A stretch of 32,000 bases of DNA, from positions 630,001 through 662,000 of the forward strand of contig NC_022093.1 in assembly GCF_000446015.1 (NCBI RefSeq), given 5' to 3'. The DNA is from Thermofilum adornatum (lineage in GTDB: Archaea > Thermoproteota > Thermoprotei > Thermofilales > Thermofilaceae). Positions 1 to 32,000 of this stretch are shown here, in pieces (within the stretch, counting starts at the first letter, position 1; every line of letters starts with the position of its first letter). The notes under the pieces were generated by a model. The model saw only the letters and a list, made by a program, of their open reading frames with translations, did not search any database and was not told where the DNA came from. Position numbers and translations under genes: made by a program.

Positions 1-1
1 C

Positions 2-1555
2 AGAGAAGTTAAAGAGTCGCTTTCAGCCGTCAATATCGGCATCAAAGACATAGCTTACCAAATGGGTGAACACCTGCTTTCAAACCAGGAAAGCGATGAA
101 CTCGTAGAAGTGAAAGACGTCCTGAAAAAAGAACCACTATTCGATGCTAGATACGTCATAACTACACTCGACTCTCTTGCATATAACGCCTTCCGTGTCC
201 CAGTTACAGAGATTTTTAGCTACAGGAAACACTATGCTATCCCCAGAACTAGGATTTTCGTAAGTGCAACATATTTCGACGAGGCACACATGATCTACGA
301 GGAGAAGGAAGACGAAGAAAGCAACCTATTCACAACATTTAACGAGCTTCTCAGGATGCTGGTAGCAGCCCAAACACCAATTATTGTTGCAAGCGCCACA
401 CTCAGTGAAAACTCGGAGCGACACCTTCTAGAAACCCTACAAGAAGCAAAAATTGTAAAGCTTGACAAGACCGATAAAAGCGACGGGCACCTGACTCTTG
501 TCCACGACAAAGAATTCGAAGAAAACGTTACATCTATCCAATGGTTCTCTAGTCTTCTCCGAGAGGATAACCTAAAAGAAAAAGTCAAGGAACTCATCGA
601 TACAGGAATGACTGTTTTTATAGCACGGGATACAATAAGAGAAGCAATAAAAACCTTCAAAGAACTAAAAGAATCGCTTGAGCTAAATGATGATGAAATA
701 GTACTTTTACATAGCCTCATGACCAGGGAAGATAGAAGCAGAGCCCTAGAAAGCATCCGAGACGAAAAGACGAGGATACTCGTAGCTACAAGCATCGTGG
801 AGGCAGGCGTAGACATAAGTTTCAATGCATTAATTACAGATGCCAGCAGAGCCTCCTCTGTAATCCAGAGAACAGGCCGAGTATGCAGAAAAATTGAAAG
901 ATGCAAGGAAAACAAAGCACATGTCTTTATCCTCGAAAACAAGCACCTCGATTCAAGGATCAAAGGGCTCCTTGAAAATGCAGAAAACCAGCAAAAACAG
1001 ATATGCTGGAGACTGCCCTACGACACAGACAGTTATCTGGGCTACGGGCCGCTCCTACGGGAAACAGGTATCCCAGAAATAAACACGAAGCTGAAAAGGA
1101 GCCTGGAGACCCTAGCCTCTCCTCTCCTCATCTCCAGCAGATCCATCGGAGAAATTGTGAGAAACCATGGATACGGGCTGGTGCGGACATTTCTTGCAGA
1201 AGTCGTTGTTGCGGATCCAGAGCTTCTCAACGGAGCTGGCAGAAGAGTAAATCTAAACAAGGATAGCTTTGTAACCTCTCTAAACAAGCTCAGGCTTCTA
1301 GCTTCTAGGGGCTGCATAGACGGTCTGTATGTGGCGCTGGGGACACGGGAAAAAGCTACACTTAGGAAGATATCTCCAATAGAAGAGCTATACCGGCAAA
1401 GAGAAGAAATCAGCCTCGACAAATACTTCCATAACCTCCAAAAAACACTAGCCGACCCAGAAACAAAATACAACTTTGTTGGAACAGTCTTCCTGCTTAA
1501 AACTAACTGTTACGAGAAAAACCTAGGGGTAAAAGAAGATGTGCTACGCATATAG
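2..1555 (+). CDS. cas3: Cas3' SF2 helicase (type I CRISPR effector helicase), 5' end cut by window edge
   Basis: The reading frame is open from nt 2, with no stop upstream of the Met at 62. SF2 motifs appear in order: YFDEAHM (II), VASATLS (III), VATSIVEAGVDIS (V), QRTGRVCR (VI). Walker A must lie upstream of the window. An HD nuclease gene and a CRISPR array follow directly. Confidence 0.85.
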   Translation, partial: REVKESLSAVNIGIKDIAYQMGEHLLSNQESDELVEVKDVLKKEPLFDARYVITTLDSLAYNAFRVPVTEIFSYRKHYAIPRTRIFVSATYFDEAHMIYEEKEDEESNLFTTFNELLRMLVAAQTPIIVASATLSENSERHLLETLQEAKIVKLDKTDKSDGHLTLVHDKEFEENVTSIQWFSSLLREDNLKEKVKELIDTGMTVFIARDTIREAIKTFKELKESLELNDDEIVLLHSLMTREDRSRALESIRDEKTRILVATSIVEAGVDISFNALITDASRASSVIQRTGRVCRKIERCKENKAHVFILENKHLDSRIKGLLENAENQQKQICWRLPYDTDSYLGYGPLLRETGIPEINTKLKRSLETLASPLLISSRSIGEIVRNHGYGLVRTFLAEVVVADPELLNGAGRRVNLNKDSFVTSLNKLRLLASRGCIDGLYVALGTREKATLRKISPIEELYRQREEISLDKYFHNLQKTLADPETKYNFVGTVFLLKTNCYEKNLGVKEDVLRI

Positions 1556-2303
1556 AAAACCACCAATAGAAGAAACTCTCCACAAACACTCACTCGAGGT
1601 TGCCCAATGCATTAAAAACTCCTGGGAATTCATCGGCCTAAAAAGAAAAATATGGAGGCTCTACGGTATCGACGAGGAAACAGCCGGAGACCTAGTTCTC
1701 ATAGCAGGCCTCCTCCACGACCTAGGAAAAGCAGAAAAAGAAACACAGGAAAAATGCAAGACAGAGTGCACAGATTTCCCACATCACTATGTAACCTCCG
1801 CGATGATAGCCCTCAGGATCGGGTACAACACCATCGACCTCGACCTAAGCCCAGACAACATAGAGGACACCCTCAACCAACTCCTAGCTGGAAAAAATAC
1901 GCAGCTCGAGGCGAGACATATCTTCCTGGCACTAGTTGTCCTACCAGTACTACTACACCACTACTCACAGATCACAAGCGAATACAGCGTCCTCAAACCA
2001 ATCCGCCCAACAATATCAATCGGAGACGAATGCCTAAAACAAATCAACACACTTGCAAACAACGCAAAACAATTCATCAAAACCCCCATCGCATCAAAAA
2101 TCCTAGACACCACGGCAAAAACCCTAAACAAGAACCCAATAGACTTAGGAGTACTACCAAACCTAAGAAACAACCTTCTCCGCATAGGAACATACAAAAC
2201 AGAGAACATACTAATCGAGGCAACCACAGGAATACTAAACAAATGCGACGGACAAACAGCAACAAAAAACCGAAAGAACAAACACAAACAAAAAACCAAA
2301 TAA
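1539..2303 (+). CDS. cas3'': Cas3'' HD-domain nuclease (split cas3, as in type I-A)
   Basis: HD-superfamily motifs are present: HKHSLEV, LIAGLLHDLGK, and LLHHYSQ further on. It overlaps the cas3' stop by 17 nt and lies next to the array. The coding strand is very A+C-rich (sampled line 2221-2280: 80% A+C), which gives a K/N/T-rich tail. Confidence 0.8.
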   Translation: MCYAYRKPPIEETLHKHSLEVAQCIKNSWEFIGLKRKIWRLYGIDEETAGDLVLIAGLLHDLGKAEKETQEKCKTECTDFPHHYVTSAMIALRIGYNTIDLDLSPDNIEDTLNQLLAGKNTQLEARHIFLALVVLPVLLHHYSQITSEYSVLKPIRPTISIGDECLKQINTLANNAKQFIKTPIASKILDTTAKTLNKNPIDLGVLPNLRNNLLRIGTYKTENILIEATTGILNKCDGQTATKNRKNKHKQKTK

Positions 2304-2339
2304 AACCACCCCAAAACTTACACAAAAACCAAGACTTTA

Positions 2340-3478
2340 ATTTCAATTCTTTCTCAGTTGCATCCCAATACATTGAGCAAATGTTTTCAAAGGGCAGCGG
2401 TAGAGCCTTCAATTCTTTCTAAGTTGCATCTACAGCTAATACAGGCCGCAATCGCCATCATGATAACAATCCTTCAATTTTTTCTTAGTTGCATCTAGGG
2501 TGTCAATCGATGTTATTGTTACCTCAACAAATTCAATCCTTCAATTCTTTCTAAGTTGCATCCGGAAATCCTAGAAAATTCGAGTACTTTCTTCTGAACT
2601 ACAAATCCTTCAATTCTTTCTTAGTTGCATCGCGAGTTCTTCGATGTCCCTGTCCCGCAGTGATTTCTGCATCGCCTTCAATTCTTTCTGAGTTGCATCC
2701 TCGATTATGAGGCCGAGGACAAGGGCGATCAGGAAAAAGTTCCTTCAATTCTTTCTGAGTTGCATCTTGGTATATCACGCAAGAGGACTTAGACAAGGCT
2801 CTACAATACGCCCTTCAATTCTTTCTGAGTTGCATCATATTATACCGTAAGCCAACTTTTCACATATGGAAGCATTGCCTTCAATTCTTTCTGAGTTGCA
2901 TCGGCTTGCTTGATGTCCTCTATTTCTGCCGTAATTGCTTTTAGTCCTTCAATTCTTTCTGAGTTGCATCAGCCGGGGCAGGGGAGGACCAGCCCCAAAT
3001 ATACATTATCCTTCAATTCTTTCTGAGTTGCATCACTGTATGATGGAAGAGACTATCACGGCCCCTTCCACACCTCCTTCAATTCTTTCTGAGTTGCATC
3101 TTCTACGTTGCCGACCAGGTTTCAATGGCACTTTATGGTCCTTCAATTCTTTCTGAGTTGCATCCCTCTCCAGCATCCTCGCGGTCGCAGAGACGAAGGG
3201 GACCTTCAATTCTTTCTGAGTTGCATCTCTAACACAGCTGCGCAGCTTTATTTATGAATGGATAACCTTCAATTCTTTCTGAGTTGCATCCAAGGTGTTG
3301 AAAATTATCTTGTATCCATTTATTTCTCCTTCAATTCTTTCTGAGTTGCATCTCAATGTCAGCCCTAGCATACTTAATCTGCCCATTTCCTTCAATTCTT
3401 TCTGAGTTGCATCTTACTGGCTCCGAGGTGCAAGCGAAGCTTCACACAGCTGTCCTTCAATTCTTTCTGAGTTGCATC
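2340..3478 (-). CRISPR. CRISPR array 1: 18 repeats of 25 bp, 17 spacers of 36-45 bp
   Basis: The plus-strand repeat is CCTTCAATTCTTTCTGAGTTGCATC. Repeat starts are 2340, 2406, 2471, 2538, 2607, 2675, 2742, 2812, 2878, 2946, 3010, 3076, 3140, 3203, 3266, 3328, 3389 and 3454. The minus-strand reading GATGCAACTCAGAAAGAATTGAAGG ends in ATTGAAGG, the 8-nt crRNA 5'-handle type, so the functional orientation is minus. Degenerate repeats (2340; CTAAG/CTTAG variants at 2406-2631) sit at the left, leader-distal end. Confidence 0.97.
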
Positions 3479-3724
3479 CGAAATGTTTTACTCGGGCATG
3501 GTTTATATGTTTAATGCTTTTTCCTTCAAGAAGTCTGCAAAACTGCCCTAGCACACAAATTTACACATTGGAAACTTCTGAAACTTCCCTATAGGGAAGC
3601 TTCCCGAAACACCCCGTTTTGGGTCGGGACGTTTTCCCGTAAACCTAAATTTAAAATAAGCTTCCCAATGAGAAACTTCATAAACAACTTTTAGTTTGCA
3701 CATAGGGAAATAGTTGACAAAAAC
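3479..3724 (-). promoter_or_regulatory. CRISPR leader 1 (~246 bp) with TATA-like box
   Basis: It is near-identical by eye to 17263-17506, which flanks array 2. Shared blocks include GGTTTATATGTTTAA, AAAACTGCCCTAGCAC, AAATTTACACATTGGA, CCCCGTTTTGGGTCGGGA, GAGAAACTTCATAAACA and TTGACAAAAA. The minus-strand sequence ACATATAAAC (3501-3510) lies 23-32 nt upstream of the first repeat, which fits an archaeal TATA box. Confidence 0.8.
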
Positions 3725-3780
3725 TTATCCATGTTAACTTGGCAAGGTGACAGTGTCGCTACAAGGACAATTAGGGGTAG

Positions 3781-5580
3781 CTAGGGCGTGCTTGTCTGTT
3801 TTTCTCTGTTTTCTAGGCATGTGTAGATCTCTGCCAATGCTTCTAGTGTTTGTCTGGGTGTTTTGCCTGCTTTTTGCCTGAATGCTTCGAATTCTTGGCG
3901 TGGCACGGCTCCGCCCTCGAGGATCCTGGGGACGACGTGTCTATGTGGGAAGAGCTCGACGTATAGCTTCATGAGCTCTAGGGGGTCGGCGCCGTGGCGC
4001 CTAGCAGTGTCCTCGAACCTGAGGCACGGGTTAACGTTTGCGCTGCGGCTCCTGAACTCTGCGGGTATGTAGAGGCTCGCTATGACGGGCTGGAGCCCCC
4101 TCCTGACTACTAGTGCCTGGCCGTAGGCGAGCTTTCCGAGGAGGCCGGCGTCCCTCCAGCCCGTGACTGTGGCCAGTGTCTCGAGGTTGTCTGGGTCGTT
4201 TGTCGCGAAGACCATGAGTGTGCCTGCGTCCGCGAGCTTCCTGGCTACTCTGGCGAGGCTGTGGCCAACGGCCCATATCGAGACGTTGTACTTTCTGAGC
4301 TCGTCTGCTATCCTGTTTGCGACCTCTGTGTCTCCCAGCCTGTCTGCCTCGTCTAGGACGATTATCCCGCTCCAGCCTCCCCTCACGGCGGAGAAGTATG
4401 CCAGGTAGAGCGCCGATAGGCTGAAGATGTTCTTCGCCTCCTCTGGCAGCGGGCTGAGGTCGACCACTGTCCTCCCCCTGGGCAGGTCGCCGTGGCCGAG
4501 GAGGGCTGGGTGGATCATGGGCCTAAGCCTCCTGATGAGGGCGCCCGCGGCCGCCCGCTCGTCCTCCTGCCTGGAAGAGGACAGCAGCTTCTCGACGTGG
4601 CTGTAGGCGTCCAAGAGTGTCCCGCTCTTCTGGAGAGCCGTGTAGAGCGTGTAGGCGACTATTGGCGAAGCCTTTTCCTTCCACGTTGCCTCTATGACGC
4701 CCAATATGACAGAGTAGGCGACGTCTACGCCCATAGCGAGGGGGTTGATGAAGAGGTCTACCCCTGCCTCGAGGACCCTGTAGCCGTGCCTCTCGAGGAG
4801 CCTGTGCTCGCCCGTGACGTCCAAGACGAGCACGTTCCAGCCCTCGAGCCTGCTCAGCAGGTAGTCCAGGAAGCTACTCTTCCCAGTCCCTGGAGCCCCG
4901 ATAATCGTGAGGCTGTTGTCCGAGCCCTCCCGAAGCCTCAGGCTGTAGCCGTGAAAAACAGGGATCTCCACTGCCCCGACAGCCTCGCCAGTATAGCCGC
5001 CAGAAACCAGGCCACGCGTAGCAATATCCACGTCCAGCGGCGTAAACACGTACAGCGGGTCAAGCCACGAAACCCTGGCAAGCAGGGGCGCCTTCAGCCT
5101 CGAAAACTTCTCGGCCAGCCCCCTGCTACCCTTCCCAAAGACCACCGCGTAGCCCCTATACACAGAGCCATACAGCAGGGCGCTCGAAACATACGGCTCA
5201 AATGCGCTCGGCAACCCGTACCTATACGCCCTCTGAAGCCCCTCATAGAACTTAGTAGCGTCACGCCTATACAGCACGAGGCCCACGTGGCCCCTAAGAG
5301 GCACAGCAACAGGCACACGAATCCTCAAAAAACGAGCCTCGGGAAACACGGGCTCAACACGCCAAACCCTCCACCCAGCGCCGACAGCAACCTCCTCAAA
5401 GACCCCCGCATCCCTCTCCCCCACCCCTATCAGCAAGCCCCTACCAAAATTAGCCACACCAAGCCTCCTAACCCCAGAAGCAAAAACAGGCCCAAGCCAC
5501 ATCTCCCCAGCAACAGCATCAACACCAAACCACACCGCCATACCAAAAACACAAGCAACAAAAATAAAAGGTGGAAACAA
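3781..5580 (-). CDS. HerA/DUF87-like (FtsK-HerA superfamily) P-loop ATPase with hydrophobic N-terminus
   Basis: Walker A is LTIIGAPGTGKSSFL and Walker B is GIIVLDEADRLG. The N-terminal sequence MFPPFIFVACVFGMAVWFGV looks membrane-associated. The 599-aa ORF is GC-rich. The family call rests on motif spacing only. Confidence 0.55.
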   Translation of the reverse strand: MFPPFIFVACVFGMAVWFGVDAVAGEMWLGPVFASGVRRLGVANFGRGLLIGVGERDAGVFEEVAVGAGWRVWRVEPVFPEARFLRIRVPVAVPLRGHVGLVLYRRDATKFYEGLQRAYRYGLPSAFEPYVSSALLYGSVYRGYAVVFGKGSRGLAEKFSRLKAPLLARVSWLDPLYVFTPLDVDIATRGLVSGGYTGEAVGAVEIPVFHGYSLRLREGSDNSLTIIGAPGTGKSSFLDYLLSRLEGWNVLVLDVTGEHRLLERHGYRVLEAGVDLFINPLAMGVDVAYSVILGVIEATWKEKASPIVAYTLYTALQKSGTLLDAYSHVEKLLSSSRQEDERAAAGALIRRLRPMIHPALLGHGDLPRGRTVVDLSPLPEEAKNIFSLSALYLAYFSAVRGGWSGIIVLDEADRLGDTEVANRIADELRKYNVSIWAVGHSLARVARKLADAGTLMVFATNDPDNLETLATVTGWRDAGLLGKLAYGQALVVRRGLQPVIASLYIPAEFRSRSANVNPCLRFEDTARRHGADPLELMKLYVELFPHRHVVPRILEGGAVPRQEFEAFRQKAGKTPRQTLEALAEIYTCLENREKQTSTP

Positions 5581-5649
5581 AAGAACCTTTTAGACAAAAC
5601 AAACTGTTTGATTTTACTAAGACTAGCATTTTATTATAACCCGTGTTAC

Positions 5650-7059
5650 CTACAAGATAAAACGAAGATACTTAGGTTTCAATAATTTAATAGATTTTTT
5701 TCTACTTAATATATACGACAGTGCCGCATAAATGTATCCCTTGCCGCTGATAATGTCTTGAAGAACATTTTTATCGCTTTCAAGAGCTTTTCGATATTCC
5801 TCATAGGTTTTGAAAGTAGATACTTCGTTATAGACAAATATCATTCTCAGAAGCATATCACGTAAAGTTTTTTTAATTTTTTTCATTTGAGTTTGAGTGT
5901 ATACGTTTTTAAGAGTCTCAAGCATATATCTTCTGTATTGGTTTACAATTTTTAAAGCCTCATCGATATTATCGACTGTTAGGGACATGCTATTTAGTGA
6001 CTCCATTTTAATATCCTCAAATCTTGGAAGAATATTGTTCCATTTTTGGTCTAAGCTTTCTTTATAATTAAGTATGTCCGCAGGTGCCATTGCAATGATT
6101 GAAATTCTTTTTGAAAAAGGTCTCACAAGGAGAAGAGCTTCATAGCTGTTAGAATTACCAAAAAATATCTTAGCGTCATGTGGACAGCCTCCAATTACTT
6201 CGGAATCTCCAATTCTTAATTTTATTTGAGAGATAAACACCTTTTCTGCAATCTTCACATGAGTGATTACCGGAACAACAAAGTCGCCGGGAAAAACGTA
6301 TTGATAGTTATATCTTGGGATTGGAATTAAATATTTTGGATCCATGCTAATTTTGCCTAGTAACAGTTTTGATACAAAGTTAGGAGTTGCATAAAGCCCT
6401 TCCATTTCATCCAGGGCTGATTTGATTGATAGCCAATCTTTAGGGACACGGCTGATATTGATTTTAATCTTTCTAGACGGTCTTATTCTTAGAAAAGGTT
6501 CATAGAGGATTATCTGTTTTAAGGTGAGCTGTGCTCCGATTATTAGATTTCCAGATGTAGAGTTCAAATATTCCTGAAAATAAGATGAAGGGACACGTAT
6601 GTATACAGGTTTCTGTAGAGCCATGCTGTACAAAATTAAGTGCGCTCTATTACCTTCAAAGTATGCGTATATCCCTTTAAATTCCATTTCATTAATTTTT
6701 TTACCGCATGGGGGTATAATTTCTGCAATACCTGATTTTTCGCGTCCTTGAGAGTATTCAAGTAATTTTAGTGGGTCTTTTCTTATTTCATCGCTGATTC
6801 TCTTTTGAAATCTTACATCTTCGGCGCATTGATTATACATATCTTCCAGTATTCTTCCCATAAGTGGATGACTGCTTAGTAATTTTTTTAATCTGCGAGT
6901 CTTCTTCCATACATCTTGGTTCTCGTAACTTTCGAAAGAGTCAAGAAAAGAGAGAAATTCTCTACTATACCTCGAATACTCTCTTACGTGAATAATGATA
7001 TTATAGAGGTCTGACAAAGCAATTGCAAACGGTATTGGGTAGAAATACTCATCCAGCAT
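5650..7059 (-). CDS. Hypothetical protein (469 aa), last gene of the DISARM-like operon
   Basis: It is a long intact ORF in AT-rich DNA. Its ATG at 7059 overlaps the stop of the upstream PLD gene by 11 nt. I recognise no catalytic motif. Confidence 0.7.
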   Translation of the reverse strand: MLDEYFYPIPFAIALSDLYNIIIHVREYSRYSREFLSFLDSFESYENQDVWKKTRRLKKLLSSHPLMGRILEDMYNQCAEDVRFQKRISDEIRKDPLKLLEYSQGREKSGIAEIIPPCGKKINEMEFKGIYAYFEGNRAHLILYSMALQKPVYIRVPSSYFQEYLNSTSGNLIIGAQLTLKQIILYEPFLRIRPSRKIKINISRVPKDWLSIKSALDEMEGLYATPNFVSKLLLGKISMDPKYLIPIPRYNYQYVFPGDFVVPVITHVKIAEKVFISQIKLRIGDSEVIGGCPHDAKIFFGNSNSYEALLLVRPFSKRISIIAMAPADILNYKESLDQKWNNILPRFEDIKMESLNSMSLTVDNIDEALKIVNQYRRYMLETLKNVYTQTQMKKIKKTLRDMLLRMIFVYNEVSTFKTYEEYRKALESDKNVLQDIISGKGYIYAALSYILSRKKSIKLLKPKYLRFIL

Positions 7060-7858
7060 GTATGCTCACAGAGGGTTGTTTAGCCAGATTCCATATTTGT
7101 TGGAAAAGTCGCAATAACTGATTAACTATTTCACCTTTGAAAAGAACCGCTATATCATAATTTGACAAGAAATGGACTTCTGTCATATTGAAGCTTCCTA
7201 TCATAGCCATGTTTTCTGTTATAATCATTTTTAAATGAATGCCTCGAATTTTTGTATAAATTGTTTTTTGACCATATTTTATTAAACCATATTGACCAAT
7301 CACTTTATACTCAAGATTAGGAAAAAGAGAATTCTTTAAGCGTTGCAAACTACCTATGTTCTCTTTTTTGAATTCCGTTAATATCCTTAGATTAGGGATA
7401 TTCCGTATAAATGCTTTATAGTTTGAGAGAAGACCTGTGAAGGTTGAATCGATATAAGGCACAGCAATATTTAATTCTCTTTCAGCGCTTAATATTATTT
7501 CTCCTATGGCGTCAAAAAAGGATGGAAAACTTTCAAAAGATTTTCCTAAGTCTTCTTTTAAAGCTCCCGACAAGATAATGGATACATCAGGACTCGAAAT
7601 AAACTTTTGCATTAGGTCTTTATCCTCATTAACTGCCCAAAGGGTGGTTGTCAAAGGTCGTGTCTCATCAAAAAACTCATCTTTTACTGCCTTTACAAGT
7701 CCTATCCTTCGCAGCTCTAATAGACATTTAATTATCTGGGATATGCTAACTTCATCTGGGAATTGCTTCTTTATCTCCGGAACACTCTTGGGACTCTCCC
7801 TTAAGATTGAAAGAATTTTTTCTTTCATTTCTGGGGCGCAATTATTTTTAAACGACAT
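7049..7858 (-). CDS. wHTH-fused PLD-family (HKD) nuclease, DrmC-like
   Basis: There is a single HKD motif: IRGIHLKMIITENMAMIGSFNMT (H-x-K-x4-E-x5-GSxN). The N-terminal EKILSILRESPKSVPEIKKQF...LLELRRIGLVKAV looks like a winged helix. The ATG at 7858 is preferred; a TTG at 7882 is also open. Either start overlaps the DUF1998 gene stop (7848-7850). Confidence 0.7.
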   Translation of the reverse strand: MSFKNNCAPEMKEKILSILRESPKSVPEIKKQFPDEVSISQIIKCLLELRRIGLVKAVKDEFFDETRPLTTTLWAVNEDKDLMQKFISSPDVSIILSGALKEDLGKSFESFPSFFDAIGEIILSAERELNIAVPYIDSTFTGLLSNYKAFIRNIPNLRILTEFKKENIGSLQRLKNSLFPNLEYKVIGQYGLIKYGQKTIYTKIRGIHLKMIITENMAMIGSFNMTEVHFLSNYDIAVLFKGEIVNQLLRLFQQIWNLAKQPSVSIHAG

Positions 7859-9227
7859 AATGTGCCAACCTTTTCTTGTCAATTATAAAATTCAATGAGA
7901 AACGATTGAGAACATAGTTTAGCCACATACAGTTTGCGGAGAACAGGCACGCCTTGCATGCCAGATTGCATGAACGAGGACATTCAGTTCTCTTGCCAAC
8001 CAAGGCTATATAATCTATTTTTAGAGTATTATCCTTCTCAATTAAACTTCTTACACCACCTATGCCGCCTGGAGAATTGTCGTAGATTAGAACTTGGTAT
8101 ATGTCCCTTTCTTGATCTACTTTAATAGCTTCGCCAAATTCATGCTCACTTAAACCAGCAATAAGTGGAGCTGTTATGAGGAATAGATGCGCCAATGTAT
8201 GGGTTATTACGGTAGGGGTTGCGTCACGCGATGAAAAACCCATTTTCTGAAGACTTTCTTGAGTTTCCTTTACTTTTGATGGATCCAAATTTATAAGTAA
8301 TCCTTCTGTTTCAATTTTTCTCCCAATAACTTCAATGGCATTATCATTCCCAATAGAGACTATAGGAATGCGCTCCCTTTTTCCGGCGTAAGGAGTACCT
8401 GCCAACAGGAAAAGAGTTAACTGGTATACTTTTGCCTTGGTAAAAGCTATATCTATTATTCCTGGCATGCTTTCCTTAGGAAAATTTATTTCAATTTTAT
8501 CATTATCAAGTGTCTTAAACAGGTTGATCGAAAAAGGCTTAGTAAGGGACTCGCTTGGTGGGACAATTCTATAAATCGTGTTTTCTCTCCTGGGAGGACG
8601 GACAATTGCATATGGAACGCTAGTAGAAGAATTACCTCTCCCCTTGCCACATACATTTATCTGAGTTGAACCAAGCGGTAGCTGTAGTTTCCATGGACAT
8701 TTTGAACTTCGATTCACGTCTGGACATGCATAAATTAGCGAGCTAACAGGTCTCTCAGTACTAATTCGAACAATGCGTTTCAATACTTTGTTTTTTCTGT
8801 CAACGTCGCAGTATGCGTTAACAAATTTTGCAACAGGAATAAATAAATACTCTTCACTTCTCCTATAATAAGTAGAGAAGTTAGAAACTTGAAAATATCT
8901 ATTTGGAGGGGTTAGGAACTTAGGGGCGGCAATATAGGCCTGAATAATTTTACCCCCACAATCACACTTGAAGTTTTTGGGTACCTCATCATCTCTATAT
9001 ATTTTGCCACATTTAGAGCACCAAAAATACCTTAAAGAAATTAGGTTATTTTCTAATTCAGCTAAAACGTTTTCAGGCATTATTACTTTTACCTTTTTTC
9101 CCCTCACTTGGCGAGCTAAAAGGTCAAATACTGTGCTCAACTGGTACATCTCGCTTTTAAGTCTGTCAAGTTCTCTTGCGAGCTCATCAAGAAGACTATA
9201 ATTGATATCTTGTGACAAGACCCTCAC
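7848..9227 (-). CDS. DUF1998 (MrfA-type Zn-binding domain) protein, DrmB-like
   Basis: The C-terminal signature is LIYDNSPGGIGGV followed by the Cys cluster ECPRSCNLACKACLFSANCMWLN...LNR. The N-terminus carries a Zn ribbon, CSKCGKIYRDDEVPKNFKCDCGG. Its GTG start overlaps the helicase stop (GTGA at 9224-9227). Confidence 0.75.
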   Translation of the reverse strand: MRVLSQDINYSLLDELARELDRLKSEMYQLSTVFDLLARQVRGKKVKVIMPENVLAELENNLISLRYFWCSKCGKIYRDDEVPKNFKCDCGGKIIQAYIAAPKFLTPPNRYFQVSNFSTYYRRSEEYLFIPVAKFVNAYCDVDRKNKVLKRIVRISTERPVSSLIYACPDVNRSSKCPWKLQLPLGSTQINVCGKGRGNSSTSVPYAIVRPPRRENTIYRIVPPSESLTKPFSINLFKTLDNDKIEINFPKESMPGIIDIAFTKAKVYQLTLFLLAGTPYAGKRERIPIVSIGNDNAIEVIGRKIETEGLLINLDPSKVKETQESLQKMGFSSRDATPTVITHTLAHLFLITAPLIAGLSEHEFGEAIKVDQERDIYQVLIYDNSPGGIGGVRSLIEKDNTLKIDYIALVGKRTECPRSCNLACKACLFSANCMWLNYVLNRFSLNFIIDKKRLAHYVV

Positions 9228-11779
9228 CCATCTTCTAGAAAAGACTTTATATTTACGGTATTTCCTTCAATCATTTTCACAACGTAGAATATACCCCTAA
9301 AAGAAATGACTTGCCCCCTACTTGCTCGCCTGATTGCCGTGGACAATTCTCTCGGTCTCGTGTCAGATGCCGAGCCAAATGAGGGACTAAATTTGAATAA
9401 AACGGCTTTTTCGGCATGCCTGAGGTTGTAAATTTGATAGATGTTGTCGATTTTTTTCAAAATACTTTCGATTTTAGTAGATTTTTCGAAAGGACCTATT
9501 GACTGGCTAATGCGATCTATAGCCTCGCGCAAAGCATCTTCAAAAAGATTATTGTCTAATGACCCTATAACTCCTTGAATATGGTTTATCATCTTTAAAT
9601 GTAGCGAGTCTCTTTCGTCAAATAGAACAGCTTTAAGACGTGTTAAGACTTGATCGTCTACTGCCGACTCTTCATCATATAGTTTTCCTATGTTAATCTT
9701 CTCTGAGGCTACCGACAAATAATCAAAGATTGCCCTTGTTATTGTTCTGCGTATAGCTTCTTGATTGTTGGACTTTATTGTATAACTTTCCAAGGACATT
9801 GCATCGCTTCTTAAAGCCGGGTCGCATAGAAGTCTATAGTTTTGATAGTAATAGTAATCTATGGGTGTTTGTGGGTCAAATATAACAATAATTAACGCAT
9901 CCCTGTTCCGACCCGCCCGCCCAATACGCTGCGTGAAATCTGAAATATAAAACGGCATCCCATGAATAACAGCTACATCAAGTGAGCCATAATCTACGCC
10001 TACTTCAAGAGTCTTTGTCGCTACCAGCACCTGGTACACTTTTTTGCTGAAATCTTGCTCTATCCTTATTCTGTCTTGTTCGTAATCAGTTGTATGACCG
10101 CCTACCCTTATACCCTGTATGTTTGCAATCTCATCATTTAGCCCGCGCCATAGTTCATTACTTTCCGCTAGTGAATTGACGAAAACAATTGTTTGTGGTT
10201 TTTTCTCCTTTGCTAAATCATAAAGTTTACCTATAGCTCTTATACATGTAGCCTGCATCTCATAGGTCTTGGGCATTAGGAAAAGAAATATTCTTTGTGA
10301 TTTAACATTCACACCTTTATCGTAATTAGCTTCGAATACTTCTATTGACTTAGCATCTTCTCCAAGTAAACTAGCTGCAAACATTTTAGGACTATGAATT
10401 GTTGCGCTAGAGATAATATAGGTAGGTCTCCAATCTGGCAGTTCGTTGTGATAAGTTCTAATAGCCTGCTCAAGTCTCTTCAATAAATAATATGTTTGTA
10501 TCCCAAAACTCCCCCTTAGCATATGTGCTTCATCTAGAACAATAGCGATCGGATGACCTAGCTTCTGCATAGGTATTAGCTCTGTAGACCCACATCTGCA
10601 TTTTCTTTTTTGAACAGGATATGTTGACCCGCATTTTTTGCATACTTTAACACTAGAGTATCCTATAATGGTTAATTCGGAGGGATTGCGCATCAAGACA
10701 GCATTGATCATGTCTTGATCTGTTAACAAAATATCAGGCGGTTCGGAGTAAATTGCCTCTCTTGTTAGTTTTATCCATTTATTCACCCAATCACTATCTC
10801 TATTCACAGGGCAATCCTCATAGTCGCACGACAATTTTTCCAAGGAAAATTTTTCTTCTTGTCTTTCAAAGTAAAGTGTGAGCGGGCGTTCATGAATGGG
10901 ACATTTAATCATTGTAACTTCTGGTTTATCTTCTCCGCTGGCAAACCTGCTTTTTATATTTCCATGCAATATTCCCATTGTAATTGTAAGGTCCTCCCGT
11001 TTTTGCCTGCGTAAATAATCATTAAAGTACCAGAGCAGATGAGCCAATTCGTCGGCCTGATCATTTGCAAGTGCCTTTGTTGGATAAAATAGAATAGCTT
11101 TACAGCCCTTGTGACCTTTGGCTTTATAAATAGCTGAGGCAAAAATTAAGGGAAGCAGAAAAGCATAGGTTTTTCCGCCAGAGGTCCTCGCAACTATTGC
11201 AAAATGTCTTTTTTCAGTATTCAAACCCAGAAGTGTTAGAGATATTTTCTTCAAGGCAGCTTCCTGGTACTTATATAACTTTTTTATACCTAACTGCTCA
11301 AGGGAATATTGAAGAGCGCTACCCACTATTTCAATGTCGTCGTGCTTAACTCCCGACCGTATAAATTGTTTGGCTTCATAAATTAGATTCCTTAGAGATT
11401 CTTTTACTTCGTCTTCAGAGGCTTCAATTGAAAAAACAGGCTCTTTAGCTATATTCCAGTCTCTAAACTTAAACCTGTTTCCTTGGTCGTCTTCAGCGAG
11501 GAGACAATTTATTGGATTAATTCCCTGGAGACCAAACTTGTCCCATTTCCATTCAACATTGTATCCTTCGAAGGCAACTTCACCCTCTACTTCAAATAGG
11601 TGTCCCATTGACCATTTATAGCCATTGCTATCATAGACGTATACTGTCGGTTTTTTTCTTTCTACAATTTTGTTATTGTATTGTTTCTTGTCGAAATAGC
11701 CACCGAGGCATATGAGTAAGCTCTTTAGAAAATATGTTTCTCCATAGTTTTTCTCTCTCGTAATACTTATCCCGATCAC
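9224..11779 (-). CDS. SF2 DEAD/DEAH-box helicase with inserted Zn ribbon, DrmA-like
   Basis: Motifs are ARTSGGKTYAF (I), IVLDEAHML (II), ISSATI (III), VATKTLEVGVDYG (V) and QRIGRAGRN (VI). A CKKCGSTYPVQKRKCRCGS insert lies between the RecA lobes. About 150 aa at the N-terminus are unassigned. Its GTG start overlaps the upstream gene's stop (GTGA at 11776-11779). Confidence 0.8.
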   Translation of the reverse strand: MIGISITREKNYGETYFLKSLLICLGGYFDKKQYNNKIVERKKPTVYVYDSNGYKWSMGHLFEVEGEVAFEGYNVEWKWDKFGLQGINPINCLLAEDDQGNRFKFRDWNIAKEPVFSIEASEDEVKESLRNLIYEAKQFIRSGVKHDDIEIVGSALQYSLEQLGIKKLYKYQEAALKKISLTLLGLNTEKRHFAIVARTSGGKTYAFLLPLIFASAIYKAKGHKGCKAILFYPTKALANDQADELAHLLWYFNDYLRRQKREDLTITMGILHGNIKSRFASGEDKPEVTMIKCPIHERPLTLYFERQEEKFSLEKLSCDYEDCPVNRDSDWVNKWIKLTREAIYSEPPDILLTDQDMINAVLMRNPSELTIIGYSSVKVCKKCGSTYPVQKRKCRCGSTELIPMQKLGHPIAIVLDEAHMLRGSFGIQTYYLLKRLEQAIRTYHNELPDWRPTYIISSATIHSPKMFAASLLGEDAKSIEVFEANYDKGVNVKSQRIFLFLMPKTYEMQATCIRAIGKLYDLAKEKKPQTIVFVNSLAESNELWRGLNDEIANIQGIRVGGHTTDYEQDRIRIEQDFSKKVYQVLVATKTLEVGVDYGSLDVAVIHGMPFYISDFTQRIGRAGRNRDALIIVIFDPQTPIDYYYYQNYRLLCDPALRSDAMSLESYTIKSNNQEAIRRTITRAIFDYLSVASEKINIGKLYDEESAVDDQVLTRLKAVLFDERDSLHLKMINHIQGVIGSLDNNLFEDALREAIDRISQSIGPFEKSTKIESILKKIDNIYQIYNLRHAEKAVLFKFSPSFGSASDTRPRELSTAIRRASRGQVISFRGIFYVVKMIEGNTVNIKSFLEDG

Positions 11780-12495
11780 GGCAGCGTGATGTATTTTGTA
11801 TCTCTTGATGAAACCTGTCCATTCTTTGCAGCCGTTTTATTTATAGAAAACTTAAAATCTTTATCCTGCCTAGAGCCCAAATATTTTTCAATATCGGGAA
11901 AGCTGTCTTTTAAATCAATGAATAAATGATTGCCCTGTGAGTGCTCAAGTCTAGCATAGATCTTTGAGCCAAGAGGTAGTCCCACCGCAATATCTACTCT
12001 ATTATTGTTATTCCAAGAAATTTGCCTGCGTAAATTCTTTTGGAACACCGAATTTATATCTTTTCTATTAATTTTCACTGTGACATCGATTATATTTTCA
12101 TTAATTAACGTAAACTCAATCTTCACATCAGCAAAGTTTTCCTCAGTGTCATCTGGACAGGGCGGGGCAAGTCTAATGGCAAAACTGTAGCCTAAGTTTA
12201 CTTTTCTCTCTTTATGAGACGTAAGAGGACTTATTTTAGAAAACTCAAATCCTGTTAGGTACCATGCATGAAAAGATTTAGAAAGACCTTCGTCTTCTTC
12301 TTCAGTTTCTTCTGCTTCCTCTTCATCAACTGAAACAACTTTATTAGAATCGTCAAGGAGCTTATAGTCTTCCAAAAACTTCTCATAAAGAGCAAATGGA
12401 AGAGGACCTAAAACAGCTATATGCGGTTTTTCAGGATGCTTTCGATCTTTTAGGTATACTACTAGTTGCTCGGCTATACTTTCAAAAACATTCAT
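11776..12495 (-). CDS. Hypothetical protein (~239 aa) with acidic tract, first gene of the DISARM-like operon
   Basis: The ORF is intact, with an ATG at 12495 (a GTG at 12498 is also in frame). It contains the acidic run DEEEAEETEEEDEG. It appears translationally coupled to the helicase. No motif was recognised. Confidence 0.65.
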   Translation of the reverse strand: MNVFESIAEQLVVYLKDRKHPEKPHIAVLGPLPFALYEKFLEDYKLLDDSNKVVSVDEEEAEETEEEDEGLSKSFHAWYLTGFEFSKISPLTSHKERKVNLGYSFAIRLAPPCPDDTEENFADVKIEFTLINENIIDVTVKINRKDINSVFQKNLRRQISWNNNNRVDIAVGLPLGSKIYARLEHSQGNHLFIDLKDSFPDIEKYLGSRQDKDFKFSINKTAAKNGQVSSRDTKYITLP

Positions 12496-12518
12496 CACAG
12501 TTAATTTTTATATACTTG

Positions 12519-12532
12519 CATATAAATTTTCT
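12519..12532 (-). promoter_or_regulatory. Putative TATA box for the five-gene operon (leaderless-type spacing)
   Basis: The minus strand reads AAAATTTATA at 12530-12521, about 26-35 nt upstream of the ATG at 12495. This spacing is typical of crenarchaeal leaderless transcripts. The call rests on the sequence pattern only. Confidence 0.3.
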
Positions 12533-12846
12533 GACTCATAATATATTTGATTTTTCTATGACAGCATGTTCCACAAAAATTTATCGTTTTCAAAGTTCTC
12601 TATAAAAGTATGCCCATTTACTTTATTACGACTTCCCAATGATTAATTTTAAATGAAACGATATCATATGTTAACTTCGCCGGGGAAATTACACATGACA
12701 ACAGAAGTATCGTTTAAAGTTTACAAGAATATTCCTCCTATGAATAGAGAGAGATACGAGGTCGGAAGCAATCAGGCAATATACAATACTCTTCGAAGCG
12801 AAATAAAAGAAAAAAATGGATAGAATTGCTGAAGTTCATCGGTAAA

Positions 12847-13527
12847 ATGTATATGAACACTTCGAATTGGAAGCTAGCGCAAGAAAAATCAAAAATCCTT
12901 AGATCAGAAATCTTAAAATGGGTATATAAACACATGCGAGATTTTCCTTGGAGAAGAACAAATGATCCCTACGTAGTTCTTGTAACTGAGAAACTTCTTC
13001 AGCAAACAGACTATGGTCATGTAAAAAAAGTGTGGTATAAGTTTTTTGAGAAATTTCCTACTGTTAACGCTCTAGCACAAGCAAAAGAAGAAGAAATAGC
13101 CGAAATACTTAGACCCCTCGGCTTATGGAGACAGAGAGCGAAACAACTTAATGCCATTGCGGGTACTCTGGTGGCAAAATTTGGAGGACAAATTCCATGC
13201 AGCTACAAGGAGCTACTATCACTTCCCGGCGTAGGAGACTACATTGCAAGAGCCACCTTAGTGTTTGCTTGCGAGATTCCTACTTACCTAATCGATGTTA
13301 ATACCAAGAAAATCGTTCAGAGATTTATCTTCTATCCCACTCAGGTGACTGAAAAAGAAGTAGCCAAGGTATTAGAGATTGCAACACCAAAAAGTCCAAG
13401 AGAATGTAAACTTTTCAACTGGGGAATGATAGACTTTTCCGCGCTTGTCTGCACAAAAAAACCTAAGTGTGATATATGTCCTCTCAGGGAAAATTGCGCC
13501 TATTATTCTTACACAATTATTGGCTAG
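12847..13527 (+). CDS. HhH-GPD DNA glycosylase of the EndoIII/MutY/Mig family with 4Fe-4S cluster loop
   Basis: Motifs are FPWRRTNDPYVVLVTEKLLQQT, the HhH LLSLPGVGDYIARA, IDVNTKKIVQRF and the C-terminal Cys cluster CTKKPKCDICPLRENC. The ORF is open from a TTG at 12826; the ATG at 12847 is preferred. Its 3' end overlaps the convergent C5-MTase 3' end by 11 nt. Confidence 0.8.
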   Translation: MYMNTSNWKLAQEKSKILRSEILKWVYKHMRDFPWRRTNDPYVVLVTEKLLQQTDYGHVKKVWYKFFEKFPTVNALAQAKEEEIAEILRPLGLWRQRAKQLNAIAGTLVAKFGGQIPCSYKELLSLPGVGDYIARATLVFACEIPTYLIDVNTKKIVQRFIFYPTQVTEKEVAKVLEIATPKSPRECKLFNWGMIDFSALVCTKKPKCDICPLRENCAYYSYTIIG

Positions 13528-14749
13528 GTGGAATCCTTGCTTCTACAAGAGACTTTAGCACAGCTTCAGCCACCCTTTTTGCTAGCAAGGGTGGCACTGC
13601 GTCTCCTATTAGAGCATATTTATCGACAACATTTCCAATGAATTTATATCCATCCGGGAAAGTTTGTATCCTGGCACATTCCCATACACTTAATCTTCTC
13701 GGCTTCTTATCTGAGTTGTTTTCAAACTCCCATTTATCTTTCCCTACATGAATCATTCTAGGCGAGTCTGGATGCAGTGGTATGTGCCTAGCGCTTGCAA
13801 GTATAATATAGCTAGGCTCATCCCACGATTTGTACCTATTCCTGGACATGTAGATAGGCGAAAAGTTGCCCTCATAAACCTCATCTCCTACTCTCTTCTC
13901 AAATGGAGGTAAATCTCCAATTGCATCTCTCAAAGTCCTATATTTCTCAATAACCTTTCCACCTGCACTCATGAATGGCTTTGGAGCATGGGTAGGTTCT
14001 GGGAATCTTATAGTTATCCCTAAACTTCTTTTAGCGCCAATGAAAATTACCCTTTCTCTTTCTTGAGGAACACCGTAATCCAAGGCATTTAATATTTTCC
14101 ACTCAACATCATAACCGATCCTGTCAAAAGCTTGCTTTATGGCTTCCACAGCCGTTACCAAGTAATTTTTCACATACTCGACGAGTTTTTTTTGATAAGG
14201 ATCCAAAATATTATTTTCTCTAATTATATACTGGGGGGCTGCCCGCCTTTTCCTACCTACACTTTGAAGATCAAGCAACTTATTTAAAGCTTCAAGAACT
14301 CTTCTTTTTTCATCCTCGTCTATGTCTTCTCGAATGGTAAGCATGGTCAATATTCCTTTAACGTTCTCCATTACAAAAACGTAAGGCTGAAGCCTTGCCA
14401 CCACTTCCACATAGTCATAGAAAAGCTTAGCTCTGGGATCACTTGGATCGCGCTTGCCAGCTAAGCTGAACGCCTCACACGGCGGACCACCAATAATAAC
14501 GTCTACACGTCCTCCAGTCAAGCTGTAAAGTTTCTCCTTAACAGACCTATCTCTAATATCGCCGCAGATAACCTCAACTTCGGGGTGATTTGCCTTATAG
14601 GTTTCGCATGCCCTTTTCCAAATGTCTACAGCAGCTAAGACCTTAAACCCATAGCCCTGGTACTCAGCTTGCTTGAATCCCAAAGTCAACCCGCCAGCAC
14701 CGCAAAAGAGGTCCACCAAGGTATAGTACCTCATTTTCGCAACCCTCAC
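13517..14749 (-). CDS. dcm: DNA (cytosine-5) methyltransferase
   Basis: C5-MTase motifs appear in canonical order: DLFCGAGG (I), GGPPCEAFS (IV), ENV (VI), QERERVIFIG (VIII) and IGDAVPP (X). Confidence 0.92.
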   Translation of the reverse strand: MRVAKMRYYTLVDLFCGAGGLTLGFKQAEYQGYGFKVLAAVDIWKRACETYKANHPEVEVICGDIRDRSVKEKLYSLTGGRVDVIIGGPPCEAFSLAGKRDPSDPRAKLFYDYVEVVARLQPYVFVMENVKGILTMLTIREDIDEDEKRRVLEALNKLLDLQSVGRKRRAAPQYIIRENNILDPYQKKLVEYVKNYLVTAVEAIKQAFDRIGYDVEWKILNALDYGVPQERERVIFIGAKRSLGITIRFPEPTHAPKPFMSAGGKVIEKYRTLRDAIGDLPPFEKRVGDEVYEGNFSPIYMSRNRYKSWDEPSYIILASARHIPLHPDSPRMIHVGKDKWEFENNSDKKPRRLSVWECARIQTFPDGYKFIGNVVDKYALIGDAVPPLLAKRVAEAVLKSLVEARIPPSQ

Positions 14750-14798
14750 CTCATAAATTCATTGATCTTTAAAAGGAGGCATAAAAGTGTACATACAT

Positions 14799-15014
14799 TT
14801 AATGTTCACGGTCATTCCCACTCAGTAAATCCTTTTCCTTTACTGTTGAAGAAAGAATAGACTTTTCAGAAAGCCAAGCCAGGACAATATTCCTCACAAT
14901 CTCGGCGTCCTCATTACCCATAAAGCCGCGCAAACGCTCAATAAGACTCCATTGGCGCTCTGTAAATGTTACTTGAATCCTTTTAACGCTTTTTCTCTCT
15001 TCAGTGTGCTTCAT
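14799..15014 (-). CDS. Ribbon-helix-helix (CopG/Arc-like) DNA-binding protein, possible controller of the MTase
   Basis: KRIQVTFTERQWSLIERLRG...DAEIVRNIVLAWLSE fits a beta-alpha-alpha RHH fold. It lies 49 nt upstream of the MTase start on the same strand. The ORF is open to 15032; the internal Met at 15014 is preferred. Confidence 0.55.
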   Translation of the reverse strand: MKHTEERKSVKRIQVTFTERQWSLIERLRGFMGNEDAEIVRNIVLAWLSEKSILSSTVKEKDLLSGNDREH

Positions 15015-15272
15015 AAAACACATCCAAGACACATTAAACTCAGTGGCTTATAAAGATTTCACCAGCAATGCCAAAAGTAAACAACAGGATATAATTAGAC
15101 ATTAATCAAAAGTATCGGTAATTATCCTTGCTCGTGCTAACCATAGGGAGCCTTAACACAAATCTCATAATGCTACCAAAATCACCGTATAACACGACAT
15201 ATAGAAGCTAAATGCATTGAGTATGTAGTTCCAATAATTTCTGTGACGTCAAAATCCTTGGCATACTTAGTA

Positions 15273-16370
15273 TTACCCTCTAAGCATAAAACCATGCTCT
15301 GAGCTTACGTCTTTGCCTGTCTCTCTGTCTACTAGGCCTTTCGCCTCGGCAACTATTTGAGAGTATCTGGTGTTGTTCTCTAAGTACCTCCAGTAGTTTT
15401 CAGCCCTAACTGGTCCAGCCGGCGTAGTGTAGCTTATATCTAGCACGTACCACACGCCGTCTATCTTGACCTCTGGCAGGGCATGATCGTAGTCTATGAA
15501 TGCAACTACTCTAGCCTCGCAACCTAGGACATCTCTTAGCAGGGTAGTCAGCTCAATCGCGAAGTCCTCGCATGTGCCAGTATCGGCAATGGCTATAATG
15601 TCGTCACCTGGTATCATTAGCTGTCTAGGCTTTGGAACATTAACCCTATATGTGAACGTGAAACTTGCCCGCGTTGCTTTCGCAATGCTCCACGCGTTCT
15701 CCAAGGTGCATCGTGTCCCGTAAATGCTCTTCATCTCTTTTACTTTGACTGGATAAAGCCACTGCCCAAGAATCACCACTCCCGTGTAGGACACCAACAA
15801 TATGGATAACAGTAAAACAGTGACAAAGGTAGGTAAATCCCTTATATAGCGTCTAGCGAGACCCGCAAAGATGCCAGCAATGATAACTGGAACTAGATAA
15901 TTTACAGTGAAGACCAGGACTAGCACGCCCCCCTTATCAACAGACACAAAATAGGGACTGTGAAGCACCTCAAACGACACATACACAAAATTCGCGTAGA
16001 CCACGTACAAAGCAAACAAAACGACACCGAGAAAGAGACCCTCAGATATCAATAATAAAAAATCATGTAAAACTCGTAACCCTTGGATTATTTTACCAGC
16101 CAATTTCATGATTGAACCTGGAATCTTGAATTCTATTTTTTCCTTGATGATTACTCTACCAGCTATCTCTATAATTAAAATTAGAAGTGCAAGCATGAAA
16201 CTAAGAACAGCGAGCGGGCCCGCCTCTTTAAGGAAAAGATAAAACTGTATAATTGCCCCAAGAACAAAGACACTTAAGCTAACATGTTGCCACCGGACAA
16301 GCTCCATGCTCCTCTTACCGATTTTTGCTATCCTTGCAGAGACACCCTTGCAAAAAGCTTTACCAACCAT
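15273..16370 (-). CDS. Multi-pass membrane protein with C-terminal transglutaminase-like Cys-His-Asp domain
   Basis: The N-terminal ~200 aa are hydrophobic, with several predicted TM helices. The C-terminus has GTCEDFAIELTTLLRDVLGCEARVV ... DHALPEVKIDGVWYVLD, matching the transglutaminase-like core pattern (C ... H ... D). Confidence 0.65.
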   Translation of the reverse strand: MVGKAFCKGVSARIAKIGKRSMELVRWQHVSLSVFVLGAIIQFYLFLKEAGPLAVLSFMLALLILIIEIAGRVIIKEKIEFKIPGSIMKLAGKIIQGLRVLHDFLLLISEGLFLGVVLFALYVVYANFVYVSFEVLHSPYFVSVDKGGVLVLVFTVNYLVPVIIAGIFAGLARRYIRDLPTFVTVLLLSILLVSYTGVVILGQWLYPVKVKEMKSIYGTRCTLENAWSIAKATRASFTFTYRVNVPKPRQLMIPGDDIIAIADTGTCEDFAIELTTLLRDVLGCEARVVAFIDYDHALPEVKIDGVWYVLDISYTTPAGPVRAENYWRYLENNTRYSQIVAEAKGLVDRETGKDVSSEHGFMLRG

Positions 16371-16568
16371 TACCTTTCAACAGTATTAGTTTAAAGGATG
16401 ATCCTAAAAAGATAACCACAGGGATAATATTTGTAAGATAAAAGTATTACATTTGTGCCATCCCTAGCACATGTTCAAAACGCCTAACACAACTGACTGC
16501 ACCGCGCACCAAACACGGAACACACATACCTGACACTCATCGAAGCTCATCCAGAACAAAACAAAGAA

Positions 16569-17262
16569 GCAACAATTCTTTCTAAGTTGAACCAGGATAA
16601 ACAGGCATGGATACAGCTATAGGTTCCTCAGGTCACCTTACGCACTTTCAATTCTTTCTGAGTTGCATCAACAATTTCCGATTCATGCAACATTTAATGG
16701 ATACACCTTTCCTTCAATTCTTTCTGAGTTGCATCTGGCAACAATTAGAGAGATGGACAAGGCTGTTTCTAGAGGCCTTCAATTCTTTCTGAGTTGCATC
16801 TAAAAGGCTTCTGGCTCGGGGTGGCCGAGGGCCTGGCCCTCCTTCAATTCTTTCTGAGTTGCATCCCTAAGCGCCTTGGTCTCTATGGTCTGGGTTATCT
16901 TCGACCCTTCAATTCTTTCTGAGTTGCATCCGATATCGCTGACGCCTTGACGCTGAGGTTAGCGAAGAACCTTCAATTCTTTCTGAGTTGCATCCCGCGC
17001 AATAGGCATCGACCTAGAAAACGAGGGATACTCAAACCTTCAATTCTTTCTGAGTTGCATCTAAGCTGAGCGGTCTGGGCCGAGCCGAGAAGGTTACCCT
17101 GATCCTTCAATTCTTTCTGAGCCGCATCCTGGTCAGAGGGCGTTGACCTACCCGCCGACGCGGTGCTAGTAGCCTTTCAATTCTTTCTTAGTTGCATCAC
17201 AGTCCAGTTGCTCGGGAGCACCCCGCAGCTCGTTGCTCTTTCAATTCTTTCTTAGTTGCATC
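16569..17262 (-). CRISPR. CRISPR array 2: 11 repeats (same family as array 1), 10 spacers
   Basis: Repeat starts are 16569 (degenerate), 16645, 16711, 16776, 16841, 16906, 16970, 17037, 17104 (GAGCCGCATC variant), 17174 and 17238. The two leader-proximal repeats share the variant CTTTCAATTCTTTCTTAGTTGCATC. The leader lies on the right, so the functional strand is minus. Confidence 0.96.
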
Positions 17263-17506
17263 CGAGTTGTTTTACCGAGGAGGGGTTTATATGTTTAACG
17301 CTTTTTCCTGCAAGAAGCCAGCAAAACTGCCCTAGCACTCAAATTTACACATTGGAGGCTTCTGAAACTTCCCAATTGGGAAGCTTCTCGAAATACCCCG
17401 TTTTGGGTCGGGAAGTTTTCCCGTAATCTCTTTTCAAAATAACCTTCCCGTCGAGAAACTTCATAAACACCTTTTAGTCTTCCTTTAAGGAAAACATTGA
17501 CAAAAA
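17263..17506 (-). promoter_or_regulatory. CRISPR leader 2 (~244 bp)
   Basis: It is collinear with and highly similar to leader 1 (3479-3724), including the TTTATATG block about 25-30 nt from the first repeat. Confidence 0.8.
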
Positions 17507-17589
17507 GCGGCGTGCGTTTGCCATAAAAGGTGGTCGCAGTGAAGATTTTCCCTTTTTCCATGTTTTATGTATTCGGTAACTTTCTCTCG

Positions 17590-18250
17590 AGTCTGGCCGC
17601 TCGAGCCCGCACACGTGGGCGTGTGACCAGCGGCACTCGTCTCGGGCCCCCTGGGCAACATGCACCCCTCGGGGCCAAGTGTACACGCCGAGCACGAGGG
17701 ATGACCCCCAAGAGTAGTATGCTCGGCGTGGGTAGGGGGGACGCCTATGGCTAGGGGTGGGACCCGCAGAGGGCCGAGTAGCCTACAGTATGCAAGCCCG
17801 TCCGCCAAAAAACAAGTCTTTTTTTCTGGCCCCTTTCCACTTTTTCTTCCCCCCTTTCCCCGATCCGCCCCCACCCTCATATGGGTGGCGCCCCCACGAT
17901 AGGGGGCGGCTTCGATGCCTGGCCGTGTATGGGGGACCCTGCACGGCTTGGGCGATGAGGGTCGCGCCTCGCCACGGGAGACCCTGGCAGGCGCGGCTAG
18001 GGGAAGGGGGAAAGGGGCCAGCCAACGACAACCACTAACAGCCATAAACCACACAACCATACATCGCTTAACAAAGAATCTATGACATACATGAACCCAC
18101 GAAACCCACACTTCCTCTTATCCACCATTATTCGCTACCTCTCCTAACACGCAAAGAAGTGCCCGTCCCGCCGGTTCCCTGGGGCCTAGCGTGATCCATG
18201 CCTCCGCGCCCTAGCAGGGCGCCCCCGGAGCCAGGGATCCGGGGTGAGAG
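17590..18250. ncRNA. GC-rich, hairpin-dense region without credible ORFs; candidate structured RNA(s) of unknown class
   Basis: Many perfect local stems are visible: CTCGAG..CTCGAG (17587-17606), CACACG-TGGG-CGTGTG, GGCCCC..GGGGCC, GCCGAGCA..TGCTCGGC, CCGCCCCC..GGGGGCGG, CTGGCCCCTTTCC (17826) paired with GGAAAGGGGCCAG (18010), and GCGCCC-TAGCA-GGGCGC. A TATA-like TTTTATGT at 17563-17570 precedes the region, and a T7 run lies at 17817-17823. No rRNA, SRP or RNase P signature was recognised by eye. Confidence 0.3.
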
Positions 18251-18253
18251 GCT

Positions 18254-19528
18254 ATGGACATGGGGACGGCTAGCCCCGAGGGCTGGCGGACGGACCCCAC
18301 CGACCTCCTAGCAGAACTATACACCAGAGCCCAGCTAGCAAACAGGGAACTACACAGCCTAGTAAACGGACAGAAAAAATACTTCTACGAGTCGACTGAG
18401 ACCCTCATACACGGGCTAGGTCTCCCAGCAGACAAGGCAGACACATTGCGAGGCTTCACAGAAACACTAGCCAGCCTACTAGACATGGCATACCCGCAAG
18501 CAGAGACAAAGCTACAGAAACTATTGAAAGCCCTAGAAAACAGCAACGTCAAGGTAGAGCTGGGACCACGTGCCAAAAAGACGCTACACGTCATGCCAGA
18601 AGGGGAAAGGTGGTATGTCAGTGCACAGCTACGCAGAAAAACATGGCTATTCAAACTGCCAATCTACAGGGTGAGCGCCGACGCCGAGTTCCCAGAAATA
18701 CTAAACCTCTCCAGCCAGGACTTATACTACTTACAGGCAGGATGGCGAGCTAGCGATGAAAGTTGCGATCAGAACGAACCCCGAATGGGGACGACACAGC
18801 CATGGCAAGTACTTGCATGGGCAGTCGCGCGCTACGGCTATCTTCGGATATACCTCAGTTCTTTAAACCTAAACATGACTGAGCCAACATTCGCTTGGAC
18901 CATAACAAGCAAAAGCTGGGAACAACAGTGGCCCACCCGTGAAGGCAAAAAACAGGCACAGCAAGTAGCTAGCCAACACCCGCTCGGCATGCTGGCATGG
19001 TACCTCGGCGACGGCAGGAGACACAAATACGACCTAAGGTACAAAATTGGAAACGAAGAAAAATACGAGCCAAAAGACCTGGCACAGCAAATCCTGCAAG
19101 CCGCGTACCAGACAGGCTACGGAAAACTGCTAGACCTCCTAGAAAGCGAAAAATGGACAGCAATAAAACGACTACAGCCAAAACAGCACCCAGTATACGC
19201 AACCCTACAAGGCCACATCTTCTGGCTAAACTACTACGACGACAAACAAGTCCTACAGGCACGAGCCCTATTCAAAGACCCAGCCCAGGCACACAGACTG
19301 GCAAAAGCCCTAGCAGAAAACGGCATACAGGCACGGATAAACACGTGGAAAACCGGCTACCACATACTACAAATAACGGGACAAAACATACTAAAACTGG
19401 CGGAAAACAGCCCAGAATGGCGCATGGCATTAAAGCAACTGGCAGAAAAACACGGCCTACAGCCAAAAACACCAATGCTACGCAGGCTACTCGAGCTCGC
19501 GGAAAACCCACCCCAGCCAGAAACGTAA
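18254..19528 (+). CDS. Hypothetical protein (424 aa) with degenerate LAGLIDADG-like motifs
   Basis: This is the only long ORF here with non-repetitive composition. LAWYLGDGRRHKYDLRYKIG resembles a LAGLIDADG motif followed by a beta strand. YLQAGWRASDES could be a degenerate first motif. The assignment is weak. Confidence 0.55.
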   Translation: MDMGTASPEGWRTDPTDLLAELYTRAQLANRELHSLVNGQKKYFYESTETLIHGLGLPADKADTLRGFTETLASLLDMAYPQAETKLQKLLKALENSNVKVELGPRAKKTLHVMPEGERWYVSAQLRRKTWLFKLPIYRVSADAEFPEILNLSSQDLYYLQAGWRASDESCDQNEPRMGTTQPWQVLAWAVARYGYLRIYLSSLNLNMTEPTFAWTITSKSWEQQWPTREGKKQAQQVASQHPLGMLAWYLGDGRRHKYDLRYKIGNEEKYEPKDLAQQILQAAYQTGYGKLLDLLESEKWTAIKRLQPKQHPVYATLQGHIFWLNYYDDKQVLQARALFKDPAQAHRLAKALAENGIQARINTWKTGYHILQITGQNILKLAENSPEWRMALKQLAEKHGLQPKTPMLRRLLELAENPPQPET

Positions 19529-19535
19529 TTAGGAG

Positions 19536-19709
19536 GGGGCGTCACCCATTATACACCCATTTGAACCACCGTCCTCGGGGTTATGACTCGGGCCCACGCC
19601 ACAGGGCGCGGGTGCCCCGCGGGATACCTGGCTTCCCCACCGCGCGCTCGAGAGGGAAGCTGAATACCTTGGTCGCGCGGGGTGGACTTTCAGGGCGGGG
19701 TGACGCCCC
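19536..19709. ncRNA. Candidate structured RNA closed by a perfect 12-bp stem
   Basis: GGGGCGTCACCC (19536-19547) is perfectly complementary to GGGTGACGCCCC (19698-19709). Internal hairpins are CGCGGG-TGCC-CCGCG and CCGCGCG..CGCGCGG. The element is GC-rich in an intergenic position between convergent genes. Class and strand are unknown. Confidence 0.3.
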
Positions 19710-19749
19710 TGTTATTAGTATTATTGTGGGGTTTTTTATAAGTTTTTTG

Positions 19750-20793
19750 TTATTGGAGTGGTGAGAGTACTGGTGTGGGTCCGAATGGTCCTAGGTGGAT
19801 GTCTTGTCCTTCGTCTGCTGGGGCTAGGATGAGTCTTAGTCCTAGTGGTTTGTTTTTGGTTGTTTGTGTGTGGTGTAGGTCTGTGAGTATGTTGTGTATT
19901 ATGTTGTCTTGTGTTGTGTCTGGTATTGGGGCCATGTCTAGTCCTGGGACGCAGTATGTTGTGTATGCGGTTAGGTGGCTGAGTTTTAGTTGTTGTAGTC
20001 TTGCTAGTTCTTTGAGTCTGTTGTCTTCTGCTAGTGGTAGCATTGTTTCGTTGTAGCCTATTGTGGGGAGGTGTTTTGCTAGTTGTGTTAGTTGGTTGTT
20101 TATTTGTTTGATTGCTGTTATGGTGCCTGGTGCTGCTAGGGTTTGTCCTGAGTGTTTTTCGATTATTGTGGCTACGCTTTGGTCTTGCCATGGGCTTAGG
20201 GAGATGTCTATTCCTAGGAAGTTGTCGAGTGTTTGTTTTGCTGTTTGTGCTAGGGCTGTGAGTGTTTTTTGTAGTTGTTGTGGTGTTTGTGTGGTGTAGA
20301 GGGATGGGTATAGTAGGCTTATTGATGTTCCTGGTGTGAGTGTTGCTGTTGCTGGGAAGTATGGTGTCTGGACGAATTGTCCGTAGGTTACTGCGTATCT
20401 GGTGGCTGTGAGTGGGGATTGTTCTGAGAGTGTGCGGATTGTTTGGGCTAGTAGTTGTGTGTTTTGTGGTGTGTATAGTGTTGTTGTGTATAGTCTTGGG
20501 AGTGTGGCCATTGTGTCTGCTAGTTGTTTGGGGTGTAGTGGTTTGAGTTGTGGGACTGCTGTGTAGTTTATTTGGTATTTTTCTGCTAGTTCGTGTATTG
20601 TTTGTGCTGTTTTGTCGAATTTGTCTGGTGTTGTTGGTTTTGTTGTTAGGCGCTTGGTCCATATTTCTAGTTGTGTGTTTTTGGCTAGTTGTTCTGCTTG
20701 TTCGGCGAAGCGGGCGAGGAGGGTTTCTATTGTTTGTGGTGGCTGGTCTTGGTCGATGTGTATTGTTAGGGCTCTTATTTTGTGGCTAGTCAT
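19750..20793 (-). CDS. DUF711 / UPF0210-family protein with extreme T/Q/P-rich composition
   Basis: Family-like blocks are IRALTIHI (N-terminus), GYNETMLPLAEDNRL, YCVPGLDMAPIPDTT and KPLGLRLILAPADEGQDIHLGPFG. The start overlaps the upstream gene by 8 nt. The coding strand is about 80% A+C on sampled lines. Confidence 0.6.
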   Translation of the reverse strand: MTSHKIRALTIHIDQDQPPQTIETLLARFAEQAEQLAKNTQLEIWTKRLTTKPTTPDKFDKTAQTIHELAEKYQINYTAVPQLKPLHPKQLADTMATLPRLYTTTLYTPQNTQLLAQTIRTLSEQSPLTATRYAVTYGQFVQTPYFPATATLTPGTSISLLYPSLYTTQTPQQLQKTLTALAQTAKQTLDNFLGIDISLSPWQDQSVATIIEKHSGQTLAAPGTITAIKQINNQLTQLAKHLPTIGYNETMLPLAEDNRLKELARLQQLKLSHLTAYTTYCVPGLDMAPIPDTTQDNIIHNILTDLHHTQTTKNKPLGLRLILAPADEGQDIHLGPFGPTPVLSPLQ

Positions 20794-21922
20794 TGTTTTC
20801 GCCTGTGGTGTGTGTTTCTTGGAGGTGCTGTATGAGTGTGTCGAGGTCTTTGAATATCTTGGTTGTGTAGTATTCGAAGAATGGGCTTGCGGACTGGTGT
20901 GGGAAGATTGCGTATACGTGTTTGTTGTGGGTGTAGCCGTATTTTATTTCGCTTAGTACTCCTGGGGAGAGGACTGTTGTTGGGTAGTATACGACTATGA
21001 AGTCTGACTGGTTTATGAGCTGGTAGTCTCTGGCGACTATTTGGTCTTTTATGTCGTCTAGTGCCTCGTAGATTTGCTTGATTGGTAGCTGTACTGTCTG
21101 GGTGGCTGTGGGTATTTCTACTGTGTCTTTGCCGTTTTTTTCGGCCTCGTATGCCATGTCTACTAGTATGGAGTCTTCTATCGAGATTGGGTCGAATACT
21201 ACTATTCCTGCTTGTTTTAGGCGTTGTTTGACTTCGTCTTTTTGTTTCATGAATTCGGGGTCTCCTTTTACGTGTGTGATTGGGTAGCTTAGGTAGGCTT
21301 TTGGGGCTGGTTTTTGGCCTGTTTTCTTTGCTCGTTCGACGTCGTAGAGTATTTTTTGGAGCATTTGTGGGTCTTCGTGTCTGGGGAATACGTAGTATGG
21401 TTTTCTCTGGTATTCTGCTAGTAGTCTTGTTATGAAGGCTTCTTCGTCGCGCCATACGAGTATTTCTTTGAGTGTTAGTTTTCCCCGCCAGGCGTTTGAG
21501 GAGGCGAGTGCGGCGTAGATGTAGTGGGCGTTGTCGATTATGTTTATGTAGACGTCTGGGGAGAGCATGTTTACGTAGTGGAAGTTGAAGGCGTGGAGTA
21601 GGTGTTTTTTCCAGCGGAAGCATACGTGTGTGCTTATTGCGGCTACTTGTCCTTTTTGTCTGGTTTTTTCGACTTCTTTTAGTATGTCTTCGAATGTGGC
21701 GGCGCGGAGGTATTCGAGTGCTAGTGGGTCCATGTCGAGGATTTTTCCGTCTGGGATTTCTACTCCTAGTTCGCGGGATTTCTGGTACATGTTTGTGCCT
21801 ACGTCTATTATGTTTAGGTCGGGGGCTGTGGTTGTGAGCTGTTTTAGTAGGTCGTATCTGCCGCTTCCGCTTATGCCTGTTACGAATGCTACTAGGTCTC
21901 GACTATTCACGTGGGGATTCAC
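20786..21922 (-). CDS. Hypothetical two-domain protein (378 aa), with a P-loop-like N-terminal kinase/NTPase fold
   Basis: The N-terminal VAFVTGISGSGRYDLLKQL is a glycine-rich loop with R in place of the Walker lysine. The C-terminal half is unassigned. Amino-acid composition is normal, but codons end almost exclusively in A or C. It appears co-transcribed with the DUF711 gene. Confidence 0.6.
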   Translation of the reverse strand: MNPHVNSRDLVAFVTGISGSGRYDLLKQLTTTAPDLNIIDVGTNMYQKSRELGVEIPDGKILDMDPLALEYLRAATFEDILKEVEKTRQKGQVAAISTHVCFRWKKHLLHAFNFHYVNMLSPDVYINIIDNAHYIYAALASSNAWRGKLTLKEILVWRDEEAFITRLLAEYQRKPYYVFPRHEDPQMLQKILYDVERAKKTGQKPAPKAYLSYPITHVKGDPEFMKQKDEVKQRLKQAGIVVFDPISIEDSILVDMAYEAEKNGKDTVEIPTATQTVQLPIKQIYEALDDIKDQIVARDYQLINQSDFIVVYYPTTVLSPGVLSEIKYGYTHNKHVYAIFPHQSASPFFEYYTTKIFKDLDTLIQHLQETHTTGENND

Positions 21923-22082
21923 GTGGCTCGGAATAAAAATTTAGCTCTTTCAGTTGTCTTCGGATCCGTGTTTCAAGTTTCCTCGTGGTAGTGGGGAGGC
22001 TTGTTAACGTAAATTATCGAGGCCTTTTCTTAGCTGTGTCTATTCGAGAGAACTTGGAAAGCAGTGGTTTTTAGAGTAGCAA

Positions 22083-22196
22083 GCTTCAATTCCTTCTGAG
22101 CTGCATCGTGATCATTTGCCGGGAGTTTACCGTGGCCTAAATTTAAAAATAATCTTCCTATCGAGAAGCTTCATAAATAAGTTTTGGTCTTCCTGC
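22083..22196 (-). repeat. Decayed third CRISPR locus: one degenerate repeat plus a truncated leader remnant
   Basis: GCTTCAATTCCTTCTGAGCTGCATC (22083-22107) has 3 mismatches to the consensus repeat. 22122-22196 (GAGTTTACCGTGGCCTAAATTTAAAAATAATCTTCCTATCGAGAAGCTTCATAAATAAGTTTTGGTCTTCC) aligns with the distal half of leaders 1 and 2. The proximal ~150 bp, including the TATA block, is missing. Confidence 0.75.
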
Positions 22197-22299
22197 TTAT
22201 GTATATAAATTATTTATTGTTTAGCGCGCGGCTAAGTGATACTAATCTTTTTTGTTTGTAGCTTTTTATGTATGTTGAAGGGGTTTGCTGGTGGATGGG

Positions 22300-24330
22300 T
22301 TAGGTTTGTAGTGTTTTTAGGATTTTTTCTCCGTCGCCTGTGAGTTTGTAGCCTATGAGTGGTTTTCCGCCTTCGTAGAGGAGGGATGGGACTATTAGTC
22401 TTTTCCCGCTGAGTTCGCTTATTGCTCTGCTGAATAGTTCTTTGGGTAGGTTGACGAAGTTGAAGAGGGATTCGTGGTCTGTTTCGCCGCCCATTGTTGC
22501 GATTGCTCTGAGTATGGTTATTCCTTCTGGGCTTATTCCGACTGTGAGCTGTGGTGGTGTTGGTGGCTGTGGGGCTGGCTGGGCTGGGGGCGGTGTGGCT
22601 ATTCTTGGCGCCGGGTTTATGGTTGTGTCTGTCGTTGGCCGGGGTTCTGGTAGTCTCGCGATTGGCCTGGCGATTTCTGGGGGCTTGGCTACTTCTACTG
22701 TTATTGTGGGCTTTATTTTGACGGGCTGTGGCATTGCGCCCATTTCTGTGAGTTCTTTTTCTGCTTGTTCGTAGACTTGTTCTGGGTAGATGTAGTACCT
22801 GTTGATCACGGTGAATACGTCTTTGACTTCGAAGACTTTTTTGAGTCTTAGCCATTCTAGGACGGCTCGCCTGCGCTCTATCTCGGCGTATAGTTCTTCT
22901 ATTTTCTTTCCGGTCTTCTCGGCGAGGAAGCGTATGTGGTAGCTTTCAGACATTATGACGTGTTTGTCTCTGACTGGGTCCCATCTGACTATTTCCCTGT
23001 ATTTCTCGTAGTCTTCGACTTCCCATATGTGTTTGACTCTTCTTGCGAACTTGCCGTCTGGGAGGAGGGTTCTCTCGCTGAGGAGGGCGATGTTAAGCGA
23101 GGGTATGTAGGTTGGGGAGACGTTCATTGGGGGGCTTGTGAGCCTTTTTACTGCCCTGTCGAGGGAGTCGGCGTGCATTGTAGACATGCCTCCGTGGCCG
23201 GTCGACATTGCTTGGAATAGTACGAAGGCTTCTTCTCCCCTGACCTCGCCGACGATGATGTAGTCTGGCCTGTACCTGAGTGAGACCCTGACTAGGTCGT
23301 AGAGTGAGATTTCTCCGACCTTGGATTCGCCTAGTCCGTAGCTTTCCCTGCTTACGAGCTGGACCCAGTTCTCGTGTGGGAGGTTTAGCTCTGGTGTTTC
23401 CTCTATTGTTACTATTTTGAAGCCTGGCTTGAAGAAGTTGGCGATTGCGTTTAGGAGGGTGGTTTTTCCTGCGGCTGTTGCCCCTATGACCATTGCGGTC
23501 ATCCTGTTCTCGACCATTAGCCAGAGGTATGCGGCGCTCCAGGAGTCGAGGTTTCCAGAGTTGACCATCTCGACTATCGACATTGGCTTTTCTCTGAACT
23601 TTCTGATGGTGAATGTGCTTCCGCGTGGCGAGACTTCTTCTCCGTAGGTTGCCGCCAGCCTGTGCCTGCCTGGGAGCATTGCGTCTACTATCGGGAACGC
23701 GGCCGAGATGTGTTTTCCAGACATGTGTGCCAGCTTGACGATGAATTCTCTCAGGTAGTCCCTGCTCCTGAAGATTATGTTTGTGGGTATGCTTTCGTAG
23801 TCGCGGTGCCACACGTGGATTGCTCGGTCTACGCCGTCACAGCTGATGTCTTCCAGCTTGTAGTCGCGTATGAGTACTTCTATTGGGCCGTAGCCTACGA
23901 GGTCCCTCTCGATGTAGTAGATTACTTTTTGCCAGCTTTCTTTTGAGAGGCCCCTGGCGACGCTCCTGTACTTCTCTGCGAGGCGCCTGGCCTCGGAGAT
24001 TATGTGTTGTCTGAGTTCTAGGTCGAAGGATACCGGGGGCTCGAGCTCGACGCTTAGTATGTCTATGAGTTTTTCGAGGGCTTTTTGCTCTGTCTTTGTG
24101 AGCTGTACTTCTTCTACGAAGTATGCGCGCTGGTTTCCGGCCTCGGGTATCTCGACTATTTTTACCTTTGCAAAGGGCTCTACTACCCAGTATTCGTCTA
24201 TGACCCTATATGTGTCCTGTACTGGGAGTAGAACTACTTTCTCTTCTTCTTTTGAAGCTTCTGCTGCCTTCTTTTTCTCTTTTGATCCTTTTTTCACGTT
24301 TTTTTCTTTCTCTTTAACTTTTGTTGACAA
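22300..24330 (-). CDS. Type II/IV secretion-family ATPase (FlaI/ArlI/VirB11-like) with Pro-rich linker and C-terminal wHTH-like domain
   Basis: Motifs are Walker A VIGATAAGKTTLLNAI, IVTIEETPEL, Walker B region RYRPDYIIVGEVRGEEAF, and the His box STGHGGMSTMHA. After about residue 520 comes a proline-rich tract (PPPAQPAPQPPTPPQ). This is followed by about 90 aa (ILRAIATMGG...LIGYKLTGDGEKIL) that look like a winged helix. Confidence 0.85.
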   Translation of the reverse strand: MSTKVKEKEKNVKKGSKEKKKAAEASKEEEKVVLLPVQDTYRVIDEYWVVEPFAKVKIVEIPEAGNQRAYFVEEVQLTKTEQKALEKLIDILSVELEPPVSFDLELRQHIISEARRLAEKYRSVARGLSKESWQKVIYYIERDLVGYGPIEVLIRDYKLEDISCDGVDRAIHVWHRDYESIPTNIIFRSRDYLREFIVKLAHMSGKHISAAFPIVDAMLPGRHRLAATYGEEVSPRGSTFTIRKFREKPMSIVEMVNSGNLDSWSAAYLWLMVENRMTAMVIGATAAGKTTLLNAIANFFKPGFKIVTIEETPELNLPHENWVQLVSRESYGLGESKVGEISLYDLVRVSLRYRPDYIIVGEVRGEEAFVLFQAMSTGHGGMSTMHADSLDRAVKRLTSPPMNVSPTYIPSLNIALLSERTLLPDGKFARRVKHIWEVEDYEKYREIVRWDPVRDKHVIMSESYHIRFLAEKTGKKIEELYAEIERRRAVLEWLRLKKVFEVKDVFTVINRYYIYPEQVYEQAEKELTEMGAMPQPVKIKPTITVEVAKPPEIARPIARLPEPRPTTDTTINPAPRIATPPPAQPAPQPPTPPQLTVGISPEGITILRAIATMGGETDHESLFNFVNLPKELFSRAISELSGKRLIVPSLLYEGGKPLIGYKLTGDGEKILKTLQT

Positions 24331-24496
24331 TTTATCCTCCCTTAATGTTTATCCTTGAAGATAATAGTAAAGCCATAGTTTTAAATGGGTTTCGCAGTTC
24401 TAACTTGGCTGAATAGCAAAGATGCAGAGGATAGAATGTTTAGCTTTGGAACGCTGGGGCTCGAAAACTCAATAAACAGGTTTTTGTATTGTTAAT

Positions 24497-24555
24497 GGGC
24501 GATGGTGAGCCTTGCGAGGTCTGAATTTGTGAGGAGTCGAACCTCGCTGAGCCTC
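24497..24555 (+). ncRNA. Weak C/D-box sRNA-like candidate
   Basis: The layout is ATGGTGA (C-like, 24502-24508), a 12-nt spacer, CTGA (D', 24521-24524), GTGAGGA (C'-like, 24529-24535), an 11-nt spacer and CTGA (D, 24547-24550), flanked by GGC/GCC. Both C boxes deviate from RUGAUGA, and the two guide regions are mutually complementary (CGAGGT/ACCTCG). It may therefore be only a hairpin. Confidence 0.2.
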
Positions 24556-25408
24556 ATGGCTTTTCTGCGAGTATCCCGTATTCCCTTATTATTTTCTTGA
24601 CTTGGAAGCCTGCGCGTCTGAGTCTTTCTGCTACTCCTTTCTGGAAGCTGACTCCCCTGTGTTTGCCTGGGGCCCCTGTGTAGTGGAAAAGTGTTCCCCC
24701 TCTCTCTAGAACCCTGTATATCTCCCTGTAGAATTCTTCGCTGTAGAGTTGTCCTGCGAATGCAAATACTGGTGGGTCGTGCAGTATCTTTGTAAAGGCC
24801 TCGTCCGGCAGTTGCTTGATTATTTGGGCCGCGTCGCCTAGTAGGATCTTTATGTTGGTTAGGGCTTTCGAGTACGGGTTGTGTTCCGCTATTTTTAGGA
24901 CGTTTATGTCTTTCTCTATTGTTGTTACTTCTGCGCCACGGCTGTGGGATTGTATGGCCGTGTAGCCAAGGCCCGTACAGATGTCCAATACAGTGTCGCC
25001 TCTTTGGACCCCCAAGAGCTTTACTTTTAGGCGTGCATCGTCTAGAGGGGTTGTCCCAGAGATGTTGTGCATGTGTACCCCGTTTATCTCTAGTGTTGGG
25101 GCTGTCTTCTCGCCTAGGTACTTCAGCTTGTAGTAGTTACTATCCCTGAGCTCAACTAGGTAGACGCCTTCCGGGCCAAGATACAGGAACCTGTCGCTGT
25201 CGACGATGCGTCTTAAAATGTTCTCCTCAATTGTATAAGAGTTGTTCTCAAGGCTGATAACGTATCCTTCGCCGGTTTTTTCCGCAACGGCAGAGTCGAG
25301 CCCTACGTTTACCGGGACCTCTCCTTTCCCTTTTAGCCCTAAAAGCCTAGTGGCTGTGTAGGGGCTCAGAAGGATGCCTTGGACGGGTTTAAACGTGTAT
25401 TCCTGCAT
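24554..25408 (-). CDS. Class I SAM-dependent methyltransferase (DPPx-type, probably RNA or N-methylase)
   Basis: The SAM-binding motif is VLDICTGLGYTAIQ, and HDPPVF is a catalytic-type motif. It has an N-terminal extra domain. Substrate cannot be determined from the sequence. Confidence 0.7.
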   Translation of the reverse strand: MQEYTFKPVQGILLSPYTATRLLGLKGKGEVPVNVGLDSAVAEKTGEGYVISLENNSYTIEENILRRIVDSDRFLYLGPEGVYLVELRDSNYYKLKYLGEKTAPTLEINGVHMHNISGTTPLDDARLKVKLLGVQRGDTVLDICTGLGYTAIQSHSRGAEVTTIEKDINVLKIAEHNPYSKALTNIKILLGDAAQIIKQLPDEAFTKILHDPPVFAFAGQLYSEEFYREIYRVLERGGTLFHYTGAPGKHRGVSFQKGVAERLRRAGFQVKKIIREYGILAEKP

Positions 25409-25455
25409 GGTTGGCGCTTCCCAGAGTGAAACATATAGGCTATGTTAATAAATAG

Positions 25456-25547
25456 TGGGCCCGCCGGGATTCGAACCCGGGACCACCGCCGCTCCTAGGA
25501 AATTGTGCCTTGTAAGGGCGGCATCCTAACCACTAGACTACGGGCCC
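25456..25547 (-). tRNA. tRNA-Val: tRNA-Val (anticodon UAC) with ~19-nt intron in the anticodon loop region; no encoded CCA
   Basis: The minus strand reads GGGCCCG TA GTCT AGTGGTTA GGAT G CCGCC CTTACA [AGGCACAATTTCCTAGGAG] C GGCGG TGGTC CCGGG TTCGAAT CCCGG CGGGCCC A. All four stems pair. The intron lies at or next to the canonical 37/38 position. Confidence 0.85.
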
Positions 25548-25708
25548 TGGAGGTCGGTATTTAGAGGGGCCTTGTGTGGTAATAAATTTTTCTTTGCATA
25601 GTTTTTCTTTTGTATAAGCAGGTTTCTGATGGCGCTGGTAGTTCTAAGGACGCCTGGCGTCTAGCAATATTGTAAAAGTTTAAAAGATGTTTTGGTGGTT
25701 TGCTGTGT

Positions 25709-26593
25709 ATGTCTTTCAGGGAACTTTACATGCATCATGTGTCGCCGACTCTTTTCGGCGTGAATGGCGACTATGATTCTGCAAGGATTGTAGTGATGGG
25801 TATTCCCTTTGACTCCGCCGCAACAGGTGTGCCTGGTGCACGTTATGCCCCTAGGAGGATTAGGGAGGTCTCAGTGGAGCTTGAGACTTTTCACCCTGCA
25901 ACAGGCCTCGACGTCGAGTTTGCCAACGTGTTTGACGCGGGCGACTTGCCGCTGGTTACCTGTGTGGATTCACTGGTTAGGGTTGTGGGCAGAGTTGTCG
26001 AGGAGGTTTATGACTCCGGGAAGAGAATTATTTCTCTTGGCGGGGATCACTTTGTGTCGTACCCTGTCATCTCCACTGTGGCGAGGAAGACCGGCAGGCT
26101 AGGTGTGCTTGTGTTTGATGCTCACATGGATCTGCGTGACGAGTACCCGTTCGACTGCAGGTACAGCCATGCGACCGTGTTCAGGAGGCTACTGGAGGAG
26201 AACTCAAACATCGAGGTTGCGTATTTTAGGCCTAGGGGCTGGAGCAAGGAGGAGTATCTCTACGCTAAGGAGACTAAAAGGGTTCAGGTCCTCGGGGACG
26301 AGGCAGAGGTGGATGACTGGTTTAGGAGGGCCGAGAATGTATATGTGACAATTGATATAGATGCTGTAGACCCCTCGTTTGCCCCCGGGACGGGGACACC
26401 TGAGCCATTTGGATTGCATCCTGATACTGTACGGAAGATAATAGAGGAGACATTCCCGAGGTATTCCCAGAAGATAAGGGGCCTGGACATCGTCGAGGTT
26501 AACCCGCTTGTTGACGTCAATGATGTGACTTCTAGGCTGGCGGCTAAACTATTGATGTATGCCTTGGTGGGCCTGCTCCCATATTTGGGATAG
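25709..26593 (+). CDS. speB: Agmatinase / ureohydrolase family protein
   Basis: Mn-binding ureohydrolase motifs are SLGGDHFVSYPV, VFDAHMDLRD and TIDIDAVDPSFAPGTGTPEP. The ORF is open from a TTG at 25700; the first ATG is at 25709. Confidence 0.85.
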   Translation: MSFRELYMHHVSPTLFGVNGDYDSARIVVMGIPFDSAATGVPGARYAPRRIREVSVELETFHPATGLDVEFANVFDAGDLPLVTCVDSLVRVVGRVVEEVYDSGKRIISLGGDHFVSYPVISTVARKTGRLGVLVFDAHMDLRDEYPFDCRYSHATVFRRLLEENSNIEVAYFRPRGWSKEEYLYAKETKRVQVLGDEAEVDDWFRRAENVYVTIDIDAVDPSFAPGTGTPEPFGLHPDTVRKIIEETFPRYSQKIRGLDIVEVNPLVDVNDVTSRLAAKLLMYALVGLLPYLG

Positions 26594-26636
26594 TAAAGTT
26601 TTTAACGACAAGCTGGGGATTCTTGGCTGATTATTT

Positions 26637-26810
26637 ATGGAGGGTTTTGGTGAGGCACGAGAGATCAAGATGTACAGGTGTCTTAGGTGTGGTAATGTTT
26701 TTAGCTTGGAGGACCAGGAGAGGCTTCCTGGGATAAGGTGTCCCCAGTGCGGGTTTAGGATTTTTGAAAAGGTTAGGTTGCCTATTCCTAAGCGCGTGAA
26801 GGCTGTTTAG
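26637..26810 (+). CDS. rpoP: DNA-directed RNA polymerase subunit P (Rpo12), Zn ribbon
   Basis: This small ORF is not in the supplied track. It translates as MEGFGEAREIKMYRCLRCGNVFSLEDQERLPGIRCPQCGFRIFEKVRLPIPKRVKAV, with CxxC...CxxC. The true start may be the internal Met at 26670. Confidence 0.7.
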   Translation: MEGFGEAREIKMYRCLRCGNVFSLEDQERLPGIRCPQCGFRIFEKVRLPIPKRVKAV

Positions 26811-26893
26811 CGAGACCTGCCATTCTAGGAGAGAAACAATGAGTAAAGTTTATATTGCGGCATGTTCATGTGTTTCTTAGCGTACGGGAGAAA

Positions 26894-27181
26894 ATGAGCG
26901 CGGAGTTGCTAGATAATATATTAAAGGGCGTCTTCAAAGAGCAACAAGTTATCAAGATACGTGTAGAGAAAAGAAAAGGTCACAGAGAAGTTACCATTAT
27001 TCAGGGCTTAGACCTCAAAGACCCCAACCTCAAGAAGCTTGTGTCCGAAATGAAGGCAAAGTTTGCGTGCGGCGGGACAATAAAGGACGACCACGTGGAG
27101 CTTCAGGGAGAGCATCGCTACAAGGTTAAAGAGTTCCTTGTGGCCAATGGTTTTCCAGAGAGCAACATAATTGTAGAGTAG
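26894..27181 (+). CDS. Translation initiation factor aSUI1 (eIF1 homologue)
   Basis: IKIRVEKRKGHREVTIIQGL and KFACGGTIKDDHVELQGEH are typical SUI1 blocks. The ORF is open from 26855; the Met at 26894 gives the usual ~95 aa. Confidence 0.85.
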   Translation: MSAELLDNILKGVFKEQQVIKIRVEKRKGHREVTIIQGLDLKDPNLKKLVSEMKAKFACGGTIKDDHVELQGEHRYKVKEFLVANGFPESNIIVE

Positions 27182-27251
27182 GGACCTGTTTCCCGAATAT
27201 TAAAAAGAAAACTTTTTTTATCTTAAATTTAAAAATAATTGGTGAATTTAC

Positions 27252-27710
27252 ATGAGTATTGATGCAAATAGTGTTGCCTCTGAGCTTGCCGAGGTTATCG
27301 CAAAAATACAAAAAGAACTGAACGATACTCTGCGCGAAATTTGGGCTAGACACTCTTCTCTCTATCCAGAGAAGCTGAGAATGATGGATCCCCTCTACGA
27401 CATTGAGGATAGAGGAGACTCGATAGCTGTCTATGTCGACGTGCCTGGGTTCAGAAAAAACGAGATAAAGATTAGGGTCACGGAGGACGCAGTGGAGGTT
27501 ATTGCTCAAAAGAACGAGGAAAGAGTAAAGGAGGAAGAATCAAGGAAATATCTCCATCGCCAAAGGCTTTACAAGCAAATTTACAAAAAGATTACTCTTC
27601 CGACAAAAGTTAGACCGGAGCTGGCTAAGGCTAGGTTTGAAGACGGGGTTCTAATAGTAGTTGTTCCCAAGAGTGGTGCCGAAAGAGAGGTCGAAGTAAA
27701 AGTAGAATAA
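27252..27710 (+). CDS. hsp20: Small heat-shock protein (Hsp20/alpha-crystallin family)
   Basis: Alpha-crystallin domain blocks are YVDVPGFRKNEIKIRVTEDAVEVIAQ and ARFEDGVLIVVVPK. Confidence 0.85.
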   Translation: MSIDANSVASELAEVIAKIQKELNDTLREIWARHSSLYPEKLRMMDPLYDIEDRGDSIAVYVDVPGFRKNEIKIRVTEDAVEVIAQKNEERVKEEESRKYLHRQRLYKQIYKKITLPTKVRPELAKARFEDGVLIVVVPKSGAEREVEVKVE

Positions 27711-27728
27711 ATCAATAGGTAAAAAGGT

Positions 27729-28937
27729 ATGCATGCCAGCAGGCCAATTATTAGGGAAGTTGTTAGAGACCTCTATGTTCTACGAATAGATGACCACGAG
27801 ACAAAGTTCTTTGAGGGCTTATGGGAGATACCAGAGGGCATCTCCTACAACGCATACCTCTTGAAGACTGGTGAGGGAGCCGTTCTCTTCGATGGATGGA
27901 AAAAGACATATGCTGATCTGTTAGTCGAGGAGATAGAGAAACTTGTAGACCTTCGCGATATAAAGTATGTCGTTGTTCACCACATGGAGCCTGATCACAG
28001 CGGCAGTATTCCGGCCTTGATGGCACGTGCGACCAACGCCGTTCTGCTTGGACACCCGTTGGCTGGAAAGATGATTTCAAACTTTTATGGTGCATACAAG
28101 TTTAAGCCGGTCAGTGACGGCGAAGAATTGAAGATAGGCGAACACAGCTTGAGATTTATCCATGCTCCATGGCTTCACTGGCCGGAAACAATCTTCACCC
28201 ATATAGTGAACCTAAACGTTCTTTTGACATGTGACGCTTTCGGCTCATATTCTTTGCCCCCAGTTTTTGACAGCGAAGTTGAAGACTGGAACCAGCTGGA
28301 TGTTGCAATTAGGAAATACTATGTAAACGTTATTGGAAAATATTCACAAAACGTATTAAAGGCTTTAGAGAAGCTTAAAAGCCTCCAAGTGTCCCCTTCC
28401 ATAATTGCACCCTCCCATGGAGCGATCTTTAGAGACAAGCCTGCACACATACTGGACAAGTATATTGAAATTGCACAGGGAGTTCCAAAAGAGAACAAGG
28501 CGGTAGTCGCCTACGTGTCCATGTATGGCTTTGTTGAACAAATGATCGACGCAGCCGTTTCACTACTGAGGGAGAAAGGCTTCAATGTGAAGATTTACAG
28601 GTTTACCGACAACCATAGGGATAATGTTTCAGACCTGCTTGGAGACCTTTCCGACGCTGGTCTAATGGTCATCGGTGGGGGCACGTATGAGGCTGGTGTC
28701 CAGCCATTGCTAGGCTACATTCTACACCTCATAGCGTCCAAACTAGGCTATAGGGCTGGCAATCTACCAGTTCTTGTGTTGACGAGCTATGGCTGGGGAC
28801 CCGTTGCGGGAAAAATGGTATTAGAAGAATTAAAGAACAAAGGTTTTACACGTATCGAAAATGTCGAAGCAACTGGGCAGGTACGCCGGGAACACGTAGA
28901 GAAAATCAGGCAGGCCATTGAAAAGCTGACCTCGTAA
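27729..28937 (+). CDS. Flavodiiron protein (FprA-like: metallo-beta-lactamase fold plus flavodoxin-like domain)
   Basis: The di-iron ligand motif is VVHHMEPDHSG (H-x-E-x-D-H). The C-terminal ~140 aa have a flavodoxin-like layout (VVAYVSMYG...). Confidence 0.8.
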   Translation: MHASRPIIREVVRDLYVLRIDDHETKFFEGLWEIPEGISYNAYLLKTGEGAVLFDGWKKTYADLLVEEIEKLVDLRDIKYVVVHHMEPDHSGSIPALMARATNAVLLGHPLAGKMISNFYGAYKFKPVSDGEELKIGEHSLRFIHAPWLHWPETIFTHIVNLNVLLTCDAFGSYSLPPVFDSEVEDWNQLDVAIRKYYVNVIGKYSQNVLKALEKLKSLQVSPSIIAPSHGAIFRDKPAHILDKYIEIAQGVPKENKAVVAYVSMYGFVEQMIDAAVSLLREKGFNVKIYRFTDNHRDNVSDLLGDLSDAGLMVIGGGTYEAGVQPLLGYILHLIASKLGYRAGNLPVLVLTSYGWGPVAGKMVLEELKNKGFTRIENVEATGQVRREHVEKIRQAIEKLTS

Positions 28938-28970
28938 ATCGTCATCATGTTTTTATTCGGATAGCTAGTT

Positions 28971-30278
28971 GTGATTTATGTGGAGAGCTTTAAGGAGGGC
29001 ATACTTCAAGTAGTTTCAAAGATTAAGTCTTCAGTCCTGCTGGACACAAAAGAACTCGACTCTATAATCCGTGAACTGCAAAGGGCCCTGCTGAAGGCAG
29101 ACGTAGAGGTAAAGCTTGTACTCGAGATTTCAGAACGCATAAAAAAGAGGTTTCTAGAGGAGGAGCATCCGCCAGGCTTCTCAAAGAAAGACGTGTTGAT
29201 AAAGATCCTCTATGACGAGCTGGTTAATCTCTTGGGAGGCGAGACGACAGAGGAACTCGCAATTAAGCCGATTCCCTACAAGATAATGCTCGTAGGAATC
29301 GAGGGGTCAGGAAAAACTACCACCGCTGGCAAAATAGCCAACTATTTCAAGAAGAAGGGCTACAGGGTTGGACTCGTAGCTGCAGACACATATAGGCCCG
29401 GCGCCTATGACCAGTTAAAAATGCTCGCCGAATCTGTAGGCGTAATGTTTTATGGTGACCCCCAGGAACGGGACGCTGTCTCCCTAGCTAAGAAAGGCAT
29501 AGAGACACTCGAGAAAGCCGGCGCCCAAATCATAATTATCGACACGGCTGGCCGCCACAAAGACGAGAACTCATTGATGGAGGAGGTAAAGGTACTCTAC
29601 AGGGAACTAAAGCCAAACTCTGTTTTTCTGGTTGTCGACGCGACTCAGGGCAGTGCAGTCGCCCGGCAAGCGCGTGCTTTCCGCGAGGCTGTACCCTATG
29701 GCTATGTCGTTGTGTCCAAGATGGATGGCTCTGCCAAGGGTGGTGGCGCGCTCTCAGCCGTAGCCGCTTCGAATGCTAGAGTCCTCTTTATAGGTGTCGG
29801 GGAAAAAATCGATGACCTGGAGCCCTTCGTCCCGAGAAAGTTTGTAGCTAGACTACTTGGGATGCCAGACCTCGACGCGATTCTTCAGAGATTTGCCGAA
29901 TTCAGTAAATATGAGAAAGAGAGAGCAAAAGCTATAGCCGCTGGAAAAATAACTCTGCTAGACCTTAAAGAACAGCTGGAGAGCATAAAGAAGCTTGGGC
30001 CTCTGTCCAAGATAGCTGAAATGATGGGTCTACAGGTAAAGGTTACAGGCGAGGAGGAAATGAGTGTAGATCGCTGGATAAACATCATGAACTCCATGAC
30101 CATGGAAGAGTTGCTGAACCCAGACATTATTGACTCCTCGAGGATTAGAAGAATAGCAAGAGGCTCAGGAGTTACACCCAGGGATGTAAGACAACTTCTA
30201 GATGCCTACAAAAACATGAAGAAAATGGTAAAACAGTTGTCTAGGTCGCGTAGAGTAGGACTGCCACCCTTCTCTTAG
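28971..30278 (+). CDS. srp54: Signal recognition particle protein SRP54
   Basis: GTPase motifs are GIEGSGKTTTAGKIA (G1), IIIDTAGRH (G3) and VVSKMDGSAKGG (G4). It has an N-terminal four-helix region and a C-terminal M domain. The start is GTG; the exact start is uncertain. Confidence 0.92.
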   Translation: MIYVESFKEGILQVVSKIKSSVLLDTKELDSIIRELQRALLKADVEVKLVLEISERIKKRFLEEEHPPGFSKKDVLIKILYDELVNLLGGETTEELAIKPIPYKIMLVGIEGSGKTTTAGKIANYFKKKGYRVGLVAADTYRPGAYDQLKMLAESVGVMFYGDPQERDAVSLAKKGIETLEKAGAQIIIIDTAGRHKDENSLMEEVKVLYRELKPNSVFLVVDATQGSAVARQARAFREAVPYGYVVVSKMDGSAKGGGALSAVAASNARVLFIGVGEKIDDLEPFVPRKFVARLLGMPDLDAILQRFAEFSKYEKERAKAIAAGKITLLDLKEQLESIKKLGPLSKIAEMMGLQVKVTGEEEMSVDRWINIMNSMTMEELLNPDIIDSSRIRRIARGSGVTPRDVRQLLDAYKNMKKMVKQLSRSRRVGLPPFS

Positions 30279-30456
30279 CCCTCTCGGATAAAACCTGATT
30301 CCCTGGCTACTTTTTTCAGTTCACCGGTTCCCATGAGAAAATTACAATTGATTTTTAATTAAGGAACCTTGAAGAACTTCCTCATTTTCCTTGAATTTTT
30401 TGATTTTTCACTTGAGTATAGATAAGCTTTTATATGTCAACTCGCGAATCAAATTT

Positions 30457-30864
30457 ATGGGAATAACACTTTCAGAACTTAAAGGCAAAAACGTTTACAC
30501 CCAGGACGCGCGTCGAATCGGAGAAATAATTGACTTCGGCTTCAAGATAGGCGAAACCACGCCCTTCTTCGTGGTGAGAACTCCCTCCGGAAAACCCCTC
30601 GAGATACCCTGGAGCAGTGTAGCGGCAGCCAAAGACATAGTTTTGCTGAAACCAGACTTCCAGGTTCCAGAAGACCTCCTCGTACAACCAGCCATGCCTG
30701 TTGCAACTCCACAGACTACACAAGCACAACCTGCCCAGCAACCCCGCTTTGGAATCTTTAAGAAAAGCGAACAGAAGATTTGTCCCTACTGTGGAAAACC
30801 AGCCACATGGATACCCCAGTATCAGCGCTGGTACTGCTATAATTGTCAAAAATACATAGACTAG
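30457..30864 (+). CDS. PRC-barrel domain protein with C-terminal Zn ribbon
   Basis: LKGKNVYTQDARRIGEIIDFGF...IPWSSVAAAKDIVLL is PRC-barrel-like. The C-terminus carries CPYCGKPATWIPQYQRWYCYNC. The ATG at 30457 is preferred over the upstream TTG at 30391. Confidence 0.7.
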   Translation: MGITLSELKGKNVYTQDARRIGEIIDFGFKIGETTPFFVVRTPSGKPLEIPWSSVAAAKDIVLLKPDFQVPEDLLVQPAMPVATPQTTQAQPAQQPRFGIFKKSEQKICPYCGKPATWIPQYQRWYCYNCQKYID

Positions 30865-30943
30865 GAAAAAGCCTCCGCCGAAACGACGTGATTTTTCTCT
30901 TAGGAAAGTATTTAAATATCAAATAAGAATTTTTCAACCGAGC

Positions 30944-31044
30944 GGTGCGCGCGGCATAGCCGCCAGTAGAGAGCGCTTCAAGCTAAAGGCGGTGTACCGC
31001 CGGTAGCTGTGAAAAGGCGTGTTGCCTGGCGGCTACAGCGCACC
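30944..31044 (+). ncRNA. Small GC-rich structured RNA candidate (~100 nt), class unknown
   Basis: Nested perfect stems are visible: GGTGCGC (30944-30950) with GCGCACC (31038-31044), GCCGCCAG with CTGGCGGC, AGCTA with TAGCT, and GGCGG-TGTA-CCGCC. A TATA-like TTTAAATA (30911-30918) lies about 26-33 nt upstream. The surrounding intergenic DNA is AT-rich. Strand is uncertain, because an A/T-rich box also exists on the other side. Confidence 0.4.
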
Positions 31045-31115
31045 GAGGACGACCACCCTTTAGTTGTAAAATTAAAATACCTGAATATTGTTGCTAGTTT
31101 AGTGGTGTGGTATAT

Positions 31116-32000
31116 ATGGGTGGTTTACCTGTTTCACCTAAATATGTTATAAGGGCTAGAATAGATGTTAAGGGTAACGTCGAGAAGCACGATATAATAG
31201 GGGCGATTTTTGGACAGGCTGAGGGCTTGATTGGAAACGAGCTTGACTTGAGAGAGCTCCAGAAGCTTGGGAGGATTGGCAGGATTGAGGTTGAGATGAA
31301 GCAACAGGACGGCAACGTTGTGGCTGAGGTGGAGATACCGACGAACCTTGACATGGCTGAGACAGCGATAATAGCGGCGACTATCGAGACCATTGATAAG
31401 GTGGGTCCTTATCCTGCCAGGAGCGAGGTAGTATCTATAGAAGACGCCAGGGCCGAAAAAAGGCAGAAAATTATAGAGAGAGCTGTTGAGCTATACAAAA
31501 AGTTGCAGGAAAGTATACCTGAGTCTAAGGAATTAGTCGAAGAAGTTCTCCGCAGGGTTCGGTCTGCTGAACTTGTAGAATACGGGGAGGAAAAACTTCC
31601 AGGCGGACCCGACGTAAAGACCTCGGATACCATTATACTTGTGGAGGGAAGGGCGGACGTCTTAAACTTGCTGAGGTACGGCTACAAGAACGTGTTAGCA
31701 CTGGGAGGCGCCACTATTCCCCCAAGTTTAAGGGAACTCCTTTCAAACAAGAAAGTTATCTTGTTCGTCGACGGGGATAGGGGCGGCGAGCTGATAGCGA
31801 GGAACGTAGTGAATTCTCTAAAGGTCGACTATATAGCCAGGGCTCCGCAGGGCAGAGAAGTCGAGGAGCTCACCGCAAAAGAAATTGCAAGGTCCCTACA
31901 GAATGCTGTACCAGTTAAAGATTTCCTTGAAGAGCTTGAGAAAGAAAAGAAACTGCAGAAAGAGAGGGAGACAAAAGCCGAGGTTATTGTCCCACCCACG
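31116..32000 (+). CDS. dnaG: Archaeal DnaG (TOPRIM primase-like protein / exosome-associated), 3' end cut by window edge
   Basis: This ORF is not in the supplied track because it is open to the window end. It translates as MGGLPVSPKYVIRARIDVKGNVEKHDIIGAIFGQAEGLIGNELDLRELQKLGRIGRIEV... The TOPRIM motifs are ILVEGRADVLNL and ILFVDGDRGGELI. Confidence 0.88.
   Translation, partial: MGGLPVSPKYVIRARIDVKGNVEKHDIIGAIFGQAEGLIGNELDLRELQKLGRIGRIEVEMKQQDGNVVAEVEIPTNLDMAETAIIAATIETIDKVGPYPARSEVVSIEDARAEKRQKIIERAVELYKKLQESIPESKELVEEVLRRVRSAELVEYGEEKLPGGPDVKTSDTIILVEGRADVLNLLRYGYKNVLALGGATIPPSLRELLSNKKVILFVDGDRGGELIARNVVNSLKVDYIARAPQGREVEELTAKEIARSLQNAVPVKDFLEELEKEKKLQKERETKAEVIVPPT

What the first reader, a model, noticed from the sequence alone, without database searches (positions are those of the whole stretch)
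3781..5640. Strand-composition polarity flips inside an intact 599-aa ORF
On the plus strand, 3781 to about 4800 is G+T-rich and A-poor (line 3781-3840: 67% G+T; line 4141-4200: 62% G+T with 8% A). From about 4950 to 5640 the same strand is A+C-rich (line 5101-5160: 32% G+T; line 5401-5460: 22% G+T). The change falls near the Walker A codons (~4900), yet the reading frame stays open.

The protein reflects this. The N-terminal third is G/V/F/W/R-rich and the extreme C-terminus is K/Q/T/P-rich. A skew flip inside a gene cannot be explained by transcription direction or codon preference. Possible explanations are a recombination junction that made a chimeric gene, a replication-polarity boundary, or localised strand-specific deamination.
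Basis: seen in the sequence. Interest (0 to 1): 0.65.

Follow-up and report, generated by a model that had tools for sequence, protein, structure and literature searches.

The report
Opposed strand-damage gradients inside one gene
The mid-gene flip in strand composition is real and strongest at silent codon positions, but the gene is not a chimera: it is one of several kilobase-long, one-strand mutation gradients in this hot-spring archaeon (Thermofilum) that begin at a gene promoter, at CRISPR arrays and at an unusual tRNA gene.

Summary
On the coding (-) strand of the ATPase gene (3781-5541), G+T at fourfold-degenerate sites falls from about 0.9 in the first 60 codons to about 0.07-0.10 in the last 50. 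Spearman rho is -0.54 (p 9e-26). The best split is at codon 232 (about nt 4848, beside Walker A).

The gene is an intact, full-length HerA/VirB4-clade ATPase under purifying selection, with the same nearest relative in all three segments, so it is not chimeric.

The gradient is lineage-specific. It occurs in Thermofilum adornatum-like strains, only weakly or not at all in homologues of 67% identity or less, and partly in one other lower-GC lineage.

It is not unique in the window. Similar tracts lie downstream of both CRISPR arrays and on both sides of a circularly permuted tRNA-Met gene at 19535-19705. There, three genes have 0-10% G/T at fourfold sites. The flanks show no replichore-scale change.

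Polarised polymorphisms in the strongest tract show ongoing strand-asymmetric mutation (C>T and G<->T on the G+T-rich strand).

Best reading, inferred: single-strand DNA damage tied to transcription or R-loops, with two opposed tracts meeting inside the ATPase gene. The motor that exposes the strand is unproven. Intergenic spacers inside the big tract are only weakly skewed.

The parts
3781..5541 (-). HerA/VirB4-clade P-loop ATPase gene, 586 aa from ATG 5541. The mechanical ORF runs to TTG 5580. It is intact and under purifying selection.
   Evidence: ORF. Pfam DUF87/AAA. Full-length family. AlphaFold pLDDT 84, with best fold matches HerA, VirB4 and DndH-C. Synonymous:non-synonymous differences among strains are 34:13 and 53:13.
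4800..5620 (-). 5' tract. The coding (RNA-like) strand is G+T-rich: fourfold sites 0.9 falling to about 0.5. It starts at or just upstream of the gene's promoter and decays downstream.
   Evidence: A fitted gradient crosses 0.5 at about nt 4802. The best two-segment split is at about nt 4848.
3750..4800 (+). 3' tract. The + strand (antisense to the ATPase gene) is G+T-rich. It is strongest at the stop codon (0.70 in 3781-3900; fourfold sites of the gene about 0.1 G+T) and decays into the gene.
   Evidence: Absent from homologues not placed next to a CRISPR leader (L009, L001 and others).
5560..5570 (-). TATA-like box CTTTTATTTTT, about 24 nt upstream of the ATG (probably a leaderless mRNA). 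It is conserved in the close relatives and, as TTTTTATTTTT, in the distant L009.
   Evidence: Sequences.
5569..5570 (.). Homology breakpoint. All close relatives lose similarity to the window here, at the upstream edge of the TATA-like box. Beyond it lies strain-specific island DNA.
5650..16644 (.). Low-GC (0.33-0.44), unskewed, strain-specific defence island. It carries a DISARM-like DrmA/DrmB/DrmC set, a C5 DNA methyltransferase, an HhH-GPD glycosylase and a transglutaminase-like gene.
3479..3780 (-). Leader of CRISPR array 1. It is unskewed and about 83% identical to leader 2 up to about 3723. A promoter-like CATATAAAC lies about 35 nt before the first repeat.
2340..3478 (-). CRISPR array 1: 18 repeats of 25 nt. 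Degenerate repeats lie at the 2340 end, so it is transcribed on the - strand, from 3478 towards 2340.
1350..2339 (-). Tract downstream of array 1. The - strand is G+T-rich, strongest next to the array (+ strand G+T 0.26; non-coding 2304-2339 is 0.17). It covers the cas3 HD gene in antisense (gene fourfold G+T 0.07-0.18).
16645..17262 (-). CRISPR array 2 (10 repeats). Its leader runs from 17263 to about 17506.
15750..16644 (-). Tract downstream of array 2. The - strand is G+T-rich (0.56-0.66). It covers the spacer and the 5' part of the co-directional transglutaminase-like gene (fourfold G+T 0.71 falling to 0.46).
19535..19705 (-). Circularly permuted tRNA-Met(CAU) gene: 3' half placed upstream of the 5' half, 27-nt intron, encoded CCA. 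The BRE/TATA-like AAAAAACTTATAAAAAA lies at about 19727-19743. It sits exactly at the sharpest skew flip of the window.
   Evidence: The same arrangement is published for T. pendens tRNA-iMet (PMC3218864).
17850..19534 (-). Tract downstream of the permuted tRNA gene. The - strand is G+T-rich (+ strand 0.31-0.45). It covers orf424 in antisense (gene fourfold G+T 0.04-0.32).
19706..25450 (+). The strongest tract. The + strand is G+T-rich (0.82 falling to 0.58). It covers DUF711, orf378, the FlaI-like ATPase gene and a methyltransferase gene in antisense. Their fourfold G+T values are 0.01, 0.02, 0.11 and 0.32.
   Evidence: Absent from the syntenic T. pendens genes and present in an 82%-identical relative.

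Best explanation
**Proposal.** The ATPase gene is an ordinary, functional, full-length gene that lies under two opposed, local, strand-asymmetric mutation gradients.

In this hyperthermophile (Thermofilum adornatum-like), certain places make one DNA strand spend much more time unpaired than its partner. The unpaired strand accumulates hydrolytic and oxidative damage (C>T, A>G, G>T) and drifts towards G+T. Its partner drifts towards A+C.

**Where the exposed strand lies.** It is the RNA-like (non-template) strand:
- downstream of strongly used start points, namely the ATPase gene's own promoter, the trailer ends of the two CRISPR arrays and the permuted tRNA-Met gene;
- apparently also on the divergent side of two of these (the far end of CRISPR leader 1 and the upstream side of the tRNA promoter).

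Exposure decays over about 0.5 to several kb, which gives gradients. In the ATPase gene a sense-side gradient from its promoter meets an antisense-side gradient coming from the leader side. The skew therefore changes sign near codon 230 while the frame stays open.

**Shown:** the gradients, their anchoring points, their lineage specificity and the asymmetric substitution spectrum.

**Inferred:**
- single-strand exposure is the cause;
- transcription or R-loops are the motor;
- antisense start points exist at about 3750-3780 (+) and about 19765 (+).
For: 1. **The skew is greatest at silent sites and also shifts amino acids.**
   - ATPase gene fourfold G+T runs from about 0.9 to about 0.1.
   - The DUF711 protein has replaced V/E/G/S of its T. 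pendens orthologue by T/I/Q/P/K.

2. **The skew is lineage- and place-specific, not gene-specific.**
   - The FlaI-orf378-DUF711 genes of T. pendens are unskewed (0.51/0.55/0.47).
   - The same genes in this lineage are at 0.24-0.01.
   - ATPase homologues in GC-rich relatives lack the gradient.

3. **Polarity.**
   - Array transcription direction is fixed by leader position and repeat decay.
   - Immediately after the last repeat, the array-sense strand is G+T-rich in four different downstream contexts:
     - window array 1 into cas3 HD;
     - window array 2 into the transglutaminase-like gene;
     - L004 array 2 into an unrelated gene (0.70);
     - L006/L007 array 1 into non-coding DNA plus a small ORF (0.62-0.75).

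4. **Other 5'-anchored tracts.**
   - The ATPase 5' tract starts at its conserved TATA-like box.
   - It is also present in the distant L009 in another context.
   - Several other genes of this lineage show 5' G+T-rich silent sites that decline downstream.

5. **All tract cores share one composition on the G+T-rich strand:** T 0.53-0.72, G 0.27-0.36, C and A about 0-0.1.

6. **Ongoing mutation, polarised with outgroup L031, fourfold sites, big tract versus neighbouring control genes in the same genomes.**

   | Change on the sense strand | Tract | Control | p |
   |---|---|---|---|
   | G>A | 7/27 | 5/114 | 0.002 |
   | C>T | 4/249 | 8/166 | 0.07 |
   | A>G | 9/355 | 3/142 | 1.0 (not depressed) |
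   | A<->C | 14/604 | 1/308 | 0.03 |

   In the ATPase 5' part, C>T is 6/121 versus G>A 2/255 (p = 0.015).

7. **Predicted equilibrium.** G+T computed from these rates matches the observed composition in the ATPase gene: 0.73 vs 0.70 in the 5' part and 0.40 vs 0.42 in the 3' part (own arithmetic on the counts).

8. **Background.** In the crenarchaeon Saccharolobus, RNA polymerase piles up promoter-proximally on many units, including a CRISPR promoter (PMC8448881). T. adornatum grows at about 92 C. From established knowledge, heat accelerates deamination of unpaired DNA.
Against: 1. **Spacers.** Two intergenic spacers inside the big tract are only weakly skewed: 21923-22299 at 0.62 and 24331-24553 at 0.57. 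Neighbouring silent sites are about 0.9-1.0. Pure mutation pressure should hit them equally, unless they are constrained or recently replaced. One spacer does hold an orphan CRISPR repeat and leader remnant.

2. **No antisense promoter is demonstrated** at about 3750-3780 or about 19765.

3. **Terminator-like runs.** The + strand of the big tract has 32 runs of five or more T in 5.7 kb. These should terminate archaeal transcription quickly, yet the skew stays near-saturated for more than 2 kb.

4. **Counter-example 1.** An ordinary tRNA-Val gene (25455-25547) has no strong flanking tracts.

5. **Counter-example 2.** The orphan leader at about 22.1 kb points into orf378/DUF711 in sense. Those genes nevertheless have the opposite polarity to that seen downstream of the real arrays.

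6. **Codon preference exists.** Ribosomal protein genes lean to A/C-ending codons (0.21, 0.31), so some translational preference for such codons exists.

7. **One or two tracts.** A single monotonic gradient fits the ATPase data. Two separate tracts are not resolved statistically.

8. **Non-deamination changes.** Many amino-acid changes need G>C (E to Q), which is not a simple deamination product.

9. **Small numbers.** Polymorphism counts are small.
Confidence: 0.5

Rival explanations
1. **Selection on sequence composition rather than mutation bias.** A/C-ending codons (read by Watson-Crick pairing of G34/U34 tRNAs) would be favoured in some genes, with G/U-ending slow codons in the first 230 codons of the ATPase gene acting as a long translational ramp. 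Alternatively, selection would keep the sense strand free of T-runs and load the antisense strand with T-run terminators, insulating genes from antisense transcription coming from arrays and the tRNA gene.
For: - Tract borders coincide with coding borders at the ATPase stop (3781) and the DUF711 stop (19750).
- Spacers inside the big tract are weakly skewed.
- Ribosomal protein genes prefer A/C-ending codons.
- The sense strand of the big tract has 2 runs of five or more T against 32 on the antisense strand. The cas3 HD antisense strand has 11 in 0.8 kb.
- Class-preserving A<->C or G<->T changes are over-represented among differences.
Against: - Codon positions 1 and 2, and therefore the proteins, are shifted too.
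- Non-coding DNA next to tracts is skewed: 2304-2339 at 0.17; -60 to -1 of the ATPase gene at 0.88-0.90; non-coding DNA after the L006/L007 array.
- At fourfold sites the class-changing A>G is not depleted relative to control, while G>A and A<->C are elevated in absolute terms.
- The tract genes are far more biased (0-0.1) than ribosomal protein genes (0.21-0.31).
- Terminator selection would need T only, not removal of both A and C.
- A 230-codon ramp with a linear decline has no precedent known to me.
Confidence: 0.17
2. **Local DNA-level strand displacement or unwinding, not RNA polymerase itself.** One version is abortive, R-loop-primed or origin-like DNA synthesis starting at the permuted tRNA gene and the CRISPR loci, comparable to mitochondrial D-loop or strand-displacement replication. 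Another is 3'-to-5' unwinding and degradation by Cas3 loaded at the arrays. Either would leave one strand single-stranded for kilobases on each side.
For: - Every anchor shows origin-like polarity: the strand running 5' to 3' away from the anchor is G+T-rich on both sides of the tRNA gene and of array 1 plus leader 1.
- The gradients are kb-long and near-saturated, as at vertebrate mitochondrial fourfold sites (established knowledge). This is hard to reconcile with many T-run terminators on the exposed strand.
- Cas3 polarity would expose the + strand to the right of array 1 (inference).
Against: - No origin hallmarks were found. No Orc1/Cdc6 gene was seen among the ORFs scanned, and the tRNA locus is GC-rich.
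- The leader side of array 2 does not show the expected polarity.
- The ATPase 5' tract, and other 5' gene tracts away from arrays (L009, L007, L020), start at ordinary gene starts.
- No replichore-scale change is present.
Confidence: 0.15
3. **Chimeric gene or foreign segment.** The two halves of the ATPase gene would have different origins, joined by recombination, each carrying the skew of its former context.
For: - The gene has 60% GC in a 38-47% GC neighbourhood.
- Strain-specific DNA begins immediately upstream at 5569.
- All three four-taxon site patterns occur among four strains, so recombination does occur within the gene.
Against: - The family is co-linear and full-length.
- The nearest relative is the same in all segments.
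- The change is a smooth gradient.
- Substitution rates predict the present local composition, so the skew is maintained in place.
- The breakpoint lies upstream of the promoter, not in the gene.
Confidence: 0.02
4. **Chromosomal replication origin or terminus** (a leading/lagging strand switch) falling inside the gene.
For: The sign change of keto skew has terminus-like polarity at about 4800 and origin-like polarity at about 19600.
Against: - There are several sign changes in 32 kb.
- The skew decays to about 0.5 within 1-6 kb.
- Flanks to the left and right have the same baseline (0.46 and 0.48).
- The amplitude is far beyond any replication skew known to me.
Confidence: 0.03

Closest known systems
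Transcription-associated strand asymmetry. From my own knowledge: excess C>T on the non-transcribed strand in E. coli, and G+T excess on the sense strand of mammalian genes that starts at the TSS. Review found here: PMC3269016.
   Same: - The G+T excess lies on the RNA-like strand.
- It starts at or near a start point.
- It is seen at silent and some non-coding sites.
- The substitution asymmetry is of the C>T type.
   Different: - The amplitude is one to two orders larger: 80-100% instead of a few per cent at silent sites.
- It decays over 0.5-6 kb.
- It is confined to a few loci rather than all expressed genes.
- In several genes the dominant signal is on the antisense side.
- It reshapes protein composition.
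Vertebrate mitochondrial heavy/light-strand asymmetry, with gradients proportional to the time spent single-stranded (my own knowledge; strand-asymmetry reviews listed, not read, e.g. PMC3269012).
   Same: - One strand is G+T-rich and the other A+C-rich.
- Silent sites are near-saturated.
- The gradient is positional.
- C>T and A>G fall on the exposed strand.
   Different: - This is a 1.75-Mb archaeal chromosome with many short local tracts of either polarity.
- No strand-displacement replication is known here.
- G and T are depleted even more completely (0-2%).
Somatic hypermutation by AID at immunoglobulin genes (my own knowledge).
   Same: The mutation density is anchored near a promoter and decays over about 1-2 kb of transcribed DNA through deamination of unpaired cytosines.
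   Different: - AID is enzyme-driven, somatic and hits both strands.
- Here no deaminase is implicated, the effect is evolutionary, and it is strongly strand-specific.
Replication-associated GC/keto skew switches at bacterial and archaeal origins and termini (Z-curve or GC-skew origin finding; PMC3269016, and PMC4009838 as listed, not read).
   Same: The keto skew changes sign at a point.
   Different: - The scale is kb, not hundreds of kb.
- There are several switches in 32 kb.
- The baseline is identical on both sides.
HerA / VirB4 / FtsK-clade ATPases (the protein itself).
   Same: - Walker A GAPGTGKS and Walker B VLDEAD are present.
- Pfam DUF87 matches.
- The best fold matches are HerA hexamers, VirB4 and DndH-C.
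   Different: - Only 11-17% identity to solved structures.
- The family has its own about 215-aa N-terminal domain and about 100-aa C-terminal helical domain.
- There is no NurA, Sir2 or DUF4297 partner next to it.
- It sits between a CRISPR leader and a variable defence island.

Membership tests
Transcription-associated mutational strand asymmetry | G+T (C>T, A>G) excess on the non-template strand, in the direction of a known transcript. | tested here: met
   Array transcription direction is known from leader position and repeat decay. The array-sense strand is G+T-rich just after the last repeat in four different downstream contexts. The same holds downstream of the permuted tRNA gene.
Transcription-associated mutational strand asymmetry | The skew starts at the transcription start site. 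| tested here: inconclusive
   The ATPase 5' tract begins 60-90 nt upstream of the ATG, at or just upstream of a conserved TATA-like box. No TSS data exist. The start points proposed for the two antisense-side tracts are unverified.
Transcription-associated mutational strand asymmetry | Present at neutral sites, including non-coding DNA. | tested here: inconclusive
   Fourfold sites are strongly skewed, as are several short non-coding stretches. Two spacers inside the big tract are only at 0.57-0.62.
Transcription-associated mutational strand asymmetry | Asymmetric substitution rates for complementary changes. | tested here: met
   Big tract: G>A per G is 0.26 and C>T per C is 0.016 (p = 1e-5). 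ATPase 5' part: C>T 0.050 and G>A 0.008 (p = 0.015). Counts are small.
Transcription-associated mutational strand asymmetry | Strength scales with transcription level. | not testable with these tools
   No expression data are available. Counter-hints: tRNA-Val has no strong tract, and ribosomal protein genes lean the other way.
Replication origin/terminus skew switch | The sign change persists over a replichore (100 kb or more). | tested here: not met
   The skew returns to about 0.5 within 1-6 kb. + strand fourfold G+T is 0.46 on the left, 0.49 in the island and 0.48 on the right. Only about 50 kb could be examined.
Replication origin/terminus skew switch | Origin hallmarks: an Orc1/Cdc6 gene, an AT-rich unwinding element and ORB repeats. 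| tested here: not met
   No Orc1/Cdc6 among the ORFs scanned. The flip at 19.6 kb is a GC-rich tRNA gene. The flip at 4.8 kb lies inside a 60% GC coding region. ORB motifs were not searched explicitly.
Chimeric / recombinant gene | The two parts have different nearest relatives. | tested here: not met
   P0002 is nearest in all three segments (0.58/0.74/0.64), and the order of the other 13 homologues is the same.
Chimeric / recombinant gene | An abrupt compositional step at a junction. | tested here: not met
   The decline is smooth and fitted by one exponential. The only homology breakpoint (5569) lies upstream of the gene.
Mitochondrion-like strand-displacement gradient | A monotonic gradient of silent-site skew with distance from a fixed point. 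| tested here: met
   ATPase gene 0.9 to 0.1 over 1.76 kb. Methyltransferase to DUF711: 0.47 to 0.00 over 5.7 kb.
Mitochondrion-like strand-displacement gradient | Replication by prolonged displacement of one strand. | not testable with these tools
   This needs nascent-strand or 2D-gel data.
HerA/VirB4/FtsK-clade ATPase (the protein) | Walker A and B motifs and a RecA-like core with the HerA/VirB4 fold. | tested here: met
   Motifs are invariant in the alignment. Pfam DUF87 scores 26.9 bits against a cutoff of 23.2. Foldseek E = 3e-14 to HerA, and TM 0.62 (target-normalised) to VirB4 and 0.60 to DndH-C over the core.
Circularly permuted tRNA gene (element at the neighbouring flip) | The 3' half lies upstream of the 5' half on one transcript, joins in the T-loop (59/60) and gives a canonical cloverleaf after rejoining. 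| tested here: met
   The rejoined sequence is called tRNA-Met(CAU) with a 27-nt intron by ARAGORN. The arrangement is as described for T. pendens (PMC3218864). Processing itself is not testable here.

The most novel reading that the evidence does not exclude
In Thermofilum adornatum-like archaea, a few RNA-producing loci (CRISPR arrays, a permuted tRNA-Met gene, some promoters) may act as point sources of prolonged single-strandedness. This could happen through stable R-loops or R-loop-primed, abortive strand-displacement DNA synthesis. The exposure would be strong enough to drive silent sites to about 100% strand purity for kilobases and to rewrite the amino-acid composition of housekeeping proteins. 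If so, this is a nuclear-genome analogue of the mitochondrial heavy-strand gradient. It would be a natural readout of where archaeal DNA is unpaired in vivo, and the resulting T-run-rich antisense strands might double as insulators against antisense transcription.
Probability: 0.2. Interest if true: 0.85.

Novelty: new variant of a known kind. Interest (0 to 1): 0.6.

Why it matters
If the reading is right, it would matter in four ways.

- **Base composition as a fossil record.** Composition alone would map where one strand of a hyperthermophile's chromosome is habitually unpaired: promoter-proximal zones, read-through zones behind CRISPR arrays and zones around a tRNA gene. That gives directly testable predictions for archaeal transcription, termination, R-loop biology and DNA repair at about 90 C.
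- **Local mutation pressure can remodel conserved proteins.** Local mutation pressure can override codon usage and remodel conserved proteins. DUF711 is only 50% identical to its T. pendens orthologue and is rich in Q, T, P and K.
- **Gene calling.** T-free strands carry no stop codons, so spurious long ORFs appear in several frames.
- **Misreading of local skews.** Such skews can be mistaken for horizontal transfer, chimeras or replication origins.

For the ATPase gene itself the message is sobering: the gene is ordinary and its neighbourhood is what is unusual.

Tried and rejected
- **Chimeric gene.** Rejected by the full-length family alignment and segment-wise identities.
- **Overlapping gene on the + strand (ORF 4492-5685, 397 aa).** Rejected. 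Strain differences are 8 synonymous to 64 non-synonymous in that frame, against 53:19 in the ATPase frame. The ORF is open only because the strand lacks T.
- **Assembly or sequencing artefact.** Rejected. The same pattern occurs in independent JGI, ENA, NCBI and Logan contigs.
- **Double-strand-break resection at the island junction.** Rejected on polarity. 5'-to-3' resection predicts the opposite sign on each side (reasoning only).
- **Import of damaged single-stranded DNA during recombination of island flanks.** Predicts the same strand on both sides of a locus, which is not what is seen at array 1.
- **Cas3 unwinding from the arrays.** Fits three of four array sides and fails on the leader side of array 2. 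Kept only within a rival explanation.
- **Structured RNA at 19535-19705.** Rfam at gathering and at E up to 1 found nothing, and ARAGORN on the native sequence found nothing. It was resolved by hand as a permuted tRNA and then confirmed.
- **Two-exponential fit to separate the two ATPase tracts.** Not identifiable. One gradient fits as well.
- **Genome-contig scan with the single protein.** Found nothing. With the alignment it found only one Thermofilales MAG.
- **Literature searches** for local keto skew in Thermofilum or archaea found nothing relevant.
- **Sigma-70 promoter/terminator scanner.** Not used, because it does not apply to archaea.

Full report
**What is at the coordinates.**
- The 599-codon ORF lies on the - strand (3781-5580).
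- About 30 homologues of ~600 aa align with it from a conserved W-F-G motif near the N-terminus to the C-terminal helices.
- The 99%-identical P0001 and the alignment place the true start at the ATG at 5541 (586 aa).
- The protein has Walker A (GAPGTGKS) and Walker B (VLDEAD) motifs and a weak Pfam DUF87/HerA match.
- An AlphaFold model (pLDDT 84) finds HerA hexamers, VirB4 and DndH-C as best structural matches.
- It is a HerA/VirB4-clade ATPase with its own N- and C-terminal domains.
- Among four strains, synonymous differences outnumber non-synonymous ones in both halves (34:13 and 53:13), so the gene is functional.

**The observation.**
- On the coding strand, G+T at fourfold-degenerate sites falls from 0.89 (codons 1-60) to 0.10 (last 47 codons).
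- Spearman rho is -0.54 (p 9e-26). The best split is at codon 232, about nt 4848, next to the Walker A codons (0.80 vs 0.24). No permutation of 1000 is as extreme.
- Control 60-codon blocks from unskewed genes of the same organism have mean 0.454, sd 0.114.
- The profile is a smooth gradient. One exponential describes it, crossing 0.5 near 4802.

**Not a chimera, not an overlapping gene, not an artefact.**
- P0002 is the nearest relative in all three segments (0.58/0.74/0.64), and the other homologues keep their order.
- The long + strand ORF 4492-5685 exists only because that strand has almost no T. Strain differences are 8 synonymous to 64 non-synonymous in its frame.
- The same gradient is present in independent contigs 95-97% identical to the window (L004-L006).

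**Lineage specificity.**
- Homologues in GC-rich Thermofilales (67% aa identity or less) show no comparable gradient.
- L001 has only a short 5' excess. L009, a lower-GC lineage with a different neighbourhood, has a 5' G+T-rich tract (0.84 then 0.55) but no 3' A+C tract.
- The amino-acid gradient (positions 1 and 2) is largely shared with L001. It is partly a family trait, while the silent-site gradient is not.

**Context.** The window is a chromosomal segment of a Thermofilum adornatum-like archaeon. Growth at about 92 C is reported in the preprint read. From left to right the window holds:
- cas3 and cas3-HD, the end of a type I-A operon;
- CRISPR array 1 (2340-3478) with leader 3479-3780;
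- the ATPase gene;
- a low-GC, strain-specific defence island with DISARM-like DrmABC, a C5 methyltransferase and a glycosylase (5650-16644);
- CRISPR array 2 (16645-17262) with a homologous leader;
- two hypothetical ORFs;
- a structured GC-rich element at 19535-19705;
- DUF711, orf378, a FlaI-like ATPase gene, a methyltransferase gene, tRNA-Val, then housekeeping genes.

All close relatives lose homology with the window at 5569, the upstream edge of the ATPase TATA-like box.

**The flip is one of several.**
- A 300-nt profile shows kb-scale keto-skew tracts elsewhere.
- cas3-HD has fourfold G+T of 0.07-0.18.
- orf424 has 0.04-0.32.
- DUF711 and orf378 have 0.01 and 0.02 (0 of about 190 and about 4 of 155 sites).
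- FlaI has 0.11.
- The sharpest flip (0.32 to 0.78) is at about 19600.
- The island and the flanks (cas operon, SRP54, DnaG, aIF5B, Hel308, MCM, GINS) are unskewed. + strand G+T at fourfold sites is 0.46, 0.49 and 0.48 to the left, inside the island and to the right. This excludes a replichore boundary within the about 50 kb seen.

**What sits at the heads of the tracts.**

*(a) Both CRISPR arrays.*
- Their direction is fixed by leader position and repeat decay.
- Right after the last repeat the array-sense strand is G+T-rich, and this decays over 0.5-1 kb.
- It holds in four different downstream contexts:
  - cas3-HD in antisense;
  - the transglutaminase-like gene in sense (0.71 to 0.46);
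  - an unrelated gene in L004 (0.70);
  - non-coding DNA plus a small ORF in L006/L007.

*(b) The ATPase gene's own promoter.*
- The G+T-rich tract begins 60-90 nt upstream of the ATG, at a TATA-like box conserved even in L009.

*(c) The element at 19535-19705.*
- I resolved this as a circularly permuted tRNA-Met(CAU) gene on the - strand.
- Its 3' half (TCCACCCCGCGCGACCA) lies upstream of the 5' half.
- Rejoined, it gives a canonical cloverleaf with a 27-nt intron.
- It has a BRE/TATA-like promoter right after the DUF711 stop, and a T-run terminator that is strong in relatives but weak in the window.
- The arrangement matches the permuted tRNA-iMet of T. pendens (PMC3218864).
- Downstream of it the - strand is G+T-rich (orf424 in antisense). 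Upstream of its promoter the + strand is G+T-rich for 5.7 kb.

**Mutation or selection.**

*For mutation:*
- Positions 1 and 2 and the proteins shift as well. In DUF711, V/E/G/S have become T/I/Q/P/K relative to T. pendens.
- The syntenic FlaI-orf378-DUF711 genes of T. pendens are unskewed, while an 82%-identical relative is skewed.
- Short non-coding stretches beside tracts are skewed.
- All tract cores share one composition on the G+T-rich strand: T 0.53-0.72, G 0.27-0.36, A and C near 0.
- Polarised polymorphisms at fourfold sites in the same genomes differ between the big tract and control genes:

| Change on the sense strand | Tract | Control | p |
|---|---|---|---|
| G>A | 7/27 | 5/114 | 0.002 |
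| C>T | 4/249 | 8/166 | 0.07 |
| A>G | 9/355 | 3/142 | 1.0 |
| A<->C | 14/604 | 1/308 | 0.03 |

- In the ATPase 5' part, C>T per C exceeds G>A per G (p = 0.015). In the 3' part the trend reverses but is not significant (p = 0.24).
- The rates predict the present composition, so the skew is at equilibrium (own arithmetic on the counts).

*Against a purely mutational view:*
- Two spacers inside the big tract are only at 0.57-0.62.
- Ribosomal protein genes prefer A/C-ending codons.
- Many replacements need G>C.

**Mechanism.**
- The signature is that expected for damage to unpaired DNA: C>T, A>G and G>T on one strand.
- The polarity downstream of units of known direction is that of the non-template strand.
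- I therefore infer that the ATPase gene carries a sense-side tract from its own promoter and an antisense-side tract entering from the CRISPR-leader side.
- The 3' tract occurs only where the gene abuts the leader.
- Promoter-proximal accumulation of RNA polymerase in a crenarchaeon, including at a CRISPR promoter, provides a plausible gradient of exposure (PMC8448881).

*Weak points:*
- The antisense start points are unproven.
- The exposed strand of the big tract is full of T-runs that should terminate transcription (32 in 5.7 kb).
- tRNA-Val has no such tracts.
- An orphan leader at about 22.1 kb points the 'wrong' way.

A DNA-level motor (R-loop-primed or origin-like strand displacement, or Cas3 unwinding) would give the same polarity and remains a live rival.

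**Comparison with known things.**
- The phenomenon works like transcription-associated strand asymmetry and like the mitochondrial heavy-strand gradient.
- It differs from both in scale, locality and amplitude.
- I found no description of it in the searchable literature.
- I rate it a new variant of a known kind.
- The ATPase flip is a true but secondary symptom of a locus-wide, lineage-specific phenomenon.

Noticed in passing
window 19535-19705 (- strand): Circularly permuted tRNA-Met(CAU) gene with a 27-nt intron and an encoded CCA. Rfam and ARAGORN both miss it on the native sequence. The acceptor stem is C1-G72 in the window, but the A1-U72 type (initiator-like) in relatives L004 and L031. 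The spacer between the halves and the presence of the intron differ between strains.
   Followed up: yes
window 19750-24330 (- strand genes): DUF711, orf378 and the FlaI-like ATPase gene have 0-11% G/T at fourfold sites. The DUF711 protein is rich in Q, T, P, K and H and only 50% identical to its T. pendens orthologue. The syntenic T. pendens genes are unskewed.
   Followed up: yes
window 22083-22107 and about 22110-22200: An orphan, degenerate CRISPR repeat (3 mismatches), followed on its right by leader-like sequence. It lies in the spacer between orf378 and the FlaI-like gene and has the same orientation as the two arrays.
   Followed up: partly
window 5650-16644: A low-GC, strain-specific defence island between the ATPase gene and array 2. 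DrmA, DrmB and DrmC match PADLOC models end to end at near identity. There are two unknown ORFs (469 and 240 aa), a C5 DNA methyltransferase next to an HhH-GPD glycosylase, and a transglutaminase-like gene. Relatives carry different cargo at the same junction (5569).
   Followed up: partly
window 19736-20662, 20790-21623, 22232-22855, 23093-23812 (-), and 4492-5685 (+): Long spurious ORFs in alternative frames on the A+C-rich strand. They give low-complexity T/N/P/K/R/H translations. They arise because a strand almost free of T has almost no stop codons, which is a trap for gene callers.
   Followed up: partly
window 3454-3723 versus 17237-17506: The two CRISPR leaders are paralogous (about 83% identical) up to TTGACAAAAA and then diverge. 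The motif AAAAACTTAT occurs both at the far end of leader 1 (3719-3728, +) and in the promoter of the permuted tRNA gene (- strand).
   Followed up: partly
L028 3940-9651 (left of the window) and window 62-2303: Along the type I-A cas operon, fourfold G+T declines from 5' to 3': csa5 0.53, cas7 0.45, cas5 0.42, cas8-like 0.32, cas3 0.40, cas3-HD 0.13. A similar 5'-to-3' decline is seen in many other genes of this lineage.
   Followed up: partly
window 4243-4262 and 4979-4998: A 20-nt inverted repeat (90% complementary) links the A+C-rich and G+T-rich parts of the ATPase gene. It may be a chance product of the complementary compositions.
   Followed up: no
L006 about 13020-13130: A tRNA-like sequence on the - strand, downstream of the short array of this relative, with G+T-rich + strand DNA on both sides.
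   Followed up: no
window 17485-18111: A 208-aa ORF in a 59-64% GC stretch, overlapped by other ORFs and with no family match. Its coding status is doubtful. This region is the most diverged between the window and L004 (89.5% identity).
   Followed up: no

Follow-up and report, generated by a model that had tools for sequence, protein, structure and literature searches.

A class 2-type DISARM locus, apparently partly decayed, with a mismatch glycosylase-like gene beside its methyltransferase gene in the hyperthermophilic archaeon Thermofilum adornatum 1910b

In Bacillus paralicheniformis, class 2 DISARM (Ofir et al. 2018; outlined in 10.1101/2021.12.28.474362 and PMC9142583) is a tight single operon coding for DrmA, DrmB with its DUF1998 domain, the PLD protein DrmC, the methyltransferase DrmMII and one additional protein of unknown function. 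According to the definition of class 2 given in the first of these papers, DrmE is present "on occasion", and drmA, drmB and drmE are each needed for protection (10.1101/2021.12.28.474362); DrmE is required in the PADLOC type II definition (PMC9252829). The mechanistic model of DISARM comes from the same DrmA-DrmB pairing in the class 1 system of Serratia sp. SCBI, which was studied by cryo-EM. The Serratia complex loads on ssDNA 5' overhangs and possesses a trigger loop; its ATPase is less active with methylated DNA, while ssDNA with an unmethylated 5' overhang activates it, DrmC being dispensable (PMC9142583). Class 1 also includes DrmD (SNF2) and the N6-adenine methyltransferase DrmMI. No description of the thermophilic-archaeal variant treated here was found.

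The window, i.e. the whole stretch of 32,000 nucleotides analysed here, belongs to Thermofilum adornatum 1910b, a hyperthermophilic crenarchaeon with a growth optimum given as 80°C in PMC6965361. As the original prediction had proposed, the host is a hyperthermophilic archaeon and the region is a defence island, with Cas3 genes and an 18-repeat CRISPR array at 62-3478. Across 6-13 kb the G+C content falls to 0.33-0.38, most of the flanking sequence having 0.41-0.62. The five predicted minus-strand open reading frames (ORFs) of the locus (N186_03685 to N186_03720, Table 1) and their 4-nt and 11-nt overlaps were all found. The DrmA and DrmB genes share a GTGA at 9224-9227, the DrmB and DrmC genes 11 nt (ATGTCGTTTAA) and the DrmC and X genes another 11 nt (ATGCTGGATGA). 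An alternative TTG start would give a DrmC of 277 aa (7049-7882, minus strand), and the glycosylase ORF reaches back to 12826 (12826-13527), beyond its annotated start at 12847.

Table 1. Features of the T. adornatum 1910b DISARM-type locus (positions in the window).
Feature	Length	Locus tag	Positions	Strand	Basis
DrmMII, C5 cytosine DNA methyltransferase	410 aa	N186_03720	13517..14749	-	Pfam PF00145, PADLOC PDLC02650
Predicted Mig-type T:G/U:G mismatch DNA glycosylase	226 aa		12847..13527	+	HhH-GPD with [4Fe-4S] motif; 1KEA match
Remnant of the 466-aa PLD-domain gene, with frameshift	first ~48 codons		12696..12839	+	blastn against L092 and translation
DrmA N-terminal fragment	240 aa	N186_03705	11776..12498	-	alignment to single-ORF DrmA; L092
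DrmA helicase fragment, YprA-like SF2 with zinc-binding inserts	851 aa	N186_03700	9224..11779	-	Pfam, PADLOC
DrmB, DUF1998/MZB zinc-binding DrmA partner	459 aa	N186_03695	7848..9227	-	Pfam PF09369, PADLOC
DrmC, winged-helix-like and PLD, from ATG at 7858	269 aa	N186_03690	7049..7858	-	PLDc_2, PADLOC
Protein X (fourth gene), putative clade-specific accessory	469 aa	N186_03685	5650..7059	-	synteny, AF2 model

The DrmABC core and its nearest relatives

The 851-aa ORF codes for a YprA-like SF2 helicase (pfam00271) devoid of a DUF1998 of its own, in a gene split by a frameshift as described below. Its DEAD and Helicase_C domains score above the Pfam curated cut-offs, its helicase motifs are intact and its top PDB match is YprA/MrfA (6ZNP). 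The PADLOC DrmA model PDLC02570 is matched with 2,058 bits and PDLC02569 with an E-value of 2e-100, the models PDLC02575, PDLC02573 and PDLC02571 being matched as well; the NCBIfam DISARM DrmA equivalog models align with about 70 residues, far under their cut-offs. DrmB is encoded by a separate gene immediately after DrmA and carries the MZB/DUF1998 domain (PF09369) at residues 345-428 (33.8 bits for a cut-off of 24.2), with PADLOC matches to PDLC02580 (1,104 bits) and PDLC02578 (E = 1e-25). In DrmC, whose gene directly follows that of DrmB, the PLDc_2 domain (PF13091) scores 38.5 bits for a cut-off of 27, the HxK...GSxN motif is present (HLKMIITENMAMIGSFN) and seven PADLOC DrmC models match, among them PDLC02596 with 629 bits. 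The profile searches thus bear out the predicted core, including the DUF1998 and PLD assignments. The N-terminal ~110 residues of DrmC gave weak matches, to wHTH families only, in 10 of 10 orthologues, so that the N-terminal winged helix predicted from the sequence is weakly but consistently supported; a four-helix bundle is described at this place for most DrmC proteins (Bell et al.).

The predicted C5 methyltransferase was also confirmed: its gene lies 1 kb upstream of the core on the same strand, the protein matches PF00145 (248 bits) and, over its full length, the PADLOC DrmMII model PDLC02650 (802 bits), and its FCGAGG, PPCE and ENV motifs are intact. Judged by its sequence, the locus is a class 2-type DISARM made of a DrmA/DrmB/DrmC core and a C5 methyltransferase. 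As had been predicted, Pfam, PADLOC and NCBIfam searches of the window ORFs revealed no DrmE- or DrmD-like gene. No window ORF matches the PADLOC or NCBIfam DrmE models, nor do the fourth genes of 10 related loci match those of PADLOC, and no SNF2 (DrmD) or DrmMI N6-adenine methyltransferase domain was detected in the ORFs scanned (nine at 3.7-16.4 kb and ten elsewhere). With respect to catalogued subtypes, the core and DrmMII correspond to PADLOC entries and the DrmE of the type II definition is missing.

The end-to-end matches of DrmA, DrmB and DrmC to PADLOC models reach about 2.4 bits per residue, which are self-match scores and indicate that the models were built from these or near-identical sequences. 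Independent matches were obtained with the Pyrobaculum-type models PDLC02569, PDLC02578 and PDLC02586. Since all three proteins match over their full length, the core is already catalogued; of the initial alternative between a divergent archaeal DISARM and a new system, the DISARM assignment holds and the idea of an uncatalogued system does not.

Two other families of helicase systems were considered. A housekeeping YprA/MrfA repair helicase is a single polypeptide with fused OB-CON-DUF1998 domains, found alone or with the MrfB exonuclease. This identity was rejected because DUF1998 has its own gene here, next to those of a PLD nuclease and a methyltransferase; the separate-DUF1998 architecture is specific to DISARM, which naturally divides the YprA helicase into DrmA and DrmB (10.1101/2025.09.15.676423). 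A Dpd system, in which a DpdJ-type helicase accompanies 7-deazaguanine genes, was rejected too: the DpdJ models match partially, in three stretches (E = 5e-36; NCBIfam 113 bits for a cut-off of 800), and none of the 19 window ORFs scanned contains a queuosine/deazaguanine-synthesis domain.

The nearest relative found in the complete genome of a cultured organism is that of Pyrobaculum oguniense TE7 (CP003316.1, 415-439 kb; L008/L016), in the order C5 methyltransferase, Mig glycosylase, DrmA (1,095 aa), DrmB (460 aa), DrmC (244 aa) and a fourth gene (328 aa) unrelated in sequence to X. The lengths of its DrmA, DrmB and DrmC are those of the second-best PADLOC models for the window proteins. In contrast to the Thermofilum locus, its DrmA (31% identity) is a single ORF and all its genes are on one strand. 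A search of PDB sequences at E 1e-3 did not retrieve the Serratia DrmAB proteins, which are too distant. Compared with B. paralicheniformis, the extra gene of the window is X, located after DrmC and without detectable DrmE similarity; the window adds a conserved Mig glycosylase, the host is a hyperthermophilic archaeon and DrmA is frameshifted in this copy.

A one-base deletion in the DrmA gene

The 240-aa ORF had been presented as an unassignable partner gene. The protein has no Pfam, PADLOC or NCBIfam match, and no separate homologue of it turned up in a search of 5.8 billion clustered proteins. The closest DrmA relatives, P0020 and P0022, each encoded by a single ORF, are 40-42% identical to it over their residues 1-239 (E = 5e-46 to 1e-51), and the 851-aa ORF is 57% identical to P0020 from residue 244 of the latter onward. 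Adding one base restores a 1,091-aa ORF collinear with nine relatives. In a metagenomic contig of 97-98% DNA identity (L092), the sequence is ATCACAGCTGCC where the window has ATCAC-GCTGCC, and a single DrmA ORF of about 1,090 aa (...KYITAAVIGISITREK...) spans the junction. A 1-nt deletion between 11785 and 11786 thus creates the TGA that ends the 240-aa ORF, and the GTG "start" of the 851-aa ORF corresponds, in intact DrmA, to the codon of the conserved Val243. The 240-aa protein is therefore the N-terminal domain of DrmA severed by a single-base deletion, and its status as a novel partner gene is refuted by L092 and the collinear alignment. The GTGA read as a gene junction at 11776-11779 does exist as sequence; it is the scar of this deletion inside DrmA, not a designed junction. 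The missing base might also reflect faulty assembly of the 1910b genome, although it sits outside any homopolymer.

These results leave very little credit to a new five-gene system that would reuse a DISARM-like core with novel 240-aa and 469-aa partners. The absence of both partners from Pfam, PADLOC and NCBIfam and the lack of a separate homologue of the 240-aa protein speak for it, but this ORF is DrmA residues 1-240, PADLOC already includes the core proteins as DISARM models, and in the intact relatives four genes are accompanied by the methyltransferase and Mig, in place of the five plus one of this reading. DrmA, DrmB, DrmC, X and a C5 methyltransferase do occur together in related loci; the expected five-gene unit does not, the 240-aa ORF being DrmA.

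Among the 70 DrmA relatives listed, nearly all are 1,050-1,150 aa long and cover 92-100% of the 851-aa query. Three are shorter than 900 aa, a comparable split being shown in none, and the rest are single ORFs of ~900-1,430 aa. The two pieces could still be translated via the overlapping stop and start codons and assemble into a working helicase. According to this functional fission, both would be made by termination-reinitiation at TGA/GTG and form with DrmB a three-piece helicase, which we regard as unlikely, if worth weighing. In its favour, the split coincides exactly with a domain boundary and costs no residue, the downstream GTG overlaps the stop codon and the helicase motifs are intact. 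The dN/dS between 1910b and L092 is 0.42-0.47, below 1 for both pieces, which gives no sign of long-term decay. In DISARM the YprA helicase is already divided between DrmA and DrmB (10.1101/2025.09.15.676423), a split that the system tolerates. Against a functional fission, no comparable split is shown among the 70 relatives listed, DrmA is whole in the closest strain, the junction has no visible Shine-Dalgarno-like or slippery sequence, and the same locus carries a second lesion.

Methyltransferase, glycosylase and a deleted PLD gene

This second lesion is a 1,242-nt deletion in 1910b relative to L092, with its junction at 12831-12839. In L092 the order is methyltransferase, Mig and an intact 466-aa PLD gene (PLD-466) beside the glycosylase, the product of which matches Pfam PLDc_2; a homologue of PLD-466 is absent from every other related locus compared. 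The 1910b copy of the DISARM locus looks partly decayed. Given the DrmA frameshift and the loss of 1.2 kb of PLD gene, its restriction arm is most likely impaired or inactive, the methyltransferase and Mig being intact.

The glycosylase gene had been seen as separating the methyltransferase from the operon. It is indeed on the opposite strand, convergent with the methyltransferase gene and overlapping it by 11 nt, but the interpretation as an interruption did not stand. The protein carries the Pfam HhH-GPD and EndIII_4Fe-2S domains, its top PDB match over the full length is Mig.MthI (1KEA, E = 7.8e-45), ahead of MutY (5e-32) and EndoIII (1e-19), and PADLOC labels it "Type II nicking endonuclease" (E = 4e-46). 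At least 10 related loci have a C5 methyltransferase next to DrmABC, and Mig adjoins it in every related locus whose contig runs past the methyltransferase. The pair is near DrmABC in the loci of 10 independent relatives and is absent from all 67 distant YprA-helicase loci compared. Its position and orientation relative to DrmABC differ between loci. In L003 and L005 (DrmA-DrmB-DrmC-X-MTase, with Mig next in L005) the methyltransferase starts 0-18 nt from the X stop on the same strand, the order is DrmA-B-C-X-Mig-MTase in L013 and MTase-DrmA-B-C-(415 aa)-Mig in L007, and L009 shows DrmA-B-C-X. By homology and gene order, the glycosylase is a predicted Mig-type T:G mismatch enzyme and a conserved companion of the methyltransferase. 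On the Methanothermobacter plasmid pFV1, Mig.MthI, also an HhH-GPD T:G glycosylase of a thermophile, likewise adjoins the gene of a C5 methyltransferase, M.MthTI. The window pair, known here from its sequence, differs in being embedded in a DISARM locus and not in a simple restriction-modification cassette. Vsr and Dcm provide an analogous partnership of repair enzyme and methyltransferase.

Two other readings of these genes were weighed. The methyltransferase, Mig and the lost PLD-466 might form an independent type II-like restriction-modification cassette beside a methyltransferase-less DrmABC-X. PLD-family restriction enzymes such as BfiI exist, and this reading agrees with the gene order of L092, with the mobility of the MTase-Mig pair, which moves and flips relative to DrmABC, and with the PADLOC score of the window methyltransferase as a generic type II MTase. 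We judge it distinctly improbable: the C5 methyltransferase and Mig lie within a few kb of DrmABC in the 10 independent loci and in 0/67 distant helicase loci, the methyltransferase directly follows X in L003 and L005, and no other locus contains a homologue of PLD-466. A still poorer candidate is the glycosylase as a defence effector, i.e. a "restriction glycosylase" that would attack invader DNA, unmethylated or deaminated, by base excision. Such enzymes exist, e.g. the R.PabI family (PMC10273834), the gene is strictly conserved in the clade and in L007 it comes after the fourth gene, not the methyltransferase. Its closest characterised relative is nevertheless the repair glycosylase Mig.MthI, itself methyltransferase-linked, its position follows the methyltransferase in 9 of 10 loci, and the restriction glycosylases known so far are of another family, that of R.PabI; PMC10273834 mentions none of HhH-GPD type.

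Protein X and a proposed mechanism

Protein X had been described as unassignable, and it has no match in Pfam, PADLOC or NCBIfam. Only about eight relatives were found in 1.8-5.8 billion proteins, and in five other related loci (L002, L003, L005, L009 and L013) its gene comes immediately behind that of DrmC. By this synteny, X is a real but rare fourth component conserved with the core, the sole one still lacking an assignment. A confident AF2 model (pLDDT 80.5, pTM 0.77), built from a 6-sequence alignment, shows helical domains at the N- and C-terminal ends and, between them, a predicted tandem OB-fold core (about residues 112-326). Foldseek retrieved HIN-200 domains (E = 1e-5 to 1e-4), the baculovirus LEF-3 SSB (E = 9e-4) and, more weakly, RPA70 and Teb1. 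These tandem-OB matches have low target-normalised TM-scores (0.35-0.39), an rmsd of ~8 Å and 6-11% identity. The model suggests that X is probably a DNA binder with tandem OB folds of HIN/SSB type. Its core, like those of the HIN-200 proteins (AIM2, IFI16, p202) and of RPA70 and LEF-3, would consist of two OB folds and a helical linker; the likeness is one of fold, homology not being implied, and X adds helical domains at both ends. PADLOC and NCBIfam profile searches detected no similarity between X and DrmE, and it is by its position that we propose it as a DrmE analogue.

The locus is, with good confidence, a class 2-type DISARM of a variant confined to thermophilic and anaerobic archaea (Thermoproteota, Bathyarchaeia) and partly decayed in 1910b. 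We infer its biochemical roles, including that of X, by analogy with the studied DISARM systems, and the loss of activity from the two lesions. DrmMII would methylate host DNA at C5 as a self mark, and the DrmA-DrmB helicase complex would load on single-stranded ends of invading DNA and be activated when this DNA is unmethylated. The effector candidate is DrmC, a nuclease with wHTH and PLD domains. X may fill the slot held elsewhere by DrmE or DrmD, as a tandem-OB accessory helping DrmAB to find or hold its DNA substrate. Mig should act as the repair partner of the methyltransferase, not as a defence effector, by removing T from the T:G mismatches that arise by deamination of 5-methylcytosine, rapid at 80°C, as proposed by analogy with Mig.MthI and M.MthTI or Vsr and Dcm.

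Tentatively, these loci could represent a distinct Thermoproteota/Bathyarchaeia subtype of DISARM with three differences from the bacterial systems: an exchangeable slot after DrmC, a DrmC targeted by its own winged-helix domain and an obligate Mig. The slot would be a fast-evolving cassette with at least five unrelated families of 330-575 aa, X being its tandem-OB, HIN/SSB-like version. If this is true, the cassette after DrmC would supply the sensing of invader DNA or the recruitment that DrmE or DrmD give bacteria, and Mig would be needed to make self-marking by C5 methylation sustainable at high temperature.

Identity of the DISARM core and its setting

The helicase, DUF1998 and PLD proteins were compared with the PADLOC-DB models. 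The DrmA model matched the 851-aa ORF over 851/851 positions (2,058 bits), the DrmB model matched over 459/459 positions (1,104 bits) and the DrmC model over 269/269 positions (629 bits); the DrmMII model gave 802 bits with the C5 methyltransferase. For DrmA, DrmB and DrmC the scores are at the self-match level, about 2.4 bits per residue, and a residue-for-residue match of this kind is the mark of models derived from these same proteins or from near-identical ones. To judge from these self-match scores, the models probably derive from the list of Ofir et al. 2018. The second-best PADLOC models, of 1,095, 460 and 244 positions, have the DrmA, DrmB and DrmC lengths of Pyrobaculum oguniense TE7. 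The best solved relative of the helicase was YprA/MrfA and its best NCBIfam matches were DpdJ and other YprA-like helicases, none of them reaching its cut-off. These relatives led to the rejection of a Lhr or Hel308 type, and agree with the DISARM/Dpd branch that Bell et al. (10.1101/2025.09.15.676423) describe within the YprA family. On the basis of the PADLOC matches and of the YprA-family helicase, the core is DISARM and was already catalogued in a public defence-system database. It is class 2 DISARM under the published definition, which asks for the core triplet and DrmMII, with DrmE "on occasion" (10.1101/2021.12.28.474362); the PADLOC type II rule is stricter and also requires DrmE (PMC9252829), which is absent from the window locus. 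Detection rules demanding DrmE will mis-file this archaeal clade. An archaeal class 2 DISARM was reported earlier, in Freyarchaeia (PMC11529989). A tblastn search of plasmids with DrmA gave one DpdJ and otherwise helicases with generic annotation, but no annotated DISARM locus. No T. adornatum locus was returned from the GTDB species-representative genomes scanned with the pattern YPTKALAND, present in the window DrmA; either the species is represented there by another genome that lacks the locus, or its record is absent.

Six of the eight window proteins looked up were exact matches to T. adornatum 1910b records (N186_03685 to N186_03720). Direct reading of the sequence confirmed the five minus-strand ORFs of the original prediction with their coordinates, the GTGA overlap of the 851-aa and 459-aa genes at 9224-9227, and the 11-nt overlaps of the 459-aa gene with the 277/269-aa PLD gene and of the latter with the 469-aa gene. 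The predicted domains (DEAD and Helicase_C, MZB/DUF1998, PLDc_2, C5 DNA_methylase and HhH-GPD) were all found by Pfam above curated cut-offs. A winged-helix N-terminus had also been proposed for the PLD protein, and is supported by the N-terminal ~110 residues of the window DrmC and of nine orthologues, whose Pfam matches are sub-threshold and exclusively to winged-helix families (MCM_C, TFIIE-alpha, MarR, IclR, ArsR, Fur, TrmB). By contrast, most DrmC proteins carry an N-terminal four-helix bundle (Bell et al., 10.1101/2025.09.15.676423). The PLD motif of DrmC is intact.

The TATA-like AT-rich motifs TTTATAT and TATATAAAAA (window 12505-12530, minus strand) precede the DrmA start codons, GTG at 12498 and ATG at 12495, by 10-30 nt. 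At the sequence level, this would suit an archaeal promoter from which the operon is transcribed without a leader or nearly so. The G+C content is 0.33-0.38 across the operon versus 0.41-0.62 in most of the flanking sequence. The proposed defence-island setting was borne out by genes for the Cas3 helicase and HD nuclease, after which comes a CRISPR array; window 62-3478 looks like the remnant or the edge of a type I CRISPR-Cas system. The HerA/DUF87-like ATPase downstream of the operon gave a weak match to PADLOC 'mad8' (E 7e-11), and probably has a separate foreign origin; G+C reaches 62% at 4001-5000, in the stretch of this gene, versus 35-38% in the DISARM genes.

Coordinates of the features in the window and in related loci
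Feature	Sequence	Position	Strand	Remarks
Cas3 helicase, C-terminal part	window	62-1555
Cas3 HD nuclease	window	1539-2303
CRISPR array	window	~2333-3478		18 copies of 25-nt repeat CCTTCAATTCTTTCTGAGTTGCATC, period 61-70 nt
HerA/DUF87-like ATPase, 599 aa	window	3781-5580	-	70 nt downstream of gene X, same strand
Protein X, 469 aa	window	5650-7059	-	N186_03685
240-aa ORF	window	11776-12498	-	N186_03705
PLD-466 remnant, first ~48 codons	window	12696-12839	+	extra A in A-run; deletion junction 12831-12839
Glycosylase Mig (HhH-GPD)	window	12826-13527	+
C5 methyltransferase DrmMII	window	13517-14749	-
Transglutaminase-core-like protein, 365 aa	window	15273-16370	-	PF01841, E 6e-5; just upstream of methyltransferase, same strand
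tRNA-Val(TAC)	window	25455-25547	-	sole tRNA in window; ~10 kb from low-GC island
PLD-466 gene, intact	L092	2616-4016	-
X homologue in two pieces	L009	5481-5726 and 5734-6876		81-aa ORF then 380-aa ORF
264-aa protein after X	L002	2110-2904		HExxH motif HEVSHMLLH
403-aa protein before methyltransferase	L008 (P. oguniense)	6798-8009		HExxH motif HELVHRCQH

The split DrmA gene and the restriction arm

In a word-indexed search of 5.8 billion proteins, the 240-aa ORF retrieved only itself. The helicase search returned 70 relatives, of which nearly all have a length of 1,050-1,150 aa, exceeding the 851-aa ORF by ~240 aa while covering 92-100% of it. Against the closest relatives, the 240-aa ORF aligned with residues 1-239 at 40-42% identity (E 5e-46 and 1e-51) and the 851-aa ORF continues at their residue 244 (57% identity); insertion of one base at the junction yields a 1,091-aa ORF, collinear with nine relatives and with zero residues lost. 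In L092, a metagenomic contig (JGI 3300029625) whose DNA is 97-98% identical to window 10582-15458, DrmA is one ORF with a junction reading ...KYITAAVIGISITREK..., and the junction DNA is ATCACAGCTGCCGTGATT in L092 versus ATCAC-GCTGCCGTGATC in the window, so that 1910b is without one A between 11785 and 11786; the extra A would give ATCACAGCTGCC. The 98% identity extends up to window 15458, the contig end of L092, and the 3' end of the 365-aa gene is inside this shared part. The alignment, the collinearity and, decisively, L092 identify the 240-aa ORF, previously taken for an unassignable partner gene, as the front of DrmA split off by the missing base, and the "hypothetical protein" N186_03705 as a gene fragment. 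The codon taken as the "GTG start" of the 851-aa ORF simply encodes Val243 of DrmA; the GTGA predicted at 11776-11779 is present in the sequence but is a by-product of the shifted frame and not a true gene junction. Programmed frameshifting was ruled out, as the junction lacks a slippery heptamer and the additional base is simply present in the closest strain. The DrmA N-domain was modelled with a pLDDT of 65, and no Foldseek match had an E below 0.1.

Between Mig and DrmA, L092 has 1,242 bases extra compared with the window, encoding a PLDc_2 protein of 466 aa in which the HxK motif occurs twice (PLD-466). No homologue was found in the other related DISARM loci, and PLD-466 could be an addition specific to the strain or a nuclease cognate to the methyltransferase. 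A decaying restriction arm would be expected to show this pattern, with two lesions on the nuclease/helicase side next to an intact methyltransferase and Mig. Restriction in 1910b is probably impaired since the helicase is split, and we lean slightly towards a restriction arm that is inactive. A DrmA functional as two pieces is considered unlikely; the dN/dS between 1910b and L092 (0.47 and 0.42 for the DrmA pieces, 0.24 for the methyltransferase and 0.26 for Mig) rests on too few substitutions to separate the hypotheses. A sequencing error in 1910b would account for the missing A, at a non-homopolymer site; we give it an equally low chance. With decay of the restriction arm as the preferred reading, the damaged 1910b and the intact L092 constitute a natural experiment on system decay.

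Protein X and the fourth genes of related loci

No match to X was found in Pfam, NCBIfam or PADLOC, for the latter even at E = 10, and PDB sequence searches with DrmB, DrmC, the X profile and PLD-466 gave nothing significant. HMMER, run exhaustively on 1.84 billion representative proteins, gave four relatives of X; a profile search added one and locus mining three. X directly follows DrmC in L002, L003, L005, L009 and L013, and where the contig runs on, as in L001, L003, L005 and L013, the C5 methyltransferase and Mig come next. In the metagenomic locus L009, hhalign matches the 81-aa piece to the N-terminal end of the X family (probability 91%, E 1e-6); the two pieces could reflect another split or a sequencing error. 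Because the genomic contexts are consistent across loci, X is a genuine fourth component, conserved in this sub-clade. The proposal of two unassignable partners in a possibly new system therefore fails, one being a DrmA fragment and the other a clade-specific DISARM accessory.

The AlphaFold2 model of X, from a 6-sequence alignment and of reasonable confidence (pLDDT 80.5, pTM 0.77), is composed of an N-terminal helical domain, two beta-barrel units joined by helices (about residues 112-204 and 260-326) and a C-terminal helical domain. Foldseek searches of the PDB highlighted the HIN-200 domains of p202, AIM2 and IFI16 (E 1e-5 to 6e-4), with weaker matches to RPA70 and Teb1; among viral models, the sole match below 1e-3 was the baculovirus single-strand-binding protein LEF-3. 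HIN-200 domains are DNA-binding tandem OB folds. From its model, we take X as a putative tandem OB-fold DNA binder, in the sense of a fold-level likeness that does not imply homology, since the TM-scores are low.

In the more distant loci, all except L006 and L023 have a gene of 328-574 aa behind DrmC or behind the corresponding post-DrmB gene, directly next or after a short gap. These fourth genes form at least five families, which resemble neither X nor one another significantly in sequence or in profile, and none matched DrmE. Comparison of X with the fourth genes of L006, L007, L008, L012, L014/L021, L017/L018/L022 and L019/L020 by BLASTP, hmmsearch, jackhmmer and hhalign revealed no significant link, the best score being a non-significant E of 0.035 over 246 columns for L014/L021. 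The 240-aa ORF has no relation to the 264-aa gene that comes after X in L002. The product of this 264-aa gene and the 403-aa protein of L008 have HExxH motifs, are otherwise unrelated to each other and have no Pfam or PADLOC match; judged by this motif, they may be metalloprotease-like add-ons. In the comparisons made, no counterpart was matched among the ORFs at 3.7-16.4 kb of the window.

The methyltransferase-glycosylase module and a proposed mechanism

The best solved relative of the glycosylase was Mig.MthI (1KEA, E 7.8e-45), MutY being well behind (5e-32). Mig.MthI is a T:G mismatch glycosylase accompanying the C5 methyltransferase M.MthTI. Within the close DrmA clade, every locus that shows a C5 methyltransferase and whose contig runs on also has a Mig homologue (ten independent loci), and the position of Mig tracks the methyltransferase in 9/10; the only two loci without Mig beside the methyltransferase are on contigs ending inside or right after it. 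None of the 67 distant YprA-helicase loci has a C5 methyltransferase or Mig within 10 kb. The simplest reading is that Mig is the repair companion of the methyltransferase, and the glycosylase, first seen as separating the methyltransferase from the operon, is instead part of the methyltransferase module. Deamination of 5-methylcytosine to thymine is quick at 80°C and a dedicated T:G glycosylase limits its mutational cost. The growth optimum of T. adornatum is given as 80°C in PMC6965361. The strict pairing of methyltransferase and Mig suggests that, at high temperature, C5 self-marking depends on a T:G repair enzyme of its own.

By analogy with studied DISARM systems (PMC9142583 and 10.1101/2021.12.28.474362), DrmMII would mark host DNA, DrmAB would load onto incoming DNA at its single-stranded 5' ends and be activated if this DNA is unmethylated, and DrmC would be a candidate nuclease, possibly dispensable. 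X may bind DNA via its OB folds and aid substrate capture or recruitment, which would be the role of DrmE/DrmD elsewhere, and Mig would repair the collateral T:G damage.

Overall, the locus belongs to an already known defence system and represents a thermophilic-archaeal variant of it; the accessory content of this variant (X, Mig and the wHTH-DrmC) was not found described in the literature searched. The current understanding of DISARM is not overturned by any of these findings. X, as a concrete candidate accessory, makes a testable entry point to how DrmAB is directed to foreign DNA.

Follow-up and report, generated by a model that had tools for sequence, protein, structure and literature searches.

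The 32,000-nucleotide stretch of Thermofilum adornatum DNA analysed in this study (hereafter the window) contains a non-coding segment at 17523-18253, with a G+C content of 0.64, located between a CRISPR array with its leader and an open reading frame (ORF) of 424 aa. The elevated composition is reached in the 300-nt intervals 17600-17899 and 17750-18049 (0.64 in each); the flanking CRISPR array and leader have values of 0.43-0.50, and the 1.75-Mb genome has 0.465. The earlier note, made from the letters of the sequence, had described a GC-rich, hairpin-dense stretch without credible ORFs beside the CRISPR leader, and both the description and the proximity to the leader were borne out. The perfect stems that it named are present, including a long-range pair formed by CTGGCCCCTTTCC, at 17826 as claimed, and GGAAAGGGGCCAG, which starts at 18009 and not at 18010. 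A run of seven T residues is also present, located at 17819-17825 and not at 17817-17823, while the TATA-like TTTTATGT had been placed correctly at 17563-17570, 26 nt ahead of the first hairpin (17596-17634). The features of the locus are the following:

17263-17506, minus strand: CRISPR leader of array 2, given as context and outside the element
17523-17570, plus strand: promoter-like region with the A/T boxes ATAAAAGG (17524-17531) and TTTTATGT (17563-17570), conserved in type-A loci
17596-17634, plus strand: hairpin H1, with outer stem GCCGCT/AGCGGC and inner stem GCCCGC/GTGGGC
17644-17676, plus strand: hairpin H2, GGCCCC/GGGGCC
17684-17730, plus strand: hairpin H3, an 11-bp stem with the loop motif GGGAUGAC
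17748-17767, plus strand: 5' strand of a long-range helix, TGGCT-A-GGGGTGGG (17748-17761), then CCGC (17764-17767)
17754-17797, plus strand: most conserved block of the RNA leader, GGGGTGGG..CCGCAGAGGGCCGAGTAGCCT, kept where other leader sequence has diverged
17807-17825, plus strand: A6 run, loop and T7 run, a candidate A:U hairpin and/or attenuator
17826-18021, plus strand: closed multi-helix domain in which a pyrimidine tract pairs with a purine tract around three or four internal hairpins
18022-18159, plus strand: A/C-rich variable linker, poorly conserved and absent from copy B and many loci
18206-18211 and 18217-18222, plus strand: hairpin P-a, GCGCCC/GGGCGC
18223-18229 and 18238-18244, plus strand: hairpin P-b, CCCCGGA/TCCGGGG
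18241-18248, plus strand: Shine-Dalgarno site GGGGTGAG, overlapping the 3' arm of P-b, 6 nt ahead of the ATG
18254-19528, plus strand: ORF of 424 aa, with an N-terminal helical hairpin followed by a predicted two-domain LAGLIDADG-like fold
19499-19519, plus strand: 3' strand of the long-range helix, GCGG-AAAA-CCCACCCC-AGCCA, at the right end of the repeated unit

The reading frames found within the GC-rich region are of low complexity (208 aa on the minus strand and 93 aa on the plus strand). Among the homologues of type A, the type to which the window's copy belongs, 94 of 102 indels have lengths not divisible by three, most being of a single nucleotide, and the substitutions show no 3-base periodicity (176/138/187). 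A Pfam search with the 208-aa minus-strand ORF gave no match. The array at 16560-17262 is transcribed leftward, and the reverse complement of its repeat terminates in ATTGAAAG. When the locus was compared by BLAST with its own genome, the homology that about ten arrays share in their leaders was found to stop at approximately 17482-17506; this is the case in nine of the ten other arrays, and the tenth (genome 432142-432250) carries a remnant of about 100 nt of the unit described below. The region from 17523 onward is a separate repeat, distinct from the CRISPR leader. An explanation by a decayed protein-coding gene, or by an extension of the leader, could draw on the 208-aa minus-strand ORF, which is open, and on the same leader junction recurring in about 16 loci. 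Both are contradicted by the indel pattern, together with the missing codon periodicity and Pfam match, by the nine other leaders of the genome that do not have the region, and by copies B and C and most non-type-A loci, which have no CRISPR array nearby, so that either explanation is considered extremely improbable. In annotation, comparable blocks beside CRISPR leaders should not be labelled leader sequence.

The earlier proposal of an unclassified RNA was supported by the Rfam covariance models. At gathering thresholds, one tRNA passed in the whole window and the region gave no match to any family, with rRNA, SRP RNA, RNase P RNA, group I and group II introns, HEARO, C/D and H/ACA sRNAs and riboswitches among those covered; with E values up to 10, the interval 17200-18400 matched just the CRISPR repeat and lncRNA models at chance level. 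ARAGORN detected no tRNA or tmRNA in the region. The family matches no Rfam family and deserves an RNA model of its own, and no description of the RNA was found in the literature on PaREP2, on Thermofilum with LAGLIDADG and on Thermofilum with structured RNA. RNase P RNA was considered as the identity of a neighbouring 174-nt element and rejected, the RNase P RNA of this genome being at 548819-549116; a bacterial promoter and terminator scan was discarded as not applicable to archaea. DNA and protein searches against 50,697 phage and virus records returned no match, and the suggested viral origin was not borne out. The suggestion of a mobile or viral remnant with structured ends was broadly right in its mobile-element part, while the term remnant is contradicted by all three genome copies having intact or nearly intact ORFs.

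The GC-rich region was found to form the leading portion of a longer unit, about 2 kb in length (approximately 17560-19519), which is present in three copies in this Thermofilum genome and at dozens of metagenome loci. The genome copies are:

Copy A, window 17523-19514, plus strand: ORF of 424 aa
Copy B, genome 677015-678747: ORF of 406 aa, 90% identical over 17523-18022, without 18022-18159
Copy C, genome 852763-851002, minus strand: ORF of 432 aa, 77% identical, beginning at window position 17755

The ORF length thus ranges from 406 to 432 aa across the three copies, with a single TAA breaking the full-length protein match in copy B. The upstream region is present at about 35 metagenome loci, and its DNA remains 85-95% identical even where the proteins share just 50-57%; at loci L055, L058 and L064, for instance, identity to the window is 86-90% in the upstream DNA and 50-57% in the proteins. 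An RNA that stays 85-95% identical while its ORF drifts to 50% suggests that the RNA is under a strong constraint of its own. Divergent loci keep the TATA-like box 25-35 nt ahead of the first hairpin, the hairpins H1, H2 and H3, the block GGGGTGGG..CCGCAGAG.GCCG.GTAGCC, the A run followed by a run of five to nine T residues, the long G+C-rich multi-hairpin domain and the two hairpins immediately ahead of the Shine-Dalgarno site, with the intervening sequence altered. The same order of parts precedes the paralogues of the congeneric genome G004, whose proteins are 25-30% identical, and the RNA motif and the ORF family occur together in every genome examined, except for one match in genome G005. 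The right end of the unit is sharp (19514-19519) and coincides with the 3' strand of the long-range helix. Nearly all loci lose similarity to one another at 19513-19515, and distant members still share 90-97% identity over the last 35 nt.

In three divergent subfamilies the TATA-like box lies 25-35 nt ahead of H1, and in copies without H1 and H2 it lies 25-35 nt ahead of H3 instead. This conserved spacing supports the earlier placing of a TATA-like box before the first hairpin, and the segment 17523-17570 probably acts as a promoter. The internal loop of H1 is asymmetric (CGA/GYGTGA) and K-turn-like, and the architecture of the hairpin recurs with other stem sequence in L050-type loci and in the G004 paralogues. 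In H2, a compensatory change to GGCGCC/GGCGCC was observed in L037, L039 and L045, together with a change of the inner GGG/CCC to GAG/CTC; alignment pair 101-128 is CG in 14 sequences and GC in three. H3 carries GA dinucleotides at the base of its stem on both strands in most subfamilies, a K-turn-like arrangement whose assignment is limited by an ill-defined flanking C stem; the type-A copy in the window has GUGUA/GGUAGGG at this place instead of the GA boxes. The search for covariation in homologous regions that the earlier note had proposed revealed it in four helices: H3, the 17826-18021 domain, P-b and the long-range helix. Across 33 distinct H3 sequences, which were selected by a filter for a stem of at least 9 bp and not blindly (about one chance match would be expected against the 33), 99.4% of cells are paired and six of the ten pairs show double changes, one pair occurring as A-U, G-C, U-A and C-G. 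None of 500 shuffles matched this and slid registers pair in 32-51% of cells, shuffle statistics that overstate significance, related sequences not being independent. A covariance model built from the H3 rows (R1) matches exactly the three copies in its own genome and also 6 of 22 other Thermofilaceae genomes. Among the protein matches listed, three of the four R1 matches in G004 have one about 1 kb downstream, and when the four loci were read through, each ran into a family-like ORF, one of them frameshifted. The single-sequence minimum free energy (MFE) of 17590-17826 is unexceptional on the plus strand (z = +0.66); the hairpins are nonetheless conserved and covarying.

The domain at 17826-18021 has a GAUGAGG motif among its internal hairpins. 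Compared with dinucleotide shuffles, the MFE of 17824-18026 gives z = -6.5 on the plus strand and -5.9 on the minus strand. With RNAalifold, 36 pairs were obtained for 17826-18021, seven of them with double changes, and G:U pairs are conserved within the helices. A consensus from mixed subfamilies was poor owing to misalignment by MAFFT, and alignments of individual helices were used instead. The C_L016 row of alignment A2, which had wrong coordinates, was left out. In L039, L061 and L087 both strands of the closing helix have been lost together. The segment comprising P-a, P-b and the Shine-Dalgarno site (18206-18248) is nearly invariant across 37 loci. Elsewhere, P-b takes the forms CCCCTCC/GGAGGGG, CCCACCC/GGGTGGG, CCCGCCC/GGGCGGG and CCCGGGC/GCCCGGG, its covariation being seen in distant paralogues; the full 7-bp stem is present in 51 of 58 instances, against 1-4 at shifted registers, with at least six stem sequences.

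The segment 17748-17761 pairs over 13 bp with 19507-19519, a segment about 1.75 kb downstream that contains the final codons of the ORF; the adjoining CCGC (17764-17767) pairs with GCGG (19499-19502). The layout of this helix is 5 bp, a 1-nt bulge, 8 bp, a 2/4-nt internal loop and 4 bp. The central U-A pair is changed to C-G in L075, L082 and L060 and retained in L072, the sister of L075, and the extension differs by lineage (GGCUA/UAGCC, GGGGA/UCCCC or GGAGG/CCUCC). Duplexes of leader and 3' end have greater stability in their cognate combinations than after re-pairing (7 of 5000 permutations; p ~0.001). Judged by these pairings, the helix closes the entire ORF in a predicted loop. As the leader pairs with the 3' end of the ORF and a covarying hairpin lies on the Shine-Dalgarno site, at least part of the transcripts appear to run through. 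The RNA is most readily read on the plus strand, from just ahead of H1 through the ORF. Consensus folding energies barely favour this strand (-152 vs -149 kcal/mol, and similarly elsewhere), and with energies so nearly tied the strand call rests on the promoter, the Shine-Dalgarno hairpin, the long-range helix and the G:U pairs. A start just ahead of H1, an end near 19520 and read-through of the T7 run are predicted for the transcript.

A separate RNA of about 230 nt, terminated by the T run, had been suggested previously. In its fuller form, this explanation holds that one or two independent small RNAs, one of about 230 nt (17596-17825) ending at the T7 run and one at 17826-18021, merely lie beside the ORF. 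The TATA-like box is correctly placed for the first of them, and a run of five to nine T residues, preceded by the A run, is conserved in every subfamily. A T run is the usual termination signal in archaea. The 17826-18021 domain is self-contained and closed, as a second small RNA would be; however, no promoter-like A/T box precedes 17826. The covarying pairing of 17748-17767 with 19499-19519 requires a single molecule, and a covarying hairpin overlaps the Shine-Dalgarno site; these two observations leave the 230-nt RNA unsupported. The co-occurrence of motif and ORF family in all genomes but for the single G005 match also argues against mere adjacency. In L055 both the A run and the T run are longer, and this joint lengthening suggests that the two runs pair with each other. 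Independent small RNAs are therefore judged unlikely.

The ORF product was modelled by AlphaFold (AF2) with a pLDDT of 86 as a long N-terminal helical hairpin, a beta-sheet and two domains (154-239 and 243-355), both with the order alpha-beta-beta-alpha-beta-beta-alpha. LAGLIDADG homing endonucleases have two domains of this order, each opening with a LAGLIDADG helix that terminates in a conserved acidic residue. The motifs AGWRASDE (with invariant D168) and LAWYLGDG (with invariant D253) end the first helix of each domain, and GWRASDE and LxxYLGDG are invariant. Fold searches were filled by LAGLIDADG enzymes and WhiA at middling scores (Foldseek E = 7.7e-4; VIA-align Z 6-7.9), with the archaeal intron enzyme I-Tsp061I (PDB 2dch) as the top Foldseek match and bI3 and I-AniI also among the fold matches. 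LAGLIDADG proteins include RNA maturases. In Pfam and NCBIfam, the window protein has no family and no transposase-type domain. The Pfam family LAGLIDADG_3 is matched weakly by 12 of 37 members, all above E = 0.008, and PaRep2b (PF07775) is matched weakly by 3 of 37 relatives (best E = 5e-5) and not by the window protein. The modelled fold and these weak matches suggest that the protein is LAGLIDADG-like and may be distantly related to PaREP2b. Its relatives are hypothetical proteins from Thermofilum and hot-spring metagenomes, and G004 encodes at least 20 distant paralogues.

The genomic setting of the unit is recurrent at its right end. Among 65 distinct unit ends with enough flanking sequence, 28 have a co-oriented tRNA gene 35-105 nt downstream, and these genes represent at least 12 tRNA types. 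In this genome, copy B is followed by tRNA-His and copy C by tRNA-Pro; copy A is followed by the 174-nt stem-closed element (19536-19709) and no tRNA gene. These placements point to preferential targeting of tRNA genes on their promoter-proximal side, a preference otherwise known from eukaryotic retrotransposons. In the type-A lineage, the unit lies between a CRISPR leader and a downstream RNA gene. In this genome a tRNA gene often follows a CRISPR array, which probably explains the one fixed junction of type-A units with the distal end of the leader. Several type-A loci also have the downstream flank of copy A, so these are orthologous sites carrying strongly different ORFs, and this suggests that ORFs have been exchanged between conserved ends. 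A mobile element would be marked by its presence or absence at otherwise orthologous sites, with defined ends. Congeneric genomes were compared with the 6-kb loci around copies B and C to look for an unoccupied site, and gave only tRNA-sized and scattered matches, the flanks being too diverged.

Some of these observations bear on whether the hairpins act as DNA, either as transposon-like ends and recognition sites or as the border of a recombination cassette, with the RNA folds being incidental. The PaREP2b relatives have been called putative transposons (PMC3558965), sequences that contain palindromes and resemble each other lie at both ends of the unit (GCTCGAGCCCGC within H1, ACTCGAGCTCGCGG in the 3' end), the 432142-432250 remnant in the genome has the appearance of a deletion between these end sequences, and ORFs appear to have been swapped between conserved flanks. 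However, the structure extends over about 650 nt and not just over the termini, G:U pairs are conserved inside the helices, one hairpin lies exactly over the Shine-Dalgarno site, and the unit has neither terminal inverted repeats nor a transposase-type domain (Pfam, NCBIfam). A function of the hairpins as DNA is thus thought very unlikely.

Probably, though far from certainly, the region represents the structured RNA by which a selfish, intron-like LAGLIDADG element controls its own expression; conservation, covariation in four helices, copy number, association with the ORF and proximity to tRNA genes were all observed for this unit. The element would be a single plus-strand transcription unit of about 1.95 kb, from approximately 17590 to 19520, with the GC-rich region as its 5' part. 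The RNA would consist, in order, of three hairpins at the 5' end, of which two or more have K-turn-like GA motifs, the core block, the A-run/U-run element, the closed multi-helix domain, the variable linker, the two hairpins on the ribosome-binding site and the ORF. Its fold may act in cis on the expression of the element itself: P-b would mask the Shine-Dalgarno site and control translation, the U run may attenuate transcription, and the closing helix, together with L7Ae bound to the K-turn-like motifs, could mark the ends of the RNA and keep it stable at high temperature. Cis-regulation alone would be an unusually modest task for about 650 nt of conserved structure. The LAGLIDADG protein may bind the RNA in the manner of a maturase, and/or cut DNA at insertion sites.

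A different role for the RNA, as the functional partner of the protein or as a catalyst in its own right, intron-like or ribozyme-like, or as part of an RNP that targets the front of tRNA genes, is considered possible but less likely. It would be consistent with a large structure kept across paralogues of 25-30% protein identity, with the RNA's own strong constraint, with a covarying long-range helix around the ORF, an arrangement shared with ORF-bearing introns, with the maturases bI3 and I-AniI among the fold matches, and with unit ends located consistently ahead of different tRNA genes. However, Rfam models of group I introns, group II introns and other ribozymes gave no match even at E = 10, the unit does not interrupt a host gene, exon-like flanks are not conserved, the closing helix is not a canonical bulge-helix-bulge, and the RNA has no known processing sites. 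There is some chance, although we would not favour it, that the unit represents a new archaeal class of selfish RNP-like or intron-like elements. In such an element the LAGLIDADG gene would sit in a loop of a K-turn-rich RNA about 650 nt long, and this RNA, acting with the protein, would either carry out its own processing or guide insertion to sites immediately ahead of tRNA genes and other RNA genes; if so, it would be a case of RNA-assisted LAGLIDADG mobility, for which no precedent has been described.

Under the preferred explanation of a selfish element that regulates itself through its own RNA, the unit would show a LAGLIDADG gene persisting outside introns and inteins, with an RNA of about 650 nt that has covarying helices and K-turn-like motifs and is base-paired to a homing-endonuclease-like gene. 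To our knowledge, large conserved structured RNAs of unassigned function are rare, and almost none come from Thermoproteia. The family may also explain the nature of the long-puzzling PaREP2-type repeat genes. PaREP2b genes of Pyrobaculum (PF07775) have been named putative transposons (PMC3558965). They form a repetitive and poorly understood gene family of Thermoproteia, as the unit does, but the window protein lies below every Pfam threshold, and an associated structured RNA or a tRNA-proximal placement was not found described in the literature on PaREP2b.

L7Ae-bound K-turn RNAs (C/D, H/ACA and RNase P) offer a comparison for the 5' part of the unit. A K-turn comprises a C stem, a 3-nt bulge and tandem sheared G:A pairs and is bound by L7Ae. 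In most subfamilies, H3 has boxes that resemble RUGAUGA and GUGA; further GAUGA or GUGA motifs occur in H1 and in the domain at 17826-18021. Unlike in C/D sRNAs, the segments that would serve as guides are paired with one another, a CUGA D box is missing, and Rfam C/D and H/ACA models gave no match.

In overall layout the unit resembles ORF-bearing introns, both group I introns and the archaeal bulge-helix-bulge rRNA introns of Thermoproteales, in which a LAGLIDADG ORF is likewise looped out from an RNA with paired 5' and 3' parts; further points in common are that the unit is multi-copy, selfish-looking and found in hyperthermophilic Thermoproteia. However, the unit interrupts no host gene, has no conserved exon flanks and is intergenic, ahead of tRNA genes, its neighbours being a CRISPR leader at one end and, at the other, an intergenic or tRNA promoter region. 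Group I introns are defined by a P3-P8 core with a G-binding site and by insertion in a host gene with splice junctions, and no match to RF00028 was found at E values up to 10. Bulge-helix-bulge introns are defined by the hBHBh' form, with two 3-nt bulges 4 bp apart, and comparison of the boundary helix with this canonical form revealed no strict motif of the kind. The protein of the unit is also twice as long, with a coiled-coil-like N-terminal hairpin. HEARO, the omega-RNA of IscB (OMEGA, RF02033), is similar in being a large conserved structured RNA located directly upstream of, and co-oriented with, the nuclease gene of a mobile-type element present in multiple copies. Compared with HEARO and IscB, the unit has no Rfam match, no RuvC or HNH domain and no evident guide segment; its protein is instead LAGLIDADG-like according to the model, and its RNA is predicted to pair also with the 3' end of the ORF.

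Outside the window, at genome 432142-432250, what follows the leader of the CRISPR array at ~432.5 kb is just the initial ~100 nt of a type-A unit, the subfamily of the ~2-kb repeat (structured RNA leader plus LAGLIDADG-like ORF) to which copy A belongs. The type-A sequence stops at GACCGCTCGAGCCCGCAG, and directly after it come a tRNA promoter and a tRNA gene, the tRNA being the same as that found after the complete unit in the metagenome locus L045. Similar sequences occur within the unit itself, namely CTCGAGCCCGC in H1, the first leader hairpin, and CTCGAGCTCGCGG at the 3' end. The fragment looks like a solo remnant, which would have arisen via deletion between CTCGAGCCCGC and CTCGAGCTCGCGG.

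After copy A, the place taken by the tRNA gene in other copies is occupied by a different element:

Window 19536-19709, immediately 3' of copy A: G+C-rich element of 174 nt with a 12-bp closing stem.

This element is kept in loci L033, L037, L046, L061, and L109, and may be another RNA gene. A search of it against Rfam matched no family, and its identification as RNase P RNA was rejected, the gene for that RNA lying at genome 548819-549116.

The unit of copy A lies within a defence island, parts of which occupy window 62-2300, 2340-3478, and 5650-14749. Besides the genes cas3' and cas3'', the island contains a second CRISPR array, whose repeat is that of the array next to copy A. Its other members are a helicase/DUF1998/PLD cluster resembling DISARM and a C5 DNA methyltransferase accompanied by an HhH-GPD glycosylase. 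A strong switch in strand composition was also observed within window 18040-24000; AT skew is ~+0.5 across the ORF and ~-0.6 from 19.7 kb on, so that the sense strands of genes in either orientation are A/C-rich.

The motif of H3, the third leader hairpin, was matched in the congeneric genome G005:

G005 1377510-1377583, minus strand: L120, H3 motif match (E = 2e-12).

The sequence after this match is G+C-rich and structured, followed by an ORF of unrelated appearance, and the protein query found nothing in G005. L120 may represent a decayed or very divergent unit.

Comparison of window 18254-19528, the 424-aa ORF of copy A, with loci L058, L064, and L087 showed orthologous sites having the leader and downstream flank in common, with ORFs 50-57% identical. 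Some of these sites carry an additional 0.4-1.2 kb of DNA 3' of the ORF, and two unit ends occur in tandem in L034, L060, and L106. Taken together, the divergent ORFs, the extra DNA, and the tandem ends suggest cassette-like exchange or tandem insertion.

Follow-up and report, generated by a model that had tools for sequence, protein, structure and literature searches.

The window analysed here, a 32,000-nt stretch of the Thermofilum adornatum chromosome, contains an abrupt switch in base composition. The skew is a lineage-specific, DNA-strand-specific transition bias, apparently still active, that is anchored on a circularly permuted initiator tRNA (tRNA-iMet) gene; a second skew is anchored on the module formed by CRISPR array 1 and its leader. 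On each side of an anchor, the strand running outward 5' to 3' is depleted of A, by A>G changes near saturation, and of C, by C>T changes graded by distance. These domains are not an effect of gene orientation, not the product of codon selection and not the signature of a canonical ORB/Orc1 replication origin. We tentatively propose, as a quite possible explanation, that they are the deamination footprint of outward strands that would be recurrently single-stranded, with DNA synthesis starting or restarting at stable-RNA genes.

Size and extent of the skew

The preliminary description of this DNA reported a change from an A+C-rich to a G+T-rich plus strand at 19.53-19.74 kb. The change is confirmed and is stronger than stated; the reported spot values of G+T were reproduced exactly (0.367 at 19081-19140, 0.800 at 20281-20340 and 0.500 at 29101-29160), and the further A+C-rich plus-strand blocks at 1-2330 and 4950-5640 were borne out, with G+T of 0.379 and 0.313. 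Plus-strand G+T is 0.369 over 18040-19530 vs. 0.680 over 19736-24330. At plus-strand fourfold sites, G+T is 0.18-0.30 left of 19.53 kb, 96-100% across the 2.2 kb rightward from 19.74 kb, and about 0.90 out to 24.4 kb, with the baseline regained near 26.8 kb; genes to the right of agmatinase show 0.31-0.57. The amplitude corresponds to a GC skew of 0.56, an AT skew of -0.57 and 99% G+T at fourfold sites, with G or T at 344 of 349 such sites (P = 4e-95 for p = 0.5). Against a background of 63 intervals of 500 nt (G+T mean 0.494, sd 0.038), the intervals at 19001, 20001 and 20501 have z-scores of -4.5, +7.6 and +7.1. The sequence is not an assembly artefact, as contigs spanning the switch from two independent read sets are 100% identical and the pattern recurs, naturally diverged, in more than 20 contigs from JGI, ENA and NCBI.

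A permuted initiator tRNA gene at the switch

Located exactly at the switch is a tRNA gene that the preliminary description overlooked:

19536-19709, minus strand: circularly permuted initiator tRNA-Met(CAU) gene, coinciding exactly with the skew switch
19709-19697 and 19547-19536, minus strand: arms of the terminal helix
19686-19670, minus strand: 3' half, with CCA encoded
19669-19647, minus strand: spacer between the halves
19646-19614 plus 19586-19560, minus strand: 5' half
19613-19587, minus strand: extra intron
19732-19741, minus strand: TATA box TTATAAAAAA with the A-rich run AACAAAAAAC before it, about 25 nt upstream of the tRNA precursor and conserved in class B loci

Its identity is given by a consensus fold with compensatory changes, and ARAGORN calls the de-permuted sequence tRNA-Met(CAT). 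The spacer between the halves is unskewed. A homologue in T. pendens was described by Chan, Cozen and Lowe in 2011 (PMC3218864), and the two genes share an architecture in which the 3' half lies upstream of the 5' half, with the junction at 59/60, an encoded CCA and a single promoter. They differ in the spacer (23 nt in the window, 7 nt in T. pendens), in the intron (after position 32 rather than at 37/38) and in the pair C1:G72, which is A1:U72 in T. pendens. They also differ in their surroundings, as the flanking skew of the window copy is absent at this gene in T. pendens-like lineages.

The domain to the right of the tRNA gene consists of the following features:

19750-25408, minus strand: right domain with a G+T-rich plus strand, four genes with Pfam matches
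19750-20793, minus strand: DUF711 gene, plus-strand fourfold G+T 0.99
20786-21922, minus strand: kinase/NDT-like gene, 0.98
21923-22299, no strand assigned: intergenic insertion with an orphan CRISPR repeat (22083-22107) and a leader remnant, weakly skewed (G+T 0.62)
22300-24330, minus strand: T2SSE ATPase, 0.90
24554-25408, minus strand: methyltransferase, 0.68
25455-25547, minus strand: tRNA-Val(TAC) with an intron, no visible break in the skew profile
25700-26593, plus strand: agmatinase, the sole plus-strand gene of the domain

The same gradient is found in L009 and L019, and the orthologous operon of T. pendens is without skew. At the position of the intergenic insertion, L019 has a spacer of 19 nt.

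Skew follows the DNA strand

The preliminary description suggested a strand-specific mutational pressure, and our results support this. Twofold sites show that transitions are involved (in the DUF711 gene, C/(C+T) = 1.00 and A/(A+G) = 0.96). Untranslated flanks are also skewed, and amino-acid composition is shifted through coding-strand G>A and T>C changes, with the replacements A>T, V>I, V>T, V>A, F>L, E>K and R>K. As the skew increases along the operon, identity to T. pendens drops from 81% through 74% to 49%.

Codon selection, selection on mRNA composition, or an effect of orientation alone with coding strands always A+C-rich, would fit the A+C-rich coding strands of 6 of the 8 skewed genes in the window, as well as the coding A+C of the L24e (0.79) and S28e (0.69) genes. 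NNC and NNA codons match G34 and U34 tRNAs, which could be counted on the same side. This explanation is nevertheless already refuted, and we leave it practically no probability, because the skew flips within a gene and domains contain genes of mixed orientation. The coding strand is strongly G+T-rich in at least 11 genes or parts of genes (fourfold A+C 0.20-0.41), non-coding flanks are equally skewed, codon positions 1 and 2 and amino-acid content are pulled along, and the ribosomal-protein and proteasome genes of L058 are unbiased. The skew is common to genes of both orientations in L033 (plus-strand ankyrin gene 0.72, minus-strand homologue of the window's 424-aa gene 0.88), L046/L048 (0.91 and 0.79), L054, L057 and L061. 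Within 1-4800 of L057, coding A+C is 0.27 and 0.35 in plus-strand genes vs. 0.85 and 0.70 in minus-strand genes, and the minus-strand core genes of L061, including Pcc1, have 0.24-0.29.

The agmatinase gene had been presented as a plus-strand exception to A+C-rich coding. Its coding strand is indeed G+T-rich and A-poor (fourfold G+T 0.59, A/(A+G) 0.09), with fourfold G+T of 0.61 in L009 and 0.65 in L019. Agmatinase differs significantly from the five plus-strand genes that follow on the right, both in fourfold G+T (87/148 vs. 232/547, P = 6e-4) and in G-ending twofold codons (53/58 vs. 180/327, P = 3e-8). The exception is weaker evidence than had been thought, however, because agmatinase has its own local skew maximum.

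A second switch at CRISPR array 1

The features to the left of the tRNA gene are:

62-1555, plus strand: cas3 helicase (Pfam, PADLOC)
1539-2303, plus strand: cas3 HD (Pfam, PADLOC), with a 29-nt 3' flank to 2332
2333-3478, minus strand (crRNA sense): CRISPR array 1, 18 repeats, pooled spacers unskewed (G+T 0.49)
3479-3780, minus strand: array 1 leader, unskewed (G+T 0.48), homologous to leader 2
3781-5605, minus strand: HerA-like ATPase gene (gene 3781-5580; Pfam DUF87/AAA, PADLOC mad8), skew sign flips inside the gene
5606-14749, minus strand: low-GC, strain-variable, unskewed stretch (fourfold G+T 0.43-0.53)
7049-11779, minus strand: DISARM class 2 DrmC, DrmB and DrmA (PADLOC)
13517-14749, minus strand: DISARM class 2 DrmMII (PADLOC)
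16560-17262, minus strand: CRISPR array 2, unskewed
17263-17560, minus strand: array 2 leader, unskewed
17560-18040, no strand assigned: conserved structured block, about 460 nt, about 62% GC, unskewed, 135 predicted pairs
18254-19528, plus strand: gene for a 424-aa protein, making up most of the left (A+C-rich) domain

A second switch of the same polarity, 16 kb from the first, brackets array 1. In the cas3 region the plus strand is A+C-rich, most extremely beside the trailer end of the array: plus-strand fourfold G+T runs from 0.34-0.42 to 0.17 to 0.07, and G+T of the flank at 2304-2332 is 0.07. On the leader side, fourfold G+T along the HerA-like gene passes through 0.94, 0.79, 0.64, 0.29 and 0.15, and Gly and Val each make up 14% of the protein at its N-terminus vs. 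7% at its C-terminus. The 5' part of this gene is skewed to the same degree in L021. At 5605 the skewed block gives way abruptly to the unskewed island; this island has other genes in its place in L021 and L060 and is missing from L061. Past the trailer of array 2, the plus strand is weakly A+C-rich (16001-16559), and such trailer-side skew recurs in L021, L030, L037, L038 and L061.

The 135 pairs predicted for the structured block rest on seven homologues at 87-93% identity, and the block has no Rfam match at E<=1. The 424-aa protein has no match in Pfam or PADLOC and belongs to a multi-copy, Thermofilum-only family with 80 homologues; its gene has a fourfold G+T of 0.22 and a third-position T of 0.00-0.08.

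Anchoring of the switch in relatives

At loci of class B and of class C, the latter with unrelated neighbours, G+T of the tRNA-iMet sense strand is 0.20-0.29 upstream and 0.60-0.71 downstream. The convergent gene pair that the preliminary description noted at the switch is not supported as the cause, as L019, L033 and L045 have a co-directional gene after the tRNA and retain the switch. A rearrangement breakpoint, raised there as equally possible, also lacks support as the cause, as L046/L048 carry different genes on both flanks of the tRNA. A mosaic of foreign or rearranged DNA, with intrinsically skewed mobile-element segments joined at a breakpoint, might be suspected from the left flank, which varies among strains and is rich in defence islands, from the multi-copy 424-aa family, whose remnants adjoin other tRNAs, and from contigs that often end at this point. 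Yet the right domain is made up of syntenic core genes with a smooth gradient in an operon common with T. pendens, the sign changes gradually within the HerA-like gene, those insertions that are demonstrably recent (DISARM island, spacers, leader remnant) are unskewed, and the same skew lies on different flanking genes in L046, L045 and L054. We consider this explanation largely refuted already and highly improbable.

Replication origin or fork barrier as rival explanations

The A+C-rich to G+T-rich polarity matches that expected of an origin, as had been pointed out together with the lack of visible ORB repeats or an orc1/cdc6 gene. Our search bears out the latter: ORB-like repeats and an AT-rich unwinding element are absent at the switch, where the only AT-rich stretch is the 38-nt promoter (the TATA region of the tRNA), and no class B or C locus has an initiator gene within 12-14 kb. 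A true chromosomal origin at or beside the tRNA gene, exposing the lagging-strand template on each side and with its initiator gene since relocated, is further burdened by a skew that fades within 1-7 kb rather than across a replichore, by the second switch at CRISPR array 1, and by weak switches at several ordinary tRNA genes. MCM, GINS and primase genes do lie 10-20 kb rightward, and orc1 about 30 kb rightward in the L019-like lineage, but that orc1 locus shows no skew switch. The one lead keeping the origin idea alive is the sister lineage L024, L047, L051 and L052, in which about 330 nt separate orc1/cdc6 from the same tRNA gene, although this tRNA-iMet is unskewed. We regard a canonical origin as unsupported and a true origin at or beside the tRNA gene as improbable.

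It is established that uracil and hypoxanthine in the template stall archaeal family-B polymerases (compare PMC2241895, PMC5045986). A site of fork convergence, with putative stalling from both sides at the heavily transcribed tRNA/CRISPR cluster, could thus expose the leading-strand template on each side, because the helicase would outrun the stalled polymerase. The geometry works if this template, and not that of the lagging strand, is the exposed one, and leftward forks from the orc1 locus would have the plus strand as leading-strand template over 19.7-26.7 kb. However, several loci would need comparable barriers, and tRNA-Val is no skew centre; we rate this proposal as very improbable.

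Transcription-associated mutagenesis as a rival explanation

The skew is anchored on the strongest transcription units, and deamination of the non-template strand would give the right polarity on both sides if the tRNA-iMet and CRISPR promoters, with a symmetric TATA, fired in both directions and terminators were read through. Such firing has a precedent in P. furiosus, where one TATA box drives transcription both ways and antisense RNA begins about 50 nt upstream (PMC6640164), and a promoter-like AAAAACTTAT on the plus strand at the distal end of the array 1 leader heads the 3781-4800 domain. The crRNA-sense strand is G+T-rich for 0.4-1.5 kb past array trailers (window, L021, L030, L037, L038). 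Classical transcription-associated mutagenesis also predicts the G+T-rich coding strands of two sense-transcribed units, namely KsgA, which follows two tRNAs and has a coding A+C of 0.31, and, in L061, the Pcc1 operon that lies downstream of array 2; domain ends fall at intergenic spacers. Nevertheless, a rightward antisense RNA reaching 25.7 kb would have to cross 31 plus-strand runs of T>=5 between 19750 and 25700, 10 of them T>=6. These resemble the organism's normal terminators, T5-T7 runs following the stop codons of several unskewed genes, and despite them fourfold G+T is still 0.90 at 2.5-4.6 kb. The GTGGGG upstream of the TATA box on the antisense side is not BRE-like, the most transcribed unconstrained sequence (the tRNA spacer and trailer-end CRISPR spacers) is unskewed, and highly expressed ribosomal-protein and proteasome genes show no coding-strand G+T excess. 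As the sole cause, transcription seems to us rather unlikely, if a serious contender.

Proposed recurrent single-strandedness

The explanation that we tentatively prefer is recurrent single-strandedness. At a growth temperature near 85 C, A and C exposed in single-stranded DNA deaminate fast, and recurrently single-stranded strands leaving heavily transcribed stable-RNA genes would acquire the observed bias. DNA synthesis may start or restart at these genes, either by R-loop priming or by fork restart following transcription-replication conflict, and could displace the outward strand, or leave it unreplicated, for kilobases, in the manner of a mitochondrial D-loop. Read-through and divergent transcription probably add to the skew in the first few hundred bases. 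Selection purges most amino-acid-changing mutations, so silent sites become saturated while protein composition drifts.

On the plus strand, polarised polymorphisms at third positions suggest that the bias is still operating: per site, C>T is 0.085 vs. 0.028 for T>C, and A>G is 2/15 vs. 10/559 for G>A, small counts with two A>G events and an outgroup only 76% identical. Polymorphism in a control region is symmetric. The raw forward and back counts, 15 vs. 28, are compatible with a stationary state and are no proof of an active process. Because tRNA-Val lies inside the domain with no effect of its own, heavy transcription is insufficient by itself. Against recurrent single-strandedness, the distal domain ends in intergenic spacers (agmatinase|SUI1 in the window, Pcc1|KaiC in L061) look more like transcription-unit boundaries than stochastic replication tracts. 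The choice of exposed strand also presupposes deamination; if the changes were G>A and T>C of the alkylation type, the opposite strand would be the exposed one and the geometry would be reversed.

Comparison with known systems

In kataegis and break-induced replication in yeast and cancer, deamination-type mutations form strand-coordinated clusters on single-stranded DNA, and the affected strand changes at a fixed point. In T. adornatum the polarity is likewise that of nascent or displaced strands of synthesis leaving a centre, and is opposite to that of simple 5'-3' resection at a break. Those clusters, however, each stem from one somatic event, brought about by APOBEC enzymes or alkylation, rather than from a selection-filtered evolutionary steady state with A>G as well as C>T. 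Prokaryotic replication skews (chirochores) share the A+C-rich to G+T-rich polarity and the presumed deamination of the more exposed strand, but here the amplitude is far larger, the range is kilobases rather than a replichore, and several switches occur in 16 kb with origin features absent. Like transcription-associated mutagenesis and transcriptional strand asymmetry, among them the promoter-proximal somatic hypermutation gradient, the skew is anchored at very active promoters, decays over about 1-2 kb at most anchors, and leaves the non-template strand G+T-rich downstream of tRNA and CRISPR units. Unlike them, its main 7-kb domain runs antisense to an operon across terminator-like T-runs, ordinary highly expressed genes are unaffected, and no deaminase enzyme is implicated.

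In vertebrate mitochondria, strand asymmetry is graded with single-stranded time in strand-displacement replication (compare the review PMC3269012). Both systems show C>T and A>G on one strand, graded from a fixed start point with tRNA genes or structures, and shape both silent sites and amino-acid content. Here, in contrast, the setting is a cellular chromosome with two back-to-back domains on opposite strands, 1-7 kb each, and A>G is saturated and C>T graded, the reverse of mitochondria.

Beside the tRNA-iMet gene and the CRISPR arrays of this organism, silent codon positions are almost all G or T on one strand, which looks like an evolutionary footprint of single-strandedness.

Magnitude and extent of the skew

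All G+T values in the preliminary description were reproduced on recount. The plus strand is 37% G+T at 18040-19530 and 68% at 19736-24330, individual 500-nt windows reach a GC skew of up to +0.56 and an AT skew of down to -0.57, and the most extreme of them deviate by 4.5 to 7.6 standard deviations from unskewed sequence elsewhere in the window. The change from an A+C-rich to a G+T-rich plus strand at 19.53-19.74 kb, here called the switch, is far starker when resolved by codon position than in raw composition.

Table. Plus-strand G+T at fourfold-degenerate sites of genes around the switch
18254-19528, plus strand, gene for a 424-aa protein: 0.22
19750-20793, minus strand, DUF711: 0.99
20786-21922, minus strand, kinase/NDT-like: 0.98
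22300-24330, minus strand, T2SSE ATPase: 0.90
24554-25408, minus strand, methyltransferase: 0.68
25700-26593, plus strand, agmatinase: 0.59
26855-30864, plus strand, five genes right of agmatinase: 0.31-0.57

The fourfold sites of the DUF711 coding strand are 0.72 A, 0.27 C, 0.00 G and 0.01 T, and the bias at its twofold sites (C/(C+T) 1.00, A/(A+G) 0.96) shows that transitions are involved. Depletion of A on the plus strand is near saturation to approximately 25.2 kb, where third-position G/(G+A) is at least 0.8; this ratio is 0.69-0.83 in agmatinase and falls to 0.56 at 26.8 kb. Depletion of C weakens steadily with distance, being 0.98 at first and about 0.5 once 25-26 kb is reached. In each domain the G+T-rich strand is sharpest and most extreme at its own 5' end, beside an RNA-encoding anchor (a tRNA gene or a CRISPR module), and weakens toward its 3' end. 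Rather than holding one sign across a replichore, the skew changes sign four times in 20 kb and returns to baseline in 1-7 kb, and another 9 kb on the right side is unskewed.

Long spurious ORFs (207-308 aa) occupy other frames of the skewed genes, at 18997-19764, 19736-20662, 20790-21623, 22232-22855 and 23093-23812, and their peptides are of low complexity and rich in T, N, R, K and P. They result from the extreme composition of these genes, and gene callers and ORF lists over-predict in such regions.

The source is real DNA of a T. adornatum-like archaeon. Two Logan assemblies are 100% identical across the switch, and the same pattern is present in strain variants at 97-98% identity and in the L019 lineage, a relative at 76% nucleotide and 82-84% protein identity. 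An assembly or library artefact was rejected on the basis of these identical independent contigs, the many diverged strains and the codon-position-specific pattern. The 424-aa protein has a 99% identical counterpart on a 1.75-Mb single-contig Thermofilum MAG (GCA_038872975.1) and a 73% identical paralogue, TCARB_0030, in cultured T. adornatum 1505. In T. pendens the orthologous T2SSE-kinase-DUF711 operon shows no skew (fourfold coding A+C 0.45-0.53), and there is likewise none in a Thermofilum MAG whose ATPase is 72% identical.

The skew belongs to the DNA strand

The skew is a property of the DNA strand, not of genes. The clearest proof in the window is a HerA-like gene (3781-5580, minus strand) in which the sign changes internally, plus-strand fourfold G+T running 0.94, 0.79, 0.64, 0.29 and 0.15 from its 3' to its 5' end. 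The N-terminal 200 residues of its product contain 14% Gly, 14% Val and no Asn or Gln, and the C-terminal part contains 7% Gly and 7% Val; a lookup of this exact product in other assemblies returned no record. Domains in related loci likewise span genes of either orientation. One strand skew is shared by a co-directional ankyrin gene (0.72) and a convergent homologue of the 424-aa gene (0.88) in L033, and by a minus-strand (0.91) and a plus-strand gene (0.79) in L046/L048; in L054 a series of plus-strand genes has G+T-rich coding strands. A 4.8-kb domain in L057 gives coding A+C of 0.27 and 0.35 in plus-strand genes and of 0.85 and 0.70 in minus-strand genes. In L061, which has no islands on the left, the A+C-rich plus strand extends across minus-strand core genes including Pcc1 (coding A+C 0.24-0.29) and ends ahead of KaiC (0.46). 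Non-coding flanks match silent sites in the strength of the skew, with G+T of 0.07 at 2304-2332.

Selection on codon usage for translation would be confined to reading frames and of one sign at similar expression, and this was not observed; it and gene orientation are ruled out by the intragenic flip, the skewed non-coding flanks and the genes of opposite sign. The earlier proposal of a pressure on the DNA strand, rather than on translation, is thus borne out. Agmatinase, offered at that time as the plus-strand exception, is indeed significantly G+T-rich in three lineages; since it forms a separate local maximum, we take it as no more than supporting evidence.

Protein evolution has also been carried along by the skew. 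T2SSE, the kinase and DUF711 are 81%, 74% and 49% identical to their T. pendens counterparts, and in the comparison with L019, where the skew is equally strong, each of the three reaches 82-84%. The replacements seen most often (A>T, V>I, V>T, V>A, F>L, E>K and R>K) correspond to G>A and T>C changes of the coding strand.

Within the L057 domain (1-4800) are genes for an HTH-CBS protein, a DUF4143 protein, an aminotransferase and the first subunit of a pyruvate oxidoreductase, as well as a tRNA-Met; the sharp end of the domain is off the contig, before its start.

A permuted initiator tRNA gene at the switch

A GC-rich element of 180 nt separates the left and right domains; Rfam returned no match to it, whether at gathering score or at E<=1. 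On motif grounds RNase P, SRP RNA and H/ACA RNAs were considered, then dropped; a comparison of four homologues gave a permuted tRNA. The alignment shows a conserved fold with compensatory changes, and the shortest homologue contains a perfect anticodon arm, CGGGG-CTCATAA-CCCCG. By sequence and fold, the element is a circularly permuted gene for initiator tRNA-Met(CAU):

19536-19709, minus strand, permuted tRNA-iMet gene

The 3' half (TCCACC, acceptor strand, ACCA) lies upstream of the 5' half, which extends as far as the T-loop, on the same strand and under a single promoter, with a variable spacer between them. A predicted terminal helix of 12-13 bp with compensatory changes would close the precursor and join positions 59 and 60, as a BHB-type junction. 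De-permuted sequences from the window, L019, L021, L046 and L051 are called as tRNA-Met(CAT) by ARAGORN. In the permuted tRNA-iMet of T. pendens the junction falls at positions 59/60 and the CCA is encoded (PMC3218864); the gene in the window is, by sequence comparison, its homologue. A TATA box ~25 nt upstream is conserved, and in most strains the gene is followed by T-runs.

The window copy carries a 23-nt spacer and, after position 32 in the anticodon loop, a 27-nt intron that is lacking in L019, L027 and L030. Initiator tRNAs typically have A1:U72, in place of which this copy has C1:G72 together with an acceptor-stem swap (G5>C/C68>G); its acceptor end appears to be evolving unusually fast.

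In the skewed clade, about 20 independent metagenome contigs stop within ~500 nt of tRNA-iMet (L010, L011, L019, L027-L034, L037-L040, L044, L045, L048, L050, L053 and L054), and T. pendens-like contigs are continuous through it. The breaks may reflect strain-variable flanks or poor assembly of two-letter-like sequence.

Association with tRNA and CRISPR loci

Scanning metagenomes for the permuted tRNA junction recovered 33 loci, which were sorted into groups.

Table. Sense-strand G+T on either side of permuted tRNA-iMet genes
T. pendens-like loci (GC 0.55-0.69), various neighbours: upstream 0.40-0.56, downstream 0.40-0.56
Window-like loci (class B), DUF711 operon upstream and variable downstream: upstream 0.20-0.29, downstream 0.60-0.71
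L046/L048 (class C), peroxiredoxin and TnpB-like upstream, MBL-fold and OB-like downstream: fourfold sites, upstream 0.09-0.33, downstream 0.79-0.91

The same switch occurs despite different neighbours, so it travels with the tRNA gene and not with the neighbours or their orientation. The convergent gene pair noted earlier at the switch is not supported as its cause.

The same polarity brackets the module of CRISPR array 1 and leader (2333-3780), whose crRNA is on the minus strand. Beyond its trailer the plus strand is A+C-rich (0.17, then 0.07, in the HD cas3 gene), and beyond its leader it is G+T-rich (0.94). Array trailers in the window, L021, L030, L037 and L038 are followed by 0.4-1.5 kb in which the crRNA-sense strand is G+T-rich. 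No skew is present in spacers, in leaders, in an orphan repeat and its leader remnant, or in the DISARM defence island, which fits young or constrained sequence. Eleven ordinary tRNA genes of the clade average 0.40 immediately upstream and 0.54 immediately downstream, as against 0.49 and 0.51 in T. pendens-like relatives. At tRNA-Arg(GCG) of cultured T. adornatum 1505 the values are 0.34 and 0.69, and genes downstream reach 0.84-0.88. The tRNA effect is uneven, and tRNA-Val in the window has none of its own. A skew that is strand-specific, mutational, tRNA-anchored and clade-specific is well supported by these data.

Other elements of the window

The two CRISPR arrays lie less than 15 kb apart and flank a defence-island hotspot, and split cas3 genes (helicase and HD) adjoin array 1. 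Elements recorded between and around them are:

3479-3780 and 17263-17560, CRISPR leaders, homologous over ~300 nt, with a TATA box GGTTTATATG ~30 nt from the first repeat
7049-14749, complete class 2 DISARM system (DrmC, DrmB, DrmA and the C5-cytosine methylase DrmMII; PADLOC scores near-perfect)
12826-13527, EndoIII-like gene within the DISARM island
17560-18040, structured block adjoining the leader of array 2
22083-22200, orphan CRISPR repeat AGCTTCAATTCCTTCTGAGCTGCATC followed by a leader-like remnant, between the T2SSE and kinase genes

The DISARM island has 35% GC and is strain-variable, and a 5-methylcytosine methylase is notable in a hyperthermophile. The ~460-nt block at 17560-18040 has 62% GC in a genome of 45% GC, is 87-93% conserved with homologues in L021, L027, L030, L033, L038 and L044, and has 135 predicted base pairs with variation mostly in loops; Rfam has nothing matching it at E<=1. 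The block may be a large structured RNA not yet described. The T2SSE/kinase spacer is 377 nt long in the window and 19 nt in L019, so the operon has received a CRISPR leader-repeat unit by insertion.

The 424-aa family is multi-copy (80 homologues, all in Thermofilum-like assemblies) and has no known domain, and its motif LAWYLGDG faintly resembles LAGLIDADG. Copies or 3'-end remnants (TTTTCCGCGAGCTCGAGTAGCC) directly adjoin four different tRNA genes (window 18254-19528; L058 ~2840-2900; L057 9689-9714; L066 10001-11299), and the family is possibly a tRNA-targeting mobile element.

An apparently ongoing mutational bias

Third-position polymorphisms among five strains were polarized, in small counts, with L019 as outgroup, in an alignment of the window with L009, L010, L011, L021 and L019.

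Table. Plus-strand third-position changes per site in skewed (19750-24330) and control (26855-30278) genes
C>T: skewed 0.085, control 0.037
T>C: skewed 0.028, control 0.037
A>G: skewed 0.133 (2/15), control 0.049
G>A: skewed 0.018, control 0.067

The equilibria implied by these rates are near the observed composition, which suggests, from small counts, that the composition is a maintained steady state. Third-position G<->T transversions number ~25 in the skewed genes and 1 in the control genes, which hints at an extra type of damage on the exposed strand, such as oxidised guanine; alternatively, the excess arises because only G and T persist at those sites. Raw unpolarized divergence per kb is not raised in the skewed block, which is thus not a simple hypermutation zone.

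Relation to a replication origin

The preliminary description noted that the switch has the polarity of a chromosomal replication origin, A+C-rich to G+T-rich on the plus strand, and this part of the proposal holds. The canonical features do not accompany it, as judged by archaeal origin criteria (PMC4010727), under which repeated ORB or mini-ORB boxes flank the unwinding site. A repeat-pair search of 19200-20100 returned just coding low-complexity sequence and the tRNA terminal helix, and the motif TCCANNGGAAAC with one mismatch has 1 match, elsewhere, against 2.3 expected; ORB sequences differ between lineages, and a motif of another sequence may yet be present. No AT-rich duplex unwinding element was found at the switch, where the intergenic region is occupied by the GC-rich tRNA gene and the 38-nt promoter region at 19713-19750 is the sole AT-rich stretch. 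An origin would be expected to adjoin an initiator gene (orc1/cdc6 or whiP); searching by tblastn with Thermofilum Orc1 gave no match in the window or any class B or C locus, and no initiator gene lies within 12-14 kb at any skewed locus. The occurrence of several switches close together and their fading within kilobases also argue against an origin.

The idea is kept alive by a sister lineage (L024, L047, L051 and L052), in which orc1/cdc6, identified by Pfam Cdc6_C, Cdc6_lid and AAA, lies ~330 nt from the same tRNA gene, but that locus is unskewed. In the L019-like lineage, L058 extends the right-hand synteny of the window (MCM, GINS, S28e, L7Ae; 74% identity) and carries orc1 and a GPN GTPase ~30 kb to the right; inspection of the orc1 locus of the clade found no such switch.

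The order in the sister lineage (+280 to +1600 of the tRNA-iMet pattern) is GPN-GTPase, permuted tRNA-iMet, an intron-bearing class II tRNA and orc1/cdc6. Orc1 and GPN-GTPase are convergent neighbours in the L019-like lineage, with tRNA-iMet ~30 kb off, and in T. pendens a class II tRNA also comes after DUF711. These arrangements look like traces of rearrangement near an ancestral origin region.

Possible sources of single-stranded DNA

Under deamination chemistry, the strand leaving the anchor 5' to 3' would be peeled off, or its copying would be delayed. This geometry would be compatible with DNA synthesis begun at the anchor (from an origin, by R-loop priming, by restart or by break-induced synthesis), with outward transcription, or with 3'-5' resection.

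Outward transcription from the RNA genes, which would expose the non-template strand, has the right polarity. This strand is G+T-enriched downstream of tRNA and CRISPR units, some domain ends fall on intergenic spacers, and archaeal TATA promoters can fire bidirectionally (PMC6640164). The 7-kb domain, however, would require a hypothetical antisense transcript, and its outward strand contains 31 runs of five or more T, so that RNA polymerase would probably not traverse it; T5-T7 runs stand immediately after the stop codons of several unskewed genes, as normal terminators would. The tRNA spacer and trailer-end spacers, expected to be the most transcribed, are unskewed, and ribosomal-protein, proteasome and exosome genes, whose expression is assumed from gene identity, have fourfold coding A+C of 0.41-0.59 and show no scaling with expression. 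Given the T-runs, the unskewed spacers and the unaffected highly expressed genes, we accept divergent transcription and read-through for short ranges and doubt that they account for the main domain.

We infer, tentatively, that the single-stranded DNA has its physical source in strand displacement by synthesis that would start or restart at these RNA genes under heavy transcription, and that transcription itself would contribute at short range. If the exposed template is that of the leading rather than the lagging strand, a fork-convergence barrier is an equally good fit. Two other candidates were rejected. A double-strand break at the switch with 5'-3' resection, made for example by the 424-aa protein, would give the opposite polarity under deamination, and the gene is missing from several skewed loci. 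For recruitment of Cas3 by self-targeting spacers, the geometry would suit a helicase-nuclease of 3'-5' polarity, but spacer matches to the window or related loci are limited to chance hits of 12-15 nt.

A broader form of the displacement reading, which we regard as speculative and rather unlikely, is that in T. adornatum-like archaea the tRNA-iMet and CRISPR loci would be sites of frequent origin-independent synthesis, primed by R-loops or by recombination and restart, that displaces kilobases of the outward strand as a chromosomal D-loop; heat-driven deamination would then have rewritten all neighbouring silent sites and half the residues of neighbouring proteins.

Conclusions

Strand asymmetry in cellular chromosomes is usually weak and replichore-wide. 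In contrast, the Thermofilum domains are local (1-7 kb), saturating and gene-anchored, and the skew is strong enough to flip sign within a gene and to leave one orthologue at 49% identity while its operon neighbours keep 74-81%. Our search of the literature on Thermofilum and hyperthermophiles found no description of local, saturating skew domains. Deamination-driven asymmetry as such is known; a form of it that is gene-anchored, of kilobase scale and sign-flipping appears to be new for a cellular chromosome. Such regions mislead phylogenies, codon-usage measures and skew-based origin predictors, and metagenome assemblies frequently break at the tRNA-iMet locus. The related pattern at tRNA-Arg in T. 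adornatum 1505, a cultured strain with a complete genome (CP007493.1), makes experiments possible.

If single-strandedness is the cause, the domains mark sites at which the chromosome of a hyperthermophile is repeatedly unwound, whether by R-loops, restart, cryptic initiation or antisense transcription, and a comparison of how far A>G and C>T are saturated would show how well hypoxanthine and uracil are each handled. If initiation or restart at these loci is responsible, such skew "comets" would provide a map, from sequence alone, of initiation and restart sites in uncultured hyperthermophiles.
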